Source: a virus. From it: 64,000 bases of DNA. A model generated the notes under the pieces. That model did not search any database. It saw only the letters and a list, made by a program, of their open reading frames with translations, and had not been told where the DNA came from. Within the stretch, counting starts at the first letter, position 1, and every line of letters starts with the position of its first letter. The DNA lies in IMG/VR virus record IMGVR_UViG_3300046673_000114, positions 16,484-80,483 of that record; one strand, 5' to 3'. The position numbers were made by a program, and so were the translations under genes. Below, in pieces: positions 1-64,000 of this stretch.

Positions 1-1
1 G

Positions 2-3000
2 TCTATACAGTTTAATTCCACAAGTAACTGCCTACAAGTTAATAAAGTCGCTTCTACTGGCACGCGTTGGAATACGTGGTTTACAACTACTACACCAGTA
101 ACGGCCGGTAACTGGTATTTTATTCAGATAACGTGGAACGTCGGCACAACTGAAGGAACTGCAAATCCGATTTGTTATATTAATAATGTTAATCAAACGA
201 TTTCTCAGGCGCTAACGAACACTGGAAGTTGGACTACCGATGCAGGGGGTATCATATGTATCGGGAATGAGTACCCCGCTGCAAATCCGAGTCAGTTCTA
301 CGGGACTCTAGTAGTAGCTAGAATTCATAACGTTATCCTTACCTCCGGTGCAGGTAGTCAGCTAGAAGGTAATTATAACGCGAGTAAATGGCGCGCACCT
401 ACAATTAAAAACGCATATGTAAACGTTGATGTGCCGGGTGCCGCTGCTGCACTAATCACACTAAGCAAAATACGAACCGACGCGAAGCTTAACGTTTCAT
501 CTATCGTTTCTAATGCGACAGCAGTTAGTTCCGTTGTTTCTCGCGCAGACGCGAAAATTAACGTTGCCACTATTACGAGTACGGCCGCACCTGTAACGTG
601 TATTCCGGGACTCGGGCATTCTATTACCGTAGACGTACCGGGCGCGGTAGCTGCACCCATCACGCCATCCGCGTTTACTACCGGCATTACCTCGCCGGAA
701 ACCGACTCACTCGCCGCGTCTACAGAAGCGGGAAGTTTAAGTAACGTAACCGTAACCATAGCTGAAGCCGATTCCCTAGCGCCGTCTGAAAACGTTTTAT
801 CGAATACTTCAATAGCCGAAACGGATGCGCTCATAGCGTCAGAGACGCCGAACGTCGCGCTCGAGGCCGATGAGGTTAGTACCCTTACACCAATCGAGGC
901 ACCATCAACCGTAGCTACATTAGCCTCTACCGAAATAGACACACTTATACCAATAGAAGCGTTAACGATTGAAGAAGATATAACGATAGGAGAAACCGAC
1001 GCGCTAAGCGAAGTAGAACAATCGGGAGTCGGTGGTAATTATGAGTACGTTAACGCATCAGAAGACATTATATTACTCAACCTCGAAACGCAAGCGTTAA
1101 GTGCGACCGCAGAAGCAGACGAGACGCAGGTTCTAACACCGGACGAAGAGGTTATAGATGAAGCTGATTTAACTGAAATCGATACGATTATACCCATAGA
1201 AGCGCCAGCAGGCGAGGTAGATGTCGGCGAGACTACTTTAATATCATCAACAACTGAGACTATCGATACCGAGGCGTACTATTCGCCGGTTATACACGAA
1301 ACCGTTGTACTTACGCCGATAGAAGCAACCGGCACGGATAGCGGAATCGTAGCATCGGTAATCGTTAACGAGTTTATTACACTAAAACCTCTTGAATTAA
1401 CCACCCCTCAGATTCCGGTGCTTGTCGCCGAACCGGAAATACTCGTCACTTTCGAAGAGATATTACCCGAGGTTGTTATCGATTATGCCGATAGCGATAC
1501 GCTAGACATAACCGAATCTATAAGCATCGAAGCGAAGTTCTCTCCGTTACAGGGACTCGTAGAAAGTGACGCGCTTAATCCTCTAGAAACGTCAACGTTC
1601 GCGTCGACGCTTAGTATTAATGAATCTACGAAACTCGCGCCGTCTGAAACCGCGCATCTTACACTAGCAGAAGTCGAATATATAACGCATAACGAAGTGA
1701 TATACCTCGACGCCGAGGACTCAACGCTTAACGACCCCGTTGTACTAATACAGACGCCACACGGTCCCGCGACGATAGACGCGCTTGAGGTACAAATTAA
1801 CACTACTGAATCTAACAAGCTTAATTCTATAGAAGTCGCAGATATTAATCCGAATGTCTATCACGCACCACCTCCGCTAGTTGATTATGTCTTAGAAGTT
1901 CGAAAGAAGGACGGTAAAAATTGGGATTTAGTAGGCGTATTAGAAAACCGCGTCGCACCAGAGTTACAATGTGAAGTAGGTGCGGCCGACCAGCTTACCT
2001 TTAACCTCCCACTTTCCGACCCAAAATCGCTTTTATTTAACGCATCTAACACGCGTGGATTAGAGGTATGGTATTACGGTAGAGACTCGAAGCTTAAACA
2101 AGTTTTTACGATTACCGGCGGCGGTAAGACAGAAGGCTATCGAGACTACGGCGGAAACCCAGGTGGAAGCGGTAGCACGCTCGGAACCGGCTCGGGAGAT
2201 TGGCTCTACGTTACCGCGATTGGGCCTGAGGCATATCTAACAATGTATTATGTCGCAGACTACACCGCAACGCAAAAGTATGTTTCTTCGATATTAAACG
2301 CTATTTGTGGAGAAATAATAGATGATGGATATATAACCGCCATTCTCGTTGACCCTGCTCTTAATAAACTAATTGATATTGACTTATCGTGGGAAAACCT
2401 ACAGAGTGCGTTAGGTAACATCATTCAACAAACCGGCGGCTATATGCGCGTCTTAGTAAACTCGAATAACCCGTCGAGTCGAGTACTATATCTCTCAAGT
2501 GAAGTCGCTTCAGACATATTCCCGATTAATCTCGGCGGCGTGACGGCTGATTCGGTGGGCGTTTGCTCGTGGGGGCCAAATAGATTAGACTTATTCGCGC
2601 GAGGCGAAAACTCGAGTATCTATCATAAATATTGGAACGGTACTTCGTGGTCTGGTTGGGCTACTCTTGGCGGAACCACTGATAGCGCGCCTACCGCGTG
2701 CTCGTGGGGGCCGAATAGAATAGACGTTTTCGTTCGCGGAACTGATAATATATTATATCAAAAATATTGGAACGGTGCGTGGTCTACATGGATACCACTC
2801 GGTGGCACGCTCACCTCTGCACCAGCCGCAGCTTCGTGGGGGCTAAATCGCATCGATGTAGTTGCTCGCGGAACGAACAATCAACTATACCACATATACT
2901 GGAACGGTATAAATTGGTCAACGTGGGGTACTCTAGGCGGCGACTGCACGAGCGACCCGGCTATAGTATCGTGGGGTGAAAACAGACTAGACGTCTTCGT

Positions 3001-5047
3001 GCGCGGCACCACTATGGAGTTGTATCATACGCGATGGGACGGTTCAACGTGGTCGACGTGGGAAAACCTCGGCGGTTATCTAACCACCGGCCCGGGCGCT
3101 GCGTCGTGGGGGGAGAATAGAATAGACGTTTTCGCTGGCGGAGAGGATAACGAGCTAGAATGGCAATATTGGGGTGGCGACGTTGGTACTCCAATTCACC
3201 AGCAGGGAATCGCGTTCGACGGGACGTATTATTATTATACAACGGATTCTACGATTTATAAGCTCGACGCAAGTTATAACGTCATTGCGTCTAACGCAAA
3301 CGCGGCCACGCAGTGTGGTGGTGACCACCTCGGCGGTTTAGGCATACATAGCGGAACTATATACCAATTCTGCACAACGGATGAGACGCCGCAAGTTATG
3401 ATGGTTGGATTATTTAATACGAGCGATTTAAGCTTTATAAGAAATGTCGATTTAACGAAAGTCGCCGGGAATCCGCCGACGTGGAGTACTTATAACATCG
3501 GCGGCGTGGGTGTAGACGCTGCGAATAACGAACTTGTAGCGATTCACTTCGGTGACGCCGGTAGTCTGTCAGTCGTGGCCCCAAAGGTGTTTAAATTCAA
3601 CTTGAGCACGTTTGCGTACTTAGGTTACATTACTGGAACGGGCGACTTAGGAATCTATTATCAAGGCATCTGCCCGTATGATGGGGTTTATTATTACACC
3701 GTCGATAATTCGTCAAACGCCAACTCACCTACGCATCTACTCGGCGGCGTGTATATGATGAACCCTGACGGAACGGGCCAGACGATGATAATACCTGCGT
3801 CTGTTTTCAATAATGCGGTATCCGATTTAGCGTGGAGTGGTGAGATAGAATCACTCAGCGTGACGGACGCGGGTATTGTTGTGCTTTGTGGTGGCTATAT
3901 CTTTACCTTCTCTCTTGAACCGCCATATACATTACAAAGCGTCACACCGGGACTACAAGAATTAACGCCTGTGTGGTCTGGATGGGAGTCTTTAGGTGGT
4001 TACGTTCAATCATCACCGGCCGCTTGTAGTTGGGGATATGGAAGAATCGACGTGTTTCTCGAGGGGCCGGATGGTGCAGTCTATCAAATGATATACCAAG
4101 AAGACGTGTGGCAGCTAAAGAAAAAGAATAGCCTAACTAAACACGGACGCGTAGACTGTCCTAAATGCCCGAAGGCCGTGAGAAAAGAAGCAGCCGAGCG
4201 TAAAGAAGCAGCCGGAGACGTAGAACCGCAAAACGTATGGTCTAATTGGAACGCGCTCGACGTAGACCAGATTCAGCCACCGGTCCCGATTATAAAATAC
4301 GATGTATTCCCGAGTATGGGTGACGTGATAAATAACGACTTAGGCGATAGCGCATACGACGGAGTTGCGTTTAATAACGGTTTCACACAACTTCAATGCG
4401 GCGTTGGTGCGTGGGTGTTTAACGCGCCGCAAGACGTCACGTGGACGAATAACATTCAAATTACGAGTGGGCCGGATATTACGGGATTAGCAGATATGAC
4501 CCTTAGTATGTGCGTATATATCGACGCGAATCAAACGGCGGTAAATAACCCGAGGCTATTCTCGAAACAACAGGAGAACGGCGCGTTTGAGCTAATCTAC
4601 GACACGTTTAACCAAGCACTCATACTTAGACGATACACAACAAATAACGATTATGACGAGTGGAGAAGCGCACAGAACTCAGTTCCGATAGGCGATTGGT
4701 ATTATATTCAGTTAATATGGCAAAGTAGCGTTAGCCCGGAAACAGAGAGTCCGCCGGTTATTATCGTTGATAACGAGCAGTTAACACTTGTTAATACAGA
4801 AGCCGGAACGGGATGGTGGTCGCCCGACTACTCCAACAATCTCTATATCGGTAATAGCTACTTATTAGATGGCAGCGGTGATTTCGTTGGCATAATGAGC
4901 TTCTTTAGCCTATATGGCGCGGCTATAGTAGACCCAACAGACGACTTTAACACTAACGCGTGGCGGCGAGACCCCGCCGACGTAGACGCGCAGCTTGTTT
5001 ATAATTTCTTCCCACAAATAGTAACTTCCGAGGTGGCAAGTCAGTGA
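2..5047 (+). CDS. Giant tail hub/adhesin protein, 5' partial: LamG-like domain, acidic repeat shaft, N-terminal part of a Tal/prophage-tail-like hub, PLL-type lectin propeller, inserted propeller, LamG-like domain
   Basis: Frame is open from base 2, in frame with the 431 ORF (GNWYFIQITWN...ICIGN LamG-like motifs). SWGPNRLDLFARG...W.GW..LGG repeats. Hub-like segment VGVLEN...LTFNLPLSDPK...SWENLQSAL. Confidence 0.8.
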   Translation, partial: SIQFNSTSNCLQVNKVASTGTRWNTWFTTTTPVTAGNWYFIQITWNVGTTEGTANPICYINNVNQTISQALTNTGSWTTDAGGIICIGNEYPAANPSQFYGTLVVARIHNVILTSGAGSQLEGNYNASKWRAPTIKNAYVNVDVPGAAAALITLSKIRTDAKLNVSSIVSNATAVSSVVSRADAKINVATITSTAAPVTCIPGLGHSITVDVPGAVAAPITPSAFTTGITSPETDSLAASTEAGSLSNVTVTIAEADSLAPSENVLSNTSIAETDALIASETPNVALEADEVSTLTPIEAPSTVATLASTEIDTLIPIEALTIEEDITIGETDALSEVEQSGVGGNYEYVNASEDIILLNLETQALSATAEADETQVLTPDEEVIDEADLTEIDTIIPIEAPAGEVDVGETTLISSTTETIDTEAYYSPVIHETVVLTPIEATGTDSGIVASVIVNEFITLKPLELTTPQIPVLVAEPEILVTFEEILPEVVIDYADSDTLDITESISIEAKFSPLQGLVESDALNPLETSTFASTLSINESTKLAPSETAHLTLAEVEYITHNEVIYLDAEDSTLNDPVVLIQTPHGPATIDALEVQINTTESNKLNSIEVADINPNVYHAPPPLVDYVLEVRKKDGKNWDLVGVLENRVAPELQCEVGAADQLTFNLPLSDPKSLLFNASNTRGLEVWYYGRDSKLKQVFTITGGGKTEGYRDYGGNPGGSGSTLGTGSGDWLYVTAIGPEAYLTMYYVADYTATQKYVSSILNAICGEIIDDGYITAILVDPALNKLIDIDLSWENLQSALGNIIQQTGGYMRVLVNSNNPSSRVLYLSSEVASDIFPINLGGVTADSVGVCSWGPNRLDLFARGENSSIYHKYWNGTSWSGWATLGGTTDSAPTACSWGPNRIDVFVRGTDNILYQKYWNGAWSTWIPLGGTLTSAPAAASWGLNRIDVVARGTNNQLYHIYWNGINWSTWGTLGGDCTSDPAIVSWGENRLDVFVRGTTMELYHTRWDGSTWSTWENLGGYLTTGPGAASWGENRIDVFAGGEDNELEWQYWGGDVGTPIHQQGIAFDGTYYYYTTDSTIYKLDASYNVIASNANAATQCGGDHLGGLGIHSGTIYQFCTTDETPQVMMVGLFNTSDLSFIRNVDLTKVAGNPPTWSTYNIGGVGVDAANNELVAIHFGDAGSLSVVAPKVFKFNLSTFAYLGYITGTGDLGIYYQGICPYDGVYYYTVDNSSNANSPTHLLGGVYMMNPDGTGQTMIIPASVFNNAVSDLAWSGEIESLSVTDAGIVVLCGGYIFTFSLEPPYTLQSVTPGLQELTPVWSGWESLGGYVQSSPAACSWGYGRIDVFLEGPDGAVYQMIYQEDVWQLKKKNSLTKHGRVDCPKCPKAVRKEAAERKEAAGDVEPQNVWSNWNALDVDQIQPPVPIIKYDVFPSMGDVINNDLGDSAYDGVAFNNGFTQLQCGVGAWVFNAPQDVTWTNNIQITSGPDITGLADMTLSMCVYIDANQTAVNNPRLFSKQQENGAFELIYDTFNQALILRRYTTNNDYDEWRSAQNSVPIGDWYYIQLIWQSSVSPETESPPVIIVDNEQLTLVNTEAGTGWWSPDYSNNLYIGNSYLLDGSGDFVGIMSFFSLYGAAIVDPTDDFNTNAWRRDPADVDAQLVYNFFPQIVTSEVASQ

Positions 5048-7560
5048 GTATAGTAACCGTAGAATCCGATGAGATTGCAGTTTTATTACCGTATGAACAG
5101 ATTCCTTTTTCGAGTATAGAAGCGGACGAAGTGTCTACGCTACTACTCGATGAGGTAACGCTTCCCGAATCGTGGTATCTAGAAGAAGCAGGAGTAAGCG
5201 TCGTTAGCACGCTTGTTCCGAACTTCGGTGCCGCTGGAACGGACTATCACGCTTATGGCGCGCAAAATGACTTTATAACGCTTCCGAGCGGCGCGACAGC
5301 GTGGCAGCTTAGCGGCAATATGGATTATATAGCGATTCCTCGCGGCGTTAGTATTGATAACGTAACGCAAACGACCTTCGAATGGTTGTTCATCCTTAAT
5401 GATTATAGTGGTAACCACGCCGGTAGATTATGGTCAAAACGTCAGACTCACGACGGAAGTTTTGATGTTTACGTAGACGATATAAACGGCTGTATCGTAA
5501 TTCAACGAGGCACGATTCTAAACGAGCTAGACGTGTGGCAGACGCCAAATAACGTAATAGACGTAGGTCAGTGGTGCAACCTTCAGATAACGTGGAACTG
5601 TGATATTTCGGCCGGTGGCGACGCGCCGATAATTATAATAAACGATACACCTCAAGAACTTCTTCACACGAACGTTGCGAATCCTGCTCTATGGGCGGAT
5701 GATAGTAACGACGACGCGTTTATTGGAAATGTTATAGGTGGCGGCTATAATCTAAATGCGACAATAGCGGTATTTAGACATTTTACGACCATAAAAACCC
5801 CGTCGAAGCTTACTACGGACTATCTCGCCGACGTGTGGCGCACGAGTAATAAACAATTAGGCCCGATTACCGTCTCATCGGGACCAAGTAACGACACCGA
5901 CCCGATACTCACTATTGAAAAGAATCTTAGTAACATCTACGCACAGACTGATTTCTCGACGGTCGTCACGCAATGCGAGCCGCGAGGCATAGGACAAAAG
6001 CCAGCAGAGCTTCGATTTAATAATCCTAATTATTATCCTAATGCACAAGCGTTACAGCTCTATACAACCGACACGAGTTGGGCGTATTTTAGACTTCAAA
6101 GTCCTTATGTTTATGCTAACGCTACATATTCTGGACAGCCGTTGCCTAGCACTATGCTCGTAGGAACCGGATTAACTGATTTCTGCAATATTTCGCCTAC
6201 ATTACAAGCCGATAGTACATACCCCGACCCTAACATGGGAGAGTCACCGCCAGCACCTTATGACGGTCAGCCGATTGGACGTGATGACTTTGCTGGACAC
6301 GGACTCGTTTTTAAACTAAACGCTAATACGCGTTTCACCGACGCTAGTTTTTTCTTATATAAAAAACCGGCAGCGACGGCCGGTCAAAAAGCGCATCAGT
6401 TTCTAGTAGGAATTTATTATATACAAAACACCCCCGACGCGGCCCTAAATGAATACGTTCCATCTCAGGGGCCGTTAGTTTGGTATATCGGTGACCTCGA
6501 CCAGATTCAGCCGGATACGTGGGCGTGGTACACATTCCCCTTACAACAAGCAGCGATAAGTCATACACCGTGGGATTGGTACGCTCTAGTGATTTCAGTG
6601 TATCCGACGACCGGCGCGAATTGGGAAGGCGACATTCTTTGGGTCGGTTTTAAGATGACGAATGTAGAACCGACACAAAATACCCCGTATCAGTTTATGT
6701 GGACGTTCGCAGGTAATCCCGCGTACTCTGCCGGAAGTAATGTTAAGAATTGGGCAAGCGCAGCAATGGCCGCGAAAGCACCGGGTGCTATGTCGCGCCC
6801 TGCTTGCGTTCTTCATTCAATAACAACAGATTTAACGAGCGAGTTTCAACAGAGTCTAAACGCGTGTCCGGGCTGGCAGCTTAAAATGCCGATAGCAAAA
6901 TACTCGCCGACTTCGCAATATTGGGCGCATTACCAACAAGCGCCGTGGCTTATCGATTGGGAGGCGTATTCGACAATGGGTAAAGTAGAAGGAACCTATA
7001 AATCAGACACGCTTTCCTCACACGACGCGCTCTTTAATGCCGGTGCAAATTATCTATCAACGGTGTCTAACCCGACTTATACAATTTCGCTAAGTGCATT
7101 AGACTTATACGATTTAGACCCACAGAAGAATTGGGCGGAAGAGCTTCGTCTCGGAACGACGGTTATGGTACTCGACGCCGAGCTTAATATTCAAGAACAA
7201 TGTCTCGTAACGAAAATTACTAAAGATAACCTCGAGCAGCCTCACGACATACAGATAGAATTAAACAGTTTATACGCGACTGCGGCGAGGTCGATGGCGA
7301 ACATAAATCAATCGAGTATTACCTATCCAAAGTATCTAAGCGGCCAAACGGTCTCTGCACCGTATATAATGAGTGGTGCTTGCACTGATACGACCCCGGC
7401 ATCACTCTACTTTGAGATAAAAGAAGGGAGTACGCTTGTTCCGTCGGTTACGATAAGCATAAACCCGACACCATATCAGGTGGCGACGAGCACCGGCGTT
7501 ACCTCTGATACAAGTACCTCTACCGCGTTTAAAATGAAAATAGACGGTGTAGTGGTGTAG
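5044..7560 (+). CDS. Tail protein: LamG-like domain plus middle/C-terminal part of the Tal-like hub
   Basis: GTG start 7 nt after GAGGTGG. Motifs KNLSNIYAQTDFSTVVTQCEPRG and PTYTISLSALDL...LRLGTTVMVLDAELNI...IQIELN resemble siphovirus prophage-tail proteins. Confidence 0.75.
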   Translation: MSIVTVESDEIAVLLPYEQIPFSSIEADEVSTLLLDEVTLPESWYLEEAGVSVVSTLVPNFGAAGTDYHAYGAQNDFITLPSGATAWQLSGNMDYIAIPRGVSIDNVTQTTFEWLFILNDYSGNHAGRLWSKRQTHDGSFDVYVDDINGCIVIQRGTILNELDVWQTPNNVIDVGQWCNLQITWNCDISAGGDAPIIIINDTPQELLHTNVANPALWADDSNDDAFIGNVIGGGYNLNATIAVFRHFTTIKTPSKLTTDYLADVWRTSNKQLGPITVSSGPSNDTDPILTIEKNLSNIYAQTDFSTVVTQCEPRGIGQKPAELRFNNPNYYPNAQALQLYTTDTSWAYFRLQSPYVYANATYSGQPLPSTMLVGTGLTDFCNISPTLQADSTYPDPNMGESPPAPYDGQPIGRDDFAGHGLVFKLNANTRFTDASFFLYKKPAATAGQKAHQFLVGIYYIQNTPDAALNEYVPSQGPLVWYIGDLDQIQPDTWAWYTFPLQQAAISHTPWDWYALVISVYPTTGANWEGDILWVGFKMTNVEPTQNTPYQFMWTFAGNPAYSAGSNVKNWASAAMAAKAPGAMSRPACVLHSITTDLTSEFQQSLNACPGWQLKMPIAKYSPTSQYWAHYQQAPWLIDWEAYSTMGKVEGTYKSDTLSSHDALFNAGANYLSTVSNPTYTISLSALDLYDLDPQKNWAEELRLGTTVMVLDAELNIQEQCLVTKITKDNLEQPHDIQIELNSLYATAARSMANINQSSITYPKYLSGQTVSAPYIMSGACTDTTPASLYFEIKEGSTLVPSVTISINPTPYQVATSTGVTSDTSTSTAFKMKIDGVVV

Positions 7561-7564
7561 AACG

Positions 7565-8572
7565 ATGACAACATACGCAGCGTATCAATTATGTGCAGAA
7601 TCATTCTCAAACTATGCTCAACTTAAAAGTCAGGGATTTATTGACCTCGTTCTAATTGAAAATATAAATAGTAGTTGTAACGCGTGTCCGGTTCCGCAGG
7701 GCTTTATAAACGGATGTACTGCGCAGGGAATGGGTTCGCTCTTAAATAACGGTAATGACGCTGGCGGAGGTGGGGGTGGCGCGAATCAGTCATACTATGC
7801 CGGACTAAAAAAGCAGGGATTAAGTGGGGCCGGTGGTGAGTCTGAAAGTCTAGATGAAGTTAACGCCATTTTAGCAAACACAGATAGTACGTTTGTCTTT
7901 ATGAACTATGGTGGACAGGGAACCGGCGGCCCAACAGGTAATAATAACATATGGGCTTCGCAGGGTGGTCACTGCTCGTATAGTGGTGGTGCAACGATAG
8001 GCTCAGGACAAAAAGTCTCTTCGTTTATAGAACCTTACGCACCGGGACTAATGTCGACTGAAGAGGTAGAAACCGAAGCCGGGTACAATAAAGACGCTGG
8101 TTGTTTTGAGGTTGGGATTTTAATAGTAGATTGGTTCCCCGGTGCTAATTATGCGGGATATGCAGACGCGGTAATATCCTCAGGAGCTACCTTCGGGGGT
8201 TTTCAGTTCTGGTATGTAGAAGGAGACAGCGCGAGCGGAAGTAATAATTGGGGACCCGGAAGTAGCGATATAAATAATATGATGAAACAGTTTCCGCCGA
8301 ATACTAAAAACATAGTGCAGCGCGCCGGTGGGTCGTCACCCGGTGGCGGCGGAGGTGGGGGGTCGGGGCCCGGTAGTAATATTCCGGCAATCACAGGCGG
8401 TAATACGTTCGGCGGTAATAGTGAGGTTGATATTTTACCATATCTAACGCAAAATCATCAGGGTCAGCCAACGCCGGGTGTACACTACGTAGAGCTTAGT
8501 TCGGCAGATGGAATACGCGCACAAGTAACCGCTTCAGTACGCGTACGAACTTGGCAGCCAAAGGAGATGTAG
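7565..8572 (+). CDS. Virion-associated putative glycoside hydrolase (TIM-barrel-like) + Gly linker + tail C-terminal module
   Basis: N-terminal ~255 aa align with 33355..34524; C-terminal 63 aa shared with the next gene. Confidence 0.6.
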   Translation: MTTYAAYQLCAESFSNYAQLKSQGFIDLVLIENINSSCNACPVPQGFINGCTAQGMGSLLNNGNDAGGGGGGANQSYYAGLKKQGLSGAGGESESLDEVNAILANTDSTFVFMNYGGQGTGGPTGNNNIWASQGGHCSYSGGATIGSGQKVSSFIEPYAPGLMSTEEVETEAGYNKDAGCFEVGILIVDWFPGANYAGYADAVISSGATFGGFQFWYVEGDSASGSNNWGPGSSDINNMMKQFPPNTKNIVQRAGGSSPGGGGGGGSGPGSNIPAITGGNTFGGNSEVDILPYLTQNHQGQPTPGVHYVELSSADGIRAQVTASVRVRTWQPKEM

Positions 8573-9576
8573 ATTAGATAATGTCGCAATATATCTACTA
8601 CAAGTTTGATAAAAGTTCGACTACAATCACAAATTATGGTAGTGGTGGTGCTGGTTGGAACGGAGCCGCTGCACGAAATCAGTATGCTACCGACTCAGCA
8701 GGGCATCCGAGGTGGGGGCCGCTAACCGGTAATCAAGATGTGATACACGTTCCCGGCGGTCTTAGCAATCCATATCAGCACACGTGGCAGATTGGATTAA
8801 ATATTCAGCAGTGGTGGCCGGTTAAAGGTATAGACTCTAGTGGCATCCTTTGTGGTAACGACGGAAAGCTCTTTTCTTACGCTAATGACCAGTACTACGC
8901 CTACCTTCACGAAGAAGGGTCAACCGCAAGCGGGTCGCTAGTTGAAACAGGCATACATCATTTTACTGTTGAAATTGCGGACGTCGGTAGTGGTAGTGTT
9001 GAGTTTTGGCTTGGTGTGGGTAGTAGTAAACCCGTTCAAATATCTACTGATGGAGGCGAAGGTGACGAGGGTGGGCGACACTGGTGGGATTTCGACTACA
9101 ACTTACAGTTAAACACTAATTACTATTTTCAGATTGTGATAAACCTTAGTAGCGGCGTGACGGGAAGCGATTATTATATTGGCAATTGTGCGCCGGGGTG
9201 TGCTGATACGATGGTAGTCGGCTTTCCGTGCGGATGTTACATTTACTCGTGGCGTGAAGATAACACAGTTCTTGACCTATCGGGCGGTGGCAACTGGAAA
9301 GACGACGTTGGCTGTTGGGCTGGTGGAACGTGCGGGGGCGCAGCCGGTGGCGGCGGCGGCGGTGGTGGTGGTCCCGGTAGCGTAATTCCAGCAATTACAG
9401 GTGGTAACACGTTCGGGGGTAATAGCGAGATTAACATTCTACCTTATCTAACGCAAAATCATCAGGGTCAGCCAACGCCGGGTATGCACTCTGTCGAGCT
9501 TAGTTCAGCAGATGGAATACGCTCGCAAGTAACCGCTTCGGTGCGCGTACGTGATTGGCAACCTAAGAATATGTGA
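8381..9576 (+). repeat. Duplicated 192-bp coding module (8381-8572 and 9385-9576)
   Basis: 56/63 aa identical (IPAITGGNTFGGNSE..ILPYLTQNHQGQPTPG...WQPK.M), with many synonymous differences. Confidence 0.95.
8581..9576 (+). CDS. Virion adhesin: LamG/concanavalin-like domain + Gly linker + tail C-terminal module
   Basis: YIYYKFD...ITNYGSGG start and LQLNTNYYFQIVI...YYIGN pattern; shared C-terminal 63 aa. Confidence 0.6.
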   Translation: MSQYIYYKFDKSSTTITNYGSGGAGWNGAAARNQYATDSAGHPRWGPLTGNQDVIHVPGGLSNPYQHTWQIGLNIQQWWPVKGIDSSGILCGNDGKLFSYANDQYYAYLHEEGSTASGSLVETGIHHFTVEIADVGSGSVEFWLGVGSSKPVQISTDGGEGDEGGRHWWDFDYNLQLNTNYYFQIVINLSSGVTGSDYYIGNCAPGCADTMVVGFPCGCYIYSWREDNTVLDLSGGGNWKDDVGCWAGGTCGGAAGGGGGGGGGPGSVIPAITGGNTFGGNSEINILPYLTQNHQGQPTPGMHSVELSSADGIRSQVTASVRVRDWQPKNM

Positions 9577-9692
9577 AGGTTATAAAATTGGCTTCAGACA
9601 AGAAAAGAAACGGTAAATCGGCGGGACTTCGTAAAAAGAAACGAAAACGCTCGCGGAATAGTAAACAAGATGACTTCTAAAGGAGAAAAGAA

Positions 9693-9821
9693 ATGGACGC
9701 TCTTACTATCACGTTTATAATAATCTGCGTCGCTGCTGGCGCGGATATTGCTATAGTTGGCACGAGTCTTTTAAGGATAATTCGACTCTTAAAACAGTAT
9801 TTAGCCGCGCAGGAGATATAA
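9693..9821 (+). CDS. Small hydrophobic membrane peptide
   Basis: AGGAG RBS; MDALTITFIIICVAAGADIAIVGTSLL...; stop abuts the next ATG. Confidence 0.55.
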   Translation: MDALTITFIIICVAAGADIAIVGTSLLRIIRLLKQYLAAQEI

Positions 9822-10190
9822 ATGGAAGACGTTGTAAAGTGCATAGACGCAAGACTCGACGAACATCAGGAAAATATCTCTCGTATTAGTACTAGCGTCG
9901 AAGACTGCGAAGTTACCATAGGGAAACAAGACGTTCGTATCGACCATCTCGAAGAGGGACTTAACGACGTGAAAGCGCACCTCGACCTACAAGATGAGAC
10001 GACGGACAACCGCTTTAACGAATTAAGCGATAAGATAGATTCAATCCAAGTTAATAACGTACAAGCAGAGTCAAACACGCGAAACGCATTACTCACTAAG
10101 CAAAACGCGTTTTATGTCTCACTAATCCTAGCGCTTATCTCACTCATCGGCTACTTACTCTATAACTCGATAAACATAGCGCATATCTAA
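9822..10190 (+). CDS. Coiled-coil protein with C-terminal TM helix (holin/XhlA-like)
   Basis: Heptad pattern then FYVSLILALISLIGYLLY; lies after the tail genes. Confidence 0.55.
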   Translation: MEDVVKCIDARLDEHQENISRISTSVEDCEVTIGKQDVRIDHLEEGLNDVKAHLDLQDETTDNRFNELSDKIDSIQVNNVQAESNTRNALLTKQNAFYVSLILALISLIGYLLYNSINIAHI

Positions 10191-10238
10191 ATTGGTATTC
10201 GGTGTTAAATTATAAAATAAAAGGTGGTGATAAAAAAA

Positions 10239-10433
10239 ATGGGTATAAAGTTAAGTTTAGGTGGTTCGCTTCCGAGCACGGCCGAGTGGCTTCTAATTAT
10301 CGGTTTTATAGTCGGCGCACTTGGAATTGCCTCGCAGACGTTTTCATTTAGCGGACAAGACAGCGCAATAATCCTATTTGTGGTCGGCGTTCTGACGTTG
10401 CTCGCGAAGACCATTACCTCTACATCTGCTTAA
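10239..10433 (+). CDS. Two-TM small membrane protein, holin candidate
   Basis: GGTGGTGA RBS; two hydrophobic helices; last gene before a pyrimidine/T tract. Confidence 0.55.
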   Translation: MGIKLSLGGSLPSTAEWLLIIGFIVGALGIASQTFSFSGQDSAIILFVVGVLTLLAKTITSTSA

Positions 10434-10454
10434 GCGTTAGACTTCATTCTAACG

Positions 10455-10472
10455 CCCTTCTCTCTTTTTTTT
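10455..10472 (+). terminator. Archaeal-type oligo-T terminator of the tail/lysis operon
   Basis: CCCTTCTCTCTTTTTTTT after the last structural-module gene. Confidence 0.5.
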
Positions 10473-10808
10473 AATACCTACATACTTTAACACATACGTT
10501 ATAGTTACTATGTTTACATATTTTGACATAACTAAACATAATGGGTAGCTACCACGGCCTAATTAACAACTGTTAATCTACAAACCGCTCGGTTTCGCGC
10601 TAAAGTATGTTGCGGAGTATGGTTTCAACGCACTAAATAGGGGGGGGTTAGACGCTTGAAACATAGCTGCAAGCACTTTTCCATTTAGAGCGTGTTATGT
10701 TGTTTATTAAGCTTCTAAACCAATATTAACGCGCCGTTTCGAAATGTGGATAATTGCGTGGTAACGGCCGATTATTTTTCATCATTTTATGCTCTTTTCT
10801 TTATGGTT

Positions 10809-10847
10809 ACATAGTTATATATAGTTAGACATAGTAGTATATACTAG
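10809..10847 (+). promoter_or_regulatory. Conserved TATA promoter TATATAGTTARACAT (other copies at 12157, 17747, 61778)
   Basis: 15-mer at four intergenic sites; the 10809 and 61769 copies match at 27 of 28 bp. Confidence 0.7.
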
Positions 10848-12055
10848 GTCAATTACCCACGCTAAAGCGATGGGCTTGTATCTCCTTCAACTTTTAGGGA
10901 TACAATAGGCTGATTGACGGCAGCCCTCGAAGCGATGTTCTTTGCCGCATTTATATCGGCGTTTTCAGTGTATCCACACGCAACGCAAACAAACTCGCTC
11001 TGTGTCTTGCGGTTCTTCTTGTCAATGTGTCCACACTCTGAACACTGCTTCGACGTGTTTCGCGGGTCGATTAGATGGACGGGAACGCCGTTGAGTTTCG
11101 CTTTGTAGTCTACGAACCATCTCAACTGGCCGAACGCCCACTTACCGAGTCTACCACGCTGTGCCTTTCTAACCGTTGTCCGAGAGCGTATGTGCGTCAA
11201 GTCCTCTAATACAATCGCTCTCTTTGTGTCTTTGGCTATTCCAACAATAACTTTTGAAATACAATGATTGAGATTCGTCTTAAACTTCCGTTCTTTGCCG
11301 CTCGTCCGCTTCAGATGCCGCTTCGCGCTCTTGGTTCCTTTCGACTGAAGTGCTGACTTTAGCTTCGTGTAGCGCGTTCTAACAGCATCGGCCTTATCGC
11401 CACTGAAGTGCTGACCGTCGCTTGTGGTTGCGATATTGACAATTCCCAAGTCTACACCTAAGTAGCCTTCCGCGTTGTATTCTGTCACCCCTTCAACTTC
11501 CACGACCACGCAGAGATAGAACGTTCCCTTTTGAAGTATCAAGTCGGCTTGTCCTCTGACTCGTCGCTGTTCAAGTTGGGCGTAGTCCCCGATTGAGAAC
11601 GGTATGAGCTTTCGACCGTCGAGAGTCAAGATTGAAACCGAATCGAGAGACTTGAACGATAATATTCTTTGGTCATAGACAACAGCGCTGTGTGGTTTGA
11701 ACGTGTGTAGCTCTTGCCGGTGTCCTTTGCCACGGTATGACTCTGAGACTTTGGCTATCGCTCTGACTGCTAACTGTGCCGATAAACCGTAGGTATCTCG
11801 AATATAACGATAATGCTGCTTTTGAAGCGTCCGTTTACCGAATACTCCTTCTTGATAGGAGACTGACGAAACGTAGTTGCACGCTTCGTTGAACCGTTCC
11901 ATTGTGGTTAAGAGGGCAGCATATTGCTCGTCGGTCGGATTGAGCTTTGCTTTAACGGTTAGCAGCATCATAGAATATATGGCTCTATTCTTAGTTAAGT
12001 TTTGTGTTAGACGCGATTCCTCTCAACGCTAAAGCAGTTGAGCTTCCTCGCTCGA
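10848..12055 (-). mobile_element. IS200/IS605-family element, tnpB only (IS1341-like)
   Basis: Subterminal hairpins CCCACGCTAAAGCGATGGG and CTCAACGCTAAAGCAGTTGAG; right end ...GTAATTGAC; TTTAT 5' of the left end. Confidence 0.85.
10862..11971 (-). CDS. tnpB: RNA-guided endonuclease TnpB
   Basis: RuvC motifs GVDLG, LEDL and NADINAA; zinc ribbon CSECG...CVACG. Confidence 0.95.
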   Translation of the reverse strand: MMLLTVKAKLNPTDEQYAALLTTMERFNEACNYVSSVSYQEGVFGKRTLQKQHYRYIRDTYGLSAQLAVRAIAKVSESYRGKGHRQELHTFKPHSAVVYDQRILSFKSLDSVSILTLDGRKLIPFSIGDYAQLEQRRVRGQADLILQKGTFYLCVVVEVEGVTEYNAEGYLGVDLGIVNIATTSDGQHFSGDKADAVRTRYTKLKSALQSKGTKSAKRHLKRTSGKERKFKTNLNHCISKVIVGIAKDTKRAIVLEDLTHIRSRTTVRKAQRGRLGKWAFGQLRWFVDYKAKLNGVPVHLIDPRNTSKQCSECGHIDKKNRKTQSEFVCVACGYTENADINAAKNIASRAAVNQPIVSLKVEGDTSPSL

Positions 12056-12340
12056 ATAAATGTGACGAGCCCGACGGCGACGAAAAGTTAAAACGTCGCC
12101 TTATCTTTCTTTTTCGATTTAAAGCTTAATACGTAACGCATAGTAGCATATAGCTTTATATAGTTAAACATCTATCTATAATATGTCGAAAGACGAGGTG
12201 ACTACAAAAATGCAAGAACGTGAATCCGTTTATCAACGCGCGATGCGCGAGGGCTACAAGCCGTGGAAGGGTTCGAACGCTACGAAGCCTGCAAACTACT
12301 GGTTCGCGCCGAGAGAAGCGAAGAATACAAGGCGTTAAAA

Positions 12341-12871
12341 ATGACCGTATCAGATGAAGAACTACACGTCCGCACGCACGGACGGCTTTTTTACTGTAAA
12401 GCGTGCGGATATAAAGTTATCGCGCTCGAGGACGAAGCGCGCGGTAGTCTCTGTCCGAAGTGTAATAAGAGAAAACTTGTAGTAGAAGACGAAGAGCAGG
12501 CCGAGAAGCAGAAGAAAACGACCGATACGCGGATGAATAAAGCAAAGAAGATGTACAACTCGGGAATGAGGGCATACCCCGCAGCAGAGAATATGTGGTA
12601 TGTTAAGGGAAGTAAAGGAGACGTCTACAGCGTAGCGCGAAAAGGAGACGAAGACTTTTCTTGCACGTGTACCGACTTCACCATTCGCGGCGGTAACTGC
12701 AAACACATTTACTTAGTTAAACTATGTTTACCTATACAAGAATTAGACGGGCTTATTATCCTCCCTAAAAATGAAACAAAAGAGGCTAGAGCCGAATTTG
12801 GCGCAAACGAAGCGATGAGTTTCTATGAGAATAAGAAACTTAAAAAACTACATCACGGAATCGATTGGTGA
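12341..12871 (+). CDS. Zn-ribbon + SWIM zinc-finger protein
   Basis: CKAC...CPKC and YSV...CTCTDF...CKHI; ATG 12341 follows a 42-aa ORF (12210-12338) with a strong RBS. Confidence 0.75.
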   Translation: MTVSDEELHVRTHGRLFYCKACGYKVIALEDEARGSLCPKCNKRKLVVEDEEQAEKQKKTTDTRMNKAKKMYNSGMRAYPAAENMWYVKGSKGDVYSVARKGDEDFSCTCTDFTIRGGNCKHIYLVKLCLPIQELDGLIILPKNETKEARAEFGANEAMSFYENKKLKKLHHGIDW

Positions 12872-12877
12872 GTTAAG

Positions 12878-13420
12878 ATGGATATACGGGCAGAACGAAT
12901 AAAAAATGGATTATGTATGTATTGCGGGGTCGAACCTGCGCGTAAAGGAGTAAAGACTTGCGTAGTATGTTACAATAAATTTAAAGCTACACGCGAATCT
13001 TTAAAATCTAGAGGAATATGTCCTAGATGTCAAAAAAACCCTATAAAAAAGGGGCGCGGCACCTGCGAAGTATGTCTTAAACGGCAATTAGATATACGAA
13101 ACCGTGATGCGAAAAAAGAGAGATACGATTCTCTTTACGGTCTTACTAACGGTCAATTACGCTGTACAAATTGTGGTTTACCATTTTATGAGGTATTACA
13201 AGTACATCATTTAGGAAATAATGGTAAGAAACATAGAGAGAAGATTCATAAAGGTACATCGATACATCGTTTTATTATAAAACAAAACTTCCCAACCGAC
13301 TATCTCGTTCTCTGCTCTAACTGTCACGATTTTTGGCATAAAGAAGGGCAACTTCCAACAAAGGAAGAATTAACTAAACTATATCGTGTAGCTCTAAAAT
13401 TTTGTGAGGCTTCACAATGA
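12878..13420 (+). CDS. HNH-type homing endonuclease (paralog family A)
   Basis: CTNCG...LQVHH..NNG..HR...FP..YLVLCSNCH with Cys-rich N-terminal repeats. Confidence 0.8.
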   Translation: MDIRAERIKNGLCMYCGVEPARKGVKTCVVCYNKFKATRESLKSRGICPRCQKNPIKKGRGTCEVCLKRQLDIRNRDAKKERYDSLYGLTNGQLRCTNCGLPFYEVLQVHHLGNNGKKHREKIHKGTSIHRFIIKQNFPTDYLVLCSNCHDFWHKEGQLPTKEELTKLYRVALKFCEASQ

Positions 13421-13731
13421 CGCGCCTCGATAACTACGAAAAATACCTCACGCTCACGCTTGAAGAGCTAGATAACGCGATACGCGGAACCGATTTCGAG
13501 ATAATATAAGACGACGAGGAAGAAATGGTCTTTCTCTACGATAAGCTAAGATTTCATATAGAGGATATGACGTCTCCTTTAAATTATGATTTAGTCGATA
13601 GCGCTAGACTATGTGTCACGAATCGAGATGATATAGTCCTCGAGAAAGATATTTTAAACCACGCGAGCGCGGACTATTCGCTTGCTCACGTGAAAGGGTT
13701 ATACGAGTTTCTAGAAGTATCGAGGTGGTAA
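13417..13731 (+). pseudogene. Hypothetical gene interrupted by one in-frame TAA (13507-13509)
   Basis: ATG 13417 overlaps the upstream stop and is in frame with the 13525 ORF. Confidence 0.45.
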
Positions 13732-14222
13732 AAATGCCAAAAACTAAAGAATGTAGGTGCAATCCGTATCAACAAGTTCCGAAAGACGCGTATTATTTAA
13801 CGTTATATCACCTCTTTCGTTGCTCTAGATGTGGTGGAAAAAGGGGGTAAACATGCCAGCGTGCGAAGGTTGTAAAACTAAAAAGATTTCTTTAATAGTC
13901 ACACACACAAACGAAGACGGCATAACCACCGGATTCGAGATTAATCCGTGTAACGAACTCGGCTGGAATAAGAAGGATATGGTAAAAGCCGAACGATTAG
14001 CATATTGTATAAAGAGATACCATAAAGGGGTGCGATGAAAAATGACAGAAGATAAAACACAACATATAACGTGGGACTCGTGCGAAACTGTAACTGACGC
14101 GCTTCTATTTAACATATGGAACGCGCTCGAGCGGCTTATCGACGTCGAGAAAGAACGAAATAAGATAATGCAAAATACGACATTCAACGGCGCGATACTC
14201 GTGCAGAAGCGAGGTAACTAGA

Positions 14223-14348
14223 ATGGATAGAACAAGTATAATAATTTCGAAAGACACACGCGAACGGTTAAAACATTTCGCGCGAAAGGATGAAACGTAC
14301 GACGCCGCAATACAACGAATGATTAGTCAATGCGAGGGTGAAAGATGA
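14223..14348 (+). CDS. Small ribbon-helix-helix-like DNA-binding protein
   Basis: MDRTSIIISKDTRERLKHFARKDETYDAAIQRMI; GAGGT RBS. Confidence 0.65.
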   Translation: MDRTSIIISKDTRERLKHFARKDETYDAAIQRMISQCEGER

Positions 14349-15401
14349 GAGTATTTAAGCACTTTAATTCTATAACCGACGCGTCGTGTCCGATATGTAA
14401 CACGAAAGACGATAAGAAAGTCGTTTTAGTGGCGAAATGCGGCACAAAAGAAGGATGTAACGCAGAAGCGGTTCAGGTGCATCTAGATTGTTTAGAGCTA
14501 TGGTACGCGGTTACAGACGAAAATATAAATGTTATATACCAATCGTGGTGATGAAAAATGACTGAAAAGATTAGACCATTTGGGAGACAGCTTTCTACGT
14601 TTTGCGTTCATACTCAAGAAACGACGTTTCGGTATTGCGTAAAAGGTTACGCGAGTACGCCGTTAAAGAGAGAGTGCGAGGAATGTCTTGAGGGTTTAGA
14701 TTTAGTCGATAAAGTGAGGTTACATCAATGAACGTCACTCAGGACGAAGAAGGAAAGAATAAACTAACGTATGAGAGCGACCCCGAAGTCGTAAAAAGAT
14801 GGGTTGATGATATTCTCCTAGAGGATAAAATGTACTACGAAAAAGGTCGGGGCTGCCCCGGTTTAACCGTCGATGAGTTAGCGATTCTTTCTACCGGCAA
14901 AAAGCCGATGTGGTTCTATCAGGAGCTATATAGGCTTATCGATACCGGAAAGTATAGAATCGTGCGAAACGAAGACCACGACGCGGAGTATGATGTGAAA
15001 TGAACTGCGGGGATTGTAAAGGTAATACGAGCTGCGAGGGTCTAAGACCGGCCGGTACGCTAGAACTCTGTAAAGAGTGTAAATGGTTTGTTTCATTCGT
15101 CGGACAACTTGAAGCGAAGCATTGTCAAATCGGCCGCGAGAAAGTAGAGATATATTGTAAAGACTACGTTCCTAAACGATGGGAAAACGAACCATGGGAG
15201 AATGAATAAATGTTAGCGTTTCAGTGTAAATACGATTTAGATGCGCGGTGTAACTTTTCGTTTATTGGTGATAAGAACACACCAACGATTGAAGAGTGTA
15301 AACTATGCGTCGAGATTAGACAGATGAAACTCGAGAAAGAAATACTAGAGTGGTCGAAACAAAAAACAACGGAAGTAGGAGAGTCAATTACCACGCCCTG
15401 A
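14345..15401 (+). other. Run of small, often Cys-rich hypothetical genes (14345-14551, 14728-15003, 15000-15209, 15210-15401)
   Basis: Coupled or overlapping ORFs, several with CxxC motifs; the last is altered by the IS insertion. Confidence 0.55.
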
Positions 15402-16618
15402 CGGACGTGGCTTGTAACTGTGTCAAGAACACGCTACATTCGGCTGATTGACAGGCAGCCTACTCACATTGGATATACCATCATGAGCGATATTGCGAGA
15501 AGCGTTAAGGTCGGCATTGAGCGAGAACCCGCACTTACGGCAGCGGTAGCTAGAGCCATCCCTATTCCTTTTATAGACGTGGCCGCAGTTAGAACACTTC
15601 TGCGATGTGTAACGAGCATCGACAAGCAAAACGTGCTTACCGACGGCTTCTGCTTTATACCGCAGGAACTGTTCAAGCTGGTAGAACGCCCACGAGTTAA
15701 GAAGACCGTTGAACTTTCTACCACGCCGCTTTTGTACCCTAACCTTACTCAAGTCTTCGAGCGCATAGACACCGAAGGGCAACGAGACAAGCTCCTTACT
15801 AATGCAGTGGTTAACGTCAGTCACAAACCGAGTTTCCCGTTTACTCATACGCTTAAGCTTGCGTTTAGCGGAACGGGTGCCTTTGGACTGAAGCTCTGCA
15901 CGAAGGTGTGCATACTTTCCTCGCACGTTCTTGACCTGCTTTCCGTTGAAAAAAGAGTTGTTAGATGTAACAGCGATGTTTTTGATTCCGCGGTCGATAC
16001 CGAGGACTGCACCGTTATTAGCCGCTGGCACATTAGCAGACTCCATCGAGACGTGCATAAAAAAGCCGTTGCGATACGAGATTGTAACGCTTTTCAACAT
16101 CCATCCCAAATACTGCGAATAGCACGACGGAACCGAGAAACACGCTTTAACGCGCCCCGCAACGGTGGCGATGGTAGCAAATCCTTCGTGGACTTTGATA
16201 CGAGCAACTCTGTGGTTATACCGCAGAGCCGAACGCGGTTTCTTTTGGGGCAACGTTTTGCACTTATCCCGTTTCAGCGATTCGCAAGCGCAGTCTCTCG
16301 CACATTGCACGAGCGAAGACGGAAGCGGAGAAGTAGCACGAAATTGGTGATACGTGCCTTTGTGGTTCTCGACTTTATTCCACGAGTGGTTCTCAAAGCC
16401 CCACTGTGCCGAAGCGTTGAACGCTTTGGTGTATTCGTCCATCGTGGTAAGGAGTTTTTGAGTATCCTCATCGGCACAATGCAGCTTAAGCGTAATAGTC
16501 CGTATCACGTTCATATATTAGACACGATAGAAGATAAAGGTTTTGAGTGTATGGAAAAAGTAAAAGGAGGACAGGTACGGTCTTCTCTCCCTGCGATAGC
16601 GGGGAGTCTCCGACCTGA
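15383..16618 (-). mobile_element. IS200/IS605-family element, tnpB only
   Basis: Right end ...CCACGTCCGTCAGGGCGTGGTAATTGAC; left hairpin CTCCCTGCGATAGCGGGGAG; removal restores gene coupling. Confidence 0.85.
15423..16514 (-). CDS. tnpB: RNA-guided endonuclease TnpB
   Basis: GIDRG, LEDL and NADLNAS; CSNCG...CRKCG. Confidence 0.95.
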   Translation of the reverse strand: MNVIRTITLKLHCADEDTQKLLTTMDEYTKAFNASAQWGFENHSWNKVENHKGTYHQFRATSPLPSSLVQCARDCACESLKRDKCKTLPQKKPRSALRYNHRVARIKVHEGFATIATVAGRVKACFSVPSCYSQYLGWMLKSVTISYRNGFFMHVSMESANVPAANNGAVLGIDRGIKNIAVTSNNSFFNGKQVKNVRGKYAHLRAELQSKGTRSAKRKLKRMSKRETRFVTDVNHCISKELVSLPFGVYALEDLSKVRVQKRRGRKFNGLLNSWAFYQLEQFLRYKAEAVGKHVLLVDARYTSQKCSNCGHVYKRNRDGSSYRCRKCGFSLNADLNASRNIAHDGISNVSRLPVNQPNVACS

Positions 16619-16819
16619 ATGGCAATGATAGACATATGTATCCGTTGCCGTGGAAACCGAGGAATACACTTTGTGCGCTCACAATACGGTAAAAAATACC
16701 TATGTGACTCGCAGCATAATAGTTGGTTAGCGTATGAGCGACGACTAGAAGACCTAAACGCCACGTGGCCGAAAGAGCGACTTTCGAGGATTTGCTTATG
16801 TCTCGGCGGTCGGTTTTAA

Positions 16820-17726
16820 GAGGTGAAAAATGACTAAAAAAGAGTTAGACAAACCAAAAAGTGTGGAACCCTATGACCCCACCGAGCAAACAATTCATGC
16901 GGGGGATTGGTGGTACTCAGTCAGTTATATTGCTGAGAATGGAATGGCTGGAGATGGCTGCGAGGATTGTAAGCACCTAAAGGTTCTTGACCCGAACGAC
17001 ACGTGTCATGAAAACTATAATAACCGACCTTCGTTGCCGTGTTACTCATATGAGACAGAAGAATGAGGTGAAAAATGAACTGTGACGAGACATTAGAGAC
17101 TATCAAAGGTTATCTCGATAGTGATTTAGATAGCGAAACTAAAATCGTAGCCATCAAAACCATTTTGCGAGTTTATACGGGAAAAAGAGGTGAAAAATGA
17201 CTAAAGACTATATGGAGTTATATTGGTTTAGTGAGAAAGAAGGAGATTACGGTTGGTGGAGAAAAAAAGAAGCTGGAGAATTTGATGTTAAAAATGAGGT
17301 GAAAAATGACTAATGAACCAATAGCAGTAATAGACGGCAGGGTTGAGATAATCCCGCAGTTCTTTGACGGGGTATGGATATTCGTTATGGCGGAAGAGGT
17401 GAAAAATGACTGATTTAGAACGATTTGAATTATTAAATGAACTCATAGAACGGTTCTCTCGATTCGAGATTCCGGAATCAATAATTTGTAGTGATTTATT
17501 AAATGAACTCATAGAACGGTTCTCTCGATTCGAGATTCCGGAATCAATAATTTGTACTGAGTTACAGGAATTTCCAACAGAAGATTTACTTGCAGAACTA
17601 AAAAGACGAGAGCGAAATAATAAAAGTATGGATGATACGAAAAAAGTGGTTAGGCATATTCCACTATTAGATGAAGTTGAACAAGATGGGGTAACCCTAA
17701 AAAAGAAGAAGAAAAATGAGGTTTAA
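16820..17726 (+). repeat. Five small genes (16830, 17075, 17197, 17306, 17406), each opened by exact GAGGTGAAAAATGA
   Basis: Identical 14-mers at 16820, 17065, 17187, 17296 and 17396. Confidence 0.9.
17430..17556 (+). repeat. In-frame 66-bp-period tandem duplication in ORF 17406..17726
   Basis: 61 identical bp at 17430-17490 and 17496-17556 (LLNELIERFSRFEIPESIIC twice). Confidence 0.95.
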
Positions 17727-17795
17727 TGCTAAACGCACCCTATTATTATATAGTTAAACATAGTATCATATATCAATTACGAGGTGACTTTAAAA

Positions 17796-18665
17796 ATGAT
17801 ACAAAAAAAGTTTTGTTTAATAGGAATTGTACTAGCGGCATTAATGCTCGTGAGTGTGTGCGGCTGTTTAACGCCTCAACCTCAGAGTGTGCCTTTAGCA
17901 CCAGAAAACGTTTCGATTAAGCCAACGACCGTAACTACGCACGTAACGGCGAAAGCGTCGGTTATACCTTCGGTTACGCCATCAGTTGCACCATCGGCGA
18001 CACCATCACCAACGGCTACGCCTACACAGACTACACTTAGCATAAGCGGCCCCACGACGATGATAGAAGGCGGCGGCGGTGTATGGATTGTTTACATTAA
18101 CGGCCAGCTACCAACCGCGTCACAATCAAACCAGATAGTGTGGAATAGCGGCGGTCTGCCCGGCGGCGAAGTTACTGCGACGGGACACCCACTCGGCCCG
18201 AGCGGACCCTACGGTTCGTGGGTTATAGACGCTAACGGCGCTGCAACTACAGCTCAGGGAACGCATACGTTAGTAGCGACGTATCAAGGTGTAAGCGCGT
18301 CTTATACTATTACGCGGCTTCCTAATTCGAATACAGCGACGCCAACGGTAGGCACGGTTCAAACCGGACTAGAGGTTATAATGAGCGCTTCGGGACCGGG
18401 GGGCAATATAATCTACATAAACCAAACAGCTACCGGAACCATAACTATCAATCCCGCAAGTGCTTCAAGTGAGGGTACCCCGACAGCTACAATTGACGGG
18501 AGTGCTTACCCCGCGGTCACCATAACACCATCTAGCATAGGTTCGTGGTCTATTAGTTTTAATCCTAGTGACCTTTCAGTTGGTCAACACGAACTCGTAG
18601 TAGTGTATCCTAGTAATTCACATTACTTATCTTCGGATATGGCCGTAGTGCTTAACGTTGTATAG
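17796..18665 (+). CDS. Putative lipoprotein: Pro/Thr/Ser linker + two Ig-like domains
   Basis: KK + hydrophobic helix + VCGC lipobox-like; LSVGQHELVVVYPSNSHY Ig-like end; own promoter and T tract. Confidence 0.7.
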   Translation: MIQKKFCLIGIVLAALMLVSVCGCLTPQPQSVPLAPENVSIKPTTVTTHVTAKASVIPSVTPSVAPSATPSPTATPTQTTLSISGPTTMIEGGGGVWIVYINGQLPTASQSNQIVWNSGGLPGGEVTATGHPLGPSGPYGSWVIDANGAATTAQGTHTLVATYQGVSASYTITRLPNSNTATPTVGTVQTGLEVIMSASGPGGNIIYINQTATGTITINPASASSEGTPTATIDGSAYPAVTITPSSIGSWSISFNPSDLSVGQHELVVVYPSNSHYLSSDMAVVLNVV

Positions 18666-18949
18666 TATGTGAAATAGCGACACCCTAGCAGCGACCTAAA
18701 CCTCTTTTTTTTGGCTTTCTTTTGTAATACAGCGTCCGCTATAGAAGTGGGACTAATACTCTAGGGTTTTCGTGTCGAAAAGAGTGTTGTAGAAGCGTAG
18801 AAGAATGAAAGACGAGACCCTAGAAAATAACGTGGCGGAAATGGAGGTTGTGGGATGCTACAAATTTATCTCGTCTTTGTTTCTTCTAGGGATTAGCTAA
18901 GCGGCCAAACCCTATAGGTATAGACACAGTGAAACGTTATATAGATTTA

Positions 18950-19260
18950 GTAATGGGTTAACAAGTGTTAAGACGTGAAGGGGGGGAGGGTTACTTTAGG
19001 TTGTAACACTAAAAACGACACCACCCGCTAAATCTCGAAATTGTGTGAAAGAAGAGCATACTATTATTATCTTATTATTATTATTATTATTATTAAATAA
19101 AAATCTTTATTAATATATATACTACAAGCTAAACTAGACCCTAGTCGTCTACCCGTAAGCTGTTAGAACTAAAACTAACCCCCACCCCCTCGCGCAGCGA
19201 ATCTTTAAATACTTGTTTCATTCAAAACAAAATTATATAAGCTAAAGTATCTAACTATTC
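18950..19260. other. Putative replication origin
   Basis: AT-rich (TAT)n core (~19062-19122) between 30-bp G-string inverted repeats 18979-19008 and 19161-19190 (24/30 match), directly upstream of orc1/cdc6. Confidence 0.7.
18958..18971. promoter_or_regulatory. Palindromic site TTAACA-NN-TGTTAA (also at 4781, 10563, 21719, 40295, 46894, 50119)
   Basis: Seven perfect copies; variants at 23764 and 61318. Confidence 0.75.
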
Positions 19261-19263
19261 TCT

Positions 19264-20406
19264 ATGAGTTATATCCTAGACCTAGCAAAAAGTTCGTCAC
19301 CAATCATTAAAGACGAGCATATTCTAGAATCGAATTATATTCCAGATACAATCGTCGGTCGACATAAGCAGCAAGAAGAGATGTGGCCGCCACTTTCTCA
19401 TCTTATGAAAGGTCAACCAGCGCATCATTTACTCTTAATGGGGCATAACGGTTCCGGTAAAACGGTTGTCATTCGTAGCGTTCTTCGGGACCTCGAGACG
19501 GTAACCGACTTTCAGACGATATATCTCCCAAGCGTGCGCGACCCTAAGCCTAACTCGGTAATGCGTCGACTTCTAGAAGCATCAGGCGTGGCGCTCCCAC
19601 CGAAAGACGAGTCGGTAGCGAGTCTAATAAATCTTCTTGATAAGCATTTATCCACCATAGATAAGCCCATTATATTCATATTCGACGAAATAGACTTCTT
19701 TATCTCAAAGGATATGTGGACGGTTCTTAATTATATCGTGCGCGAAAGAGATATGGCGACCGTCGTAGGCACGACGAACGACCCGAGGCTTCTAAGTAAG
19801 ATACCGGATAAAAAGTTAATCTCGGCATATAGACCCTCAACCGTAACATTTCCGCCGTATAACACAGACGAACTACGAGAAATACTCGAGTCGAGAGCTG
19901 AGAAAGCGCTTTATGCGAACGTATTAGAAGCTGAGGTTATACCTCGATGTGCTGCGTTGGCGGTTAGGTTAAATAACGGTGATGCTCGTTACGCTATCTC
20001 ATTGCTTTCGAAGGCCGCCGAGATATGTCATACAAACCTTCAAAAGAAAGTTACTAGCGAAGATGTTATACAAGCGGTGCAAGAGCTAGAGAACGAAGAA
20101 TATGATAAAATAGCCTCGTTATTATCGGAGCGGCATAAGAACATTCTACGCATATTAATTATTAAAGATAACATACGACGAGCAGAACTACAGGAAGTCT
20201 ACGAAACTAATAATTCCTATGATGTTATTTCCGATGTGTGGTTCGCGAGAGAGCTAAGAACGTTAGAAGAATTTGGTCTTATAATCCGATGGTCTAAAGG
20301 TAAGGGTCGCGGACTAGGCGTTACGTGGTTTGTTTCGTTACACGAGGACATTGATAAAGAGAAACTTAAAGAAGTTTTATACCGTGATTTAGGTGGCGGG
20401 GCGTGA
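19264..20406 (+). CDS. cdc6: Orc1/Cdc6 replication initiator
   Basis: YIPDTIVGR, Walker A GHNGSGKT, Walker B IFDEID, FPPYNTDEL, GDAR, C-terminal winged helix; TATA box about 30 bp upstream, apparently leaderless. Confidence 0.95.
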   Translation: MSYILDLAKSSSPIIKDEHILESNYIPDTIVGRHKQQEEMWPPLSHLMKGQPAHHLLLMGHNGSGKTVVIRSVLRDLETVTDFQTIYLPSVRDPKPNSVMRRLLEASGVALPPKDESVASLINLLDKHLSTIDKPIIFIFDEIDFFISKDMWTVLNYIVRERDMATVVGTTNDPRLLSKIPDKKLISAYRPSTVTFPPYNTDELREILESRAEKALYANVLEAEVIPRCAALAVRLNNGDARYAISLLSKAAEICHTNLQKKVTSEDVIQAVQELENEEYDKIASLLSERHKNILRILIIKDNIRRAELQEVYETNNSYDVISDVWFARELRTLEEFGLIIRWSKGKGRGLGVTWFVSLHEDIDKEKLKEVLYRDLGGGA

Positions 20407-21632
20407 CTTCTCCCCCAGCTAAAGCAGGGGGCTTCTATCGATTGAACGAACAGAGGCAAGCCCACCTCTGAGTATGTTGATTGCAGCGTTCTCATCGCGG
20501 TCAGCGACATAGCCGCAGTCACACGAATGTATGCGGTCTTTCAGTTCCTTCTTGACTATTTGACCACACCTGCTACATTCCTGAGTAGTATTCTTAGGAT
20601 TCACCAGCACCACTATTGAACCAGCTTCCTCCGCTTTGTTCTGTGTTGCGTTAATGAATTGAGTCCACGCAGCGTCGCCTATCGATTTGGCGAGGTAGTG
20701 ATTCTGCTGCATACCTTTGACGTTCAAATCTTCAAAGGCGATTATGCCGAATCTGTTAACGATTGCACGGCTCAGTTGATGCGCGAAGTCGTTTCGTCTG
20801 TTAGCTATCCGTTCGTGGATTCTTGACACCACCTTTCGGGCTTTCTTCCTTTGTGGTGCGCCTTTCGCTTGAGCTGAGAGTTTACGCTGCGCTTTCGCTA
20901 ACGCTTTTTCATCGTGCCTAAAGAATCGTGGGTTCTCGACTTTCTCACCATTAGACAGCGTGGCAAACGACGTTAGTCCTACGTCTACCCCAACAACAGC
21001 CCCGTCTTTGAATGTTTGGGTCTTAGGTTCGTATTCTGTGGTGAAACAAGCAAACCACTTCCCCATAGAACGCTTGTTTATGTTCAGCCGTTTTATCACA
21101 CCTTCAATCGGGCGATGCAACACTATCTTGACGTTTCCTATCTTTGACAGCATTAAATCATCTGCTTTAAGAGCGAATCCCATTTGTGGGTAGGTGAATG
21201 AATCATAGCGCCCTTTGCCTTTGAACCTCGGATAACCTGCTTCTTTCTCTCCTGCTTTGACACGTCTAAAGAACGCTTTGAAGGCTAAGTCCACACGTTG
21301 AGAGACTTCTTGTAGCACTTGCGAATGAACGCTTGTCAGCTCCGGTCTATCACGCTTCCATATTGGTATCAACTTGTTCGTGTCATATCTGCCAAGTGTC
21401 ACACCCTTTGACTCATATGCGGTCTTTCGCGTGGCTAATACCTCATTATATACCCATCGGCACAACTCTAAGGTTTGATTCATCTTAGTTTCCTGTGCCT
21501 TTGTCGGATAGAGCCGATAGCGATAGACCTTATGCATTGTTTATCTATTGGCATTATTAGCATAAGAATGTTAGGGTTAGGAACGCTCTGTATCCCCACC
21601 TTAAAAGGTTGGGGTTTTATCGCTGCTCACTC
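20403..21632 (-). mobile_element. IS200/IS605-family element, tnpB only, inserted in the last codon of cdc6
   Basis: Right end CCCCTGCTTTAGCTGGGGGAGAAGTCAC; left hairpin CCCCACCTTAAAAGGTTGGGG; TTTAT target motif. Confidence 0.9.
20419..21537 (-). CDS. tnpB: RNA-guided endonuclease TnpB
   Basis: YRYRLYPT, GVDVG, FEDL and DRDENAA. Confidence 0.95.
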   Translation of the reverse strand: MHKVYRYRLYPTKAQETKMNQTLELCRWVYNEVLATRKTAYESKGVTLGRYDTNKLIPIWKRDRPELTSVHSQVLQEVSQRVDLAFKAFFRRVKAGEKEAGYPRFKGKGRYDSFTYPQMGFALKADDLMLSKIGNVKIVLHRPIEGVIKRLNINKRSMGKWFACFTTEYEPKTQTFKDGAVVGVDVGLTSFATLSNGEKVENPRFFRHDEKALAKAQRKLSAQAKGAPQRKKARKVVSRIHERIANRRNDFAHQLSRAIVNRFGIIAFEDLNVKGMQQNHYLAKSIGDAAWTQFINATQNKAEEAGSIVVLVNPKNTTQECSRCGQIVKKELKDRIHSCDCGYVADRDENAAINILRGGLASVRSIDRSPLL

Positions 21633-21814
21633 ATAAAGAAAGCATCATAGCAAAATACGGCCAAATAGGCGACGACGAGCAGGTACACATAGTTCAGTTT
21701 AGAAGAGAGTAAAAACTATTAACAAGTGTTAACCTATCTAAAGTGAGGGATTTCGTTCCTAGGCTCAACGAGACGGGAATGGATTCCCGTTTTTCACTTT
21801 AGGAGGAAGACACC

Positions 21815-22072
21815 ATTCGAAAAAGAACTAAAGTTTTAATAATCGGCGTTCTCGTGCTACTTCTCATACTTGGCGTTTATCTGGTGATTAGTCCGCCGTC
21901 GGTTACCCCTACACCAACACCGTCACCAACGCCATTAGTCACACCAACGCCGACACCCACCCCGACACCATCACCAAGCCCGACACCGACACCGAACCCG
22001 CCAGCGCCAGCACCAAAACCTACACCCACTCCAACGCCAACGTGTCGACCGTGTTACGTGACTTATGGATAA
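21815..22072 (+). CDS. Membrane-anchored Pro/Thr-repeat surface peptide, probable ATT start
   Basis: AGGAGG at 21801; in-frame ATT gives [23 protein letters not shown] followed by (PT)n. Confidence 0.65.
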
Positions 22073-22320
22073 GTGCGATAGCTGCGCGAACTATCTTCAT
22101 TGCGACATAAAACCTAGAGAGAACTGCGACGCGTATCGATACAGCGAGCTTCGTGATACGGCGCGGTGGGTCTGCTAAACTTCTAAGCTAGAAAAAGCAC
22201 CTACCGCTTTTATTCTTCTTTTTCTCTTAACTATCATAATATCAAAATAGCATTAGCTATTTATACAGGGGCGGCCTTTAGTAATTTGTGTGAAGTGTAA
22301 GCTTCACGAGGTGACTAACA

Positions 22321-22608
22321 ATGCCTACAACCGAAGAAAACTGGGAATTCCTCGAGAACCTCGTTCTTAAGGAAATCGACCGTGAAAACGAAAAACTCGC
22401 GTACTGGGTAGAAGTGCTCGCAGAATATGGCGCAGACCTTCATAAGATTAGCGAGGAAGAACTAACTTCCGTTCCCGCGCACGTCGAGGTCAACGAAAAG
22501 CTCATCGGTACTCTTACGGGTATAAAGACCGCAGTAGCCGCCGCTGAGAAGTCGAACAACGCGCTTCTTATCGCGAAGCACCAGCTTCTCGAGCTTTACA
22601 ACGCGTAA
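22321..22608 (+). CDS. Helical hypothetical protein
   Basis: Strong ACGAGGTGACT RBS and upstream TATA. Confidence 0.7.
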   Translation: MPTTEENWEFLENLVLKEIDRENEKLAYWVEVLAEYGADLHKISEEELTSVPAHVEVNEKLIGTLTGIKTAVAAAEKSNNALLIAKHQLLELYNA

Positions 22609-22653
22609 CAGCAGACGAGATGGTTAAGAGGCTTATACGAACGTGGAGGTCGG

Positions 22654-23094
22654 TCACCTCATAACTTCGCGAATTAAATCCTCTTTCGTATCGTTCTCTT
22701 TTTCTTTTTCTATAACCCTAACTACATTAAGTAGGTCATAGAAAATAATACGTCGAAGGTGAATCTCTTCGTATAAAAAAGTTTTAAGGTCTTCATCGCG
22801 CACGTTGCTCGCGAGATGTTCAGCGTCTTGGATAAGTCCTAGGATATGTTCTACTTGCGCTAAGTGCGACTCGTGAGGCACATACTCCTGCGGGTCGTAC
22901 CTCGCAGGGAAGTACACCTGCCAAACGCCACCAAACTCTGAATCGATTCGTCGAAACTTAGTTATACAACGCGCGTGGCAGGTTCTATCTCTAGAATCTA
23001 GAATTATACTCTCGTCAAAGCCAGCTCTATCGGTTATTCTATGCGCCGTGCTTTCACGAATCTTAGGTTTTTCTTTCTGTGTCATAACCTGCAC
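22654..23094 (-). CDS. Hypothetical protein
   Basis: 146-aa ORF co-oriented with the upstream HNH gene. Confidence 0.55.
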   Translation of the reverse strand: MQVMTQKEKPKIRESTAHRITDRAGFDESIILDSRDRTCHARCITKFRRIDSEFGGVWQVYFPARYDPQEYVPHESHLAQVEHILGLIQDAEHLASNVRDEDLKTFLYEEIHLRRIIFYDLLNVVRVIEKEKENDTKEDLIREVMR

Positions 23095-23129
23095 TCGATT
23101 TCATAAATGTGCGCGATTCATTATAAAGT

Positions 23130-23714
23130 CTACGGTTCACTTGTAGCCGCATCATCTTTATCGTGGGGACAAAAACCGTAGTGGCCTATTGAGGTGTTAC
23201 AGTTATGACATAAAACACGATAGCCACTCGGAAAGTTATTCTTCTTTAGCCACCTAAAGATTCCGTTTCCGCGGTAGCCTAGCTCATTTAGTTTAGCTCT
23301 ATGTTTCGCACCACCGCCGTCTTTATGGTCTATCGCTAAAAATTGAATATGAGATTCGCCACAACACGCGCATCTTAGCGTACCGTTAGAATAATGAGAA
23401 AGAACCTCTTTTCTAAGTTTTTCTCTATGTTGTTGCTTTAATTCTTTATTATTTAATACGCGGCAGCTATTACAATAGTCCGTTGTATTACTTCTTATGC
23501 TTCTTGGTCTAAACTCTACTCCACATCGCTTACATAGCTTTTGCGGTGGTTGGATTAAGTATGTATAACACTCGTCGCAATAATAAAGCGTGAAATGTGG
23601 CACAGCATTACCGTGTCTGGTAGTGGTAAAGATTGTACCACAACGTTTACATGGCTTAGGTTCTGTCCCTATGCGTCGCGATTGATTGTACTCAGCTACC
23701 TTACCTCGTTGCAT
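23130..23714 (-). CDS. HNH-type homing endonuclease (family A)
   Basis: CACCGE..IQFLAIDH..GGG..HR...WL...FP.GYRVLCHNCN...GFCPH. Confidence 0.85.
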   Translation of the reverse strand: MQRGKVAEYNQSRRIGTEPKPCKRCGTIFTTTRHGNAVPHFTLYYCDECYTYLIQPPQKLCKRCGVEFRPRSIRSNTTDYCNSCRVLNNKELKQQHREKLRKEVLSHYSNGTLRCACCGESHIQFLAIDHKDGGGAKHRAKLNELGYRGNGIFRWLKKNNFPSGYRVLCHNCNTSIGHYGFCPHDKDDAATSEP

Positions 23715-24086
23715 TATAGAGATGTATGATATACTAGCTTATAGATATTACGCGCTATCGAAATTAACCATATGTTAATTATACACGATAAATCTCACTC
23801 TCATAAAAACACTTAAATACGATATAGGCGCTCTATGTATTGAAAACTCTAAAGGAGGTAGTATATCAGGAAACGTGCAAAAGTTCGGTGCAATAGAGAA
23901 ATTCGGAGACGTGCGTCTTTAAACATTCATCTCCAAAAGATAGAGCTTTCGACACACGTCTTTTAAATTTATCGACTTTGTCACCTCAGCGCCTAGGGTG
24001 CGACTCTGTAACCTCACCTCCCGCAGTGTCGCGCCCTCGTATCTCAAAGAGTTTTTATCGAAACATAAAAAAAGGAAAACAATATA

Positions 24087-24593
24087 ATGCCTAAATTCTA
24101 TACCGCAGAGGAAGTTAGCGAAATGAACAGCGCAGAAACTTCCGAAGACCAATCAGACAACGACGCCCCGTCGAACGGAAGCTATGAATCTTCCTTCGAG
24201 CATCAGTCTTTTAAGCTGCAACGCCCGAAGAGAGTAGCTAAGATTCCCGTAGGCGAATACGAAGCAACGATTTCTAAGATAAAACAAACTCGAGAGCCGA
24301 GTTATGAAGACCGCGAGATTCTTGTTGATAGAGTTGCGGTTCTACTCGAGTTAGACTATAAGTCGCTCGTAACGGGAAAAGAAGAACATGGCTTCGTTCA
24401 AAAGAGAATGAATCTAAGCTTCCACGAGAAAGCTAAACTTTCCGAGTTTCTACGAGCCGCCACTGGCGACCTGCCGGATGAGGTCGATAGCGACGCACTC
24501 ATAGGAAAGAAGGTTAAAATAACTATTCTACATAACGAGTCAAAAGCAGGAGATACGTACGATAACGTAGCTAAGTTTTCGAAGGTGAAGTAA
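24087..24593 (+). CDS. Putative ssDNA-binding protein (DUF669-like)
   Basis: IPVGEYEATI...KLSEFLRA...LIGKKVKITI...YDNV pattern; acidic N-terminus. Confidence 0.6.
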   Translation: MPKFYTAEEVSEMNSAETSEDQSDNDAPSNGSYESSFEHQSFKLQRPKRVAKIPVGEYEATISKIKQTREPSYEDREILVDRVAVLLELDYKSLVTGKEEHGFVQKRMNLSFHEKAKLSEFLRAATGDLPDEVDSDALIGKKVKITILHNESKAGDTYDNVAKFSKVK

Positions 24594-24862
24594 TGTCTCA
24601 GCTCAAATACGACGATGTAATGGGTAAAGAGGCACAAGATAAGCTAACCGGGCTTAAAGGGATTATTGTAGCCGTAGGGGAATACTATAACGGCTGCGTT
24701 CAGTACCTCGTTAAACCGGCAGAGATAAAGGACGGTAAACGCATCGAGGGCGAATGGATTGATAGAGAATTCTTAGAAATTCTCGGTCAGAAGCTCACAC
24801 GCGAGAACGTTAAACCGGCCGGTGGTCCTAGTTCTAGTGACCCGCCGTTGGGTGTTATTTAA
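24593..24862 (+). CDS. Phage-type hypothetical protein
   Basis: DKLTGLKGII....YYNGCVQYLVKP...WID motif; coupled start. Confidence 0.6.
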   Translation: MSQLKYDDVMGKEAQDKLTGLKGIIVAVGEYYNGCVQYLVKPAEIKDGKRIEGEWIDREFLEILGQKLTRENVKPAGGPSSSDPPLGVI

Positions 24863-24863
24863 C

Positions 24864-25048
24864 GTTTCAGGCGGGAAGTCTCCTTCCGAAAGGTGGGAGA
24901 TGAGAGCCGCTCTTATCCAACACAAACCTTTATAGTTATAGAAAACAATGAGGAACTATGAAATATCAACTAAGCAAAGGCGCTCATTCCGTCTACGCAC
25001 TCCAATACCACTTCGTTCAGTGTGTCAAATATAGGCGCGATGCTTTGG
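24864..25048 (+). pseudogene. Truncated IS605 copy: left end + first ~30 codons of tnpA
   Basis: Highly similar to 62394-62575 (MKYQLSKGAHSVYALQYHFVQCVKYRR), then an abrupt switch to unrelated sequence. Confidence 0.9.
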
Positions 25049-25142
25049 TTGAGCCATGGCTCAGTGAGAACGATTATCCTGTCTTGAAAAAAGTAGACGG
25101 CGTTCTTAACTGGGAATGGGTTATGTGGCAACTTAGGCAATT

Positions 25143-25832
25143 ATGATAGACACAATAATCTGCGGCGACTGCCTTGAGGTTTTAGAAGAGATGCCTGATA
25201 ACTATGTGGATGCAATTATAACTGACCCCCCTTACTCAAGCGGTGCGCGACGTGACGCAAACGCGAATCTGCGACAGGCGCGTCGTCGAGGGGAAGATAA
25301 GCGCGCGTTCAGCAATGATACACTCACAAGCAAAACGTTCGCGTGGTTTATGCGGGCGTGCGGCTTACAATGGGCGCGCGTCTTAAAACCAGACGGCCAT
25401 TTATTAATATTTATTGACTGGTATCACGGATATAATATAGCAAACGCATTAGAAACGGCTGGGCTGAAACAGGTTAATTTAGTTGTATGGGACAAGCAGT
25501 ACTTTGGTATGGGGCATTACTTCCGCAATCAGCATGAACTAATATTACATTTTTTAAACTACGAACGTCCAAAACCGTTTGCGCAGAACGTAGGAAACGT
25601 TATCTCAATAAAACCAATCCGTAACGGAATACACCCAACGGAAAAACCAGTTGAGTTGATAGAACGTATGTTACCCGTGGTAACTAATGAATACGACACC
25701 GTTCTCGACCCCTTTGCGGGCAGCGGCACAATCGCAGTCGCATGCCGTCGCAGCAACCGCCACTATATCTGCATCGAAAAAGAACCAGAATACTGCGCGA
25801 TTGCTGAGAAACGAATCGCGGAGATGTTGTGA
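25143..25832 (+). CDS. N6-adenine/N4-cytosine DNA methyltransferase (beta class)
   Basis: TDPPY, HPTEKP and LDPFAGSG motifs. Confidence 0.92.
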   Translation: MIDTIICGDCLEVLEEMPDNYVDAIITDPPYSSGARRDANANLRQARRRGEDKRAFSNDTLTSKTFAWFMRACGLQWARVLKPDGHLLIFIDWYHGYNIANALETAGLKQVNLVVWDKQYFGMGHYFRNQHELILHFLNYERPKPFAQNVGNVISIKPIRNGIHPTEKPVELIERMLPVVTNEYDTVLDPFAGSGTIAVACRRSNRHYICIEKEPEYCAIAEKRIAEML

Positions 25833-25924
25833 ACGCGCGATAAAATCGGAATGGAGCGTATTCCAGAATATAAAGAACTAATGATAGAAACAAATAAAAG
25901 AACGAACGTGTTAAAGCATTAGCT

Positions 25925-26022
25925 GTTATCGGTGGGTTCTCCGTCGCTGGTCAGCTCACCAATAACGTCGACCGCCGACTTACATTCGGTTAGTCACCTC
26001 GTAAGCGGCGGTTAACTTTTAT
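25925..26022 (+). ncRNA. Candidate two-hairpin small RNA with anti-RBS loop
   Basis: Stems GTTATCGGTGGGTT/AGCTCACCAATAAC and ACCGCCG-CTTAC/GTAAG-CGGCGGT, followed by a T tract. Confidence 0.45.
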
Positions 26023-26026
26023 TCAT

Positions 26027-26395
26027 ATGAAAAAACAATGCGCGTGCGGGACGGTTTTGCTCTATGCTAAAGAGCGGGGTATTGTTATTCTTCAGTGTCC
26101 TAACTGTGGTCGACACTATTCTCTTGGATATATCTATAACGAGATAGAAACCTCATTACCGCTCGACGTCACCGATAGAAAAATACTATCGTATCTATGC
26201 GCGAAACCGTGTTGCACACCCCTAGAGATATGCGCGCTCTTCGACGACGAAGCACCGTCATATGATACGATTCTACGTAAAGTGCAAAGACTAGCTAGAC
26301 ACGGCTACGTTGAAGCGCAGAAAAGAAAGAACGGCCGGTGGATTTACTACGCCACCGAAAAGCTAGAGAGTTTAAATCGAGGTGAAAGGCGCTGA
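26027..26395 (+). CDS. Zn-ribbon + winged-helix DNA-binding protein
   Basis: CAC...CPNC, then DRKILSYL...YDTILRKVQRL..HGYV...WIYY. Confidence 0.75.
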   Translation: MKKQCACGTVLLYAKERGIVILQCPNCGRHYSLGYIYNEIETSLPLDVTDRKILSYLCAKPCCTPLEICALFDDEAPSYDTILRKVQRLARHGYVEAQKRKNGRWIYYATEKLESLNRGERR

Positions 26396-26476
26396 GTTGC
26401 CACTAAGAAACAGCTTAGAAAACCCTTTATACGTAACCTTTAAAGAATTAAGCAGCTCATCGCCCACCAAATATAT

Positions 26477-27013
26477 ATGCAAAAACCAAACTTCTCGGAA
26501 GACCTCGCATTTTCATTAGACCCATTACACGCTGAGATGATGGATACATTTTATATCGATTTCTTCGGCGCGATGGGTCTAGAAGTAGTAGAGGTTAAAC
26601 ACATCACCGACCGAGCAGAACAGAAAAAAGGCTACGATAAGCTCATTAAGCTCGATAACGGGCAGTTTATCCGCGTGGAAGAAAAACGAGATAGATACGT
26701 TACAGGAAATTTAGTACTAGAGTTATGGTCGGACTCGGATAGAAAAAGAGGGTGGTTGTACACCAGTACTGCCGATTTTCTTTGTTATCATTTCATTAAT
26801 ACGGGAATCACTCATATGCTTCCAATGCCGCTATTACGGCGCGCGTGGATGCTTAACGAAAAGTTATGGCTAGACGTCTACGACGAGAAACATATTAAAA
26901 ATCGCGCATGGACGACGATAATACTTCCCGTACCTGTGACCGTTCTTCGTGCTGCGCTTATGGAAGCGATGGAGCACGACCACGTTTTAATAGCTGAGAA
27001 GTGTTTAGTTTAA
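26477..27013 (+). CDS. PD-(D/E)XK-like nuclease
   Basis: GYD...VEEK.D...GNL.LE.WS...GW...ADFLCY motif. Confidence 0.6.
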   Translation: MQKPNFSEDLAFSLDPLHAEMMDTFYIDFFGAMGLEVVEVKHITDRAEQKKGYDKLIKLDNGQFIRVEEKRDRYVTGNLVLELWSDSDRKRGWLYTSTADFLCYHFINTGITHMLPMPLLRRAWMLNEKLWLDVYDEKHIKNRAWTTIILPVPVTVLRAALMEAMEHDHVLIAEKCLV

Positions 27014-27325
27014 ATGATTCACCCACGACCTAAACCACTATCGTCATATCCTGCTCACGAGAAAAACAGCCTAGAGCAGATACCGATATTAACCTATGAA
27101 GTAGGCGATTTGGCTAAGATGTTTGCTTATGCTCATCGCTATAGGTTGGTCGATAAAGAGAGAAGTAAAGGCTATAGAATCGAAGCGCGAATAGCCGCTT
27201 CTGATGTTATAGCTCAAATGGTCGTGATGTGTGAGCGCGAAGGCTGGAATTTTTATGAAGTGAAGAAGCTCGGCGAGGAACGCTTTAGGGAGAAAATAGA
27301 GCGGCATAGGCTCTATAAAGAATAA
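27014..27325 (+). CDS. MazG-like NTP pyrophosphohydrolase
   Basis: LTYEVGDLAK...ASDVIAQ all-helical pattern. Confidence 0.6.
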   Translation: MIHPRPKPLSSYPAHEKNSLEQIPILTYEVGDLAKMFAYAHRYRLVDKERSKGYRIEARIAASDVIAQMVVMCEREGWNFYEVKKLGEERFREKIERHRLYKE

Positions 27326-27891
27326 TGGCATACAAAGACCCCGAGAAGAAAAAGGAACGCGATAAAGCGTATCACATAGCGAATAGAGAAAAACGAAACG
27401 CGTATGCTCGGCAATGGCGTGAGAAAAATCGAGAGAAACTTTATATAACTCAAAAAGCGTGGCGAGATTCTCATAGAGAGCACATCTTACAAAATAAAAA
27501 GGAGTATTATCAGAAGAACCGCGAGAAAATTCTAGAACGTGAAAAAGAGCGCTATAACGAGAAGCGGGGTAATCCGAAATATATCGCGAAGCATAGAGAG
27601 TACGGTCGTAAGCATCGTCAAAAAATACGCGATATAGTTATTGCGCACTACGGTGGCGATTCACCCCACTGTATGTGTTGCGGCGAAACAACTCTACAGT
27701 TCTTAACAGTGCATCATATTAATGGAGATGGTGCGGCCCATAGGCGCTCGATTGGTAATTCTGGTTTATATGAGTGGATTATAAAGCATAACTATCCTAC
27801 GGGGTTAGAATTACAATGTTGGAACTGTAATCTAGCAAGTTATCAGTATGGGATATGTCCTCATAAAATAAAAGAAGGCGATAAATTTTGA
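27325..27891 (+). CDS. HNH-type homing endonuclease (family A)
   Basis: Basic helical repeats + CMCCGE...FLTVHH.NGDG..HR...CWNCN...CPH. Confidence 0.85.
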   Translation: MAYKDPEKKKERDKAYHIANREKRNAYARQWREKNREKLYITQKAWRDSHREHILQNKKEYYQKNREKILEREKERYNEKRGNPKYIAKHREYGRKHRQKIRDIVIAHYGGDSPHCMCCGETTLQFLTVHHINGDGAAHRRSIGNSGLYEWIIKHNYPTGLELQCWNCNLASYQYGICPHKIKEGDKF

Positions 27892-28880
27892 AAATATTAT
27901 TTGTATGCAGAAAGCGCGGCCCCTACGGATACTTATCATCGGGGCTTTTTAATTCGGTGAAGTTTCTCGTCGATATGCTCGACGATATGGGGATAGACTC
28001 GAGAATGGTCGACGTGGTTAATAACAACCAAATCGATAAAGAAGTTAAGTCGTACCAGCCGACTCATGTTATAATAGAAGCGCTATGGGTCGTTCCTAAG
28101 AAGTTTAAAGTTCTCATGGAACTTTACCCTAATGTGGAGTGGGTCGTGAGACTTCATTCGGACATACCATTCCTAGCAAACGAGGGTATAGCTTTTGAAT
28201 GGTTATTCGAGTATATAACAAACGGGGTAACAATCGCTTCGAATAAAGAAAGCGTGGCTAAGTTGCTTACGAAGGTTCTTCGAACGGAAGTAAAGTACCT
28301 ACCGAATTATTATCCCGTCACGAATGAACCCTTCGAGCACGGTGCTAAGCACGGCGACACGCTAAACGTGGGTTGTTTCGGCGCGATTCGCCCCCTAAAG
28401 AATCAGCTCGCACAGGCGTTCGCGGCCATTCGATTCGCCGATGAACAAAATAGAAGACTAAGATTCCATATGAACGTCGGGAGGGTCGAGGCGTGCGGCG
28501 AGACAATCGAGAGAAACATACGTGCCGTTTTTAAGAACCTTCCGGGGCATCACGAGCTTATAACTCATAAATGGTACGACCACGACGAATTCACGAAATT
28601 ATGTAAAAAGATGAATGTAGGTATGCAGGTTTCTTTTTCTGAGACCTATAATCTAGTTACTGCTGATTTCGTAAACGTAAATGTGCCAGTGGTGGTTTCT
28701 AGTGAAGTGCGGTGGGTTTCTAAAGAGTGCGTAACGAGTCCGAATAACATAGAGAGCATAGTTAAAACGATGAGTCGAGTATTCAACGATGGTAAACTCG
28801 TTCGCGCGAATCGTGAGTTGCTCATTTGGGAAGACGTAAAAACTAAAACCGCGTGGGCGGCATTTTCACTCGAGGGATAA
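27888..28880 (+). CDS. Glycosyltransferase (GT-B fold)
   Basis: VGCFGAIRPLKN and QVSFSETYNLVTADFV..VPVVVS motifs. Confidence 0.75.
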   Translation: MKILFVCRKRGPYGYLSSGLFNSVKFLVDMLDDMGIDSRMVDVVNNNQIDKEVKSYQPTHVIIEALWVVPKKFKVLMELYPNVEWVVRLHSDIPFLANEGIAFEWLFEYITNGVTIASNKESVAKLLTKVLRTEVKYLPNYYPVTNEPFEHGAKHGDTLNVGCFGAIRPLKNQLAQAFAAIRFADEQNRRLRFHMNVGRVEACGETIERNIRAVFKNLPGHHELITHKWYDHDEFTKLCKKMNVGMQVSFSETYNLVTADFVNVNVPVVVSSEVRWVSKECVTSPNNIESIVKTMSRVFNDGKLVRANRELLIWEDVKTKTAWAAFSLEG

Positions 28881-30199
28881 TGGACGCGTTTAAAGGGCTT
28901 ATTTCTGAAAAATCCGCGAGAATAGCGGTAATTGGATTAGGCTACGTCGGCTTATCTACTGCTGTTGCGTTCGCAGACGCTGGCTTTCAAACGGTCGGCG
29001 TCACGCGCACACAGAGCAAAGTAGACACATTAAACGCCGGGAATAGTTACCTACCCGACGTGCAGCGGGACACTATAATTAGCTCACTCGTCGGTAGCGG
29101 ATTATTAAAGGCAACAACTAATGTAGAAGAAGCAGTTGAATGTAGCGATGTTATTATTATTACGGTTCCTACGCCGCTCACGAAGTCAATGGAACCCGAC
29201 CTAACGGCGATTAAAGATGTAGGTAAACAAATAGGTAAAACATTAGATACGGGGCAGCTTATCATCCTAGAATCGACCGTCTATCCCGGCGTTACCGAAG
29301 ACGTGTTAGCACCACTTCTCGAAGAATCGGGGCTTAAAGCAGGTAAAGATTTCGGATTAGCCTATTGTCCCGAGAGATATAACGTAGGAGATATAGCTCA
29401 TTCTATATCGAATACGCCTCGAATCGTGGGCGGCATAACCGATGAATGGGGTAGCTTAGCGGTAGAGCTGTATCTTCATATTACAAAATACGTGTCTCTC
29501 GTTAAGAACATTAAGACCGCAGAAGCCACGAAGTTAACAGAGAACATTCAACGAGACGTAAACATTGCCTTAATGAACGAACTAGCGGTAGCATATCCAG
29601 AGATGGGGGTTGACATAGAAGACGTCATAGACGCAGCGAGCACGAAATGGAACTTTAACGTTTATAATCCGGGCGCAGGGGTTGGTGGAGAATGTTTACC
29701 AGTTAACGCGTATTATCTCACCTACCGCGCGCAGCAGCTCGGGCATTATCTCCCACTCATACGAACCGCGCGATTAGCGAATGATGCTATGCCTTATCAT
29801 GTCGTTAAACTCACACTCGACGCACTACGACAACATCAGTGTAAGATAGACGATTCGCGCGTAACGGTTCTAGGGGTGTCATACAAACCAAACATTGCAG
29901 ACCGGCGCGGAAGCCCGAGCTATGAAGTTATAGATACGTTAAAGAACCACGGTGTTGAGGTGCGCGTTAGCGACCCGTACCTTCCATATAATGAGATAGA
30001 AGTTGACGTTCTCGACGACACCGATGTAATAATTCTTATGACCGCGCATATGGAATACCTAACGCTCGATTTTAAAGAAATAAAAGAATGGGTAAGAACG
30101 CCGATTATCATCGACGGGCGTCGAAGGCTTAATGGTGAATATCTAAAAAGTTTAGGATTTACGTATAAAGGGGTAGGCGTGGTAAATGGAAGTTATTGA
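28880..30199 (+). CDS. Nucleotide-sugar dehydrogenase (UDP-ManNAc/GlcNAc dehydrogenase family)
   Basis: GLGYVG, TVPTP, LESTVYPG, CPER, GVGGECLP catalytic Cys; ATG coupled to the GT stop. Confidence 0.93.
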   Translation: MDAFKGLISEKSARIAVIGLGYVGLSTAVAFADAGFQTVGVTRTQSKVDTLNAGNSYLPDVQRDTIISSLVGSGLLKATTNVEEAVECSDVIIITVPTPLTKSMEPDLTAIKDVGKQIGKTLDTGQLIILESTVYPGVTEDVLAPLLEESGLKAGKDFGLAYCPERYNVGDIAHSISNTPRIVGGITDEWGSLAVELYLHITKYVSLVKNIKTAEATKLTENIQRDVNIALMNELAVAYPEMGVDIEDVIDAASTKWNFNVYNPGAGVGGECLPVNAYYLTYRAQQLGHYLPLIRTARLANDAMPYHVVKLTLDALRQHQCKIDDSRVTVLGVSYKPNIADRRGSPSYEVIDTLKNHGVEVRVSDPYLPYNEIEVDVLDDTDVIILMTAHMEYLTLDFKEIKEWVRTPIIIDGRRRLNGEYLKSLGFTYKGVGVVNGSY

Positions 30200-30578
30200 A
30201 CCGAATCTAGTTACTATCCCCGCTGAAGACCAAATCTATGAGCTAATTAAGCTCATTAAAGATAGTCGCGGTAATAAAGTTGATTTTCTAATGGGGCCTC
30301 TATGGCGCGAAGATACGATAACATATGATGGAAAGCTCGTATCGCGTATCTATCATTTAATAAACCACCATATTTACATTGTGCAGACTCTCGGCGTAGC
30401 GGGTAAGAATGTTTACCTACGTGTCTCAGGCCGTGGAAACGTGAATGAGATTACAAAAGAAGAAGCAATAGAAATAATAGGTCTACGTAAAGGCTACATT
30501 GAAGACAGCGACTTAAGGGATATTGGGCCGAATGATGACCCCGAAATACCATATCTAACATCGACATGCGACTGGTGA
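30186..30578 (+). CDS. Hypothetical protein
   Basis: Overlapping 130-aa ORF within the operon. Confidence 0.55.
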   Translation: MEVIEPNLVTIPAEDQIYELIKLIKDSRGNKVDFLMGPLWREDTITYDGKLVSRIYHLINHHIYIVQTLGVAGKNVYLRVSGRGNVNEITKEEAIEIIGLRKGYIEDSDLRDIGPNDDPEIPYLTSTCDW

Positions 30579-31162
30579 AAATGACGGAAAGGGTTTGTTC
30601 TAATTGTCATAAGCCGTTCGACGAACCTCACGAGTTTAAGCAGTGTGATAGGTGCCGCAAAATAGGGCGCGAAACTAAGCTCAAATGGTGGCACGAAAAA
30701 AGAAGAACGGCGGCAGGTCCCGTGTGCTCAATATGTCTTAAACCACACGACGGAAAATACAAAACTTGTGAGCGATGCCTTAGCTATAAGCGAAAATTTC
30801 GTAAAGAGCATCCAGAAGCCGACAATGAATGGTATCTAGCGCACCGGGACGAACTGCTTAAGAAATCTAAAGAATACCGTGAACAGACCCGCTTGATGGT
30901 TTTGACACATTATTCTAACGGGGAAACTCCGCGCTGCGCTTGTTGTAACGAACAAAATATTGAGTTTCTTTGTATAGACCATATAAACGGAGGGGGGCGT
31001 CAGCATAGAAAACAGCTAATAAAGAGCGGGATAACCCCGTATCTTTGGCTTGTTAGGAATGATTTTCCAGAAGGTTATCGGGTTCTTTGTTGGAACTGTA
31101 ACTCATCACTCGGACTTTACGGATATTGTCCCCACGATAAGGTGCCAAACTGTGATTTTTAA
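30566..31162 (+). CDS. HNH-type homing endonuclease (family A)
   Basis: CACC.E..IEFLCIDH..GGG..HR...GYRVLCWNCN..LG.YGYCPH. Confidence 0.85.
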   Translation: MRLVKMTERVCSNCHKPFDEPHEFKQCDRCRKIGRETKLKWWHEKRRTAAGPVCSICLKPHDGKYKTCERCLSYKRKFRKEHPEADNEWYLAHRDELLKKSKEYREQTRLMVLTHYSNGETPRCACCNEQNIEFLCIDHINGGGRQHRKQLIKSGITPYLWLVRNDFPEGYRVLCWNCNSSLGLYGYCPHDKVPNCDF

Positions 31163-31497
31163 AATGCAAGAGCTAAGATTAATCGGTGAAGAACTACACG
31201 AGGTCCCGATACAGTGGGAGGGACACATCGGTAGGCTACGTTGTCGAAAAAGTTGTTGGCAGCCTATTCGTGGTATTACGCTTCGACGCTGCTACGATTG
31301 TAAAAACTATGCCGGTCGGACTAAAAAGGTGGTATTTTGCGTGCTAAAAGTAAAAGAGTGAATAGAATAAAGTGTGAGTGTGAGGCGAGCCACAATTTTA
31401 ATTATATTTACGTTAGTGGTTTTACGGTAGATGATAAAAAGTCGGGCATCCGGCAGCATTGTGAAAAATGCGTACGCGCACAAAAAGATGAGGATTA

Positions 31498-32019
31498 ATG
31501 AATATCTGTTCTCAGTGTCATAAGTCACACGACGGTAAGTTTAAAACGTGCGAGCCGTGTTTAGACCACACTCGTAAATGGCGAAAGGAGAATCTTAGAA
31601 GAAATCGAGAGATAGGTCTTACGTATTATTATGCACATCAAAAAGAAATATTAGAGAAAGGCCACATATACCGTCAAGTAAATCGAGAGAAAGAAAACGC
31701 ACGTCAGCAACGGTGGCGCAAAGAGAATCCAGAACGATTAAAAGAACAGAGACAAGATAAACGATTTATGGTGCTACAGTACTATTCGCGTAGTGATATA
31801 CCCTTCTGCGACTGCTGCGGCGAAAAAACATTAGAGTTTCTATGTATCGACCATATAAGTGGAAATGGTAATGAGCATAGGCGCGAAACTAAAAAAGCGC
31901 CGATTTATGCTTGGTTAATTCAGCATAACTTTCCAGACGGATTTCGAGTTTTATGTCATAATTGTAATCTATCATTAGGTTTTTATGGCTATTGTCCGCA
32001 TAAGAGTAAAGAGGTATAA
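31498..32019 (+). CDS. HNH-type homing endonuclease (family A)
   Basis: CDCCGE..LEFLCIDH...GFRVLCHNCN..LG.YGYCPH. Confidence 0.85.
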   Translation: MNICSQCHKSHDGKFKTCEPCLDHTRKWRKENLRRNREIGLTYYYAHQKEILEKGHIYRQVNREKENARQQRWRKENPERLKEQRQDKRFMVLQYYSRSDIPFCDCCGEKTLEFLCIDHISGNGNEHRRETKKAPIYAWLIQHNFPDGFRVLCHNCNLSLGFYGYCPHKSKEV

Positions 32020-32020
32020 A

Positions 32021-32815
32021 ATGGTGCTTAGAAGAGAATATAAGGGAGGGATAGGTCGCGTTTATGTGGATGAGAATGACCGAGAGTACCCCTCAGTAAC
32101 TACCGTCTTACAGACGCTCTCAAAGGGGCCGTGGTTAGAACGGTGGCAAGACACGATGCGCGTTAACCACTTTACAGAGACATTCGATAAACACATTGAA
32201 AGCCTCGACGGAGATACGCGTAATAAAGTAAATAAAGAAAAGGTTCATCGTATCTTTAAAAGCGCACTAGCCGCGCCTAATAATTATAGAGATATGAAGG
32301 GCGCACAGGGTGACTTTTATCATAAGATGCTCGAGTCGTATTTAAAAGACGATAAAGGCGAACATCCGGTAGAGTGGTATCTCGCGCAGGACGAGAGAGC
32401 GGAAAAGGTATTAAATAACTTTAAAAAATGGGTGTGGAAGACGCAGTTAAAACCGATAAAGGTCGAACATTATCTACACTCAACGAAATACGGTTTCGCT
32501 GGAACCGTTGATTTAGTTGGTACGCAGACAACAAAAGACGGCGATAAGGAGTTAGTTCTAGTAGATTTTAAGACGGGAAGCGTGCAGAAAGACCAGTTGC
32601 TTCAATTAGCCGCGTATGCTAAAGCATACGAAGAACGATTCTTCTTACGACCTAAACGAGCTTTCTTTTTAAAGGTCGACGTCGATGCGGGGTCGGTAGG
32701 TGAACAATTACGGGTAGAAAATGGCACCCTAGAACAATTATTTGAGCTATATATGTGCTCATTTAGATTATGGTGCTGGCGGAATGATGTTAAGTTTCAA
32801 GTGTTAGATGAGTGA
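32021..32815 (+). CDS. PD-(D/E)XK exonuclease (phage recombination type)
   Basis: YPSVTTVL, GFAGTVDLV, VDFKTG and QLAAYA. Confidence 0.88.
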   Translation: MVLRREYKGGIGRVYVDENDREYPSVTTVLQTLSKGPWLERWQDTMRVNHFTETFDKHIESLDGDTRNKVNKEKVHRIFKSALAAPNNYRDMKGAQGDFYHKMLESYLKDDKGEHPVEWYLAQDERAEKVLNNFKKWVWKTQLKPIKVEHYLHSTKYGFAGTVDLVGTQTTKDGDKELVLVDFKTGSVQKDQLLQLAAYAKAYEERFFLRPKRAFFLKVDVDAGSVGEQLRVENGTLEQLFELYMCSFRLWCWRNDVKFQVLDE

Positions 32816-33354
32816 ATTCGATAATTTGGATAGGCTTTCTATCGAGGAATTCAATAAACTATTAAACGATTTAGCGCGTAGTAACATAACGAGTAAAACA
32901 AAAGTAAGAGTATATGACGCACGATTTACGGTCGACCACACAATTAACACGTGTAAATATGACACTAAGGCTATGCAGAGGCTCGAGCGAAGAGTAGTTC
33001 GTGAGAGCTGGAACTTTAAAGGGGTGTAAGATGGCTAAAGAGTATGTGGTTCAGGATTTAGAAGACGAGAACCGTACCTTAAAAGAAGATGTGGAGTTTT
33101 TAGGGGCGATTCACGAAACCGATAGAAAACGAATCGAAAAACTCGAAGAAACAATTTCTATACTACGTAGTCAGCTCGAGGACGAGGCCGATAAGAAATG
33201 GGAGCTTCAACAAGAATTAAATCGACTTAAACCTGATACGGGGATGAAGATATGAGCTGGTTTAGTAATAAGGGAAAAGAATTAAAGATAGTGGAATGTA
33301 AAAAAATGCCGGAATTAACCGAAGAAGAATAATAAAAGTTGGAGAACATAAAAC

Positions 33355-34524
33355 ATGAATCATACGTGTGTTTACTTCATCGCGGGGGATTCGTATTCGA
33401 ACCTTCCCGAGATTAGAAGTGCAGGAATTATAGACGCCCACCTAGTTATTCATGGTGGGGGCGTAACACCGCCAAGCCAATTCGTAAAAGACTGCATTGC
33501 AGCCGGTCTAAGCCCGATATGCAATAACGGGAACGATGGTGGTGCAGGTTGGGATGGCTCAGCTAGTTACTACCCTAATCTATTTAATATGGGCTATCAC
33601 GCGGCCGGTGGCGAATCCGAGCAAGCAAACGAGATTGATGCGATAATGAATTCTGGTATATTCCTCGACTACGGTGGAGAAGGAACCGGCGGGGGAACCA
33701 ACGACGATGTTTGGAAGGAAACACATACCGCGCCCGTTCACGGCGGGGGCTGTGCCGGTTACTACGAAACCTACGATGGTTCCGATAACTTTTGGGGTTG
33801 GGACGTCGTAGGTAGTGGAATGAAAGACGCGAAAGCGCACGGCGTGAAAGAAATAGGCATAATGATTGGCTCGTGGATGCTAGACCACTCGACTGTGCAA
33901 GACTACATAACACTCGCGCAGACGATGGAATCTAACGGAATCACTTGTGCGGGTTTCGGGGTGTGGTCGGGCTATAATAATAACATGAATAACGTCTATA
34001 ACGAGTTTGCGAGCTGGTATCAACAGCTAATGGCGATTTGGCCGCCAACAAGCATCACAATGAAGAATCGGTTTAGTGGTCCGACACCAACGCCAACACC
34101 CACACCGGCACCAGTAGCCGCCGACGGCTCTAATCCCGCAGTAACGTATCTAAACGGCGTGAAGTATTCATTCGCTCGTGGCCTAAGTAACGCGCTATAT
34201 TACCTCACCGATGGCGCGACGAAGTGGCTCTCTCTCGGTGGTACGTTAACCTCGGGAGTAGCGGCCGAAACAGTCGGTAACGAGATTTACATATTCGGTA
34301 GAGGGGCCGATAAGAAAACAACATACTATCGAACACTCACGAAAGAATGGACTTCAATCGGTGGAATCGCTACGAGTTCGCCCGGCTTAACACTCGACAG
34401 CAACGGTAAGACACTTCTCGTAGAAGTTCGCGGTGGTGATAAAGCAGTCTGGTATAGGACTCTCGATACCACAACAGGCGCAGTATCGCCGGAGTGGCTT
34501 TCTCTCGGTGGGGTGCTTAATTGA
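33355..34524 (+). CDS. Putative glycoside hydrolase barrel + PT linker + three lectin-type blades (endolysin-like)
   Basis: N-terminus homologous to 7565..8572; C-terminus homologous to that of 55121..56368. Confidence 0.65.
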   Translation: MNHTCVYFIAGDSYSNLPEIRSAGIIDAHLVIHGGGVTPPSQFVKDCIAAGLSPICNNGNDGGAGWDGSASYYPNLFNMGYHAAGGESEQANEIDAIMNSGIFLDYGGEGTGGGTNDDVWKETHTAPVHGGGCAGYYETYDGSDNFWGWDVVGSGMKDAKAHGVKEIGIMIGSWMLDHSTVQDYITLAQTMESNGITCAGFGVWSGYNNNMNNVYNEFASWYQQLMAIWPPTSITMKNRFSGPTPTPTPTPAPVAADGSNPAVTYLNGVKYSFARGLSNALYYLTDGATKWLSLGGTLTSGVAAETVGNEIYIFGRGADKKTTYYRTLTKEWTSIGGIATSSPGLTLDSNGKTLLVEVRGGDKAVWYRTLDTTTGAVSPEWLSLGGVLN

Positions 34525-35031
34525 GTTCAGTAGAAGAGATGCTAAAGCGCGAGCCGAGTTGGCGACCAACAAAATGGTATGAGGAAGCCGTGATGAAAGA
34601 CGAGATTCGCAAACGAATCGTTAATAGAAAGAAAAATGACGGCTGAGATATACTATACTCGAGATGGGGTGCGCTATCGGCGCGTCCCGCCTTTTTTTAA
34701 AGAAGAGGAAGATGAGCAACAAAAAGAAGATACCGACGAGAACGCCGTGTAGGTGTGAATCCTGCGGGAGAGTTAACGGAGATATGGGAATTATAATATT
34801 CGAAGATTGGGGCGAATCGGTGTATTGTCAACTAAAAGACGCGTGGTTTCCGATGGGCTACACGTGTTATAGCTTTTTATCGTCTGCGTGGTGAACTATG
34901 GGAAGTGTGTACTATAGAGTACCCGTATGCGACGACATACTTAAGTCGATTAAGATAAAAGCCAACGAAGAAATGGCCACGGTTTCGGCGGTAGCAGAAA
35001 AGCTCATTGACCAATTTATCGCGGAGCTTGA

Positions 35032-35424
35032 ATGAGAAAATGTACTAAATGTAGTAATATGATTAATGCCGACGATAGGCATAAGCTATGTCCTCGTTGT
35101 CGTGAAAAGAATAAAGAAATAAAGCTTAGAGTAAGAAAAGGCCGCGAAGAAAGAGGCGTCTGTACGCAATGCGGTAAAAAAAGAGATAGTGAGTTGTACC
35201 TCTTATGCGCTAAATGTCGTGATAAAAAAAGTCATAGTCCCTCTCGCGTAAAGCGTGGCGTTAATAAAACAAATCCAGTTCGCGTGTATCCTACACACAT
35301 TAACCTAAGTAAAGCGTATATCATCAAAGTAGACGAGGTGGCCGCGAGAGCGCACCTAACTAGAACGGATATAATGGAAACGCTCATCTCGAAATATATA
35401 AATCGCGTTGAGGTCTGGAAGTGA
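35032..35424 (+). CDS. Cys-rich zinc-binding protein with RHH-like C-terminus
   Basis: Four CxxC motifs + THINLSKAYIIKVDEVA...TRTDIMETLI. Confidence 0.6.
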   Translation: MRKCTKCSNMINADDRHKLCPRCREKNKEIKLRVRKGREERGVCTQCGKKRDSELYLLCAKCRDKKSHSPSRVKRGVNKTNPVRVYPTHINLSKAYIIKVDEVAARAHLTRTDIMETLISKYINRVEVWK

Positions 35425-36083
35425 GTTCTAATTCGCAAGAATATAATCAACGGTGGCGGGAAGCAAATAAAGAGGCCATACGCGACTCAAACCAAAAATA
35501 TCGTTTAGCTCACGCAGAAAAGATTTCTAAGCAAATTAAGATACGGTATCAACGGCTTCGCGATAGTGGGTTATGTGTCAGGTGCACTAATCCGCGCGAA
35601 AAACATAAGCAGTATTGTGATAGCTGTCTTAAAAAGCATAACGCCGAAGTTAAAAAATGTCGAGAAAAACATATTAAAAGTGGATTATGTCGCGCTTGCG
35701 GCCTCCCGCGCGAACAAGAAAATAAAGTACATTGTAATAAATGTCTTATGAAGTATCGCGACGATACAAGAAAGAATCAGGAACGATTTAGACACACCGC
35801 GCTTTCTTTTTTAACGGACGGAAAAATGTGCTGTAGTAACTGCGGGTTGCCTATCTATCAAACTCTTGAGTTCGACCATATAAATAACGACGGGGCTGAG
35901 CATAGACGACGAGAAGCTGGTAGGTGGTTCAGTTTTCCTAAATGGCTTATCGATAATAACTTTCCTAATGGCTTTCAGGTTCTTTGTGCGAATTGTCATA
36001 GTTTTAAAACAAAAGGGGGTAAGTTACCAACTAAAAATGAACTTATCGCGGCGTATGAAACCGCGATTAAGTTTTTGGAGTAA
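35421..36083 (+). CDS. HNH-type homing endonuclease (family A)
   Basis: CSNCGLP...LEFDHINNDG.EHR...FP.GFQVLCANCH; C-terminal tail shared with 12878..13420. Confidence 0.85.
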   Translation: MSSNSQEYNQRWREANKEAIRDSNQKYRLAHAEKISKQIKIRYQRLRDSGLCVRCTNPREKHKQYCDSCLKKHNAEVKKCREKHIKSGLCRACGLPREQENKVHCNKCLMKYRDDTRKNQERFRHTALSFLTDGKMCCSNCGLPIYQTLEFDHINNDGAEHRRREAGRWFSFPKWLIDNNFPNGFQVLCANCHSFKTKGGKLPTKNELIAAYETAIKFLE

Positions 36084-37212
36084 GAAAATGAAATTAAGCG
36101 ACATTCTAGAGTTTATAACGTTATTCGAATTAGAGCGACTTAGTGAGGGGATTGTGGAAGTTAAAACAGAGAATGACATTTTAGCGGTTTATCACGTGTA
36201 TGTAATGATATACAGCGCTTGGGAACATTATTTTAAAAACGGTAATGTATAGTTATTTCATAGGTAACGATAAGCGAGAAGCTACCGGCTTCTGCACGAA
36301 GTGTCAGGTTCCGCTTAGTATGCGAGCTTCAACGATAGAGGGGCAGTTCTATTGTCCTTTCTGCGCGGACTTACTTATTAGACAATATCTAGAAACGTAT
36401 GGGTTCGGCTTAGCTCTCGAGAAAGACTTTAGCACAGAAAAAACGGAAAACGTGAGTCACTATGGATAAGAAGAGCGAATATTGTAGAACCGGCTGCATG
36501 TGGCTTCTTTGGACTAAACTGGGGAATCATAATAAATGTCTCTTAGATACAGAGCCGACACGGGCCGATAACGGTTACATTTACTGCGACGATTATAAAA
36601 CTTAGAAGGAGATGAGTAAGATACCCGCACACTATCATCCTTGTGCCAACTGTGCTAAGGCCCGAGAGTCGGGCTATCCGACTATGTTCTATTGTGAAGC
36701 AAAAAGCATACAAATTCCGAATGAAGAAACGATGCACGGTTGCATAACCTACGCGCCGAGAACGGACGGGCAGGTATACATATGAAACGCGACATTCTTG
36801 GCGAAACTAAGTTTTGTGTTGTATGTAAAAACGAGTTTCGAGATACGCTCGCACACTGGAATGGAAGACTTCTCGTGTGGAAGCGCGGCCGGTCACGAAC
36901 AAACTGTTGCTCAGACGTGTGTGCAAAGAAACGTAAAGCCGCACGAGACTTAGCCTATAAACGCGCGCGAACCGTAAAAAATCGCGCGAGAGAATATGAG
37001 TGAAGAAAAGCGGCATATGTGTAGAGACTGCCTAAAGGCGCTTCGCACAAGAGAAGACACAAAGAGTAGACGGTCTGAAATAAAATGTACGGTTACTAAT
37101 ACGTGGCTTAGTCCTTTCGCGGACACGTGTAAGCATTTTAAGCTGCGCGGCGAAGACCGAGGCATAGGTAGGGCGCTTAAGACCCTAATAGACGGAAGAG
37201 TTCAATTAAAAG

Positions 37213-37797
37213 ATGAGCGAAATAAATACTAAGGATAATCCTTATTTCATTCGTGAAGAGGAAGTTTCGTTAGACAAGCTTAAGCCTAACGAGAAAAACC
37301 CGCGAAAGCATCCCGAAGACCTTATAAAACGATTAGTCGCGAGTATAAAAGAATTCGGTAAGACCATGCCGATGATTGTCGACGAGGATTATAATATCAT
37401 TGCGGGTCACGCGCGGCTTAAAGCAGCGCAGAGAATGGGCTTAACAACCTTTCCGGTTAGAGTATTCAAGTTTCCGGCCGGAAAGGATAGGGCGTATCTA
37501 ATTGCCGATAATAAACTAGCCGAGATGAGTGAGTGGGATACCCCTCTTTTAGCAGATATGTTCGAAGAGCTATTAGAAGCAGGTATTCATCTCGATATAA
37601 CCGCGTTTACCATAGAGGAACGCGATGAGATTATGGCCGAGCCTATGATGGCTCCCGATAGCGAATTCGGCGCGGGAGAAAAGGACTTCGTTATAGTCTC
37701 CTTTAGAATGACGAAGGACGAATTCGAGTTATATAAAGCTGATGTTGATGAGTTCATAGGAAAAACCAATTTAACGCCCCACATACAGGAGATATAA
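37213..37797 (+). CDS. ParB/Srx N-terminal domain protein
   Basis: LKPNEKNPRKH, SIKEFG, IIAGHARLKAA and IADNKLAE. Confidence 0.9.
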   Translation: MSEINTKDNPYFIREEEVSLDKLKPNEKNPRKHPEDLIKRLVASIKEFGKTMPMIVDEDYNIIAGHARLKAAQRMGLTTFPVRVFKFPAGKDRAYLIADNKLAEMSEWDTPLLADMFEELLEAGIHLDITAFTIEERDEIMAEPMMAPDSEFGAGEKDFVIVSFRMTKDEFELYKADVDEFIGKTNLTPHIQEI

Positions 37798-38174
37798 ATG
37801 AGACTTACGGCGAGCCGAGTAGAAGAGTTAAACGTCTTCGTGTTTGTATTTTGTATGACCGTTGGAACGCTCGAATTAGTTCTAAATGTCCCTATTCTTT
37901 CGCCGGTGTTCGCGTCGCTCGTGTATTCTCTAGGAATTCTAAATCTTGTGTGCTTTATACAAGGATACTAAAAAATGCCGATTAAAGGCTGGCCGCTACC
38001 GTGGGAATAAATTATGAAGCGAAACATTCATCAAAATACGGTTAAACGAATCATAAAAGGAAGCTCGACTATCGAGGATTGTCCTCTCTGCAAAGAGAAA
38101 GATTATATGTACCTAACATTCTGCTTAACGTGCCTCGATAACGAAGGCGTTAACCGCGAGAAAGGCTATGTCGA

Positions 38175-38789
38175 GTGCGGCCGGAAGAAATAATGAAATC
38201 AATAAAAAAAGAAAAGAGACTAACTAAAAAAGAGCAGCTTCAAAAAAGAAGATATGATTTTTGGAGACTTATGTCTCACGGCGCAACTCTAGCCGACGCC
38301 GTTAAGATGATTTCAGAGAAATACGGTGTCGGTAAAGCCGTTTTATATAGCGATTGGGCTAAACGAGAGGAATGGGGTGTCGTCGAGGAACCAGAGAAAA
38401 ATAGAATAGTAAAAGATGGTCTGTTTTCATTACAAGAAACAAGACGTTATCTTTGGAATCTTATTAACGCTTCACCAGAACAGCTTAACGAAGACGGGGT
38501 ATTAGTCGACTCTCGAGGCGTGCCGATGTGGCCGTTTGAATTACCAGATGTTAAGTTAAGAGCTACTACGATAGCGAAGATTATAGAAACAGATTTCGCG
38601 GTTATCCGAATGACGCAAAGCATAGGCATCGTTCCGCAAAAGGGAATGACTATTTCTATGTTATCCGAAAACTCTGCTGAAATAGAAAAGAACCTAGACG
38701 CGTATTGCGGTGACGATGTAGAGCTAAAAAGAGCGGTATTAGTCGCACTCGATACGATGGCGAGGGGTGTAAGTGGCGAAGACTCCTAA
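38175..38789 (+). CDS. Terminase small subunit candidate
   Basis: N-terminal HTH (ISEKYGVGKAVLYSDW); overlaps the terL ATPase gene. Confidence 0.55.
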   Translation: MRPEEIMKSIKKEKRLTKKEQLQKRRYDFWRLMSHGATLADAVKMISEKYGVGKAVLYSDWAKREEWGVVEEPEKNRIVKDGLFSLQETRRYLWNLINASPEQLNEDGVLVDSRGVPMWPFELPDVKLRATTIAKIIETDFAVIRMTQSIGIVPQKGMTISMLSENSAEIEKNLDAYCGDDVELKRAVLVALDTMARGVSGEDS

Positions 38790-39651
38790 ATACACACTAA
38801 AGAAAAGACCGCGCGGTAGGCCGCGTAAAGAGAAACCGGCAGCGAAAGAGAAGAAAGAATACTCTACCGATGCAGTTCGTTATCTAAAGTATAAGATGGC
38901 CCCGGACGTGTGGGTAGAAGAAAACTATGATATAACGCTCGATTCGTGGCAGAAAGAAGCATTAAACACCCAATCGAATCGCCTACTACTTAATTGTTCA
39001 AGACAGGCGGGAAAATCGACCGTTGTTTCTCTATTAGCGCTACACCATGCGTTATTTACACCTAAAGCATTAGTCCTCGTCGTCTCACATACGGATATTC
39101 AAGCGAAAGAAACGTTTAAGAAAATAGCCGATAGCTTCCACGACCTAAAGACCGAATGGTATAAAAGCGAAGTAGACACCGTTTATGAGATTAGGTTTAA
39201 CAATAAAAGTCGTATCATAGCACGAACGGGACAACAACCAGATAGCTTACGAGGGTATAGTGGTGTTACGCTTTTAATCATCGACGAAGCTGCATCAGTT
39301 TTAGAAGAAAGTTATATGGTTCTTAAACCAATGCTTGCCGTCTCGAAAGGAAAGGTAGTTTTGCTTTCTACGCCTAAAGGTAAACGAGGTTTCTTCTATG
39401 ATGCGTATAAAGACGCGCACGAGAATAACCGAGAGAGCTGGCATTACTTAGAAATAAAAGCCGACGATTGTCCTAGAATCACGCAAGAATACTTACTAAG
39501 TGAAAAAGAGCGCAATCCCGATTGGGTATTCGAGCAAGAATACTATTGTGTCTTCATTTCGAATGTGAGCAACATTTTTCCAAACGTTGCCGACTTATTT
39601 ATAGAAATGCCCCTAGACGACCACTGGTCATTCGATTTAGACTTGGATTAA
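38773..39651 (+). CDS. Terminase large subunit, ATPase domain only
   Basis: WQ motif, SRQAGKS, LIIDEA, LSTP, FEQEY; ends before the nuclease domain. Confidence 0.9.
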   Translation: MAKTPKYTLKKRPRGRPRKEKPAAKEKKEYSTDAVRYLKYKMAPDVWVEENYDITLDSWQKEALNTQSNRLLLNCSRQAGKSTVVSLLALHHALFTPKALVLVVSHTDIQAKETFKKIADSFHDLKTEWYKSEVDTVYEIRFNNKSRIIARTGQQPDSLRGYSGVTLLIIDEAASVLEESYMVLKPMLAVSKGKVVLLSTPKGKRGFFYDAYKDAHENNRESWHYLEIKADDCPRITQEYLLSEKERNPDWVFEQEYYCVFISNVSNIFPNVADLFIEMPLDDHWSFDLDLD

Positions 39652-39687
39652 GAATAAATATATAAGGTTATACGTCCTTTTGATATT

Positions 39688-40308
39688 ATGGATAAAAAAG
39701 AGTACCAAAAGCAGTATCGAGCTAGGCATAGAGATAAGCTAGCCGAGTACAGCAAGCGGTACTACGCCGAGAACAAGGATAAATTTGCTAAATTAAATAA
39801 GCAATACCGCGAAGAGCATAAGGAAGAGTTAGCTGCTAAGGCAAAAGAGTACAATAAGCATTACTACGTTGAGAATAGAGAGCAGGTACTAGAGCGTTCG
39901 AATAAATGGAAAGCCGAGCATAAAGAAGAGTTAAAAGTAAAGTCTAGAGAATATTATCTTAAGCATTACGAAGATACGTTAAAATGGAACGTCGAGCATC
40001 GAAAGAAAAAAGCAGAAATCGCTAAACGTTATCGTGAGACTCTTAATAAACGAGTAGAAGAGATTAGTCCTAATATCTGTTTTTTTAATGACGAACACGC
40101 TTGTAGAAGTCGTAAAGGCTGGAAGCTAGACCTACACGAAAAAAGTGGAAACGGTCATAATAAATGGGCCGTTAGGATTATTCTCGACGATACATCGAAA
40201 GCTAATGATTTTGTACGCTTATGCTCAAAACATCACGATATGGTACACGCTTTAATGGAGCTAGGCCGAACGTGGGATGAGATAGAGACGTTTATTAACA
40301 TATGTTAA
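39688..40308 (+). CDS. Divergent HNH-type endonuclease
   Basis: Basic helical repeats + LDLHE...VRLCSKHH..VH; own TATA box. Confidence 0.6.
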   Translation: MDKKEYQKQYRARHRDKLAEYSKRYYAENKDKFAKLNKQYREEHKEELAAKAKEYNKHYYVENREQVLERSNKWKAEHKEELKVKSREYYLKHYEDTLKWNVEHRKKKAEIAKRYRETLNKRVEEISPNICFFNDEHACRSRKGWKLDLHEKSGNGHNKWAVRIILDDTSKANDFVRLCSKHHDMVHALMELGRTWDEIETFINIC

Positions 40309-40338
40309 CATAGGTGAAGAAATGACCTGCTACGAAGA

Positions 40339-40494
40339 CTACGACTTTGGGCGCAGTGCTTCTCTCACCGCGTCAAGGGTGGGCTTTCGCTTGTCGCTAA
40401 ACCGTCCCAAGACGAGCACGACTTTCGAGGTCAGGGCATCAATGATATTGTGAGGCCTCTCATATGTTGTTAATAAGAAAATAAACTGAGCCAT
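40339..40494 (-). pseudogene. Fragment resembling the C-terminal domain of cellular pentapeptide-repeat proteins
   Basis: MAQFIFLLTTYERPHNIIDALTSKVVLVLGRFSDKRKPTLDAVREALR; family recalled from memory. Confidence 0.6.
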
Positions 40495-40800
40495 CTCAAA
40501 CCCACACGTGGATAGCGGTAATTGAGAAAGAGCATAAGAAAATAGGCTATATTCTTATCACGAAGGAGATTATGAGAAAATTTAGTGGGTGATAATATTG
40601 GACGATAAAGAGATATTAGATAACGTACTAGAGCTAGCAAAAGTTTACGCTATGCCGGGTATGCCCGGCGCACATCGCTTTACGCAAGTGTGTGAGTTTA
40701 TCGTTGGGAGTAGAGCGGAGAACATACCTAAAATTGATAAGCGGTTAACTGCGCTAGAAGCTGAAATAGGTGCACTTCGCTGTTTAATTGCTAAGAAAGA

Positions 40801-41283
40801 ATGAAACAAGAAGACGCCTATAAAATCGCCGAGAAACACTGCACAGGGATTCGGTGGGACGGAAGCCCGTCAATCAGTCACATAAGACGAACCGCGCAGC
40901 TCACCGAGGACATAGTTAGGGACGTTTTTAACGAAGACTATCTTAACGTAGTTAAATGCGCGGCGATACTTCACGACGTGATTGAGGATTGTTTAGATAA
41001 AGATGAGTTTGATAACTCCGCGCTTGACGATGTTATAATTTTTGACGACGTACATAGCGGGTTATTAGAGATAGTTTCTACACTTACACATCGTAAAGAT
41101 GAACCTTATGAGAACTATATTAGTAGAGTTATTAATTCGCCCAATCTAGCCCCAACGTGTATTAAAATAGCCGATATGATAGATAACTTAACCTCTAAAG
41201 GTGTAACCCTAAAGCAGCAGGCTAAGTATCGGAGAGCGCTACCGCGGTTAATTAAACGAATGTCTGGATTAGAAAAGAGGTAG
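40801..41283 (+). CDS. HD-domain hydrolase (SpoT/MESH1-like)
   Basis: H....R..G.P...H, AAILHDVIED, LT, IKIADMIDNL. Confidence 0.85.
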   Translation: MKQEDAYKIAEKHCTGIRWDGSPSISHIRRTAQLTEDIVRDVFNEDYLNVVKCAAILHDVIEDCLDKDEFDNSALDDVIIFDDVHSGLLEIVSTLTHRKDEPYENYISRVINSPNLAPTCIKIADMIDNLTSKGVTLKQQAKYRRALPRLIKRMSGLEKR

Positions 41284-41284
41284 A

Positions 41285-42546
41285 ATGAAAGCTCTTTGTC
41301 ACGTTTCGTATGAGCTAAAACCTAAAAAACCGTCACTAGCCGCCGGAAAAGTATTCGGTAGCTTTGGGTTAGACTCGGAACAGGGTAAGCGCGAGTATGT
41401 GAAACCATTCACTCTCGAGTTTAAAGAGAGAGACATTATTGCGTTTGTTGGCACCTCTGGAACTGGTAAAACAACCTGCTTACAGCAGCTAAAAGCGCAA
41501 ACGCTCGGGCTCGACCTAAACGAGTTAGTTTTCGATAATGATAAAACCGTTATAGAACATTTTAATGATTATGACGTTGGGCTAAAGAACCTAAGCATTT
41601 GTGGTCTAGCCGAAGCGCAACTTTTTATGCGGTATCCATTCGAGCTAAGCGACGGGCAAAGGTATAGGTTTAGAATGGCTCTCGGGCTTAGCGATAAACG
41701 AAACGTGTTAGTGTGCGATGAGTTTCTAGCCACGTTAGACCGGATAAGCGCGAAAACTATTGCGTTTAGCATTAGAAAACTAATTTCGAATAGCGATAAA
41801 ATCTTAGCGATAGCCACCACACACGAAGATATTCTCGAAGACCTGCAACCGAACATAATCGTTAATTTCGGCCCCGAAGGCGTAGAAATCGCGAATAAAG
41901 AGATAATTAAAAAAAAATCTCATTTTATAATAATCTCGTCATTGCACGGGGCTCTAGAGCAGATTGGAACCGGTTTAGTAAGTGGCACTACCGAGGAAAA
42001 GAAATAGGTTTTTTGAAGTATGCGTATATCCTCATTCACGATGACGAACCGATTGCCTTCTGTGGCTTCTCACCACCGGGGCTCGCAAACTCAGTTAGAA
42101 TTCGTATTTTTCGCGGTAGCTATAAGAAAATGACGACACGAACGGCAGAAATCATTAATTCTAGGTTTATAAACCTAAGTCGTATCGTTATCGACCCTAG
42201 ATATAGGGGTGCCGGAATTGCTAGTGATTTCGTTAAAGCGTGCTGCTTATATGATGATTTAGTAAAAGAGCGATTCATCGAACTTATTACCTCGATGGGA
42301 CAGATAAATCAATTCTGGAAGAAAGCCGGATTTAAAGACTACGGGCAAACGATGAGCGACACCATCGGCGGAACAGTTTCAATCGGCGGTGCTTCGCGAA
42401 AGAAGAAAGCAAAGACCGGGCAACATAATTGGCCCCACGAGAATCAGGGTGGACACGTTCGCTCAGAAACGAAAGCTCAAAGTAAGTTGGCGGTCATGAG
42501 ATACTATCTACTCGATATAAAGAAGGCTAAAGGAGAGAATAAATGA
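41285..42546 (+). CDS. ABC-type ATPase - GNAT (Mom-like) fusion across a -1 slip at A9 (41909-41917)
   Basis: GTSGTGKT, LSDGQ, CDEF; the -1 frame continues DWNRFSKWHY...SRIVIDPRYRGAGIA. Confidence 0.75.
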
Positions 42547-42791
42547 TAAAAATATATTCACTGCCGGTATGTCCGAATTGTAAAGTATTAAAAACCACCT
42601 TAAAAGAACGTAACATTACGTTCGAAGAGGAAGAACTCGGAACACCCAAAGTAAAAACAGAAATGCTTATGCACCACGTTTTTACAGACATGGCACCAGT
42701 ACTTCGTGTTGATGATAAATATTATACCTCTATAGAAATCTTTAATGAAAAAGGAGATGTAAAGGTAGACATACTAAATACGCTATCGTAA
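42543..42791 (+). CDS. Glutaredoxin/NrdH-like protein
   Basis: IYSLPVCPNCKVLK...APVL. Confidence 0.85.
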   Translation: MIKIYSLPVCPNCKVLKTTLKERNITFEEEELGTPKVKTEMLMHHVFTDMAPVLRVDDKYYTSIEIFNEKGDVKVDILNTLS

Positions 42792-43176
42792 AATGGCAGA
42801 CCCTAATACATTAGTAATAAACGACGGAGTAAGCGACTACTCGACTGAACCAATACTAGAACAGTGTCTAACCTGCGAGCACGTAAAACTAGACGACGTG
42901 CAGGGCGGGGGTCTAGTCTATAATGTTACGTGCGGCGCGTTTCATACGCCGTATCTTAAATTCACGGCAGAAGGAGAAGGAGATACACTTGTTGTTACCG
43001 AAGAGCATTGTAAATATCGCGTACGAATAAGAGATGAAAAATGACAACATGGACATTTCCGCCGGAACTCCAAGTGGAAAAGCGATAAACTGTGGAACGA
43101 TTGGCATTGTCTAGTAGAATATTATGGTACGATGTGTTTTCAAAAGAAAAGAAGGACTATATGGCTTCCTTAGACG

Positions 43177-45304
43177 AAAAATCCGCGAGAGAATAGTATG
43201 TGGATACTACACGACACGACATTTACCTTTTTTGATGATGTATTTATTTTTAGTAAAGCGTTCGAAGTAATAGGCCGCCCTAGTTACGTGATTCTTCATT
43301 GGCAGAACGAAAATATTGCACATTCGATTGTTGATGAAGAGTCATATCGACAAACAAAGGATAAATTACATAATTTAGCTAAGAGATTGCTATCGAGAGA
43401 TTTATGGCAAATGGCTGATTATCATAAAGCGCTTGCTAGGCCGATTATAACGCCCGAAGTCGTTGAAAGACTAGAATCGCTTGTAGGCACGCGCATATAT
43501 CGAGACTTAGTCACAGGCATAGAAACGCGCGAAGCCTACTACGGTGAAAAATCGCGAGGGAAAAGATATGACTAAACTAATAATTAGCATAAGTGATGAA
43601 AACATAGCGTGCTGGGAAGAATATAAACTAGATTTAGCTTATGAAGCGCGAAGATGGGCCGAAAAAAGAGAAGTTAAGCTCGGTAAAATAATAATAACCG
43701 ACGATGAAGCTATCTCGGGACTTTTCGACTGCGTAGAAGAGGAAGGAATTTTCTGTTGGGACCTTCTATGGAAAATCGTAGAACGAAATGCTTTAGAAGG
43801 CGAATTAGAGCCACAATAACGAAAAATCCGCGCGGGAATAACATGCCGAATTGTAAAGATTGTGAAAATAACGTATTACCTAACTATTGGCCTCCGTGTG
43901 CGTTTAGCGCGCCTAAGAACATAAAGATGCACGATAAAGAGTGTTCAAAATTTACTCCTATGAAGTTTCCGCATACCTTTTGGCGCGGAATGTCTCATGG
44001 CGGCTGTTACATCATAAACGAAAAAAGAGAGGTCATAAACGACATTAAATTCGGCCCGTATGACTAAAAATCCGCGTGTGAGAAGAAATGACTAACGAAT
44101 CGTTTGATATAATAACAGAAATTAAATACGCCGACCGTATAACAGGGGATATCGTCGAATATGCTAAAGGCATGGACTCTACAGGAAAAATACATTATTT
44201 CTTATTAGAACCGATGGGTACTAAAACTCGCTGGACTGAATTAAACGAATATGCCTATGAGAAAAATAAATTCGATATGAAAGATTTATTTATGATTGTT
44301 CCGAACGAAATAAACCACGTAAAGACTCTCTAGACTAAAAAATCCGCGTGTGAGATGAAATGACTAACGACACACAATTTATTATAAAAACATTCCATAA
44401 CGATAGTGTGTATATTAACGACGCTATAGACTTAGAAATATCCGACGTAGGCGAATACGACCTTTTAGCCTTAATGAGATTAATCATAATAGAACTAGAG
44501 ACTCGGCATCTAATCCCGCAAGATATGGCGTATGAATACTAAAAAATCCGCGAGTGAGCTAAACGATGATTAAAAAGTCTAAACGAACCGAAACTAAAGA
44601 AGTCGAGGACGTTACCTACATCTGCGACCGCTGTGGTAAGGCGGCAAAACGAGGCAATTATACTCCCGCACTTCGAGAATGTTGCATATGTGGTCGGTGG
44701 ATTTGTCGTTCCTGCGCTATCGGTTTTGACTCACTTGAATACGAGGGGTATGCTTATGACCGCCCGTATTATCGTGCCTGTCGTGAATGTTTAGATGCTG
44801 GCGATTATAGGCAACGAATAAAAGAAGCACAAGAAAACGCAGATATGATAAAGGCCGCTGTTTTAAAAGAATGGAGAATGGCGTCTAAAGTGAAAAATTT
44901 CGCGAGAGAGTAGAATAATGAGCCTAAGAGAAGTACCATGTATCACCTGTAACTATAACATGGAATATTACACTCGTAGTAACGGAAGACTAGAACACTG
45001 TGGAGCGAAATGTCTTCGATTAAGAAAAAGGAGAGCCGTGTATCTAAAAAACAATGGTTGGGTTTGTTGGCATCGTAAATGTGGCCCGAATCAACTAGAA
45101 ATCGATAAAAGAAGGCTATAGCGCCTCTAGACCCTAAAAAATTCGCGCGTGAGTAGAATAATGAGTAAATGGAGAAACAGATTAAAGAACGAATACGGTA
45201 AGAGTATATTATTATGTTGCTATGATAGGATTCTCTCTAATGAAGAATTAGCTAAACACTACATTAAAGTTAGAAATGCTGTTAACGTATATTGGCTATC
45301 ATAA
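43177..45304 (+). repeat. Eight consecutive small genes, each preceded by an AAAAAT(C/T)CGCG-like motif
   Basis: Motifs near 43177, 43547, 43822, 44066, 44338, 44542, 44893 and 45137; ATGs at 43198, 43568, 43843, 44088, 44360, 44566, 44918 and 45161. Confidence 0.9.
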
Positions 45305-46954
45305 GCATATATAAAGAAAATCTATATTTTTATTACTAATCATACTACTATTTTTGTATATACGAAAATTATCTCTCTTTTTATTCACATTTGTTATTTA
45401 AAACGATAAAATAACTATATTTTCTTGATGAATGAGAAAAGCTTGCTAAGGCTATCATTTTAACGAAAGAAAGCTTCTGCTGTCTGCGTTATATAGAGAG
45501 CAACGCGAAGTAACAGAAGAAAAACATAGCTCAGGCGCCTCCAGCGACCTACTAAACTGAAAAAACATAGCTCGACCCTCTCGGCATACATCTTCACACA
45601 CGAAAGGTATTAGGGTGGCGTATCATCCCTATAACGGCCTTCTTTGCACTTCGAAAAAAGAAAGGATAAGGTAGTTGCTAGGTGACGCTACATATCGATA
45701 GGTAGGGGTCGAAAAAAGAAAAGAAAGAATAACATCCGGCGAAGTTTAGGTTTAGGGGCTGTGAAGCGCTTCGATACCTCTTTTTCTAGATGAGCACCTA
45801 AGGTTAATAATGAATAACGCCTACACTTCTTTCTTTTTTCTAACGAAGCAATATGTCTCGGGTAAGTTCTTTAACGAAGCCCGTAGCGGCCATTTCTGAA
45901 AATGTTGATAAAGAGAAATAACGGTGACTGCCACACCTTCCGTTAGCGCTTTATTCCCGCGATGTAGGAACAATGCTCATCGGTGCGTGTGGTCGAGGCC
46001 GTTAAGATACAAAAGAAGGGTAAGGTATCTTCATCACCACGACTCGCGCGATGAACGTGCGGGTAGGTAACGGACAACAGAACGGACAACCAACGGACAA
46101 CTAATCGGCCACTCTCAACCCGACCACCCGGCTACAACCGATGACTCATTGGGTGGTGTGGCATTGGTGGAGTGTGGGCCTAGAGGCAAGAAGGCCACTA
46201 GGGGTAGTATGTCACCCACTACACCATTAGACATAGCCACACTCTCCTTCTCTTCATCACGAGACGAGGGTGAGTCGGGTGGGTGAGGGCGAGTCGCGGG
46301 TAGAAGGCCACTCAGCGACTTGGCCACTATGCCATCCGAGAAGGTAGGTGTAGTCTATAGATAGGCGGGTGGTGTAGAGTAGACTGATGGGTGTGATAAG
46401 GTGGTGGGCTAAAGGCCACACGGCCACGTGGGCCACATAGCAACAGAGATGAGGCTAGTCTTTGTTAGTTCGTGCATCGAAGAGACGACGAGCGATGGGC
46501 TAGGGAAAGAAATACTAGCAAGGCAACTATAGTATCATCCCTTTATTAATTCTTTAACCCAACCGAGCCACCGGCCTAGGTAGGGGGGTAGGTATACACG
46601 GAGAGTAGTTACGGGTGACATATCTTGGGCTATAGGCCGACCGACGGATAAAAGGCCGGCGTTATGGCGACCAATTAAAAGAAATCTGCTGGAAAAAATG
46701 AGTCTCGCCACCAATCAGGGCGTGCAAACAGGCAATACGCCCTTCGGGAACGGCGTCAATTTTTCGGAATTCTCTAGAATCTTCGTAGTAAATTCGAAAG
46801 TAGCAAAACGGCGATTCGGTTTCCTAGGCGGTGATAATTTTTCCGAAAATCGAGTCGAGTAAGGAATCGTGCCTTTATATACCCCTACTCGTGTTAACAT
46901 ATGTTAATTTCCTTTACGAAATATATATAACATATTCCGCACTATAGAAATTAT
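45305..46954. other. Long non-coding region; candidate packaging/terminus region
   Basis: No credible ORF; AACGGACAAC x3, GGCCAC x7, G run at 46583, flanking A/T tracts. Confidence 0.45.
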
Positions 46955-47170
46955 ATGTGGACGTGCAGTTGCGGTAGAAACTTTATCGCTCGACCTGACG
47001 CTACGGGTGAACTACGAACAAAGTGCAGTACGTGTCTAAGTGAAGAGCACCGTAAACTTCCCGAAGTTATGGAACAAACGCGCGCGCGAGAAAGAAGATG
47101 GTATGCTAAACATATAGACTACCGGCGAGAGTATCAGCGAAATTATCGCGCGCGTCGTAGGGGTGCGTAA
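46955..47170 (+). CDS. Zn-ribbon/basic helix protein resembling the HNH N-termini without a nuclease domain
   Basis: CSC...CSTC + RERRWYAKH..YRREYQRNYR; own TATA box. Confidence 0.5.
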   Translation: MWTCSCGRNFIARPDATGELRTKCSTCLSEEHRKLPEVMEQTRARERRWYAKHIDYRREYQRNYRARRRGA

Positions 47171-47432
47171 CGGTGGCCCACTGTGCGGGTTGCGGTAAGA
47201 CGTTTATCGCGAAGAAAAAGAAATTGGCTCGAGCTAATAAACGAATATTCGAAGCGCATACGCTATGTTCGCTATGTAAGCATAAAGAATATAATAAGGC
47301 GTGGAGAGATAAAGTTGTTATCTAAGGTAGTGATGGAAATTGGAATATATTTCATAAGCGGTATTCTAGCGATAGGACTTATAATTACTGAAACTCTTTT
47401 ATTTATAGAACTAAAGCTTAAGAACCAAAAGA

Positions 47433-48188
47433 ATGCCACGTAGAGCGCCAATTTGGGGTCTTGAACATCTTTCAGATGATGAATACAAGACATCTTTAGA
47501 GGGTCGATATAAGGATAGAGAACTCCCGACAGAAGCCACACTAAAAGCGCGTAAGGAAAGCCAAGAGAAACGCGAAAAAATAGTTATAGTTGGCATAGAC
47601 CTCGGAAAGGAGGTTGATGCAACTGTTTTAGCCATCGTCGAACCAACCGAGAACTACGAAAATCCTATTTATCTAGTGCACAATGTTATCCCCGTCCGCT
47701 TAGGGACAAGTTACGCAACGATAATAAGTAGTGTTGCGGCACTCGACGAACAGCTTCGTCTCCGTAAGAACGCAATTGATGTTAAGTACGTAGTAGACGC
47801 CGGGGGTGCGGGGGGCGTCGTCGATAGTCTCGAAGAAGCGCTGCCTAAAGCGGATATTTATAAGGTGCATATAACCTCGGGGTACGAATCCACTATCCAT
47901 GATGATTTTAAAATCGGGCTCCCTAAACGCGAGTGGGTCACCACCCTTAAAAAAGTATTAGAAGCGAAAAGAGTTAGGTTTCATTATATCGACGACGACG
48001 GTAGAAGAGATTCGGGGATGAGACTCTTAGAAAACGAAATTAACAATTTTCAGATGAAGATTTCTCAAACGGGATACGATAAATACGAAGCAAGTAGCGG
48101 ACATCACGACGACGCGGTTCAAGCATTAGGGTTAGCCATCTGGTTCGGCGAGCGTGAAGCGGGGCGTGGGCCGTTACGAATATGGTAG
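47433..48188 (+). CDS. Terminase large subunit, RNase H-like nuclease domain as a separate gene
   Basis: VGIDLGKEVDAT, LGTSY, VVDAGGAG and GHHDDAVQAL. Confidence 0.88.
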   Translation: MPRRAPIWGLEHLSDDEYKTSLEGRYKDRELPTEATLKARKESQEKREKIVIVGIDLGKEVDATVLAIVEPTENYENPIYLVHNVIPVRLGTSYATIISSVAALDEQLRLRKNAIDVKYVVDAGGAGGVVDSLEEALPKADIYKVHITSGYESTIHDDFKIGLPKREWVTTLKKVLEAKRVRFHYIDDDGRRDSGMRLLENEINNFQMKISQTGYDKYEASSGHHDDAVQALGLAIWFGEREAGRGPLRIW

Positions 48189-48846
48189 TAGAAAGATGTA
48201 GAGTAGCACTTGCTAATCTTATCGATTCACAAAACACGCGATTAGCAAAACTACCGCGCGCACGAAAAGATAGAGCGCCATTTCGAAAGCGGCGGTACGC
48301 GGGGTGGATTCTCACAGGTCCCGACGTAAAAACTAAAGTCTTTATTAGACAGTATCTAAACGGCGAAGTTAGGTAACGCAGGTGTTAAATGTTCGTCTGT
48401 GAGTATTGTAAATTCCCGATTAAACACACCGAATTCGGTTTCTCGACCGGCGATGGAAAAGTATGGCATAATGATTGTCTTGTTAAACAACTATTCGGCG
48501 AGGTAAAGGATGAACTACGAGAAGATGAACGTCCGGCAACTCTTAGAGAAAAGTAAAGAACTCGACCACGAACTACAAAATATTAATCAGGTTCTTTCTA
48601 AAAAATTAGAGCAGTTTTATAAACTCACTGAAGACGAGAATTTTGATTCTCCTTACTATTGGCAGATATATGACGCAACATTCGGCACGGCGAGTAAAGT
48701 ATAAAAGGAAATACAATAATGAGAGAAGTGCGTTGTAAGTTAGACAACATCTTAGTTCAGTTCGCCGACGTCGCAGGCACGATACCTAAAAAGTGTGTTA
48801 CCTGCGAATTTCTGCGTTCCGAAGCGAAAGTTAGTTGGTGTACGCA

Positions 48847-49245
48847 ATGAACTGTTCGGGACTCTGTTGCGCGACATATGCAGTTATCCCGCTTCGAGCG
48901 GGAGAAGCTAATCGAATAGCAGAGTACCTAGAAATCCCAATAGACGAGTTTCGTGAGAACTACATTCAACCGTGGCGAAAAGAAGCACATTACGAAAGCG
49001 CTAGAAATGGCGATATGCTTGCTGAAAGCTTTAAGATTAGTCCTGCGTGCGCCTTCTGGACAACCGGACTATGCGGAATACACGAAGTAAAGCCACTCAC
49101 TTGTAAACTCTTCGCGCCTGCGTGCGTCGCGCACTCGTGGCTCGAGCGCGAAGAATGCGTACAGAAGCATAAAGACCGACTTAAAAGACAGGAACATTAT
49201 CTAAACGTAAACATTTTAAGGGACTATTATGGTAAAGGAAATTAA
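48847..49245 (+). CDS. YkgJ-family cysteine-cluster protein
   Basis: CSGLCC...CAFW...LCGIHEVKPLTCKLF. Confidence 0.8.
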   Translation: MNCSGLCCATYAVIPLRAGEANRIAEYLEIPIDEFRENYIQPWRKEAHYESARNGDMLAESFKISPACAFWTTGLCGIHEVKPLTCKLFAPACVAHSWLEREECVQKHKDRLKRQEHYLNVNILRDYYGKGN

Positions 49246-49394
49246 AGTAGCACATAAGAAACTCGACATTAGCGAGTTACGAGCAACGCTTAAAGAACTA
49301 GCGGAAGACACGGTCTTCGAGGACTTCGACGATTTTACAATTTCTATAGTCGGTAAAGAAGTACCCCCTAAAGAAGTAAGGCTAGTATTCTAAG

Positions 49395-52300
49395 ATGGCC
49401 CCGCTAAGCACGGCAACAAGCGTAGCAATATCCTTACCAGCAATAGTAATTGCTTTTTGGTTAACAACAACGCACTTCGCGCAGCCCACTACGCTATTCG
49501 GCTTCATAGGCGCGGGTATCGTGGTATACCTACTGTTCTTAGTCTTCTGCTTAATTATCGGGGTGCCTATGTATCTACTATCGGAGCAAATAAACAAGTG
49601 AGCACGAGACAAAACGATTTTTTCACCTACGCGGAGTTTATTATGATGTTGATTATTATATTCGGCATCTACTATGGTGCGATGGTGGTAGGTAGATGAT
49701 AGAACTCCTTAAGCGAATCTGGTATAGAATAAAAGGATTTAAGGTATTCAAAAACACCGGCTATGAGATTCTAGCAATATCAGGTAACGATTGGATAAGC
49801 ATACAATATTCAAACCAACGCGGCGAGAAGCCGATAGACATCTTAACAGATAAAGACGCGCGGATAGTTATAGGCCCATTCCCGGCACGGAAGTTCGGTA
49901 AGAGTCTTTTCGTAGACGCTGGAAAAAATAACGTAGAGCGAATAAAAGTCCCGAGAGTATAGATGAGAATAACAATAACCTGTCCCGATTGTAACACCCA
50001 AATGGTGTTCTTTCACGGCGATATTATAAACAACCAGAGAGCAACAATAACCGCTCAGTCTGAATGTCCTATATGCGCGGCGCATTTCGTTGTAACGGTA
50101 ATCATAGAGCGAGAACGGTTAACAAGTGTTAACTTCGAAGAAGACGATGAGGACGAAGATGGAAGGTAAGTATTGGATGTATTTCATCCTCGGGCTACTC
50201 GTGCTTTTAATAGCCGCTGGCGCGCTCGGGTGGAAATGAAAGAGATTTGGCTCGAGAAGCCGACGTTCTCCGGTCGAATACCTAATACATTAATTAGAGG
50301 GTATGTATTTCCCGACCGATACTATGAACATACGTGGGTGCTTTGTGCAGACCTCACCGATGAAACGTTAGAAGAGGAATTCGATGGGATTTTGTCAAGA
50401 GGATGAAGAAGAGAGAGACGGTAGCGACGATGCGTGTACCGTTGGTAAAGATGAAACCGGCGAAGAGATAGCCACGTGTGAAGAGTGCTGTTTATTCGAA
50501 GAGCGAGACTAAATGCTAAAAGACTATAAACAACCAATCGTCTACGCGCAAAACGACTTAGCTATTCTTAGAAGTAAAAAAATGGTCATAGGGGTTTCTT
50601 ACGAACTCGAAATGGACGCCGAGGCGTGGGTATTCACCAAGACAAGTAAAAACATAATCGAAATTCGTAGTCGTAAAGACGATAAAAAAGAGAAAGGGAC
50701 TAAGAAAAAGAAAGTGAAATCAGTAAAGCCAGCAGAGATACTCAATGAAACAGACGCCGAAGCCGTGTGAGAGCTGTAGATTTTATAATGGGTTTAATAT
50801 GCCGCTAAGCGGAAAGCATTACTTTTGTTGGCTAAAGCATCGCCCTCGTAACGACGAATGTAATCATTTTTTAGAACTATGACGATTTGCGAAACATGCA
50901 CAAATGAAAAGTGTCCGTATCCTAAAGATTATAGACTTCTTAAAAGTAGGTACGGAAGTTGTATTCACTTTCGAGAGAGGGAAACTAAATGGGAATCTGT
51001 ACCGTAGTATCACAACAAATGGAGATACACACGGCCTCGTATATCACGAGAGCCATAGATAACGAACCGGCTTTCATAGCTGAAGAAATAATTGCACGTG
51101 TTTCGAAGATGCACAACGACGTACTAGCTGGAAAACTTGAGGTAGACGAAATTAAATTTTCGTGGCCGTATTAAAATGAGATATAGCGTCGCTGGCGGAA
51201 AGGGTGTTAACGTCTCCGTTCACATCACGAAACCAGACCTTTCACACGATAAATATTATGAGTCTACCGTGTGCTTCGAAGCACCGAAAGACTTTAACGT
51301 AGGCATATACGCGGAAGCACTTTTACAACTTACTGAAAAGGCATTACGAGGTGAAGACCTCGGCGTGAGGTTTACTAAAGAAAGCATATGTCACGAAAAC
51401 ATAAAGAAACTGCCGAAGTACCGCGGGTAAATCAAGAAAAGAACGCCGTACCAATACCCTCGTCGGTTAGCGTTAGTGACTCGCTTGATGAATTAAAAGA
51501 CTTATTCGCGAAAGCTTTCGAGCACGAGCACTCAAAAAAGATACTCCTAGAAGCGATTGAGAAACTAACTGGTCAAATAGATGAGTGTAATAAACAGCAC
51601 GAGGAAGACCAAGCGATAATTAACATTCTTCTTAATACCCTCGAATACGAGCCGAAACTAACGCGGTTTAGAACATGGTTGAAGAAATAACCTGCCCGTA
51701 TTGTCAAAGTCCTTTAGACATAAAGGGTGCTTTTAGAAATGCTATCGTTATCGTAAGCTGTAGTAAATGCGAGAGCTGGTGGCTTACGGTGCCGAATCGA
51801 TTTACGCGAGAACTTAAGGCTTTGCTTCTCGAGAAAGCAACGTTGCGAGAACGGCTTTTCGGTATTAAATATAAAGGAGAGAATAAATGATGGAGAATAT
51901 ACCTATAGACGACGCGGCGATTCGAGACGGATTTGTTCATAATCTTCTTATCGTTATCGGCGCGATTACAGCCGCGGAGATGAATAAGAACGGCCGACAG
52001 ATGGTATTCAACACGCTAATAGAGTTAATGGCGTACCTACAGAACCCTTCAAGCGTTACCGAAGTTACACCCGTAGCGCCTATGAATATGTATCAGTAAT
52101 ATGTCAATAATGAAATACATAGGAGTTAGAAGCCTATATAGCGGTAAGGATATGGTGGTCGATAAGAGACCCACCTTTATGAACGAAACTTGCGTAGAGT
52201 GCTGCTTTAGTACTATACGCGCGACGCCCGACCTAGACGGGAAGATTCGAGACGCGTGGCGGTGCGCGATACGACACCATGAAGAAGCCTCTAGTTGTGA

Positions 52301-54056
52301 GTTAATGAGAATAATAAACTACTACGACGGAATCATTCTTAAAGAGCATATGAAAGAAAAAGATAAAGAGCGCTCGAATACCTCTTCAGCGTCTACCGTC
52401 GGCTACGTAGACGACCGCGGCGAGTTACGTTTTAGCTATGTCTTTTAAATGGAACCTCTTCGCTGAAGGCGAGGTAGAAGATATAAAAGATTTGCCGAAG
52501 CTAGATAACGCGTTGCTCTATGTTCTAGTAAAGTGTCGCGTGTGTAACGAGACGGTCTGGATAAAACATCCCTTAACAGTGTGTTCTAATTGTATTCCAT
52601 AAAATGCTATTTAAATTCCCCGATGGAGAAGAACGGCCGTGTCCGCTCGGTAGAGCGAAAGAAAGCGCCAAACCGTGCGCGACGTGCGTGCATTGCGACG
52701 TGATAGGATTCTGTTACCATCCCGAAGAGATAGAGAAACCAAAAACACCTGTACGAGCGTGGCTTCCGGCGTTACAAAGGTATTCTGATGAGGTCGAACT
52801 GCGTGATAAGAAATTCTACGATAAAGACGGTAACGTAGTTAAGTTTGTTAAACTAAGCGAACAGAAAGATTGCCGACTAGAAGAGAAATGAAACAAGAAG
52901 AAATTAAATGCCACGACTGCTCCCACTTTCTAATGAAAGATGGAAGCGTGAAGGTCGATTTAAGTGGTTACATCGTTACGGCAACGGCCGTTTATGATTG
53001 CGACATTAGCAAAAAGCCAGATTCGTGTAATAAATACTCTAGGGCGTATATAGAAGATTTAATATATTTTACACGCGGGACACCTAGAGGTAACGATGCT
53101 CCTTAAAGAAGACCAGCCGTTACTCGATGGGCTTATCGCCGCTCGAGAAGTAATTAGCGACTATCGAAATATGGTATGCGATTATAACTCATCAGAGCAG
53201 TTTATAGCTAATAGACCCGCGTGGGATAAATTAACAGGTGTTATTGGAACGCTTTATACGGTGATTCAGCACTTCGAGAAACCAAAGGAACACATGAGAG
53301 AGGACATTCTTGAATTTCTCGATAAGAATGTATCTTTCTACGACGGCGACGAAGAGAACAGTTTTAATTTAGTTACATTTAAAAAAGATTTAAACGACTT
53401 TCTCGACCATCGAGAGAATTGGGAGCTGCATAGAGAACGATACTATAGCGGCGGTTCTCGTTACTATTACGTTAAGAAGGAGAAACAATGTTAAAAGACG
53501 TAGACGACCAATTAAAAAAGTTAGGCGTAGCGCCACCCGTTCAACCAGCGATAGACCAGCTTAAAGCGCTCGAGATGGATGATTTAGGCGATAAAGTTAC
53601 AAAGATAACCGAGTCAATTCAAGCCCTCGCTACGCGAGTCGAACGTGTAGAGGATTATATGATAAACGAAGCACTTGGCGAAGACGAGAAGGATAAAATT
53701 CTCGATGACATTCAAAACGGTCGACTCGTGATTAAGATAGGTAAATAAAATGCCAACGAAAGAGCTACGAGAAAAACGCAGAGTAAAGATGATTCCGCGC
53801 GAGAAAGACATTCAGTGCACGATAGGCGTAGTCATTATCTGGATTGTTCTAACTGCTCTCGCGCTCTCTTGGGGATTCATACATTAAGGAGAAATAAATG
53901 AGTGTAGTTACAGTAGGCTTAGCTAATATATTCCTATGGTTAATGGTATTCACGGCCGCACTCTTCTACGGGGGAAGTCTTAACGGGGTCTTAGCACTTA
54001 CGCTAATGTTTATAGCGTTATTATTCACGCTTGCCGGTTTATTCATACGCGATTAA
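49395..54056 (+). other. Dense run of small hypothetical genes (Zn ribbons, TM peptides, coiled coils)
   Basis: About 20 co-oriented, often coupled ORFs with no recognisable family. Confidence 0.55.
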
Positions 54057-54058
54057 AG

Positions 54059-54406
54059 ATGTTAGGAAACACGTACTTAAAAGACCGGCTCACTGGCAAA
54101 GTAAAGTCCGGCGAGAGTAGAAGCCCTAAATGGCCTGAGGTTAGAGATGCGTTCTTAAAAGAAAACCCTACGTGTGCGGTATGTGGCGAACGAAAGAAAC
54201 TACAAGCACATCATAAATACCCGTTTCATCTTTGGCCTAATCTAGAGCTTGAGTCAACTAATTTAATAACGCTATGCGAAACTACCTCGAATCATCATCT
54301 TTTATTCGGGCATCTAATGAACTGGCGAGCGTATAACGTAAACGTAGTTTTAGACGCTAAACAGTGGTGGATACGAATTAAATCTCGACCGTATGATAAG
54401 AGCTAA
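54059..54406 (+). CDS. Short HNH endonuclease (terminase-accessory gp74-like)
   Basis: RSPKW..VR..FL..NP.CAVCG...HH..P...NLITLC...H...GH. Confidence 0.8.
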   Translation: MLGNTYLKDRLTGKVKSGESRSPKWPEVRDAFLKENPTCAVCGERKKLQAHHKYPFHLWPNLELESTNLITLCETTSNHHLLFGHLMNWRAYNVNVVLDAKQWWIRIKSRPYDKS

Positions 54407-54748
54407 ATGAGCGATTCTAGAGAGATTCGGAAAGAAAAATTAGCATTAGCCACATTTACGCGAAATCGCGAATGGGATAAGCTTCAAAGAAGGTTTCTAA
54501 AGCAGCACCCATTATGTGCGGTATGTGGTACTAAACATCCAGAGGTGCACCACATAAAACCGTTTCATCTTTTTCCGAGTCTCGAGCTAGAAGAATCAAA
54601 TTTAATTGCCTTATGTTTCGAGCATCATCTTTTATTCGGGCATCTAATGAGTTATAAATCATATAATCCGAATGTGCTCGAAGATGTACAGATATATAAA
54701 GAAAAGATACGCGCGCGGCCTAAGCCGCGAATAAAAGAAGGAGTGTAA
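54407..54748 (+). CDS. Short HNH endonuclease, paralog of the preceding gene
   Basis: HPLCAVCG...EVHHIKPFHLFP.LELE.SNLI.LC..HHLLFGHLM. Confidence 0.8.
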   Translation: MSDSREIRKEKLALATFTRNREWDKLQRRFLKQHPLCAVCGTKHPEVHHIKPFHLFPSLELEESNLIALCFEHHLLFGHLMSYKSYNPNVLEDVQIYKEKIRARPKPRIKEGV

Positions 54749-55120
54749 AATGAGAGAACTAGAGTTTCTGCAATCAGTACCGCCTTATCGAGTTGGAGAG
54801 ATAGCGTGCTTCGATGACGAACACGCCGCTAAGCTCGTGAAGGTCGGTGCAGCGAAATATTATAAGAGAAAGTGAGACGATGGCGCATAAGCATAAGGAC
54901 GAAGACTTAAGCGACCTCGGAAAGATGCGAGCTAAACAATCTAAGAGAAATAAAGAGCTTGCTAAGCAGGTCGATAAACGTTTAGCTATGGTAGATGAAC
55001 TCGATAAAAGAGTGCGTTACCTAGAAGATACGTTTAGAAAACAGAGAGGAATAAACTACCCACGTATTCCATATTTTAGCGGAAAACATTAAGGAAATGA
55101 TAAAAGGAGATACATAGAGA

Positions 55121-56368
55121 ATGAGTAAACCATTTAGAAGAGGCTTAGGCTGTAATCGTGACCCGCCCCACAAGGACGCACCGCGCCTACTAAGCCGCGA
55201 ACAGATAGAAAAACTCCCGGCGAGTTATATGATTAAAGACTTAACTCCTGTGGGTGACCAAGGAAACGAAGGGTCCTGCACAGGTAACGCTGGTGACAAC
55301 GTATATAAAATCCGCGACGCTATGATAAACGGAACGTTTGTTAACGGTGCGCGGCAGCAGATTTATCAGTGTGCCTTAGCCCACGACGGCAATCCATTTC
55401 AGGATGTGGGCTCTAGTCTATCAACAATAGCGTGGGTTCTCCAGAACGTCGGTGTTGCGCCTGAGTCGGAGTTTCCGTACACTGGGGGAATGCAGGGCGC
55501 AGTTCCAACCGCCGTACTTAACGACGCTAAGAAACACGAAGCCACAAAAGAACTACGTCTCGACGCAACAGATGAAACCACAACAATAGCTAACGTTAAA
55601 GCGGCAATCGCACCAAACGCAGTTATACAATCTAGTTACCCGGTCATGTTCGGCTTTGACGTGCCTGAGTCTTTCTTTAACACTGGTTCATCAGGTAATA
55701 TGCCCACTCCTAGCGGTGGCATTGCAGGTGGCCACGCTAACGTTTTCATAGGCTACGACGACGCACATACGGGTAACTATGACGGAAGCAAAGGCGCGTT
55801 TTATATTAAGAACAGTTGGGGCTCTGGTTGGGGTGCTAATGGGTATTGGTATATGCCCTACTCGTTTTTCCTAGATACCGACGATGGGGTCGGTGACTGT
55901 TGGGCCATAATAAATACCTCGGACTTTAACCCTAGCCCCACACCCGGTCCCGCGCCAGTAGCAGCAGATGGCTCGAATCCTGCAACGTGTGTCGTTAATG
56001 GAACAACGTATGCGTTTGGGTGGGGTTTAAGCAACGCGCTTTACTATGCCATTCTAGGTGGTAATACGTGGAAGTCTCTCGGCGGAACGCTAAGCTCTGG
56101 TGTCGCAGCGGTTACCGTGGGTAATGACGCATATATCTTCGGACGTGGCGCGAATAAAGAAACGCTTTATTATCGAACGCTTACGAAGAATTGGGTCACG
56201 GTGCCTATGGGAACCCTAGTCGCGACGTCAGCACCGGCAGTAACCGCGAGTAACGGTATCATAGCACTCGAGGTTCGTGGCGGCGATAAGGCAGTCTGGT
56301 ATGTTACGCTTAATACCGCTACTGGTGCGTTCGGTAAGTGGACAAGTCTAGGTGGTCAGCTAAACTAA
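55121..56368 (+). CDS. Papain-family (C1A) cysteine protease + three lectin-type blades
   Basis: DQGNEGSC, GGHA and KNSWG..WG.NGY; C-terminus shared with 33355..34524. Confidence 0.9.
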   Translation: MSKPFRRGLGCNRDPPHKDAPRLLSREQIEKLPASYMIKDLTPVGDQGNEGSCTGNAGDNVYKIRDAMINGTFVNGARQQIYQCALAHDGNPFQDVGSSLSTIAWVLQNVGVAPESEFPYTGGMQGAVPTAVLNDAKKHEATKELRLDATDETTTIANVKAAIAPNAVIQSSYPVMFGFDVPESFFNTGSSGNMPTPSGGIAGGHANVFIGYDDAHTGNYDGSKGAFYIKNSWGSGWGANGYWYMPYSFFLDTDDGVGDCWAIINTSDFNPSPTPGPAPVAADGSNPATCVVNGTTYAFGWGLSNALYYAILGGNTWKSLGGTLSSGVAAVTVGNDAYIFGRGANKETLYYRTLTKNWVTVPMGTLVATSAPAVTASNGIIALEVRGGDKAVWYVTLNTATGAFGKWTSLGGQLN

Positions 56369-56605
56369 TTGAATGAGAGAGTCAACTAAATGCGAAGGCT
56401 GTGACCGGCCGGTTTTTATCGAACCAGCGGTAGAACGCGAGACCGGTCAGCTTTATTTATTTTGTCCCTTCTGCGAACGTAATAATTTTTTACCGATTAT
56501 AGAACGCGAATCGAATCCCGAATTAAAAGACATAGCCACTGATACGGAAATAGTTGAGGAAATAGTCATAAAGAAAAGACGAAGAAGAGTTAATGGTAAG
56601 AAAAA

Positions 56606-57244
56606 ATGAGTAAAGCGTGTTCGATATGCGGGGCGTTATTCGAATCTAAGCAATTTAAAACCTGTGATAAATGTCGCGCTCGGACGCGCGATTGGAAAAA
56701 GGCCAATCATAAAAAGAATAGTGAATATAACCGTAAATATCGAATAATAAATAAGGTTAGATTAGTAGAATACGCACATAAATATTATATGATTAATCGC
56801 GAGCAGATTTGTAAAAAAGCACAAGAGTATAAGAAACTAAATCACGATGAGATACTAAAACGCGGTTTAATTTACCGCGAAGCAAATCGCGAAAGAGAAA
56901 ATAAACGTAGCTGTTTATGGTTAAAAGTTAATCGTGAGAAATGTAGAGTACAGGAACACACTCGACGCGCGAGAATTAACGGAAGTAGTGGCTCTTACTC
57001 TCTACAAGAAGAGATGGAATTGTTTACTTGGCAGGAAGGTAAATGTCATTATTGTGGTAACTTTCTATATCTCTCATACCCACAGAAATATCATATAGAC
57101 CATAAAACACCGTTATCGCGTGGCGGTTCTAATCTAATCGACAATATCGCGCTATCTTGTAAGTTCTGTAATATACGTAAAGGTACTAAAACTGAATTAG
57201 AATTCTTTAAGTTTTTAGTTAAAAACGAGGAAAAAAATGAGTAA
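56606..57244 (+). CDS. HNH endonuclease
   Basis: CHYCG...HIDHKTPLSRGGSN...NI..SC..CN..K. Confidence 0.9.
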   Translation: MSKACSICGALFESKQFKTCDKCRARTRDWKKANHKKNSEYNRKYRIINKVRLVEYAHKYYMINREQICKKAQEYKKLNHDEILKRGLIYREANRERENKRSCLWLKVNREKCRVQEHTRRARINGSSGSYSLQEEMELFTWQEGKCHYCGNFLYLSYPQKYHIDHKTPLSRGGSNLIDNIALSCKFCNIRKGTKTELEFFKFLVKNEEKNE

Positions 57245-57859
57245 AGATAGTATTCCCATTAGGCCCGTAGACGGAAGCGACGCGCCGAAAGACGCCCCGA
57301 TAATGGTAAATCCAAATAATCTCATGGGCTTCACGATAACGGTAGAGAATCCACCCACTAATAATCGAAAAGCCTTTGTTGTTTTCTTAGTGATTCTCGC
57401 GATAACGTTTCTTATGGGTGTAATGGTGCAAGCGCAGTTTCATCTAGTATGAGTAAAAACCCGTTTGATTACATCGTCTTTGACCTAAAATTCGCGCTAA
57501 GAAGATTCTGCGCGGCTAACGGATTAAACTACGACCTTATGACCTTCGAGACACTTAAGCACGAAGAGAAAAGAAAAGGTAGGATGGTCTTTACGCTCGA
57601 AGCGCGCTCGATTGAAACAGAGAAACACCCTAACCCGAACGGAAGGTATGTAGTAGTGCATTTCACTACACCACCGGGGTTATACGCGCGGATAAAAGGA
57701 GTGAGATGAGCGAGCTAATCTGTGGCTCGTGTCAGCATTATAGGCTCTTTTATCCGCGAGCGAATACGTTTCGAACGTATTGCGAGATTCTATGGCACCT
57801 GCATAGTAATGATGTATGTTATCAGCGTTCGGATTATAGAATGAGCGATTGGTTATAAA

Positions 57860-59758
57860 ATGCCACCGAAAAGCGATAAGCGAACCCCCGAACAAGAGAA
57901 CCGACACCAGCAGCTAGGGACTCTTCTTAGAAACTTTAAGCTTGTTCAGTTACGGCTAGCGAGAAACATCATAAACAACGCAATAAAGAAAGACACCGGC
58001 TACGTTCGCTCAATTTTCGCGTCGCATATGGACATAAGCCACACTCAACAAGAGCTACAAAACCATTACCGAACCGTTGCACCGCAGATTTGGGAAGAGG
58101 CTATTAAACAAATCTGGTTACAGGTCGGTAAAGAAAGCATAACACTTCATCAAGCGTTCTTTACGGGAAAAGGGGCCGTCGCGTATGAGAAAGATTATGA
58201 CGAGGCCGAGTTTGCTATTAATTATTACGATGACGAACCTCTCGCGATAGTGAAGTCAAGTGACGATGAATGGGAACCGATACCGGCGTTTAACTTCTTC
58301 GAGCCGGAACCCGAACTCGTAATTAAAACATGGTTCGGCGAAGTTGAGTGGAAAGACGTTAGCGCTATTAACGACACATGGGCTGGAACAGTTAATGATT
58401 ATATTAAAGACCAAGCGGATAACCGCCTTAGTGGTGTTGCCGACACAACGTGGGACGGGATTAAGAACACCATAGCCGACGGGATTGCGAACGGCGATAG
58501 CCATATCGATATAGGAAAAGCGGTAGAATCTCAGTTAAGCGAGACGTGGGCCGGTAGGGGTGAAACAATCGCGCGAACGGAGACCGCAGCGGCATCTAAT
58601 TACGCCTCGCTCGTGACCGCGCAAGCCTCCGCTTCGGATTTAAATAAAATATGGATATGTTCTTTTGTTAACTCTAGAGACGCACATATAGACGCGGACT
58701 CGGATTACGGTAGCGGAAGCGGAATCCCGCAGGATGAACCTTTCGAAGTAGATGGCGAAGATTTAGACTACCCCGGCGACCCGAGCGGCTCGGCCGAGAA
58801 CGTTATTAATTGTATGTGCTCTATCGGCTACGAACCCGCTTCGGAAGAAGAAACATCACCGACAACCGAAGAAAGCGGAGAAGGCGCACAAGCCGCCGAA
58901 GGCGACGAAGGCGTTTCAGCGCTTACGGGACTCACTGACGACCAGACATCTCAATTAAGCGGTCTATTCGACCAATTAGCAAGCGGTGAGGGACCATTAA
59001 GCGACGAAGCGCAGTCCGCGTTAATGAGTCAGATGCAAGATATATTAGGTATCGGGGTAGAGGCTGAAACGCCAGTAGCGGCGGCAACCGCGACCGCCGA
59101 CGTAAGCGAAGCAGTTCCAACGCTCGAGGCCCCGCAGTTTAGCTCTTCGAAGGAAGCCGTTCAGTGGCTAAAGGATAAGGGACTTGTAACCGATACGTTT
59201 AAAATAGCTAACGTAGACCCCGAGCTACTACAGGCAGTAGCGACGAGTCTTAATTCTAACCTCTCGGCAGACCTAAACTATATGCCCGACTCGATAGAGG
59301 CTCTTACTAAATACTCTGGAAAAGGCTTACCAAGTTACGGAATGGAAACAATTTCGGCGTATAGTAAATATCCTGCAATACCGGATAATTTAATAAAGAC
59401 CGATTTACGAATGGGTATAACATCAATGTCTGATTGGTATAAAGAATGGGAGATAACGTCAGCAACCTTAACAGAAACGGGTGTTCCAATAAACGCTACC
59501 GGATTTTTCGCGCAAGAAGACGCAGCGGAGGTAGCGGCCGACCACGAAGTAGGACATATGCTCTGGGCTCAGCTTCCGTCGGAAGTACAGAGCGAATATA
59601 TATCAAACGCTTATATGGACGCAAGTAAACTAACTAAGTATGGTGCATATGATATACAGGAATCGTTCGCTGATAATTATGCTGTATGGCGGCGCGACGC
59701 AAGTCTTATGAATCCTTCGGTTAAAGCATTTTATGATGGGGTGTTATTATCACACTAA
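57860..59758 (+). CDS. MuF (Mu gpF/SPP1 gp7-like) minor head protein with C-terminal zincin-like domain
   Basis: IARTET, KIW, RDAH, YPGDP...INCMC; then HEVGH...YG...ESFA. Confidence 0.85.
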   Translation: MPPKSDKRTPEQENRHQQLGTLLRNFKLVQLRLARNIINNAIKKDTGYVRSIFASHMDISHTQQELQNHYRTVAPQIWEEAIKQIWLQVGKESITLHQAFFTGKGAVAYEKDYDEAEFAINYYDDEPLAIVKSSDDEWEPIPAFNFFEPEPELVIKTWFGEVEWKDVSAINDTWAGTVNDYIKDQADNRLSGVADTTWDGIKNTIADGIANGDSHIDIGKAVESQLSETWAGRGETIARTETAAASNYASLVTAQASASDLNKIWICSFVNSRDAHIDADSDYGSGSGIPQDEPFEVDGEDLDYPGDPSGSAENVINCMCSIGYEPASEEETSPTTEESGEGAQAAEGDEGVSALTGLTDDQTSQLSGLFDQLASGEGPLSDEAQSALMSQMQDILGIGVEAETPVAAATATADVSEAVPTLEAPQFSSSKEAVQWLKDKGLVTDTFKIANVDPELLQAVATSLNSNLSADLNYMPDSIEALTKYSGKGLPSYGMETISAYSKYPAIPDNLIKTDLRMGITSMSDWYKEWEITSATLTETGVPINATGFFAQEDAAEVAADHEVGHMLWAQLPSEVQSEYISNAYMDASKLTKYGAYDIQESFADNYAVWRRDASLMNPSVKAFYDGVLLSH

Positions 59759-59973
59759 TATTACCACAATGTCTTATATGTAAATGGCTCGAGAAGGGGA
59801 TTAACTGTAAAGCTTTTCCGAAGCCGCAAAGGATACCGGACGAGATTTTACTTAATACGTTCGACCACCGTAAGCCATATCGCGGCGACCACGGCGTTCA
59901 GTTCGAACTAGCGGCCGGTAAAGAGCCTATGAACTTTACTCATGACGAGACGACGATTATAGAAGATAAATAA
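59746..59973 (+). CDS. Small Cys protein after MuF, non-ATG start (exact start uncertain)
   Basis: CLICKW...CKAFP...IPDEIL...DHRKPYRGDHGVQFE; GGGGTG RBS; no upstream in-frame ATG. Confidence 0.7.
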   Translation: MITLILPQCLICKWLEKGINCKAFPKPQRIPDEILLNTFDHRKPYRGDHGVQFELAAGKEPMNFTHDETTIIEDK

Positions 59974-59975
59974 AA

Positions 59976-60473
59976 ATGAAACAACGATTCGAGCCGAAGC
60001 TAGTTAAGCAGTTAAATGAATTCTTCGACGTAACGAAGACAAAAGCTATTGCATATAGGCTTCGACCACAACAAGGAAGTTATGGCTACCAAAATATCGA
60101 TATATTAGTCGATGGCGAAGAGTATTACTTGGGAATAGAATGTAAAAGCGTTTTAGTACCTTCACAAAATAAAATTTATTTTAGAAGTCACTTCACCACG
60201 GACTCAAAAGGAATTCATCAAGTGACCCGCATAAACGACTTTCTCTCGAAAAGCGGCAGAAAAGGAATTTGTGCAATAGAGTTACGCGATGATACGAATA
60301 GAAAAATCGCAAAGACTGATGTTCGTTTTATGCCGTGGCGCGAAGTAGCAAGAATATATGAAAGTGGCGCTAAGGCCATCGAATACGAAGAAGTTCGCGC
60401 GTGGCCGCAATACATGAAGATTAAAGGGGTCTTTAATCTAGATGCATGTCTAGAAACGTGCTTCGAGACGTGA
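59976..60473 (+). CDS. Archaeal-type Holliday junction resolvase (Hjc-like)
   Basis: FE..LV..L, AYRL, IDILVD, GIECKS, HQ. Confidence 0.75.
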   Translation: MKQRFEPKLVKQLNEFFDVTKTKAIAYRLRPQQGSYGYQNIDILVDGEEYYLGIECKSVLVPSQNKIYFRSHFTTDSKGIHQVTRINDFLSKSGRKGICAIELRDDTNRKIAKTDVRFMPWREVARIYESGAKAIEYEEVRAWPQYMKIKGVFNLDACLETCFET

Positions 60474-60650
60474 GAGTGGCTAACCACACTCGAAATACGG
60501 CTACAAGAGTTGCGTTTTTAGCGATTAAAGCTCTTATAGCTCTTCTTTTATAGCGCGTATCTATAACCCTACGAGTATCGTCTCGATTAGGGCCATAGAG
60601 GTAACTATAGCTAGATAAATATATAAGAAATTACGATAGTTAAATAGAAG

Positions 60651-61112
60651 ATGGTAAAAAGAAGCGCATATCAAGCGCGAAAGAATAGAATGTACGTTCG
60701 TTGTAAGAAATGCGATAGCTCCTTTATGATAGAGCCGTTTGAAGCGCATGCACATTGTCCTACTTGTGGATGTATGCGAGTAGCATTTAAAGTTAAACCA
60801 TTTGACCGCATAACTAGAGAAGAGTATAAAGCGAACGAAGCTAGAAATAGAGATAAAGGTACTTATTTTATATTATGTAGAAATGGTGGAAATCCAGATT
60901 ATGTAAAAATTGGAAAGGTTGTAGGCAATATAAAGGCCGCACAGAAAAGGGTTGTGAAGTTACAGGTTGGTTGTCCTTATGAGTTAGTCTTACTAAAATT
61001 TACACGTAATTTAAATGAACTAGAGACTCAAGAGAAATTTAAAGAAGATTTAATTCGCGGTGAATGGTTTGCGTACACCGAAGAACTACGTACTTTTATA
61101 GATAATCTATAG
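60651..61112 (+). CDS. Zn ribbon + GIY-YIG/T5orf172-like domain
   Basis: TYFI...YVKIG...R...LQVGCPYEL...GEWF. Confidence 0.8.
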   Translation: MVKRSAYQARKNRMYVRCKKCDSSFMIEPFEAHAHCPTCGCMRVAFKVKPFDRITREEYKANEARNRDKGTYFILCRNGGNPDYVKIGKVVGNIKAAQKRVVKLQVGCPYELVLLKFTRNLNELETQEKFKEDLIRGEWFAYTEELRTFIDNL

Positions 61113-61370
61113 CCCCCCGAGCGCACTTTCGTTATTATTATTTTTCTTTTTTAGCTTTTCTTCAGCTTCAGCTATGATAAATTCCCACTTATAGGATTCG
61201 TTGGGTAAGATGATATACTCCATTTTTCTTTTTCACTCTCCGTAGATAGAGAAGTCGTATAGCATAGTAGTAGTTTCGCACATAGAACATAGAGAACTCC
61301 TTTTTTTCGAGGTGAGGTTTACACGTGTTAATTTATTTCGAAACTCAAAGGTATATATACATAATGATAT

Positions 61371-61769
61371 ATGTGCTATGTAATGAAACCAATTGTAATT
61401 AGTGAAATAACGTATCGTAAAATGAATGAACTAAAAATAGAATTATTCTCGAAAAGAGGCGTACAATATACTTTTGATAGGCTTATACGAGAATCCATTG
61501 GGTTACCACCGGATGAAGTCGATGCGCGTAAAAGAGGGAGTAAAACGTATTTTATTCTATGCGATAATTTTATAAAAGTTGGTAGTTCCGATGACCCTAA
61601 ATCGCGCCGTACGCTGTTACAATGTGGTAATCCTTATAAGTTACATTTATTAAAAGTAGTTGAAGAGGATATTGAAAAAGAAGTTCAAGAAAAATTCTAT
61701 CATCTAAGAACTAACGGTGAATGGTTCTACTACGATGATAAATTAAAAGAGTTTGTTGAGAGTATCTAA
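61371..61769 (+). CDS. RHH-like N-terminus + GIY-YIG/T5orf172-like domain
   Basis: TYFI...IKVGSS.DP..R...LQCGNPYKL...GEWF. Confidence 0.8.
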   Translation: MCYVMKPIVISEITYRKMNELKIELFSKRGVQYTFDRLIRESIGLPPDEVDARKRGSKTYFILCDNFIKVGSSDDPKSRRTLLQCGNPYKLHLLKVVEEDIEKEVQEKFYHLRTNGEWFYYDDKLKEFVESI

Positions 61770-61882
61770 CATAGTTATATATAGTTAAACATAGTATAAC
61801 ATATTGTCGAAAGACAAAACGAGCGGCGCTCGAGCGTGAAATCGAGCGCGGTCAATTTAGGAGACGATGGAGGGTGCTATAG

Positions 61883-62119
61883 ATGACGCACGTGGTAACG
61901 GAAAAAGTGACATACAAACCAAATAAGACAAAACGAAATTGGGACGGTCTACCGTATCTAGAAGGACATTTTAAGCTCAGCGACGGCACGAATACGAAGT
62001 TCGCAGTCACGCACGAACAAAGCTGGCATCAATGGGGCAACTCGTATGATAACCTAGGAGTTACCATTGATAGAATCGAAGAACTAGAAGCAAAGTTACA
62101 CGAGGGATATTATGGATGA
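61883..62119 (+). CDS. Hypothetical protein
   Basis: First ORF after the conserved promoter at 61778; GGAGGGTG RBS. Confidence 0.6.
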   Translation: MTHVVTEKVTYKPNKTKRNWDGLPYLEGHFKLSDGTNTKFAVTHEQSWHQWGNSYDNLGVTIDRIEELEAKLHEGYYG

Positions 62120-62429
62120 AACGGCTAAGAGACTATTAGACACGTTAAAAGAAACGACTAAGAAAACAAAAAAGTTCAACGATGATATACGAACGTATTC
62201 GGTGGAACTCGATGAGGTACACGAATACACCAACCATATCATCGCGAACTACAAACGAGAGATAAGTTTAGTAGTAAATGAATACGGTAAACCAGCGTTC
62301 GCTAATCCTGACTCGCGAGAAGGCGAGCTACAGCATCGACTCGATAACAACGAACATTACGAAAGCTATCTAAATAAAACGAAGAAAGTTAACGTTTCAG
62401 GTGGGAAGTCTACTTGCGAAAGCTGGTAG
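62112..62429 (+). pseudogene. Coiled-coil gene truncated by IS605 insertion
   Basis: The last 11 sense codons derive from the IS left end. Confidence 0.6.
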
Positions 62430-62486
62430 ATGAGAGCCGTTCTTATACACCATAAAGTTTATAGTTCTATAAAACAATGATAAACT

Positions 62487-62882
62487 ATGAAATATCAACT
62501 GAGCAAAGGCGCTCATTCAGTCTATGCACTCCAATACCACTTTGTTCAGTGTGTAAAATACCGGCGAAACGCTCTTGCTAACTCAGAAGTCGTGGCACTA
62601 CTCAAAGACAAGATACACGAAATAAGCGAGACGTTTGAGGTCGATGTGCTGAACATAGAAGCCGATAAAAACCACTTTCATATGATATTCGCAGCGAAGC
62701 CAACGCTTGACATTCCACGATACATCAACGCGCTAAAGACAATAACATCGAGAGAGATACGGCGAAACTTCCCCGAAGTCAAAGAAACGCTGAAACGGGG
62801 GACGTTCTGGTCTCGCTCGTATTTCCTAGCTACTACAGGACAAGTGACACTCGATAAGCTGAAACACTACGTTGAGAGTTAG
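62487..62882 (+). CDS. tnpA: Y1 HUH transposase TnpA
   Basis: YHFVQCVKYRR, NHFH, FWSRSYF and KHYVE. Confidence 0.95.
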   Translation: MKYQLSKGAHSVYALQYHFVQCVKYRRNALANSEVVALLKDKIHEISETFEVDVLNIEADKNHFHMIFAAKPTLDIPRYINALKTITSREIRRNFPEVKETLKRGTFWSRSYFLATTGQVTLDKLKHYVES

Positions 62883-62887
62883 GGACG

Positions 62888-63988
62888 ATGAATAAAGTCT
62901 TTCGTTATAGGCTGTATCCGACCGCACACCAAGAAACGGTGATGAAGCAAACGCTTGAGCTGTGCAGATGGGTCTATAACGAAACACTGGCAACACGGCG
63001 CAACGCGTATGAAGCAACAAAAGACTTCCCATATTCTCGACACGTTTTGTATTCTCGATACGACACGCAAAAACTACTGTTGCTCTGGAAACAAGAACGA
63101 CAGATACCTGTGTATTCTCAGGTGCTCCAAGAAGTTCAATATCGAGTAGACTTAGCCTTCAAAGCATTTTTCCGGCGGGTAAAAGCTGGAGAGAAAGCAG
63201 GATACCCGCGTTTCAAAGGTAGGGGCTGGTGTGATTCATTCACTTACCCACAGTCAGGTTTTGCTCTCACAGGTTCAACGCTACAGTTGTCAAAGATAGG
63301 TGATGTCAAAATCAAACTACACAGACCGATAGAGGGCGAGATAAAGCGGCTTAACATAAAGCGCAGTTCAACAGGGAAGTGGTTTGCGTGTTTCACTGTT
63401 GACGGTTGGAGAGAGATACAAATAGCACCTAACAATGCTGCGGTTGGTGTTGATGTTGGCATAAATTCGTTTGCCACACTGTCAACTGGTGAACACATAG
63501 ACAACCCACGTTTCTTTAGAGCTGAAGAAAAACAGTTAGCGAAAGCGCAGCGAAATAAGGCAAAGAAGGTAATTCCGAAGATACACGAACGCATAGCGAA
63601 CAAGCGGAGTAACTTCGCTCACCAGTTAAGCAGAAAGCTTGTCGATACATACGGCATCATCGCCTTCGAGGACTTGAATATCAAAGGGATGATGCAAAAC
63701 AGCCACCTAGCAAAGTCAATAGGCGATGTGGCGTGGAGTCAGTTCATCACATTCACGAAGAACAAAGCTGAGAACGCTGGTTCAGTAGTGGTGATGGTTG
63801 ACGCAAAGAATACAACTCAAGAATGTTCGAGATGTGGTCAGATAGTTCATAAAGAGCTGAAAGACCGCGTTCATTCGTGTGACTGCGGACTTGTCTTAGA
63901 TAGAGATGAGAACGCGGCTAAGAACATACTCGGTCGTGGGCTAGCGACCGTTCGTGGAAACACGATAGAAGCTGCTTGCGTAAGCTAG
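62888..63988 (+). CDS. tnpB: RNA-guided endonuclease TnpB
   Basis: GVDVG, FEDL and DRDENAA; close paralog of 20419..21537. Confidence 0.95.
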   Translation: MNKVFRYRLYPTAHQETVMKQTLELCRWVYNETLATRRNAYEATKDFPYSRHVLYSRYDTQKLLLLWKQERQIPVYSQVLQEVQYRVDLAFKAFFRRVKAGEKAGYPRFKGRGWCDSFTYPQSGFALTGSTLQLSKIGDVKIKLHRPIEGEIKRLNIKRSSTGKWFACFTVDGWREIQIAPNNAAVGVDVGINSFATLSTGEHIDNPRFFRAEEKQLAKAQRNKAKKVIPKIHERIANKRSNFAHQLSRKLVDTYGIIAFEDLNIKGMMQNSHLAKSIGDVAWSQFITFTKNKAENAGSVVVMVDAKNTTQECSRCGQIVHKELKDRVHSCDCGLVLDRDENAAKNILGRGLATVRGNTIEAACVS

Positions 63989-64000
63989 TAGAGTAGTCAC

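Follow-up and report, generated by a model that had tools for sequence, protein, structure and literature searches.

A divided tail-tip hub in uncultured peat viruses, with a terminal β-sandwich probably completed by the C-termini of payload proteins

Within the analyzed window, a stretch of 64,000 nt from a viral record of 80.5 kb that represents only about 48% of the genome, four consecutive open reading frames (ORFs) on the + strand were confirmed at 2..5047 (open at its 5' end), 5044..7560, 7565..8572 and 8581..9576. The genes and the parts of their products are:

2..5047, + strand: tail protein P0008, its 3' 1681 codons (ORF call; the full protein has 2390 aa)
1868..2560, + strand: N-terminal part of the hub, domains I-II of a gp27/Tal-type baseplate hub, residues 1332-1562 of P0008 (AF2 model and fold matches)
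5044..7560, + strand: gene of the 838-aa hub C-part protein P0002 (GTG start, shared by the homologues P0006 and P0007)
5806..7305, + strand: hub domains III-IV with a large insertion (Pfam Prophage_tail, PF06605, profile positions 62-250 of 250)
7366..7557, + strand: putative acceptor part of the terminal β-sandwich, approximately residues 775-838 of P0002 (in an alignment, type-B hubs continue from exactly here)
7565..8572, + strand: payload gene 1, P0003, 335 aa (ORF call)
8327..8374, + strand: Gly-rich linker of P0003 (sequence)
8375..8569, + strand: putative donor module copy 1, 65 aa (middle piece at approximately 8375-8503, last-strand piece at approximately 8504-8569)
8581..9576, + strand: payload gene 2, P0004, 331 aa (ORF call)
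9322..9378, + strand: Gly-rich linker of P0004 (sequence)
9379..9573, + strand: putative donor module copy 2, 65 aa (match to copy 1)

The gene for P0008 starts 2125 nt upstream of the window, and its product comprises LamG-like and Ig-like parts, hub domains I-II and DUF346 propeller repeats. The GTG start of the P0002 gene has a 4-nt overlap with the end of the upstream ORF (stop at 5045-5047) and is preceded by GAGGTGG. P0004 starts with ATG, with AGGAG approximately 14 nt upstream of 8581, and upstream of 7565 there is a weak GGTG alone. The original observation of a ribosome binding site for each ORF therefore holds for 5044 and 8581, and only weakly for 7565.

The hub is divided between two proteins, with domains I-II lying within the 2390-aa protein and domains III-IV within the 838-aa protein. 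For the N-terminal part no Pfam match was found at the sequence level; an AF2 model of P0008 residues 1332-1562 (pLDDT 74.5) matched hub proteins with Foldseek (E 4.6e-6), and was aligned by VIA-align with NF5 Tal (residues 3-181, Z 12.1, rmsd 3.4, 166 aligned), 80alpha Tal (2-180, Z 11.0) and Listeria gp18 (3gs9; 3-180 of 326, Z 9.6). P0002 scored 54.4 bits against Pfam Prophage_tail, above the gathering cut-off of 31.3, and matched PHROG 4311 (E 2.8e-13, profile positions 231-426 only); the relatives P0021, P0023 and the hub of L026 likewise match Prophage_tail. A PDB sequence search with P0002 gave nothing usable. Hub-like segments had been read in order across the ORFs, and this order was recovered, with the N-terminal part at 1868-2560 followed by the middle that matches Prophage_tail. 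The view of a hub spread over four genes is right in that the hub is split, but the locus is really one of two hub genes and two alternative donors.

In its domains this hub resembles the siphophage Tal/gp27 hub (PF06605; Listeria gp18 3gs9, 80alpha Tal and NF5 Tal), I-II by fold and III-IV by Pfam, and as in those phages its genes lie downstream of the genes for the tape measure protein (TMP; PhageMin_Tail) and Dit (SPP1_Dit and Sipho_tail, weak matches), here followed by six intervening genes. It differs from them in being carried on two polypeptides, its halves separated by about 1100 aa of propeller and LamG-like sequence, and in having an incomplete terminal domain. A precedent for a hub split over two proteins is found in phage lambda, where the hub domains are divided between gpL and gpJ and the HDII-insertion is built from the C-terminal end of gpL and the N-terminal end of gpJ (PMC10721106). 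A lambda-type split places HDI on a small protein of its own that bears an Fe-S domain, and the remaining hub on the central fibre protein. The N/C break in the window lies after domain II, at a different domain boundary from that in lambda. Furthermore, lambda has an invariant split that links two core proteins of the tip, whereas the break in the terminal domain moves among relatives of the window and would tether interchangeable accessory proteins.

The product of 5044..7560 ends in FKMKIDGVVV directly before the stop, as had been reported, and its translation confirms this. The C-terminal module common to both downstream proteins, behind a Gly-rich linker, was recovered as well, with 57 of 65 residues identical (BLASTP E 2e-36; 56 of 63 in the first reading). 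At the DNA level the identity between the two copies is 83%, and third codon positions account for 22 of the 34 differences, so that both are under purifying selection. Motifs of the module are DI..YLT..H.GQPTPG.H.V in the middle piece and V.VR..QP in the last strand. In a search of 1.84 billion representative proteins the module occurred only at the extreme C-terminus of small, unrelated proteins and in P0019, where it runs straight on from a P0002-like hub. A homologue search with P0019 did not find a full-length fused form, which is weak evidence.

P0003 is a paralogue of a free protein encoded at 33355-34524. Pfam and PHROGs searches gave no family for P0003 or P0004, and PDB searches with profiles of both payload families yielded nothing usable. 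As leads only, the body of P0003 may be TIM-barrel or glycosidase-like and that of P0004 LamG/ConA-like, the latter from the structural neighbours of one predicted model. A survey of relatives for other payloads on the same module, as had been suggested, did find such payloads, for instance a papain-like peptidase. It is probable that the payloads serve to bind or degrade the cell surface.

Related loci were retrieved with the module alignment alone; P0002 alone as the query gave none in viral contigs. The 28 loci (3 viral and 25 metagenomic) come from peat and Arctic-soil metagenomes, and their contigs may stem from few sampling campaigns and similar habitats. In type A, the type of the window, the hub stops at IDG..V and the donors consist of the middle piece and the last strand (approximately 63 aa). 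In type B the hub continues through the YLT..H.GQPTPG.H motif and ends 8-9 residues past PTPG.H, and one to three payloads carry the last strand only. Type C (L014, L013 and L033) is the closest relative, with a hub that is 57% identical and stops as in type A; its payload 1 ends in HYIEVLPLE and has the middle piece only, and its payloads 2 and 3 have the last strand only. The last-strand donor piece measures 14-18 aa, and the middle piece of payload 1 in L014 about 35 aa. The N- and C-parts of the hub are on separate genes in every relative but L007, and in none of the 28 loci was the whole terminal β-sandwich found in one protein.

These loci support the proposal that the terminal sandwich of the hub is cut and that the missing part is carried by either downstream protein, as the segment stands at the hub end or at the payload end in relatives, with two break points and a three-piece version. 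Within orthologous payload families (P0003-like, LamG-like and papain-like) the amount of the domain varies between genomes. The donor endings track the genome and not the family of the payload: the window and L014 have WQPK.M, type B has YQPG.E and L007 has YQPKT., which is the pattern expected if the donors of a genome share a partner.

Assembly errors at the stops had been named as a possible flaw, and they, or recent pseudogenizing mutations, would imply that the hub is really one longer gene. We found no point in support of this and consider it extremely improbable: the region 6900-9700 of the window is identical, with zero differences and zero gaps, in contigs from four runs, two of DNA and two of metatranscriptomes, so that there are no indels at the stops; P0006 (57% identity) has the same stop; the break points recur in many independent contigs; and purifying selection acts on both module copies. 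Alternatively, recoding by a frameshift or read-through at the hub stop could join hub and payload covalently, making the payload a loop insertion in one polypeptide. The frame of payload 1 is indeed open a few nucleotides before the hub stop in the window and in L006, but the offset between the hub and payload-1 frames varies (+1 in the window, L006 and L007; +2 in L014 and L026), and second and third donors have their own starts beyond the reach of one shift, as in P0004 with its AGGAG and ATG. With no slippery site seen either, recoding is very improbable.

Among annotated phage proteins, the closest relative of the hub C-part is gp21 of Enterococcus phage phiEf11 ("minor head protein", PHROG 4311), which appears, on weak sequence similarity, to have the pieces of the domain contiguous and in the same order (VDIVVDG, NIVNYL, GNHTIKI and then the last strand). 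With hhalign, phiEf11 gp21 matched the hub part plus the first strands (E 4.3e-6) and the middle piece (E 1.2e-4), and the PHROG 4311 profile matched the type-B hub end at positions 579-628 of 651 (E 6.2e-4). Other comparisons gave weak values, with the module at profile positions 598-638 (E 0.25), 9.5 bits in a local hmmsearch for the link to a contiguous ancestor, and a probability of 9% for the trimmed module in hhalign against phiEf11 gp21; pairwise BLASTP of the module with the C-terminal end of phiEf11 gp21 gave no relevant alignment. phiEf11 gp21 is a single chain, one loop of which holds a G/S/H-rich insert of about 180 aa, whereas in the window the chain is broken and the distal pieces reside on payload proteins.

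Structural modeling with AF2 predicts the type-B hub end to be a six-strand sandwich (pLDDT about 80 over residues 60-140) with a weak resemblance to galactose-binding-like jelly rolls (Foldseek best E 0.035; GH2, CE2 and APC10 sandwiches with probabilities of 0.96-1.0), and VIA-align of the terminal-domain model gave weak matches (Z at most 6.4). In complex prediction, P0002 residues 745-838 with the module scored 0.58 and the best of three controls 0.00, a result classed as weak support. Of 80 solved complexes 58 attained the mark, as did 2 of 110 mismatched pairs; with scores of 0.60 or less it was attained by only 7 of those 80 complexes and by both passing mismatches. The runs agreed in at least 84% of contacts, with a partner pLDDT of at least 69. 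The score for the proposed non-covalent completion lies in the weak band.

This weak complex prediction would also suit a different role, in which the module or short tail at the C-terminus serves as a tag for docking or packaging and binds elsewhere on the virion or host, its likeness to type-B hub ends being that of a mobile small domain. The module always stands behind flexible linkers, as docking tags do. We regard such a tag as unlikely, since neither a last strand nor a middle piece alone, at the lengths given above, can form a domain of its own, type-B hubs run on into this very segment, and the donors begin at precisely the point where the hubs end. Moreover, the hub end was modeled with a pLDDT of 61-71 when paired with the module, against 34-36 when paired with unrelated partners.

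The best reading, to which we assign a probability of roughly 0.7, is strand or fragment complementation of the terminal domain of the hub. The tail-tip hub would be assembled from several polypeptides, with about the first half of a small, jelly-roll-like β-sandwich forming the end of the 838-aa protein and the other half, about 63 aa, supplied by the C-terminal ends of two payloads on flexible Gly-rich linkers. Either payload could complete the sandwich non-covalently and so become tethered to one of three hub subunits. The presence of two or three donors per acceptor type counts against this explanation on grounds of stoichiometry. The 80.5-kb record yielded no second acceptor; another could exist, given the fraction of the genome that the record covers.

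The number and position of the breaks may set the number of payloads per hub subunit, one in the window type and type B and two, chained, in type C. We slightly favor a broader view, that the multi-chain split β-sandwich is a modular tail-tip socket whose break points moved in evolution, one break allowing one payload and two breaks a daisy chain of hub, payload 1 and payload 2 or 3. Donor-strand complementation is known from chaperone-usher pili, and SpyTag/SpyCatcher-type systems are engineered split domains. By analogy, a β-sandwich that lacks strands would here receive them in trans, from a short segment of a second protein. The window differs from chaperone-usher pili, with their Ig-like pilin fold and N-terminal donor, in its fold, its C-terminal donors and its phage-tail context, and nothing points to a chaperone, an usher or isopeptide chemistry. 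We also weighed a disulfide or isopeptide lock and rejected it: in many last-strand-only donors a Cys directly precedes the strand, but the hub ends have no conserved partner Cys. An invertible or shufflon-type switch was also set aside, as the copies of the module form direct repeats, each at the 3' end of a complete gene.

The anchoring of accessory receptor-binding or wall-degrading proteins at the tail tip decides host range and offers a handle for phage engineering. To our knowledge, the tail-tip anchors on record are either conserved adaptor domains at the N-terminus or entire docking domains. If complementation is correct, the role of anchor would fall to the part that the hub's terminal domain lacks, given by the C-terminal end of the payload; this would be a previously undescribed way to arm tail tips with interchangeable enzymes and lectins, and a ready-made natural split-tag pair. 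The three natural versions, cut at different loops, would form a natural experiment on the tolerance of split domains, and the split-hub precedent of lambda gpL/gpJ would extend to an uncultured clade of peat viruses. Complementation predicts that the payloads are virion proteins, that in type B the tail of 14-18 aa suffices for tethering, and that in type C the binding of payloads 2 and 3 requires payload 1.

With regard to the host, the sole hit in a search of genome contigs was the type-C virus, on a contig of 95 kb that had been binned with an acidobacterial MAG. This contig is viral throughout (capsid, portal, GC 0.44-0.50), and the MAG was set aside as host evidence; the Orc1/Cdc6 of the window, used as a query, was not found in it. 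The peat viruses of this clade have an archaeal-type replication initiator, and they may infect archaea.

The stretch lies downstream of tape measure and Dit-like genes and opens within a large ORF, an order from which it is identified as the distal tail module of a siphovirus-like virus. The virus record is 80.5 kb long, with a CheckV completeness estimate of 48%, and the window corresponds to its bases 16484-80483. The Dit-like gene is followed by five small ORFs and an 821-aa protein, and then by the 2390-aa ORF of tail protein P0008, whose 3' part opens the window. The 821-aa protein (L004 3891-6356, upstream of the window) matches no Pfam family; it contains propeller-like repeats and then about 20 tandem copies of a ~16-aa motif (..ADA..PTLTPISS.AA..), ahead of the giant tail protein. 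All four ORFs over which the original prediction had divided a tail hub are present, namely the 3' part of P0008 and the last three genes listed here.

Tail genes upstream of and in the window
upstream of window: tape measure gene, 1158 aa, PhageMin_Tail match
upstream of window: Dit-like gene, 478 aa, weak matches to SPP1_Dit and Sipho_tail
5044-7560: P0002, hub C-part; Pfam Prophage_tail positions 62-250 of 250, 54.4 bits; PHROG 4311 match
7565-8572: P0003, payload 1, with C-terminal module
8581-9576: P0004, payload 2, with C-terminal module

P0002 ends in ...FKMKIDGVVV*. P0003 and P0004 have unrelated bodies and a common C-terminal module (57 of 65 residues identical, E 2e-36), preceded in both by a Gly-rich linker. 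At the DNA level the two copies share 83% identity; of their 34 differences, 22 are at third codon positions. Over positions 6900-9700 the window is matched without substitutions or indels by contigs of two metatranscriptome runs and of two DNA runs (the DNA runs possibly including the source sample), so that an origin of the stops in sequence errors is less consistent with the data. A single 3556-nt RNA-library contig, in itself no proof of transcription, covers both the hub stop and the P0003 start. Logan contigs from all four runs end at the module copies (8450-8470 and 9454-9474); this repeat thus fragments assemblies, and short contigs of the clade may under-report gene neighborhoods.

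The N-terminal half of the hub was located in P0008. Residues 1332-1562 (window 1868-2560), modeled from an alignment of eight relatives (pLDDT 74.5), resemble baseplate hubs and Tal proteins (Foldseek E 4.6e-6), and VIA-align superposed them on residues 3-181 of phage NF5 Tal (Z 12.1), 2-180 of 80alpha Tal (Z 11.0) and 3-180 of the 326 residues of Listeria gp18 (Z 9.6). From these matches to hub and Tal N-termini the modeled segment is assigned to hub domains I-II, and together with domains III-IV of P0002, identified by Pfam, it tiles a single hub, as the original prediction had proposed. The arrangement of the N-part varies: it is a free-standing gene of ~233 aa immediately upstream of the C-part gene in two related loci (L026, L031), is fused to other domains in two others (L006, L018), and in L007 shares a single 3045-aa chain with the C-part, ~1000 residues ahead of it. 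Evidently, covalent joining of the hub halves is not required. Such a two-protein hub is already known: in phage lambda, a structural precedent, gpL and gpJ share the hub, and both chains contribute to one of its domains (PMC10721106).

A full HMMER search with the module against 1.84 billion representative proteins gave nine hits, most of them small proteins that carry it at their very C-terminus, including a papain-like protein and homologues of P0003 and P0004. Another, P0019, is a P0002-like hub fragment in which ...IIIDG continues directly into ...DILPYVTKNHQGQPTPGWHYIKV. With the module alignment as query, viral and metagenome contigs yielded 28 loci, none of which has the whole terminal domain in one chain, and which differ in where this domain is cut. 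In type A (the window, L018 and donor-only contigs L009-L012 and L015-L019) the hub ends in ...IDG..V* and the following one or two genes carry the full module at their C-end. In type B (L005-L007 and L020-L032) the hub passes through the YLT..H.GQPTPG.H motif and ends 8-9 residues beyond it; the following one to three genes end in the last strand only (~15 aa, ...C.V.VR.YQPG.E), preceded by a Pro/Thr linker. L014, L013 and L033, the closest relative (hub 57% identical), make up type C; here the hub has the type A stop, payload 1 ends in ...HYIEVLPLE* and hence carries the middle piece only, and payloads 2 and 3 contribute the last strand alone. Most last-strand-only donors (L005-L007, L013, L014, L024-L032) have a Cys 1-8 residues ahead of the strand (e.g., NLCVRVR, RCNLALAVNV), which the full-module donors of the window lack; the hub ends showed no conserved Cys that could be its partner.

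In the hub-end alignment, type A hubs stop exactly where type B hubs continue, and in both payload family alignments the portion borne by orthologous payloads (full module, middle piece or last strand) depends on the genome. Donor endings (WQPK.M in the window and L014, YQPG.E in type B, YQPKT. in L007) are closer within one genome than to those of orthologues in other genomes, as expected if donors co-evolve with one acceptor. In the hub tree, the window and L014 (type C) are sisters (support 100/100) and the short-hub type B loci form a single clade (100/99) that excludes L007, also type B; by this placement the break type has changed more than once. The comparative evidence thus favors the interpretation originally put forward, that the payloads would complete a cut hub domain. 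Two alternatives, that the module is a separate docking tag or that recoding yields hub-payload fusion proteins, fit the data less well.

Modeled with AF2, the last 140 residues of a type B hub form a six-strand sandwich (pLDDT ~80 over residues 60-140); on this model the type A cut is predicted to lie beyond the third strand and the type B cut ahead of the last, missing strand. Its best neighbors are galactose-binding-like jelly rolls (GH2 N-domains, CE2, APC10), all weak (Foldseek E ≥0.035, VIA-align Z ≤6.4). Among annotated phage proteins the nearest is phiEf11 gp21, encoded downstream of the phiEf11 TMP and Dit genes, which has the terminal-domain motifs in the same order as the window pieces, but all in one chain. 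With hhalign, the hub-end alignment maps to residues 298-409 of gp21 (E 4.3e-6), and the match of the module covers residues 618-651 (E 1.2e-4); the type B hub end aligns to positions 579-628 of 651 in PHROG 4311 (E 6.2e-4). A local hmmsearch gave 9.5 bits for the gp21 link and BLASTP found no match. These collinear matches, each weak singly, fit the contiguous domain that the original prediction describes for Firmicutes phages. Residues ~410-590 of gp21 (L039, phiEf11, 2811-4826) form a ~180-aa repeat insert rich in Gly/Ser and in His (H.H...VPSHSH-type) inside this domain, in the same loop that bears a short insert in the hub of the window; this loop evidently tolerates large insertions.

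For the interface between P0002 residues 745-838 and the module, complex prediction returned "weak support", with a score of 0.58 (best of three controls 0.00). Of 80 solved complexes 58 reached the mark, as did 2 of 110 mismatched pairs; at scores ≤0.60 it was attained by just 7 of the 80, along with both passing mismatches. Contact agreement between runs was at least 84% and partner pLDDT at least 69; hub-end pLDDT was 61-71 with the module versus 34-36 with unrelated partners.

We propose that hub end and donor segment would co-fold into one sandwich, tethering the payload to the tail tip via its flexible linker. The hub trimer would offer three identical sites, for which P0003 and P0004 of the window would compete or which they would share; in the type C arrangement, the first payload would fill most of the domain and the remaining slot would take the last strand from either payload 2 or payload 3. 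In the literature searched, we found no description of a terminal domain with movable breaks as a payload socket.

The P0003 body had no Pfam, PHROG or PDB sequence match; its Atlas neighbors are TIM barrels and GH18-like proteins, at weak similarity (feature score 0.88; TM 0.54, model pLDDT 0.40), and the body of a free, non-tail protein at 33355-34524 is a paralogue (27% identical, E 5e-18). Structural neighbors of the P0004 body are Laminin_G_3 proteins (TM 0.60), and its N-terminus is similar to two P0008 segments. The survey of relatives for other payloads revealed a third recurrent family, a papain-like peptidase. The short-hub type B clade has the fixed order P0003-like, papain-like, LamG-like, membrane protein, giving three donors for a presumably trimeric hub. 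After the last payload gene there is always, in the window and relatives, a gene for a small protein with a hydrophobic tail (segment in relatives ...FLFILVFISYSFHVFGGLP), which may be a holin-like or tail-associated membrane protein.

Further genes
9822-10433 (also L006 13888-14409 and L026 9156-9830): small protein with C-terminal hydrophobic segment
55121-56368: Peptidase_C1 gene, free (non-tail) version of the papain-like payload family
19264-20406: Orc1/Cdc6-type AAA+ protein, Cdc6_lid E 2.3e-19
10862-11971 (-), 20419-21537 (-), 62888-63988 (+): three TnpB/IS605 OrfB-type genes, OrfB_IS605 and Cas12f1-like TNB domain

The window sequence was found again in many peat metagenomes. The Orc1/Cdc6-type gene hints at an archaeal host; against this, the 95-kb contig of the closest relative (L033), which is viral throughout, was binned in an acidobacterial MAG. 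One relative's contig also carries a TnpB/IS605 OrfB-type gene (L034 2445-3512). At 27888-30199, a GT4-like glycosyltransferase (weak match) adjoins a complete UDP-glucose/GDP-mannose dehydrogenase, a virus-borne sugar-metabolism pair.

Follow-up and report, generated by a model that had tools for sequence, protein, structure and literature searches.

How most archaeal viruses pass the S-layer is "still a mystery", and for head-tailed viruses of archaea the players in lytic egress are "completely uncharacterized" (PMC10791045). To date, hydrolysis of glycans by a virion has been shown only for a fusellovirus, whose domain differs from the one described here (PMC12042106). The virion of this virus, SSV19, hydrolyses the host N-glycan, and its tailspike VP4 carries an endo-mannanase-like domain (PMC12042106; PMC9351363). 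The known lysins of head-tailed methanogen viruses are the pseudomurein-degrading Pei enzymes PeiW and PeiP, which are made in the cytoplasm and cross the membrane in a manner that is not understood (PMC10791045; PMC12596118).

We analysed a window of 64,000 nucleotides (the whole stretch of DNA considered here; all features below lie on its plus strand) from a tailed virus from peat. The window encodes two complete proteins that have a domain of ~245 residues in common. ORF A (7565–8572, 335 aa) consists of this domain, a Gly-rich linker and a C-terminal module that probably docks on the tail. ORF B (33355–34524, 389 aa) has the architecture of a modular lysin, with the common domain (residues 1–245), a Pro/Thr linker, three lectin-type repeats and no signal peptide.

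Like SSV19 VP4, ORF A would place a glycan-cutting domain on an archaeal virion, here predicted from genes. SSV19, however, is a spindle-shaped fusellovirus of Sulfolobales and not a tailed virus; its 137-kDa tailspike has a mannanase-like domain with Asp/Asp key residues, and no soluble second copy has been described for it. ORF B resembles PeiW and PeiP in that it is probably made in the cytoplasm. Whereas the Pei enzymes are pseudomurein-specific peptidases, this virus encodes a barrel with glycosidase-type residues and a papain-family (C1) protease, and no Pei-type enzyme was seen in the 64-kb window. Phage virion-associated lysins and depolymerases, together with modular endolysins, likewise present one catalytic module on the tail and in a soluble form with a binding domain. 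They also have linker-separated modules, and their genes lie beside those of the tail or immediately before the terminase gene. They differ in that murein cannot be the target here if the host is an archaeon, and in that the putative catalytic family is unannotated. Moreover, tail attachment here appears to use a short C-terminal strand or module common to several payloads, and the enzyme that accompanies the barrel is a papain-like protease.

The host is probably an archaeon, since the virus carries an Orc1/Cdc6 gene and a TnpB gene nearest to methanogens, at only 58–65% identity. Its UDP-glucose dehydrogenase is nearest to Thermoplasmata (47%). A TnpB match of 83% in a 'Korobacteraceae' MAG is no sign of a bacterial host: the matching contig has a GC content of 45–47% versus 56–59% for its bin and is collinear with the window. 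We therefore regard it as a mis-binned relative of the virus. Contigs from peat metatranscriptomes cover positions 4746–8301 with 0 differences, and contigs identical to the window occur in such libraries from at least two studies. These contigs, for which carried-over DNA is a possible source, speak to presence only and not to transcription, strand or level.

Two copies of a viral barrel domain

ORF A and ORF B align at 27% identity across 262 residues (BLASTP, E 5e-18). The motifs listed in a preliminary description of this DNA all recur in both proteins: NNGND (residues 61–65 of ORF A and 57–61 of ORF B), SYY (76–78 and 71–73), AGGESE (89–94 and 84–89), YGGxGTGG (115–122 and 106–113), E(P/T)Y (156–158 and 138–140), ExGI (182–185 and 166–169) and GFxxW (212–216 and 200–204). 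The span from 7565 to 8335 that it had singled out corresponds to residues 1–257 of ORF A and to the barrel domain, which we place at residues 1–245 in both proteins (7565–8299 in ORF A, 33355–34089 in ORF B). Judged from the sequences, this likeness is homology and not chance, because both proteins fall in one family of 66 representative clusters (57 at E ≤ 1e-10). The sequence comparison identifies the two copies as old paralogues. Two barrel copies per genome are also found in two other viruses (L017 with L024, and contig C5 of G407).

The 66 clusters, all unnamed, are the only ones found among 1.84 billion representatives, and so far the family has been found only on viral-type contigs (tailed viruses, from peat and similar metagenomes). 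We did not find the barrel in the genomes sampled from three archaeal phyla (401, 351 and 351, ~1,100 in all), where the sole trace was one partial match of 24.9 bits. A search of genome contigs with one pattern also returned no cellular homologue. As the preliminary description had anticipated, the barrel matches no characterised family by sequence: searches of Pfam (hmmscan, E ≤ 1), PHROG and NCBIfam were empty for both ORFs. Sequence searches of the PDB with single proteins and with a profile gave nothing meaningful, the best match being a 34-residue stretch of a xylanase (E 0.035). A Pfam scan of 52 family members at E ≤ 10 found no glycosidase family and matched only accessory Ig-like or lectin domains. 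Across the family, the fusion partners are PLL/DUF346 repeats, Ig-like domains, CarboxypepD_reg, B_lectin and a tail-fibre-like region, all of them extracellular or glycan-binding.

Barrel fold and conserved residues

AF2 gives a confident eight-stranded (β/α)8 barrel for both ORFs, in agreement with the eight-strand alternating pattern read earlier from the translations; an AlphaFold model had been proposed as a check, and the fold is a barrel in each. The barrel part of ORF A (model m295ba9be93f4) is mostly at pLDDT >90. Residues 1–245 of ORF B (model m83eaf875f578; pLDDT 88.6, pTM 0.89) have strands at positions 5–11, 27–31, 53–57, 83–85, 102–105, 133–138, 166–172 and 198–204, with a helix after each.

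For both models, the fold search ranks GH18-fold proteins first among structural neighbours (22/50 and 18/50 of the leading chains), with scores of 14–15.2 versus 13.5–13.9 for KDO8P synthase and KGPDC. Their lead over unrelated barrels (KDO8P synthase, KGPDC and PseI) is only ~1–1.5 Z, and the matches of the predicted models do not tell GH18-type glycosidases apart from barrels that are not glycosidases. Foldseek alone placed KDO8P synthases on top (E ~1e-4). Foldseek against BFVD returned only weak generic barrels, GH5 and Spherulin4 (E ≥ 2.5e-4), and the best ESM Atlas scores for the barrel, 0.83, serve as a lead only.

We counted conserved residues in an alignment of 52 family sequences with identities down to 16–25% (ORF B numbering). 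E87 (the first Glu of GGESE), Y140 and W204 are present in all 52 sequences, and E138, at the end of β6, in 51. W174 and N60 are each kept in 46, D61 in 44 and N57 in 41. No His, Lys or Arg is invariant among the aligned members. The ORF B model and the alignment place E87, E138, Y140 and W204 at the C-terminal ends of strands. The zones at these ends make up 23% of positions and contain ten of the 15 non-Gly positions with the strongest conservation (hypergeometric p 2.7e-4). The preliminary description had attached weight to where the Glu residues lie; by strand topology, the conserved ones are predicted to sit at these C-terminal ends and not away from the cleft. Two conserved acids at N-terminal strand ends, D27 (Asp or Glu in 49/52) and E166 (38/52), are unexplained by the model proposed below.

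The candidate catalytic codons are E87 (33613–33615), E138 (33766–33768), Y140 (33772–33774) and W204 (33964–33966) in ORF B, and E92 (7838–7840), E156 (8030–8032), Y158 (8036–8038) and W216 (8210–8212) in ORF A. GGESE had been proposed as a divergent catalytic motif, the counterpart of the GH18 DxDxE. Its first Glu is invariant, but the second, E89, is kept in only 29/52 sequences and E138 is the better-conserved partner. An E-x-E follows β4 in ORF A, ORF B and the near clade; the distant clade reads AGEG there, with no acid at −2 or +2 and with Gly or Ala at −2. The family as a whole therefore has no pair of acids at β4, and the analogy with DxDxE fails as a family-wide statement.

Genomic setting of the two copies

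ORF A is encoded inside the tail module. A giant tail protein (2–5047; PF03984 at 6.2e-16), whose frame runs off the start of the window, has four DUF346 repeats, which lie in an open frame 2,399 aa long. It is followed by a Prophage_tail/Tal-like tail protein (5044–7560, 838 aa; PF06605 at 1.9e-14 and PHROG tail families) directly upstream of ORF A, which starts 4 nt after the stop of this gene and has GGTG upstream. The Gly-rich linker of ORF A (8333–8377, residues ~257–271) contains a Gly run and appears flexible, with pLDDT <50 over residues 261–283. The 65-residue C-terminal module (8375–8569; a predicted helix and two strands, pLDDT 72–80) closes in an anchor strand, VRVRxWQPKxM. The next gene (8581–9576) encodes a second probable tail payload with the same kind of Gly linker and C-terminal module (88% identity, E 2e-39). 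For the unassigned N-terminal domain of this protein, the only lead is Laminin_G/ConA-like (ESM Atlas, 0.79–0.81).

We compared gene context across the family members outside the distant clade. The order of a Tal-like protein, the barrel and further payloads is kept in L017, L019 and contig C5 of G407, and the anchor strand is conserved along with this order in L017 and L019. In L017, three tail-module proteins encoded in a row finish with this end strand, the first half of which also forms the end of the Tal-like protein. In our reading of these sequences, ORF A is probably tethered to the tail tip by the C-terminal module that it has in common with the neighbouring gene product.

The genes around ORF B serve replication and recombination, and no holin gene adjoins it. 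A TGGAG motif stands 11–14 nt upstream of its ATG, and the predicted N-terminus is strand β1 itself. Its lectin-like repeats (34117–34521) comprise three WxSxGG units, for which a precomputed annotation gives PF26607. These repeats are 63% identical (E 2e-52) to the C-terminus of a papain-family cysteine protease (55121–56368; PF00112 at 3.4e-15) and 35% identical (BLASTP, E 7e-10) to the part of the giant tail protein that holds its DUF346 repeats. The PF03984 HMM matches only the giant tail protein in this virus and not the tail of ORF B. DUF346 is the PLL fucose-lectin repeat (PMC10481521). In seven related loci (L003, L018, L020, L021, L023, L024 and L025), the barrel gene is immediately followed by a gene for a homologue of the papain-like protease and then by the terminase gene. 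Gene position and domain build thus suggest one tail-borne and one free copy, as had been supposed earlier.

Proposed role and alternative readings

We put at roughly 55% the probability that these proteins form an unannotated family of compact (β/α)8-barrel enzymes, most likely glycoside hydrolases that cut host envelope glycans and are deployed at entry and exit as follows. The active site would lie at the C-terminal face of the barrel, with Glu87, just after β4, and Glu138, the last residue of β6, as the two carboxylates. Tyr140, Trp174, Trp204 and the loop with Asn57, Asn60 and Asp61 would hold the sugar. ORF A would act as a tail-tip payload on its flexible Gly linker and docking module, thinning or opening the glycan layer of the envelope at entry. 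ORF B would be a soluble form made in the cytoplasm, with its Pro/Thr linker and PLL/DUF346-type lectin repeats targeting the same glycans. Together with the papain-like protease, which has the same type of lectin tail, it may form an endolysin-like pair that acts at exit.

The barrel could instead be no hydrolase at all: a dead carbohydrate-binding receptor module, or a carbohydrate-active enzyme of another type (a lyase, esterase or phosphodiesterase, for example) that acts on the envelope. Its top neighbours include several GH18-fold proteins without catalytic activity (XIP-I, OsXIP, concanavalin B, narbonin and tamarind lectin), GDPD/PLD-type barrels are among the structural matches, and a position at the tail tip would fit a receptor-binding protein. 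We consider this unlikely, since the retention of two carboxylates, a Tyr and two Trp at the putative catalytic face over very deep divergence is what one expects of an active enzyme. The free form already has a lectin domain, which would make a further binding module redundant, and the invariant His that GDPD/PLD-type chemistry would call for is not available.

A more specific assignment, and the one favoured in the preliminary description, is a very divergent clan GH-K (GH18-type) enzyme, a substrate-assisted hexosaminidase or chitinase-like protein. GH18 enzymes have DxxDxDxE at the end of β4, with a Tyr on β6 (xYD) and a Trp on β8 lining the −1 subsite. In the viral barrel, the E-x-E of GGESE would replace the DxE of this motif, the β6 Tyr would polarise the acetamido group and the β8 Trp would stack on the −1 sugar. 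GH18-fold proteins (hevamine 1HVQ, SleL 4S3J, Legionella pneumophila ChiA 6S2X and the XIP-I/concanavalin B type) do resemble it in their compact barrel of similar size, in the acid right after β4, in the Tyr two residues after β6 and in the Trp that ends β8. The places of Y140 and W204 are analogous by topology and not by superposition. The invariant xY and W are consistent with the GH-K assignment by this positional analogy, as are the leading rank of GH18-fold chains for both independent models and the E-x-E of ORF A, ORF B and the near clade.

Other observations make this assignment improbable. Unlike GH18, the viral barrel has no DxxDxDxE (β4 is followed by GGESE or AGEG, with no Asp at −2 or −4) and only one invariant β4 Glu. 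Moreover, its β6 ends in an additional, near-invariant Glu, and an NxxND loop follows β3 where GH18 has SxGG. At E ≤ 10, the GH18 profile PF00704 matches nothing in the entire virus record and none of the 52 members. A comparison by hhalign with six bona fide GH18 domains yields a probability of 0.1%, with templates of few sequences that limit sensitivity. The small Z margin and the missing second Glu of the distant clade weigh in the same direction.

We rejected two other glycosidase classes. Clan GH-A (the 4/7 superfamily) has its acid/base Glu after β4 (N-E-P) and its nucleophile Glu at the end of β7. The viral β4 reads G-E and not N-E, the end of β7 is GxW with no conserved acid, and E166 is N-terminal in β7. 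The small (β/α)8 exopolysaccharide hydrolases of the Spherulin4/GH135 (Sph3) type are similar in size, appear as an ESM Atlas cluster at 0.83 (below the level that counts) and include phage proteins among the weak BFVD matches. However, hhalign against three Spherulin4 domains (GH135, PF12138) gives 1.2%, out of register (again with templates of few sequences and limited sensitivity), with no Pfam match and no Spherulin4-type structure in the top 50 structural matches.

A cytoplasmic sugar-metabolism enzyme with a PEP-dependent aldolase-type barrel, encoded by an auxiliary gene (a KDO8P, DAHP, sialic-acid or pseudaminic-acid synthase) would account for the first rank of KDO8P synthases in Foldseek and for the UDP-glucose dehydrogenase and GT4-like protein of this virus, but is highly implausible, given that the invariant Lys, His and Arg such enzymes need are absent, that no sequence matches these synthase families, and that one copy lies in the tail module with a docking tail while in other members the barrel is joined to lectin, Ig-like or tail-fibre parts.

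The reading as an envelope glycosidase leads to a wider and more tentative proposal, to which we give a little less than even odds. The barrel may found a glycoside hydrolase family specific to archaeal tailed viruses and, with the papain-like protease, may be the long-sought machinery that breaches glycosylated protein envelopes, with the tail-tip module serving entry and the lectin fusion serving exit. The family offers a concrete, expressible candidate of ~245 residues, with four residues to mutate and with tail-borne and soluble forms. The C-terminal anchor strand, which recurs, would offer a simple means of mounting different enzymes on a single tail. If active, the barrel would establish a new family of glycosidases and could serve to open the envelopes of peat archaea, perhaps of methanogens.

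Two copies of a barrel domain in one viral genome

We identified two copies of a shared domain, 26 kb apart, in the window, the final 64 kb of an 80,483-base IMG/VR virus record. ORF A (7565-8572, plus strand, 335 amino acids) starts 4 nt past the stop of an 838-amino-acid tail protein (Prophage_tail match, E 1.9e-14). ORF B (33355-34524, plus strand, 389 amino acids) follows a PD-(D/E)XK nuclease gene and precedes a terminase ATPase gene at 38773. The two proteins are 27% identical over 262 aligned residues (E 5e-18) and share every motif that the preliminary description had listed for them. The large terminase is split into two genes 7.8 kb apart (ATPase part, 38773-39651; nuclease part, 47433-48188), separated by other genes; the corresponding genes adjoin or overlap in relatives (e.g. 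10938-11729 and 11726-12403 in L003, a related viral locus with a barrel gene).

ORF B residues 1-245 were modeled with AlphaFold2 from an alignment of 21 relatives (pLDDT 88.6, pTM 0.89), and the model contains eight strands (5-11, 27-31, 53-57, 83-85, 102-105, 133-138, 166-172 and 198-204), each followed by a helix. A model of full-length ORF A (52 sequences) has the same barrel, followed by a disordered glycine-rich stretch (261-283) and, at the C-terminus, a small helix-plus-hairpin. On the evidence of both models, the shared domain is thus a (beta/alpha)8 barrel, as originally proposed.

The barrel has no match in Pfam, PHROGs, NCBIfam or PDB sequences, and none of 52 scanned members hit a glycosidase family at E<=10. 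Profile searching across 1.84 billion representatives recovered only 66 clusters, 57 of them at E<=1e-10; all named members are labelled 'hypothetical protein'. In IMG/VR, 24 barrel loci were found. The family was not found in a genome-contig collection searched with one pattern, nor in samples of 401, 351 and 351 genomes from three archaeal phyla. The sole 'cellular' match is a 95-kb contig (C5) in G407, a Korobacteraceae (Acidobacteriota) MAG from peat. This contig differs in GC content from its bin (45-47% vs 56-59%) and lines up collinearly with the window (67-77% nucleotide identity); it is a relative of this virus that was probably mis-binned. Two barrel copies are found on C5 and also in IMGVR_UViG_3300038428_000087 (L017 and L024).

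Viral genes include one for an Orc1/Cdc6 protein (Cdc6_lid, 2.3e-19) and one for a UDP-glucose dehydrogenase that is closest to Thermoplasmata (47%). Three TnpB genes (OrfB_IS605/Cas12f-like TNB; 10862-11971 and 20419-21537 on the minus strand, 62888-63988 on the plus strand) have their closest cellular relatives (58-65% identity) in Methanothrix, Methanosarcina, Methanocella, Methanolobus and Methanoregulaceae. The host is probably an archaeon, perhaps a methanogen. Peat metagenomes from many studies (2018-2025) contain the tail-module stretch, and it recurs with zero differences in contigs of peat metatranscriptome libraries; this places it in RNA libraries but does not demonstrate transcription.

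A candidate active site and its relation to GH18

Among 52 sequences, down to 16-25% identity, E87, G108, Y140, G168 and W204 (ORF B numbering) are invariant, followed by E138 (51/52), W174 and N60 (46/52 each), D61 (44/52) and N57 (41/52). No histidine, lysine or arginine is invariant in this set. In the ORF B model, E87 lies two residues past beta4, E138 is the last residue of beta6 with Y140 after it, W174 comes after beta7, W204 ends beta8, and N57, N60 and D61 come after beta3. C-terminal strand-end zones of the model make up 23% of positions but contain ten of the 15 most conserved non-glycine ones (p 2.7e-4). Barrel enzymes carry their active site on this face.

We favor, at a probability of roughly 0.55, the reading that the barrel is a glycoside hydrolase with E87 and E138 as its putative carboxylate pair, deployed in tail-borne and lectin-tailed forms. 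Y140, W174, W204 and the NxxND loop are the proposed sugar-holding elements. In the near clade, a glycine-rich YGGxGTGG loop after beta5 (pLDDT <50 at 110-113) is a possible lid. A non-hydrolytic or binding barrel seems to us unlikely. Two further acids, D27 (33433-33435; D or E in 49/52) at the N-terminal end of beta2 and E166 (33850-33852; E in 38/52) at the N-terminal end of beta7, are predicted to lie on the barrel face away from the presumed active site, and their role is not accounted for by the proposed mechanism.

The preliminary description had called the barrel GH18-like. In an exhaustive structural comparison with 48,161 PDB representatives, GH18-fold chains rank first for both models, the best for ORF A being 6k7z and 6s2x (13.9), SleL (13.8) and hevamine (13.5). 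By our own count over the listed rows, GH18-fold proteins make up 22 and 18 of the best 50 for the two models, and a few more are GH20. The modeled beta6 tyrosine and beta8 tryptophan would parallel those of GH18 in position. However, the PF00704 profile does not match the barrel, hhalign against six archaeal GH18 domains gives a probability of 0.1%, and DxxDxDxE is missing, the only invariant beta4 acid having glycine or alanine at -2. The likeness thus holds, narrowly, in shape but not in sequence, and GH18 membership fails on two defining features; a GH18-type, substrate-assisted barrel is quite improbable. GGESE does not stand in for DxDxE across the family: its second glutamate (E89) is present in just 29/52 sequences, and a distant clade has AGEG. 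KDO8P synthases top the ranking when Foldseek is used alone, and a metabolic barrel is very improbable. A language-model lead to Spherulin4/GH135 (0.83) is not supported by hhalign (just 1.2%).

The tail copy and its probable docking element

In two related loci (L017 and L019), the gene order is a giant tail protein fragment, a Tal-like protein, the barrel (276 amino acids), a 664-amino-acid papain-like protein and a homologue of ORF 8581, the window's second tail payload (8581-9576, beginning eight nt past the end of ORF A). The three payloads finish in a Pro/Thr linker and a common end strand of ~12 residues (consensus V-x-V-R-x-Y-Q-P-G-x-E). The C-terminal segment of the L017 Tal-like protein, DIMQYLTQSHTGQPTPGEHTVEV, is found in the window inside the C-terminal modules of ORF A and ORF 8581, which are 88% identical. 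The probable docking element is a 63-65-amino-acid module on both window proteins (8375-8569 and 9380-9573); in L017 (6206-11725) the barrel, papain-like and ORF 8581-homologous payloads carry its last strand alone (VRVRxYQPGxE type), and the first half forms the end of the Tal-like protein instead. It looks like a domain divided between tail and payload. The pattern is compatible with a docking element built from both segments, which makes attachment of ORF A to the tail tip very probable.

The N-terminal 260 residues of ORF 8581 (8581-9360) have no family match and a weak language-model lead to Laminin_G/concanavalin-A-like lectins (0.79-0.81). Right after the tail module, 9822-10190 encodes a 122-amino-acid protein with a coiled-coil N-terminal part and one C-terminal membrane helix; it may be a lysis factor, either holin-like or anchored in the membrane.

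The lectin-tailed copy and module exchange

ORF B lacks a signal peptide. Over its C-terminal 140 residues it shares 63% identity (E 2e-52) with the tail of a papain-family (C1) protease (55121-56368) and 35% identity (E 7e-10) with the DUF346 repeats in the giant tail protein. The repeat in the fucose lectin PLL is likewise DUF346 (PMC10481521). Proteases with this lectin tail are also encoded in L003 (8993-10246) and L018 (3951-5138). The protease gene lies directly downstream of the barrel gene in at least seven loci (L003, L018, L020, L021, L023, L024 and L025), and a terminase gene then follows in six of the seven; L024 stops inside the protease gene. The 664-amino-acid relative in L017 serves as a tail payload.

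Anchor-strand and lectin-tailed forms, classed by rough regular expressions, are interspersed in the barrel tree. The barrel thus behaves as a module whose targeting tails have been swapped several times. In L016, it is the N-terminal head of an 885-amino-acid protein with a tail-fibre-like C-terminal part.

Virion-borne and soluble lysins that share catalytic modules are ordinary in phages. Under the glycoside hydrolase reading, ORF A would clear or cut envelope glycans during adsorption, and ORF B, together with the papain-like protease, would take apart a glycoprotein layer from inside at lysis. No enzymes are known for S-layer entry or lytic egress in archaeal tailed viruses, barring Pei peptidases of pseudomurein hosts (PMC10791045, PMC12596118), and virion glycan hydrolysis has been demonstrated only for the fusellovirus SSV19, by a mannanase-like tailspike domain (PMC12042106). 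The barrel is thus a new sequence family with a known fold, and its proposed job, though of a familiar kind, would be done in a setting not explored before.

Follow-up and report, generated by a model that had tools for sequence, protein, structure and literature searches.

A conserved run of nine adenines as a probable programmed recoding site between the ABC ATPase and GNAT domains of a phage gene family

We report here that a run of nine adenines (A9) at the linker between an ABC ATPase domain and a GNAT acyltransferase domain is very probably a conserved site of programmed recoding - at the level of either transcription or translation - within one gene. The gene lies in a window of 64,000 nucleotides, the whole stretch of DNA analysed here, which belongs to an 80.5-kb IMG/VR viral contig that CheckV rates as ~48% complete. 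Standard decoding would yield a 240-aa ABC ATPase and a fraction of expression events is predicted to enter the -1 frame at the run, giving a 420-aa ABC-ATPase-GNAT fusion, so that both products would be made in some ratio. On balance, our analysis leans towards slippage of RNA polymerase on A9, with one A being added to some transcripts as in Thermus thermophilus dnaX, as the more likely route.

Results

Anatomy of the gene

The zero-frame ORF (41285-42007, plus strand), whose ATG is preceded at 5 nt by an AGAGG Shine-Dalgarno-like motif, encodes ATPase residues 1-211 and then a tail of 29 out-of-frame residues (the 29 codons between A9 and a TAG), which together make up the short product of 240 aa. 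A9 itself (41909-41917, plus strand), the only run of nine in the window, forms Lys codons 209-211 of this ORF, and the letters at 41906-41920 are ATT AAA AAA AAA TCT, just as an earlier sequence-only reading of this DNA had described. Inside the run, the heptamer A_AAA_AAA (41911-41917, plus strand) is in phase. In the -1 frame, T 41908 and the first two A's form a TAA (41908-41910), and the frame opens at 41911, within the run. From 41917 it reads ISF...DWNRFSKWHYRG and is stop-free to 42546, a stretch of 209 aa (P0001; 41917-42546, plus strand) comprising the GNAT acyltransferase domain and a C-terminal extension. The claim that this frame runs open into an ORF at 42013, which itself can only start at a TTG, proved correct in both parts: the first ATG, GTG or TTG of the frame is the TTG at 42013-42015 (plus strand), its sole mechanical start, and none occurs between 41911 and 42013. 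Initiation there would remove 32 conserved, structured residues, and TTG 42013 is probably not a functional start. By AlphaFold model and alignment, the part without a start codon of its own (41917-42012, plus strand) supplies beta1 and alpha1 along with the conserved residues D16, W17, H24 and Y25. The -1 product is reachable solely by a -1 shift or by one extra A in the mRNA, and an extra A and a -1 ribosomal slip result in the same polypeptide; accordingly read, the whole recoded gene (41285-42546, plus strand) would encode 211 + 209 = 420 aa with the junction ...EIIKKK-ISFYNNL...

ATPase and GNAT domains

Pfam assigns the ATPase ORF to ABC_tran (E 1e-8), and a PDB profile search with it returns ABC nucleotide-binding domains at E values down to 2e-20, with resemblance to transporter-type and ABCE1-type proteins. 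Alignments of homologues show that Walker A, the LSDGQ signature, Walker B and the H-loop are all present, with G56/S58/G59/G61/K62, L121, S122, G124, Q125 and D145/E146 being invariant and D123 and H180 conserved in at least 90% of sequences. For the -1 ORF, Pfam returns a GNAT (Acetyltransf_7, E 5.8e-6) and, in an alignment of 54 GNAT halves, the acyl-CoA-binding R-x-x-G-x-G/A loop is retained (YRGAG, with R97 and G100 invariant). No variation is seen at H24 and Y25, and D16 and W17 occur in at least 90% of these 54 sequences, all four residues lying upstream of TTG 42013. In the AlphaFold model of the GNAT (pLDDT 85.5), strand 7-11 corresponds to beta1 and helix 14-23 to alpha1, both at pLDDT ~97. 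With the ATPase first, both domains match phrog_11143 (357 positions) in order and spacing, its positions 35-193 aligning with the ATPase half and 205-294 with the GNAT half; to become one polypeptide here, they would need the predicted -1 shift.

The sequence-only reading saw an ABC ATPase joined to a Mom-like acetyltransferase. While Pfam bears out the ABC ATPase and the GNAT, membership in the Mom family did not stand: identity of the GNAT to phage Mu Mom is 9%, and a profile of the 54 GNAT halves searched against PDB sequences (E up to 10) listed 32 GNATs and did not retrieve phage Mu Mom. Foldseek with the GNAT model gave near-tied GNATs, with TmcA, NAT10 (PDB 2zpa, 9aym) and Mom (PDB 8bv8) all in the top ten. 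'Mom-like' is a fold-level resemblance by a thin margin and not family membership. Mom modifies adenine at N6, and its catalytic residues include the Ser that is mutated in 8bv8. For GNATs coupled to an ABC ATPase, Iyer, Aravind and colleagues predicted an acyl modification system for a DNA base that is distinct from Mom proper (PMC7824862).

Gene neighbourhood in the window

Proximity to ParB and terminase genes, which the sequence-only reading had named as frequent for this family, is indeed seen: a ParB_N-domain gene (37213-37797, plus strand, E 1.3e-10) lies upstream, as does an ORF of 292 aa (38773-39651, plus strand) holding only the N-terminal ATPase domain of a terminase large subunit (Terminase_6N, E 3.2e-18). 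Among the relatives, 18 loci have a ParB_N-like ORF directly upstream (weak Pfam match, E 7e-4) and 13 have a TerL-like ORF (weak Pfam match). A nuclease domain is matched just once, below the cut-off (Terminase_6C, E 4.4e-5), at 47769-48140 in a 257-aa open frame ~8 kb downstream of the terminase ATPase ORF. Judging from these matches, the terminase large subunit seems to be in two pieces, separated by the HD, ABC-GNAT, glutaredoxin and other small genes. Right after the terminase ATPase ORF comes a Lys/Glu-rich ORF of 206 aa (39688-40308) with a His/Cys-rich C-terminus and no Pfam match; it may represent an insert that resembles a homing endonuclease and has to do with the splitting of the terminase.

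Around the ATPase and GNAT, the genes are packed as in a tight operon. The HD-domain ORF (40801-41283) ends 1 nt before the ATPase ATG (41285), and the ATG (42543) of a glutaredoxin-like ORF (42543-42791, CPNC motif) overlaps the GNAT stop as ATGA. A Prok-RING_2 zinc-finger ORF is found at 44566-44913.

Presence of A9 in DNA and RNA data

Within the 64-kb window (GC 41%) A9 does not exceed chance, with 5 A8/T8 matches against 12.2 expected from shuffles; its significance rests on comparison with relatives and not on the window alone. The run was reproduced by an independently assembled contig from another peat-metagenome run (X15), one that carries no source flag; the contig covers 41587-42546 with 0 substitutions and 0 gaps. 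At full word share, the stretch occurs in 12 peat-metagenome runs (2018-2025), and at a share of at least 0.95 in 16. Contigs from RNA libraries (metatranscriptome; X17-X19) match 41285-41332, 41303-41493, 41642-41817, 42008-42346 and 42226-42419; they end at 41817 and resume at 42008, none spans the run, and such libraries may contain DNA too.

Conservation of the run among relatives

DNA was fetched for 162 related loci and the frame relation of ATPase and GNAT was scored. An A-run exactly at the domain joint, with the GNAT in the -1 frame and within 250 nt of the ATPase, is found at 35 loci including the window, as A9 in 30, A8 in four and A10 in one; L102 and L103 among the run loci are near-duplicates. 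One further -1 locus (L212) came from a later scan and carries ATT-A9 in the same phase, with different flanking codons and an ATPase 72% identical to that of the window. The break proposed by the sequence-only reading is thus conserved in homologues, with A8-A10 at the same joint and the same -1 shift in 35 other loci, 30 of which have exactly A9; their ATPases are 33-72% identical to the window's and their contigs have a GC content of 0.39-0.72. It is extremely improbable that A9 would arise by chance in the contigs of 72% GC. Only two run loci depart from the -1 register, L120 (A8, +1) and L115 (A10, in frame), and the nearest relatives of both have A9. Conversely, 27 of the 28 in-frame fused loci lack any run of at least seven. 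As for the two departures, the in-frame A10 of L115 (2069-2078), which would be 'locked on', and the A8 of L120 (3201-3208) point to an occasional change of the tract at the DNA level or to assembly error.

The run is found in each of the three codon phases (0, 1 and 2 in 14, 6 and 16 loci, respectively). With phase, the residues it encodes vary (KKK, QKK-, VKKK) and the spacer to ISF compensates, yet the nucleotides are kept. Since the same nucleotides are maintained in all three phases while the residues differ, selection appears to act on DNA or RNA rather than on protein. In 28 of the 30 loci of phases 0 and 2 (for example L087:1418, L089:1360, L212:3625 and 41908 in the window), a T immediately precedes the run, even at wobble positions in DNA of 55-70% GC. 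It is never T in the phase 1 loci, where T would create an in-frame TAA. Realignment may be made easier by the weakness of an rU:dA pair at the upstream end of the RNA:DNA hybrid, and the 5' T may represent a context rule for slippage.

At the protein level, a search with the ATPase ORF returned 116 homologues. Many are 240-247 aa long, cover 98-100% of the query at 37-90% identity and end in (V/I)KKK plus a tail of ~30 residues, and others (395-417 aa) run on in frame into ISF...DW..F..WHYR. The same KKK and ~30-residue tail forms the C-terminus of P0002 (90% identity) and P0003 (72%). For P0002, P0004-P0012 and similar proteins, the architecture was read from the protein ends. Neither blastn of the region against GenBank phages nor a single-protein scan of IMG/VR with the ATPase ORF or P0005 gave a match. 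A scan of genome contigs returned mostly generic ABC ATPases, the relevant loci being only L165 and L166, and a DNA pattern scan of IMG/VR (A8, gap, DW...WHY) recovered two chance matches (~30% GC, no open frame) and otherwise just the contigs of L005 and L212. Sources of the run family are labelled as phage contigs, Planctomycetota (L165, Gemmataceae), Alcaligenaceae (L166) and Acidobacteriota (P0003).

Coding frame downstream of the run

Over the first 28 codons past the run, conservation is higher in the -1 frame than in the zero frame, with a mean identity of 0.62 vs 0.51 and a mean BLOSUM score of 94 vs 51 (595 pairs), and the -1 frame is stop-free in 35 of 35 loci. In the GNAT frame, an ATG within 90 nt 5' of the ISF motif is missing from 34 of the 36 run loci and a start codon of any kind from 23; among split-gene relatives, by comparison, such a start exists in 55 of 62 and 10 of 10. 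Because an upstream start is lacking and residues 1-32 are both conserved and structured, a whole GNAT would be made only by entry into the -1 frame at the run.

Run-less, split and fused relatives

In a quick IQ-TREE phylogeny of the ATPase (137 rows), two deep clades separate. One holds all 36 run loci together with 14 fused loci, four heptamer loci and L098, and the other consists of 71 SSU5/nickie-type split-gene loci and 11 fused loci. Path lengths within the run-bearing clade exceed 3 substitutions per site, and the starred branches of the tree require that switches between having the run and any other state took place no fewer than four times. L085 (A10), L086 and the window form a group with a support of 99.

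Four run-less relatives that need the same -1 shift carry in-phase heptamers, namely C_CCA_AAA (L086:2567-2573), G_GGA_AAA (L111:3085-3091), C_CCT_TTT (L116:3130-3136) and T_TTT_TTC (L114:1389-1395). Lying right at the -1 opening, those of L086 and L111 look, as sequences, like true ribosomal sites. L116 and L114 were not counted as evidence, since either could just as well be an otherwise fused gene that lost one base from a short homopolymer. A different state is met in L098 (1402-2057; the same in L099), a member of the run clade in which the run is gone and an ATG has appeared eight codons before ISF, and its GNAT gene overlaps the 3' end of the ATPase by ~260 nt.

Separate genes for ATPase (212-221 aa) and GNAT (293-296 aa) follow ParB-like genes in SSU5, nickie and PhiR41_1, and in nickie the annotated large terminase is just downstream. 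A need for both protein species is plausible given that, in the split and in the slippery versions alike, a free ATPase stands beside a GNAT-bearing protein. ABC ATPases work as ATP-sandwich dimers, and one may envisage a joint action of the free ATPase and the fusion, perhaps as a heterodimer, in ATP-dependent acyl transfer onto phage DNA.

Discussion

Could the break between the two domains be accidental, or could it simply mark the border of two genes? Homopolymers are error-prone and the window DNA stems from metagenome assembly, so a sequencing or assembly error in a true A10, or a recent inactivating mutation that left a pseudogene, might come to mind. However, the contig X15, as an independent assembly, has A9 - hence at the contig level the A10 that the sequence-only reading had named as the mark of a homopolymer error did not turn up - and the same -1 register recurs in L212, the 72% identical relative, and in another 34 loci that were assembled independently. 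Moreover, random indels should produce -1 and +1 shifts in similar number while we see them at 35 to 1, and to our minds an error or a pseudogene is effectively refuted already, with a negligible chance of being the explanation. Separate initiation of the GNAT, with TTG 42013 or a non-canonical codon (ATC 41917, for instance) as the start, would make two genes of the region as in SSU5-type phages; for it speak the separate ATPase and GNAT genes of SSU5, nickie, PhiR41_1 and 71 IMG/VR loci as well as L098 and L099 which, from within the run clade, have an ATG eight codons 5' of ISF. Yet use of TTG 42013 would drop 32 conserved, structured residues including the invariant H24 and Y25, ATG, GTG and TTG are all absent between 41911 and 42013, no ATG is there in 34 of the 36 run loci, and A9 in DNA of 70% GC would be left without a reason. 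We therefore consider independent initiation very improbable and programmed recoding at A9 the reading to be carried forward.

As for how the frame is changed, the sequence-only reading had offered programmed frameshifting, slippage and phase variation side by side. Recoding is supported by the conserved run and its -1 register, and phase variation is disfavoured by a near-uniform 'off' register. Toggling between A9 (off) and A10 (on) through slipped-strand mispairing in DNA replication, so that only a subpopulation of phages makes the fusion, would be in keeping with homopolymers slipping for DNA polymerases too and with the off-register L115 (A10, in frame) and L120 (A8) being nested among A9 relatives. 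Phase-variable tracts, however, normally mix lengths and states, whereas 35 of 37 run loci plus L212 share one 'off' register; A9 also came without an indel in the independent assembly and at full word share in the 12 peat runs from 2018-2025, albeit that contigs lose rare variants. So phase variation strikes us as very improbable. Within recoding, a purely ribosomal route, that is -1 programmed frameshifting of the E. coli dnaX/IS3 type on A_AAA_AAA (41911-41917) in transcripts with A9, is a sub-question; it may replace or add to slippage by the polymerase and we regard it as the less probable of the two. The window and every run locus have the in-phase heptamer, in 12 run loci the classical heptamer of dnaX, A_AAA_AAG, closes the run, and two relatives without the A-run, L086 (C_CCA_AAA, grouping with the window) and L111 (G_GGA_AAA), have in-phase heptamers just past the -1 opening. 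The four A8 loci and the four run-less relatives with in-phase X_XXY_YYZ heptamers would fit as well, and independence of codon phase is compatible with the ribosome since any A9 contains an in-phase A_AAA_AAA. Against a purely ribosomal route, nine A's are held in 30 of 35 loci although seven suffice, and the 5' T, kept in 28 of 30 permitted cases, has no obvious ribosomal role. A 3' structure or a 5' Shine-Dalgarno-like element is usual but not obligatory for -1 programmed ribosomal frameshifting. Stimulatory RNA structure was not found downstream of the run, the 60 nt 3' of it folding no better than shuffles (z +0.94 in the window), and over 35 loci mean z is -0.27 downstream vs -0.35 in the upstream control, so without enrichment; nor is there a GGAGG-like or Shine-Dalgarno-like motif in the 18 nt before the run in the window.

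Taken together, we favour slippage of RNA polymerase on A9 as the likelier source of the -1 product because the length is held at nine where seven would be enough for a heptamer, because the run occurs in all three codon phases, because neither a downstream structure nor a Shine-Dalgarno-like motif accompanies it and because nine is a known slippage length. Indeed, nine A or T are known to be slipped on efficiently by bacterial RNA polymerase, and a 9-base A/T run is used by Thermus thermophilus dnaX (tau/gamma) (PMC5009743; PMC3711429).

A more far-reaching thought, which we put forward tentatively and would not bet on, is that one enzyme family has three interchangeable ways to provide, in a fixed proportion, an ABC ATPase on its own and a subunit with the GNAT: polymerase slippage on T-A9, heptamers for -1 ribosomal shifting (L086, L111) and genes split as in SSU5. 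If this were true, it would imply an asymmetric ABC dimer with a single Mom-like acyltransferase that modifies phage DNA near the time of packaging, and the conserved 5' T would belong to a context rule for transcriptional slippage in bacteria that had so far gone unrecognised.

Textbook cases of recoding are dnaX, prfB, IS elements and phage tail chaperones and, to our knowledge, well-supported recoding sites that are conserved across phyla are few. The site considered here would be both deep and clean, and the enzyme concerned has a predicted role in the hypermodification of phage DNA. While programmed recoding as a mechanism is already known, we found no paper that describes it for the ABC-ATPase-GNAT family in a search outside subscription journals and supplements, and the main texts of Antonov 2013 and Atkins 2016 do not mention the family. 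Gene callers report such a gene as two pieces, an 'ABC transporter' and a fragment that lacks a start, and as a consequence the family is systematically mis-annotated. With A9, A8, heptamer-only, fused and split versions, the relatives also constitute a natural test bed for telling polymerase from ribosomal slippage and for asking why an ATPase-only product is made beside the fusion.

Comparison with known systems

Among DNA and RNA acyltransferases, phage Mu Mom differs from the ATPase-GNAT described here by having no ATPase, and TmcA and NAT10 differ in that their ATPase is of the helicase type (not ABC) and they act on RNA. The ABC-ATPase-GNAT family (phrog_11143, 'ABC-type ATPase with predicted acetyltransferase domain') has the same two domains in the same order and a neighbourhood of ParB-like and terminase genes, and the window is a member of it; the members described are plain fusions, whereas interruption by a slippery run goes unmentioned in the papers searched. 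SSU5, nickie, PhiR41_1 and RHEph10-type phages encode homologous ATPases (32-40% identity) and GNATs (26-30%) after ParB-like genes, but their two-gene version has its own starts, a GNAT of ~296 aa with a longer C-terminal part and no slippery run, and falls into a separate clade.

As regards recoding, E. coli dnaX and the IS3-family transposases shift on A_AAA_AAG or A_AAA_AAA, the same heptamers that are in phase here, and in IS3 OrfAB frameshifting attaches a catalytic domain encoded downstream to the domain before it, as predicted for our gene. Those sites, however, come with a Shine-Dalgarno-like element and/or a hairpin or pseudoknot, none of which is detectable here, and their run of 6-7 compares with one held at nine. 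Like the window, Thermus thermophilus dnaX has nine identical bases in the coding region; as predicted here, it needs no 3' stimulator and gives rise to two products that share an N-terminal ATPase part. The outcome is reversed and the gene family differs: in Thermus, the zero frame specifies the long product and slippage truncates it, whereas here the zero frame specifies the short product and the predicted slippage would add a whole catalytic domain.
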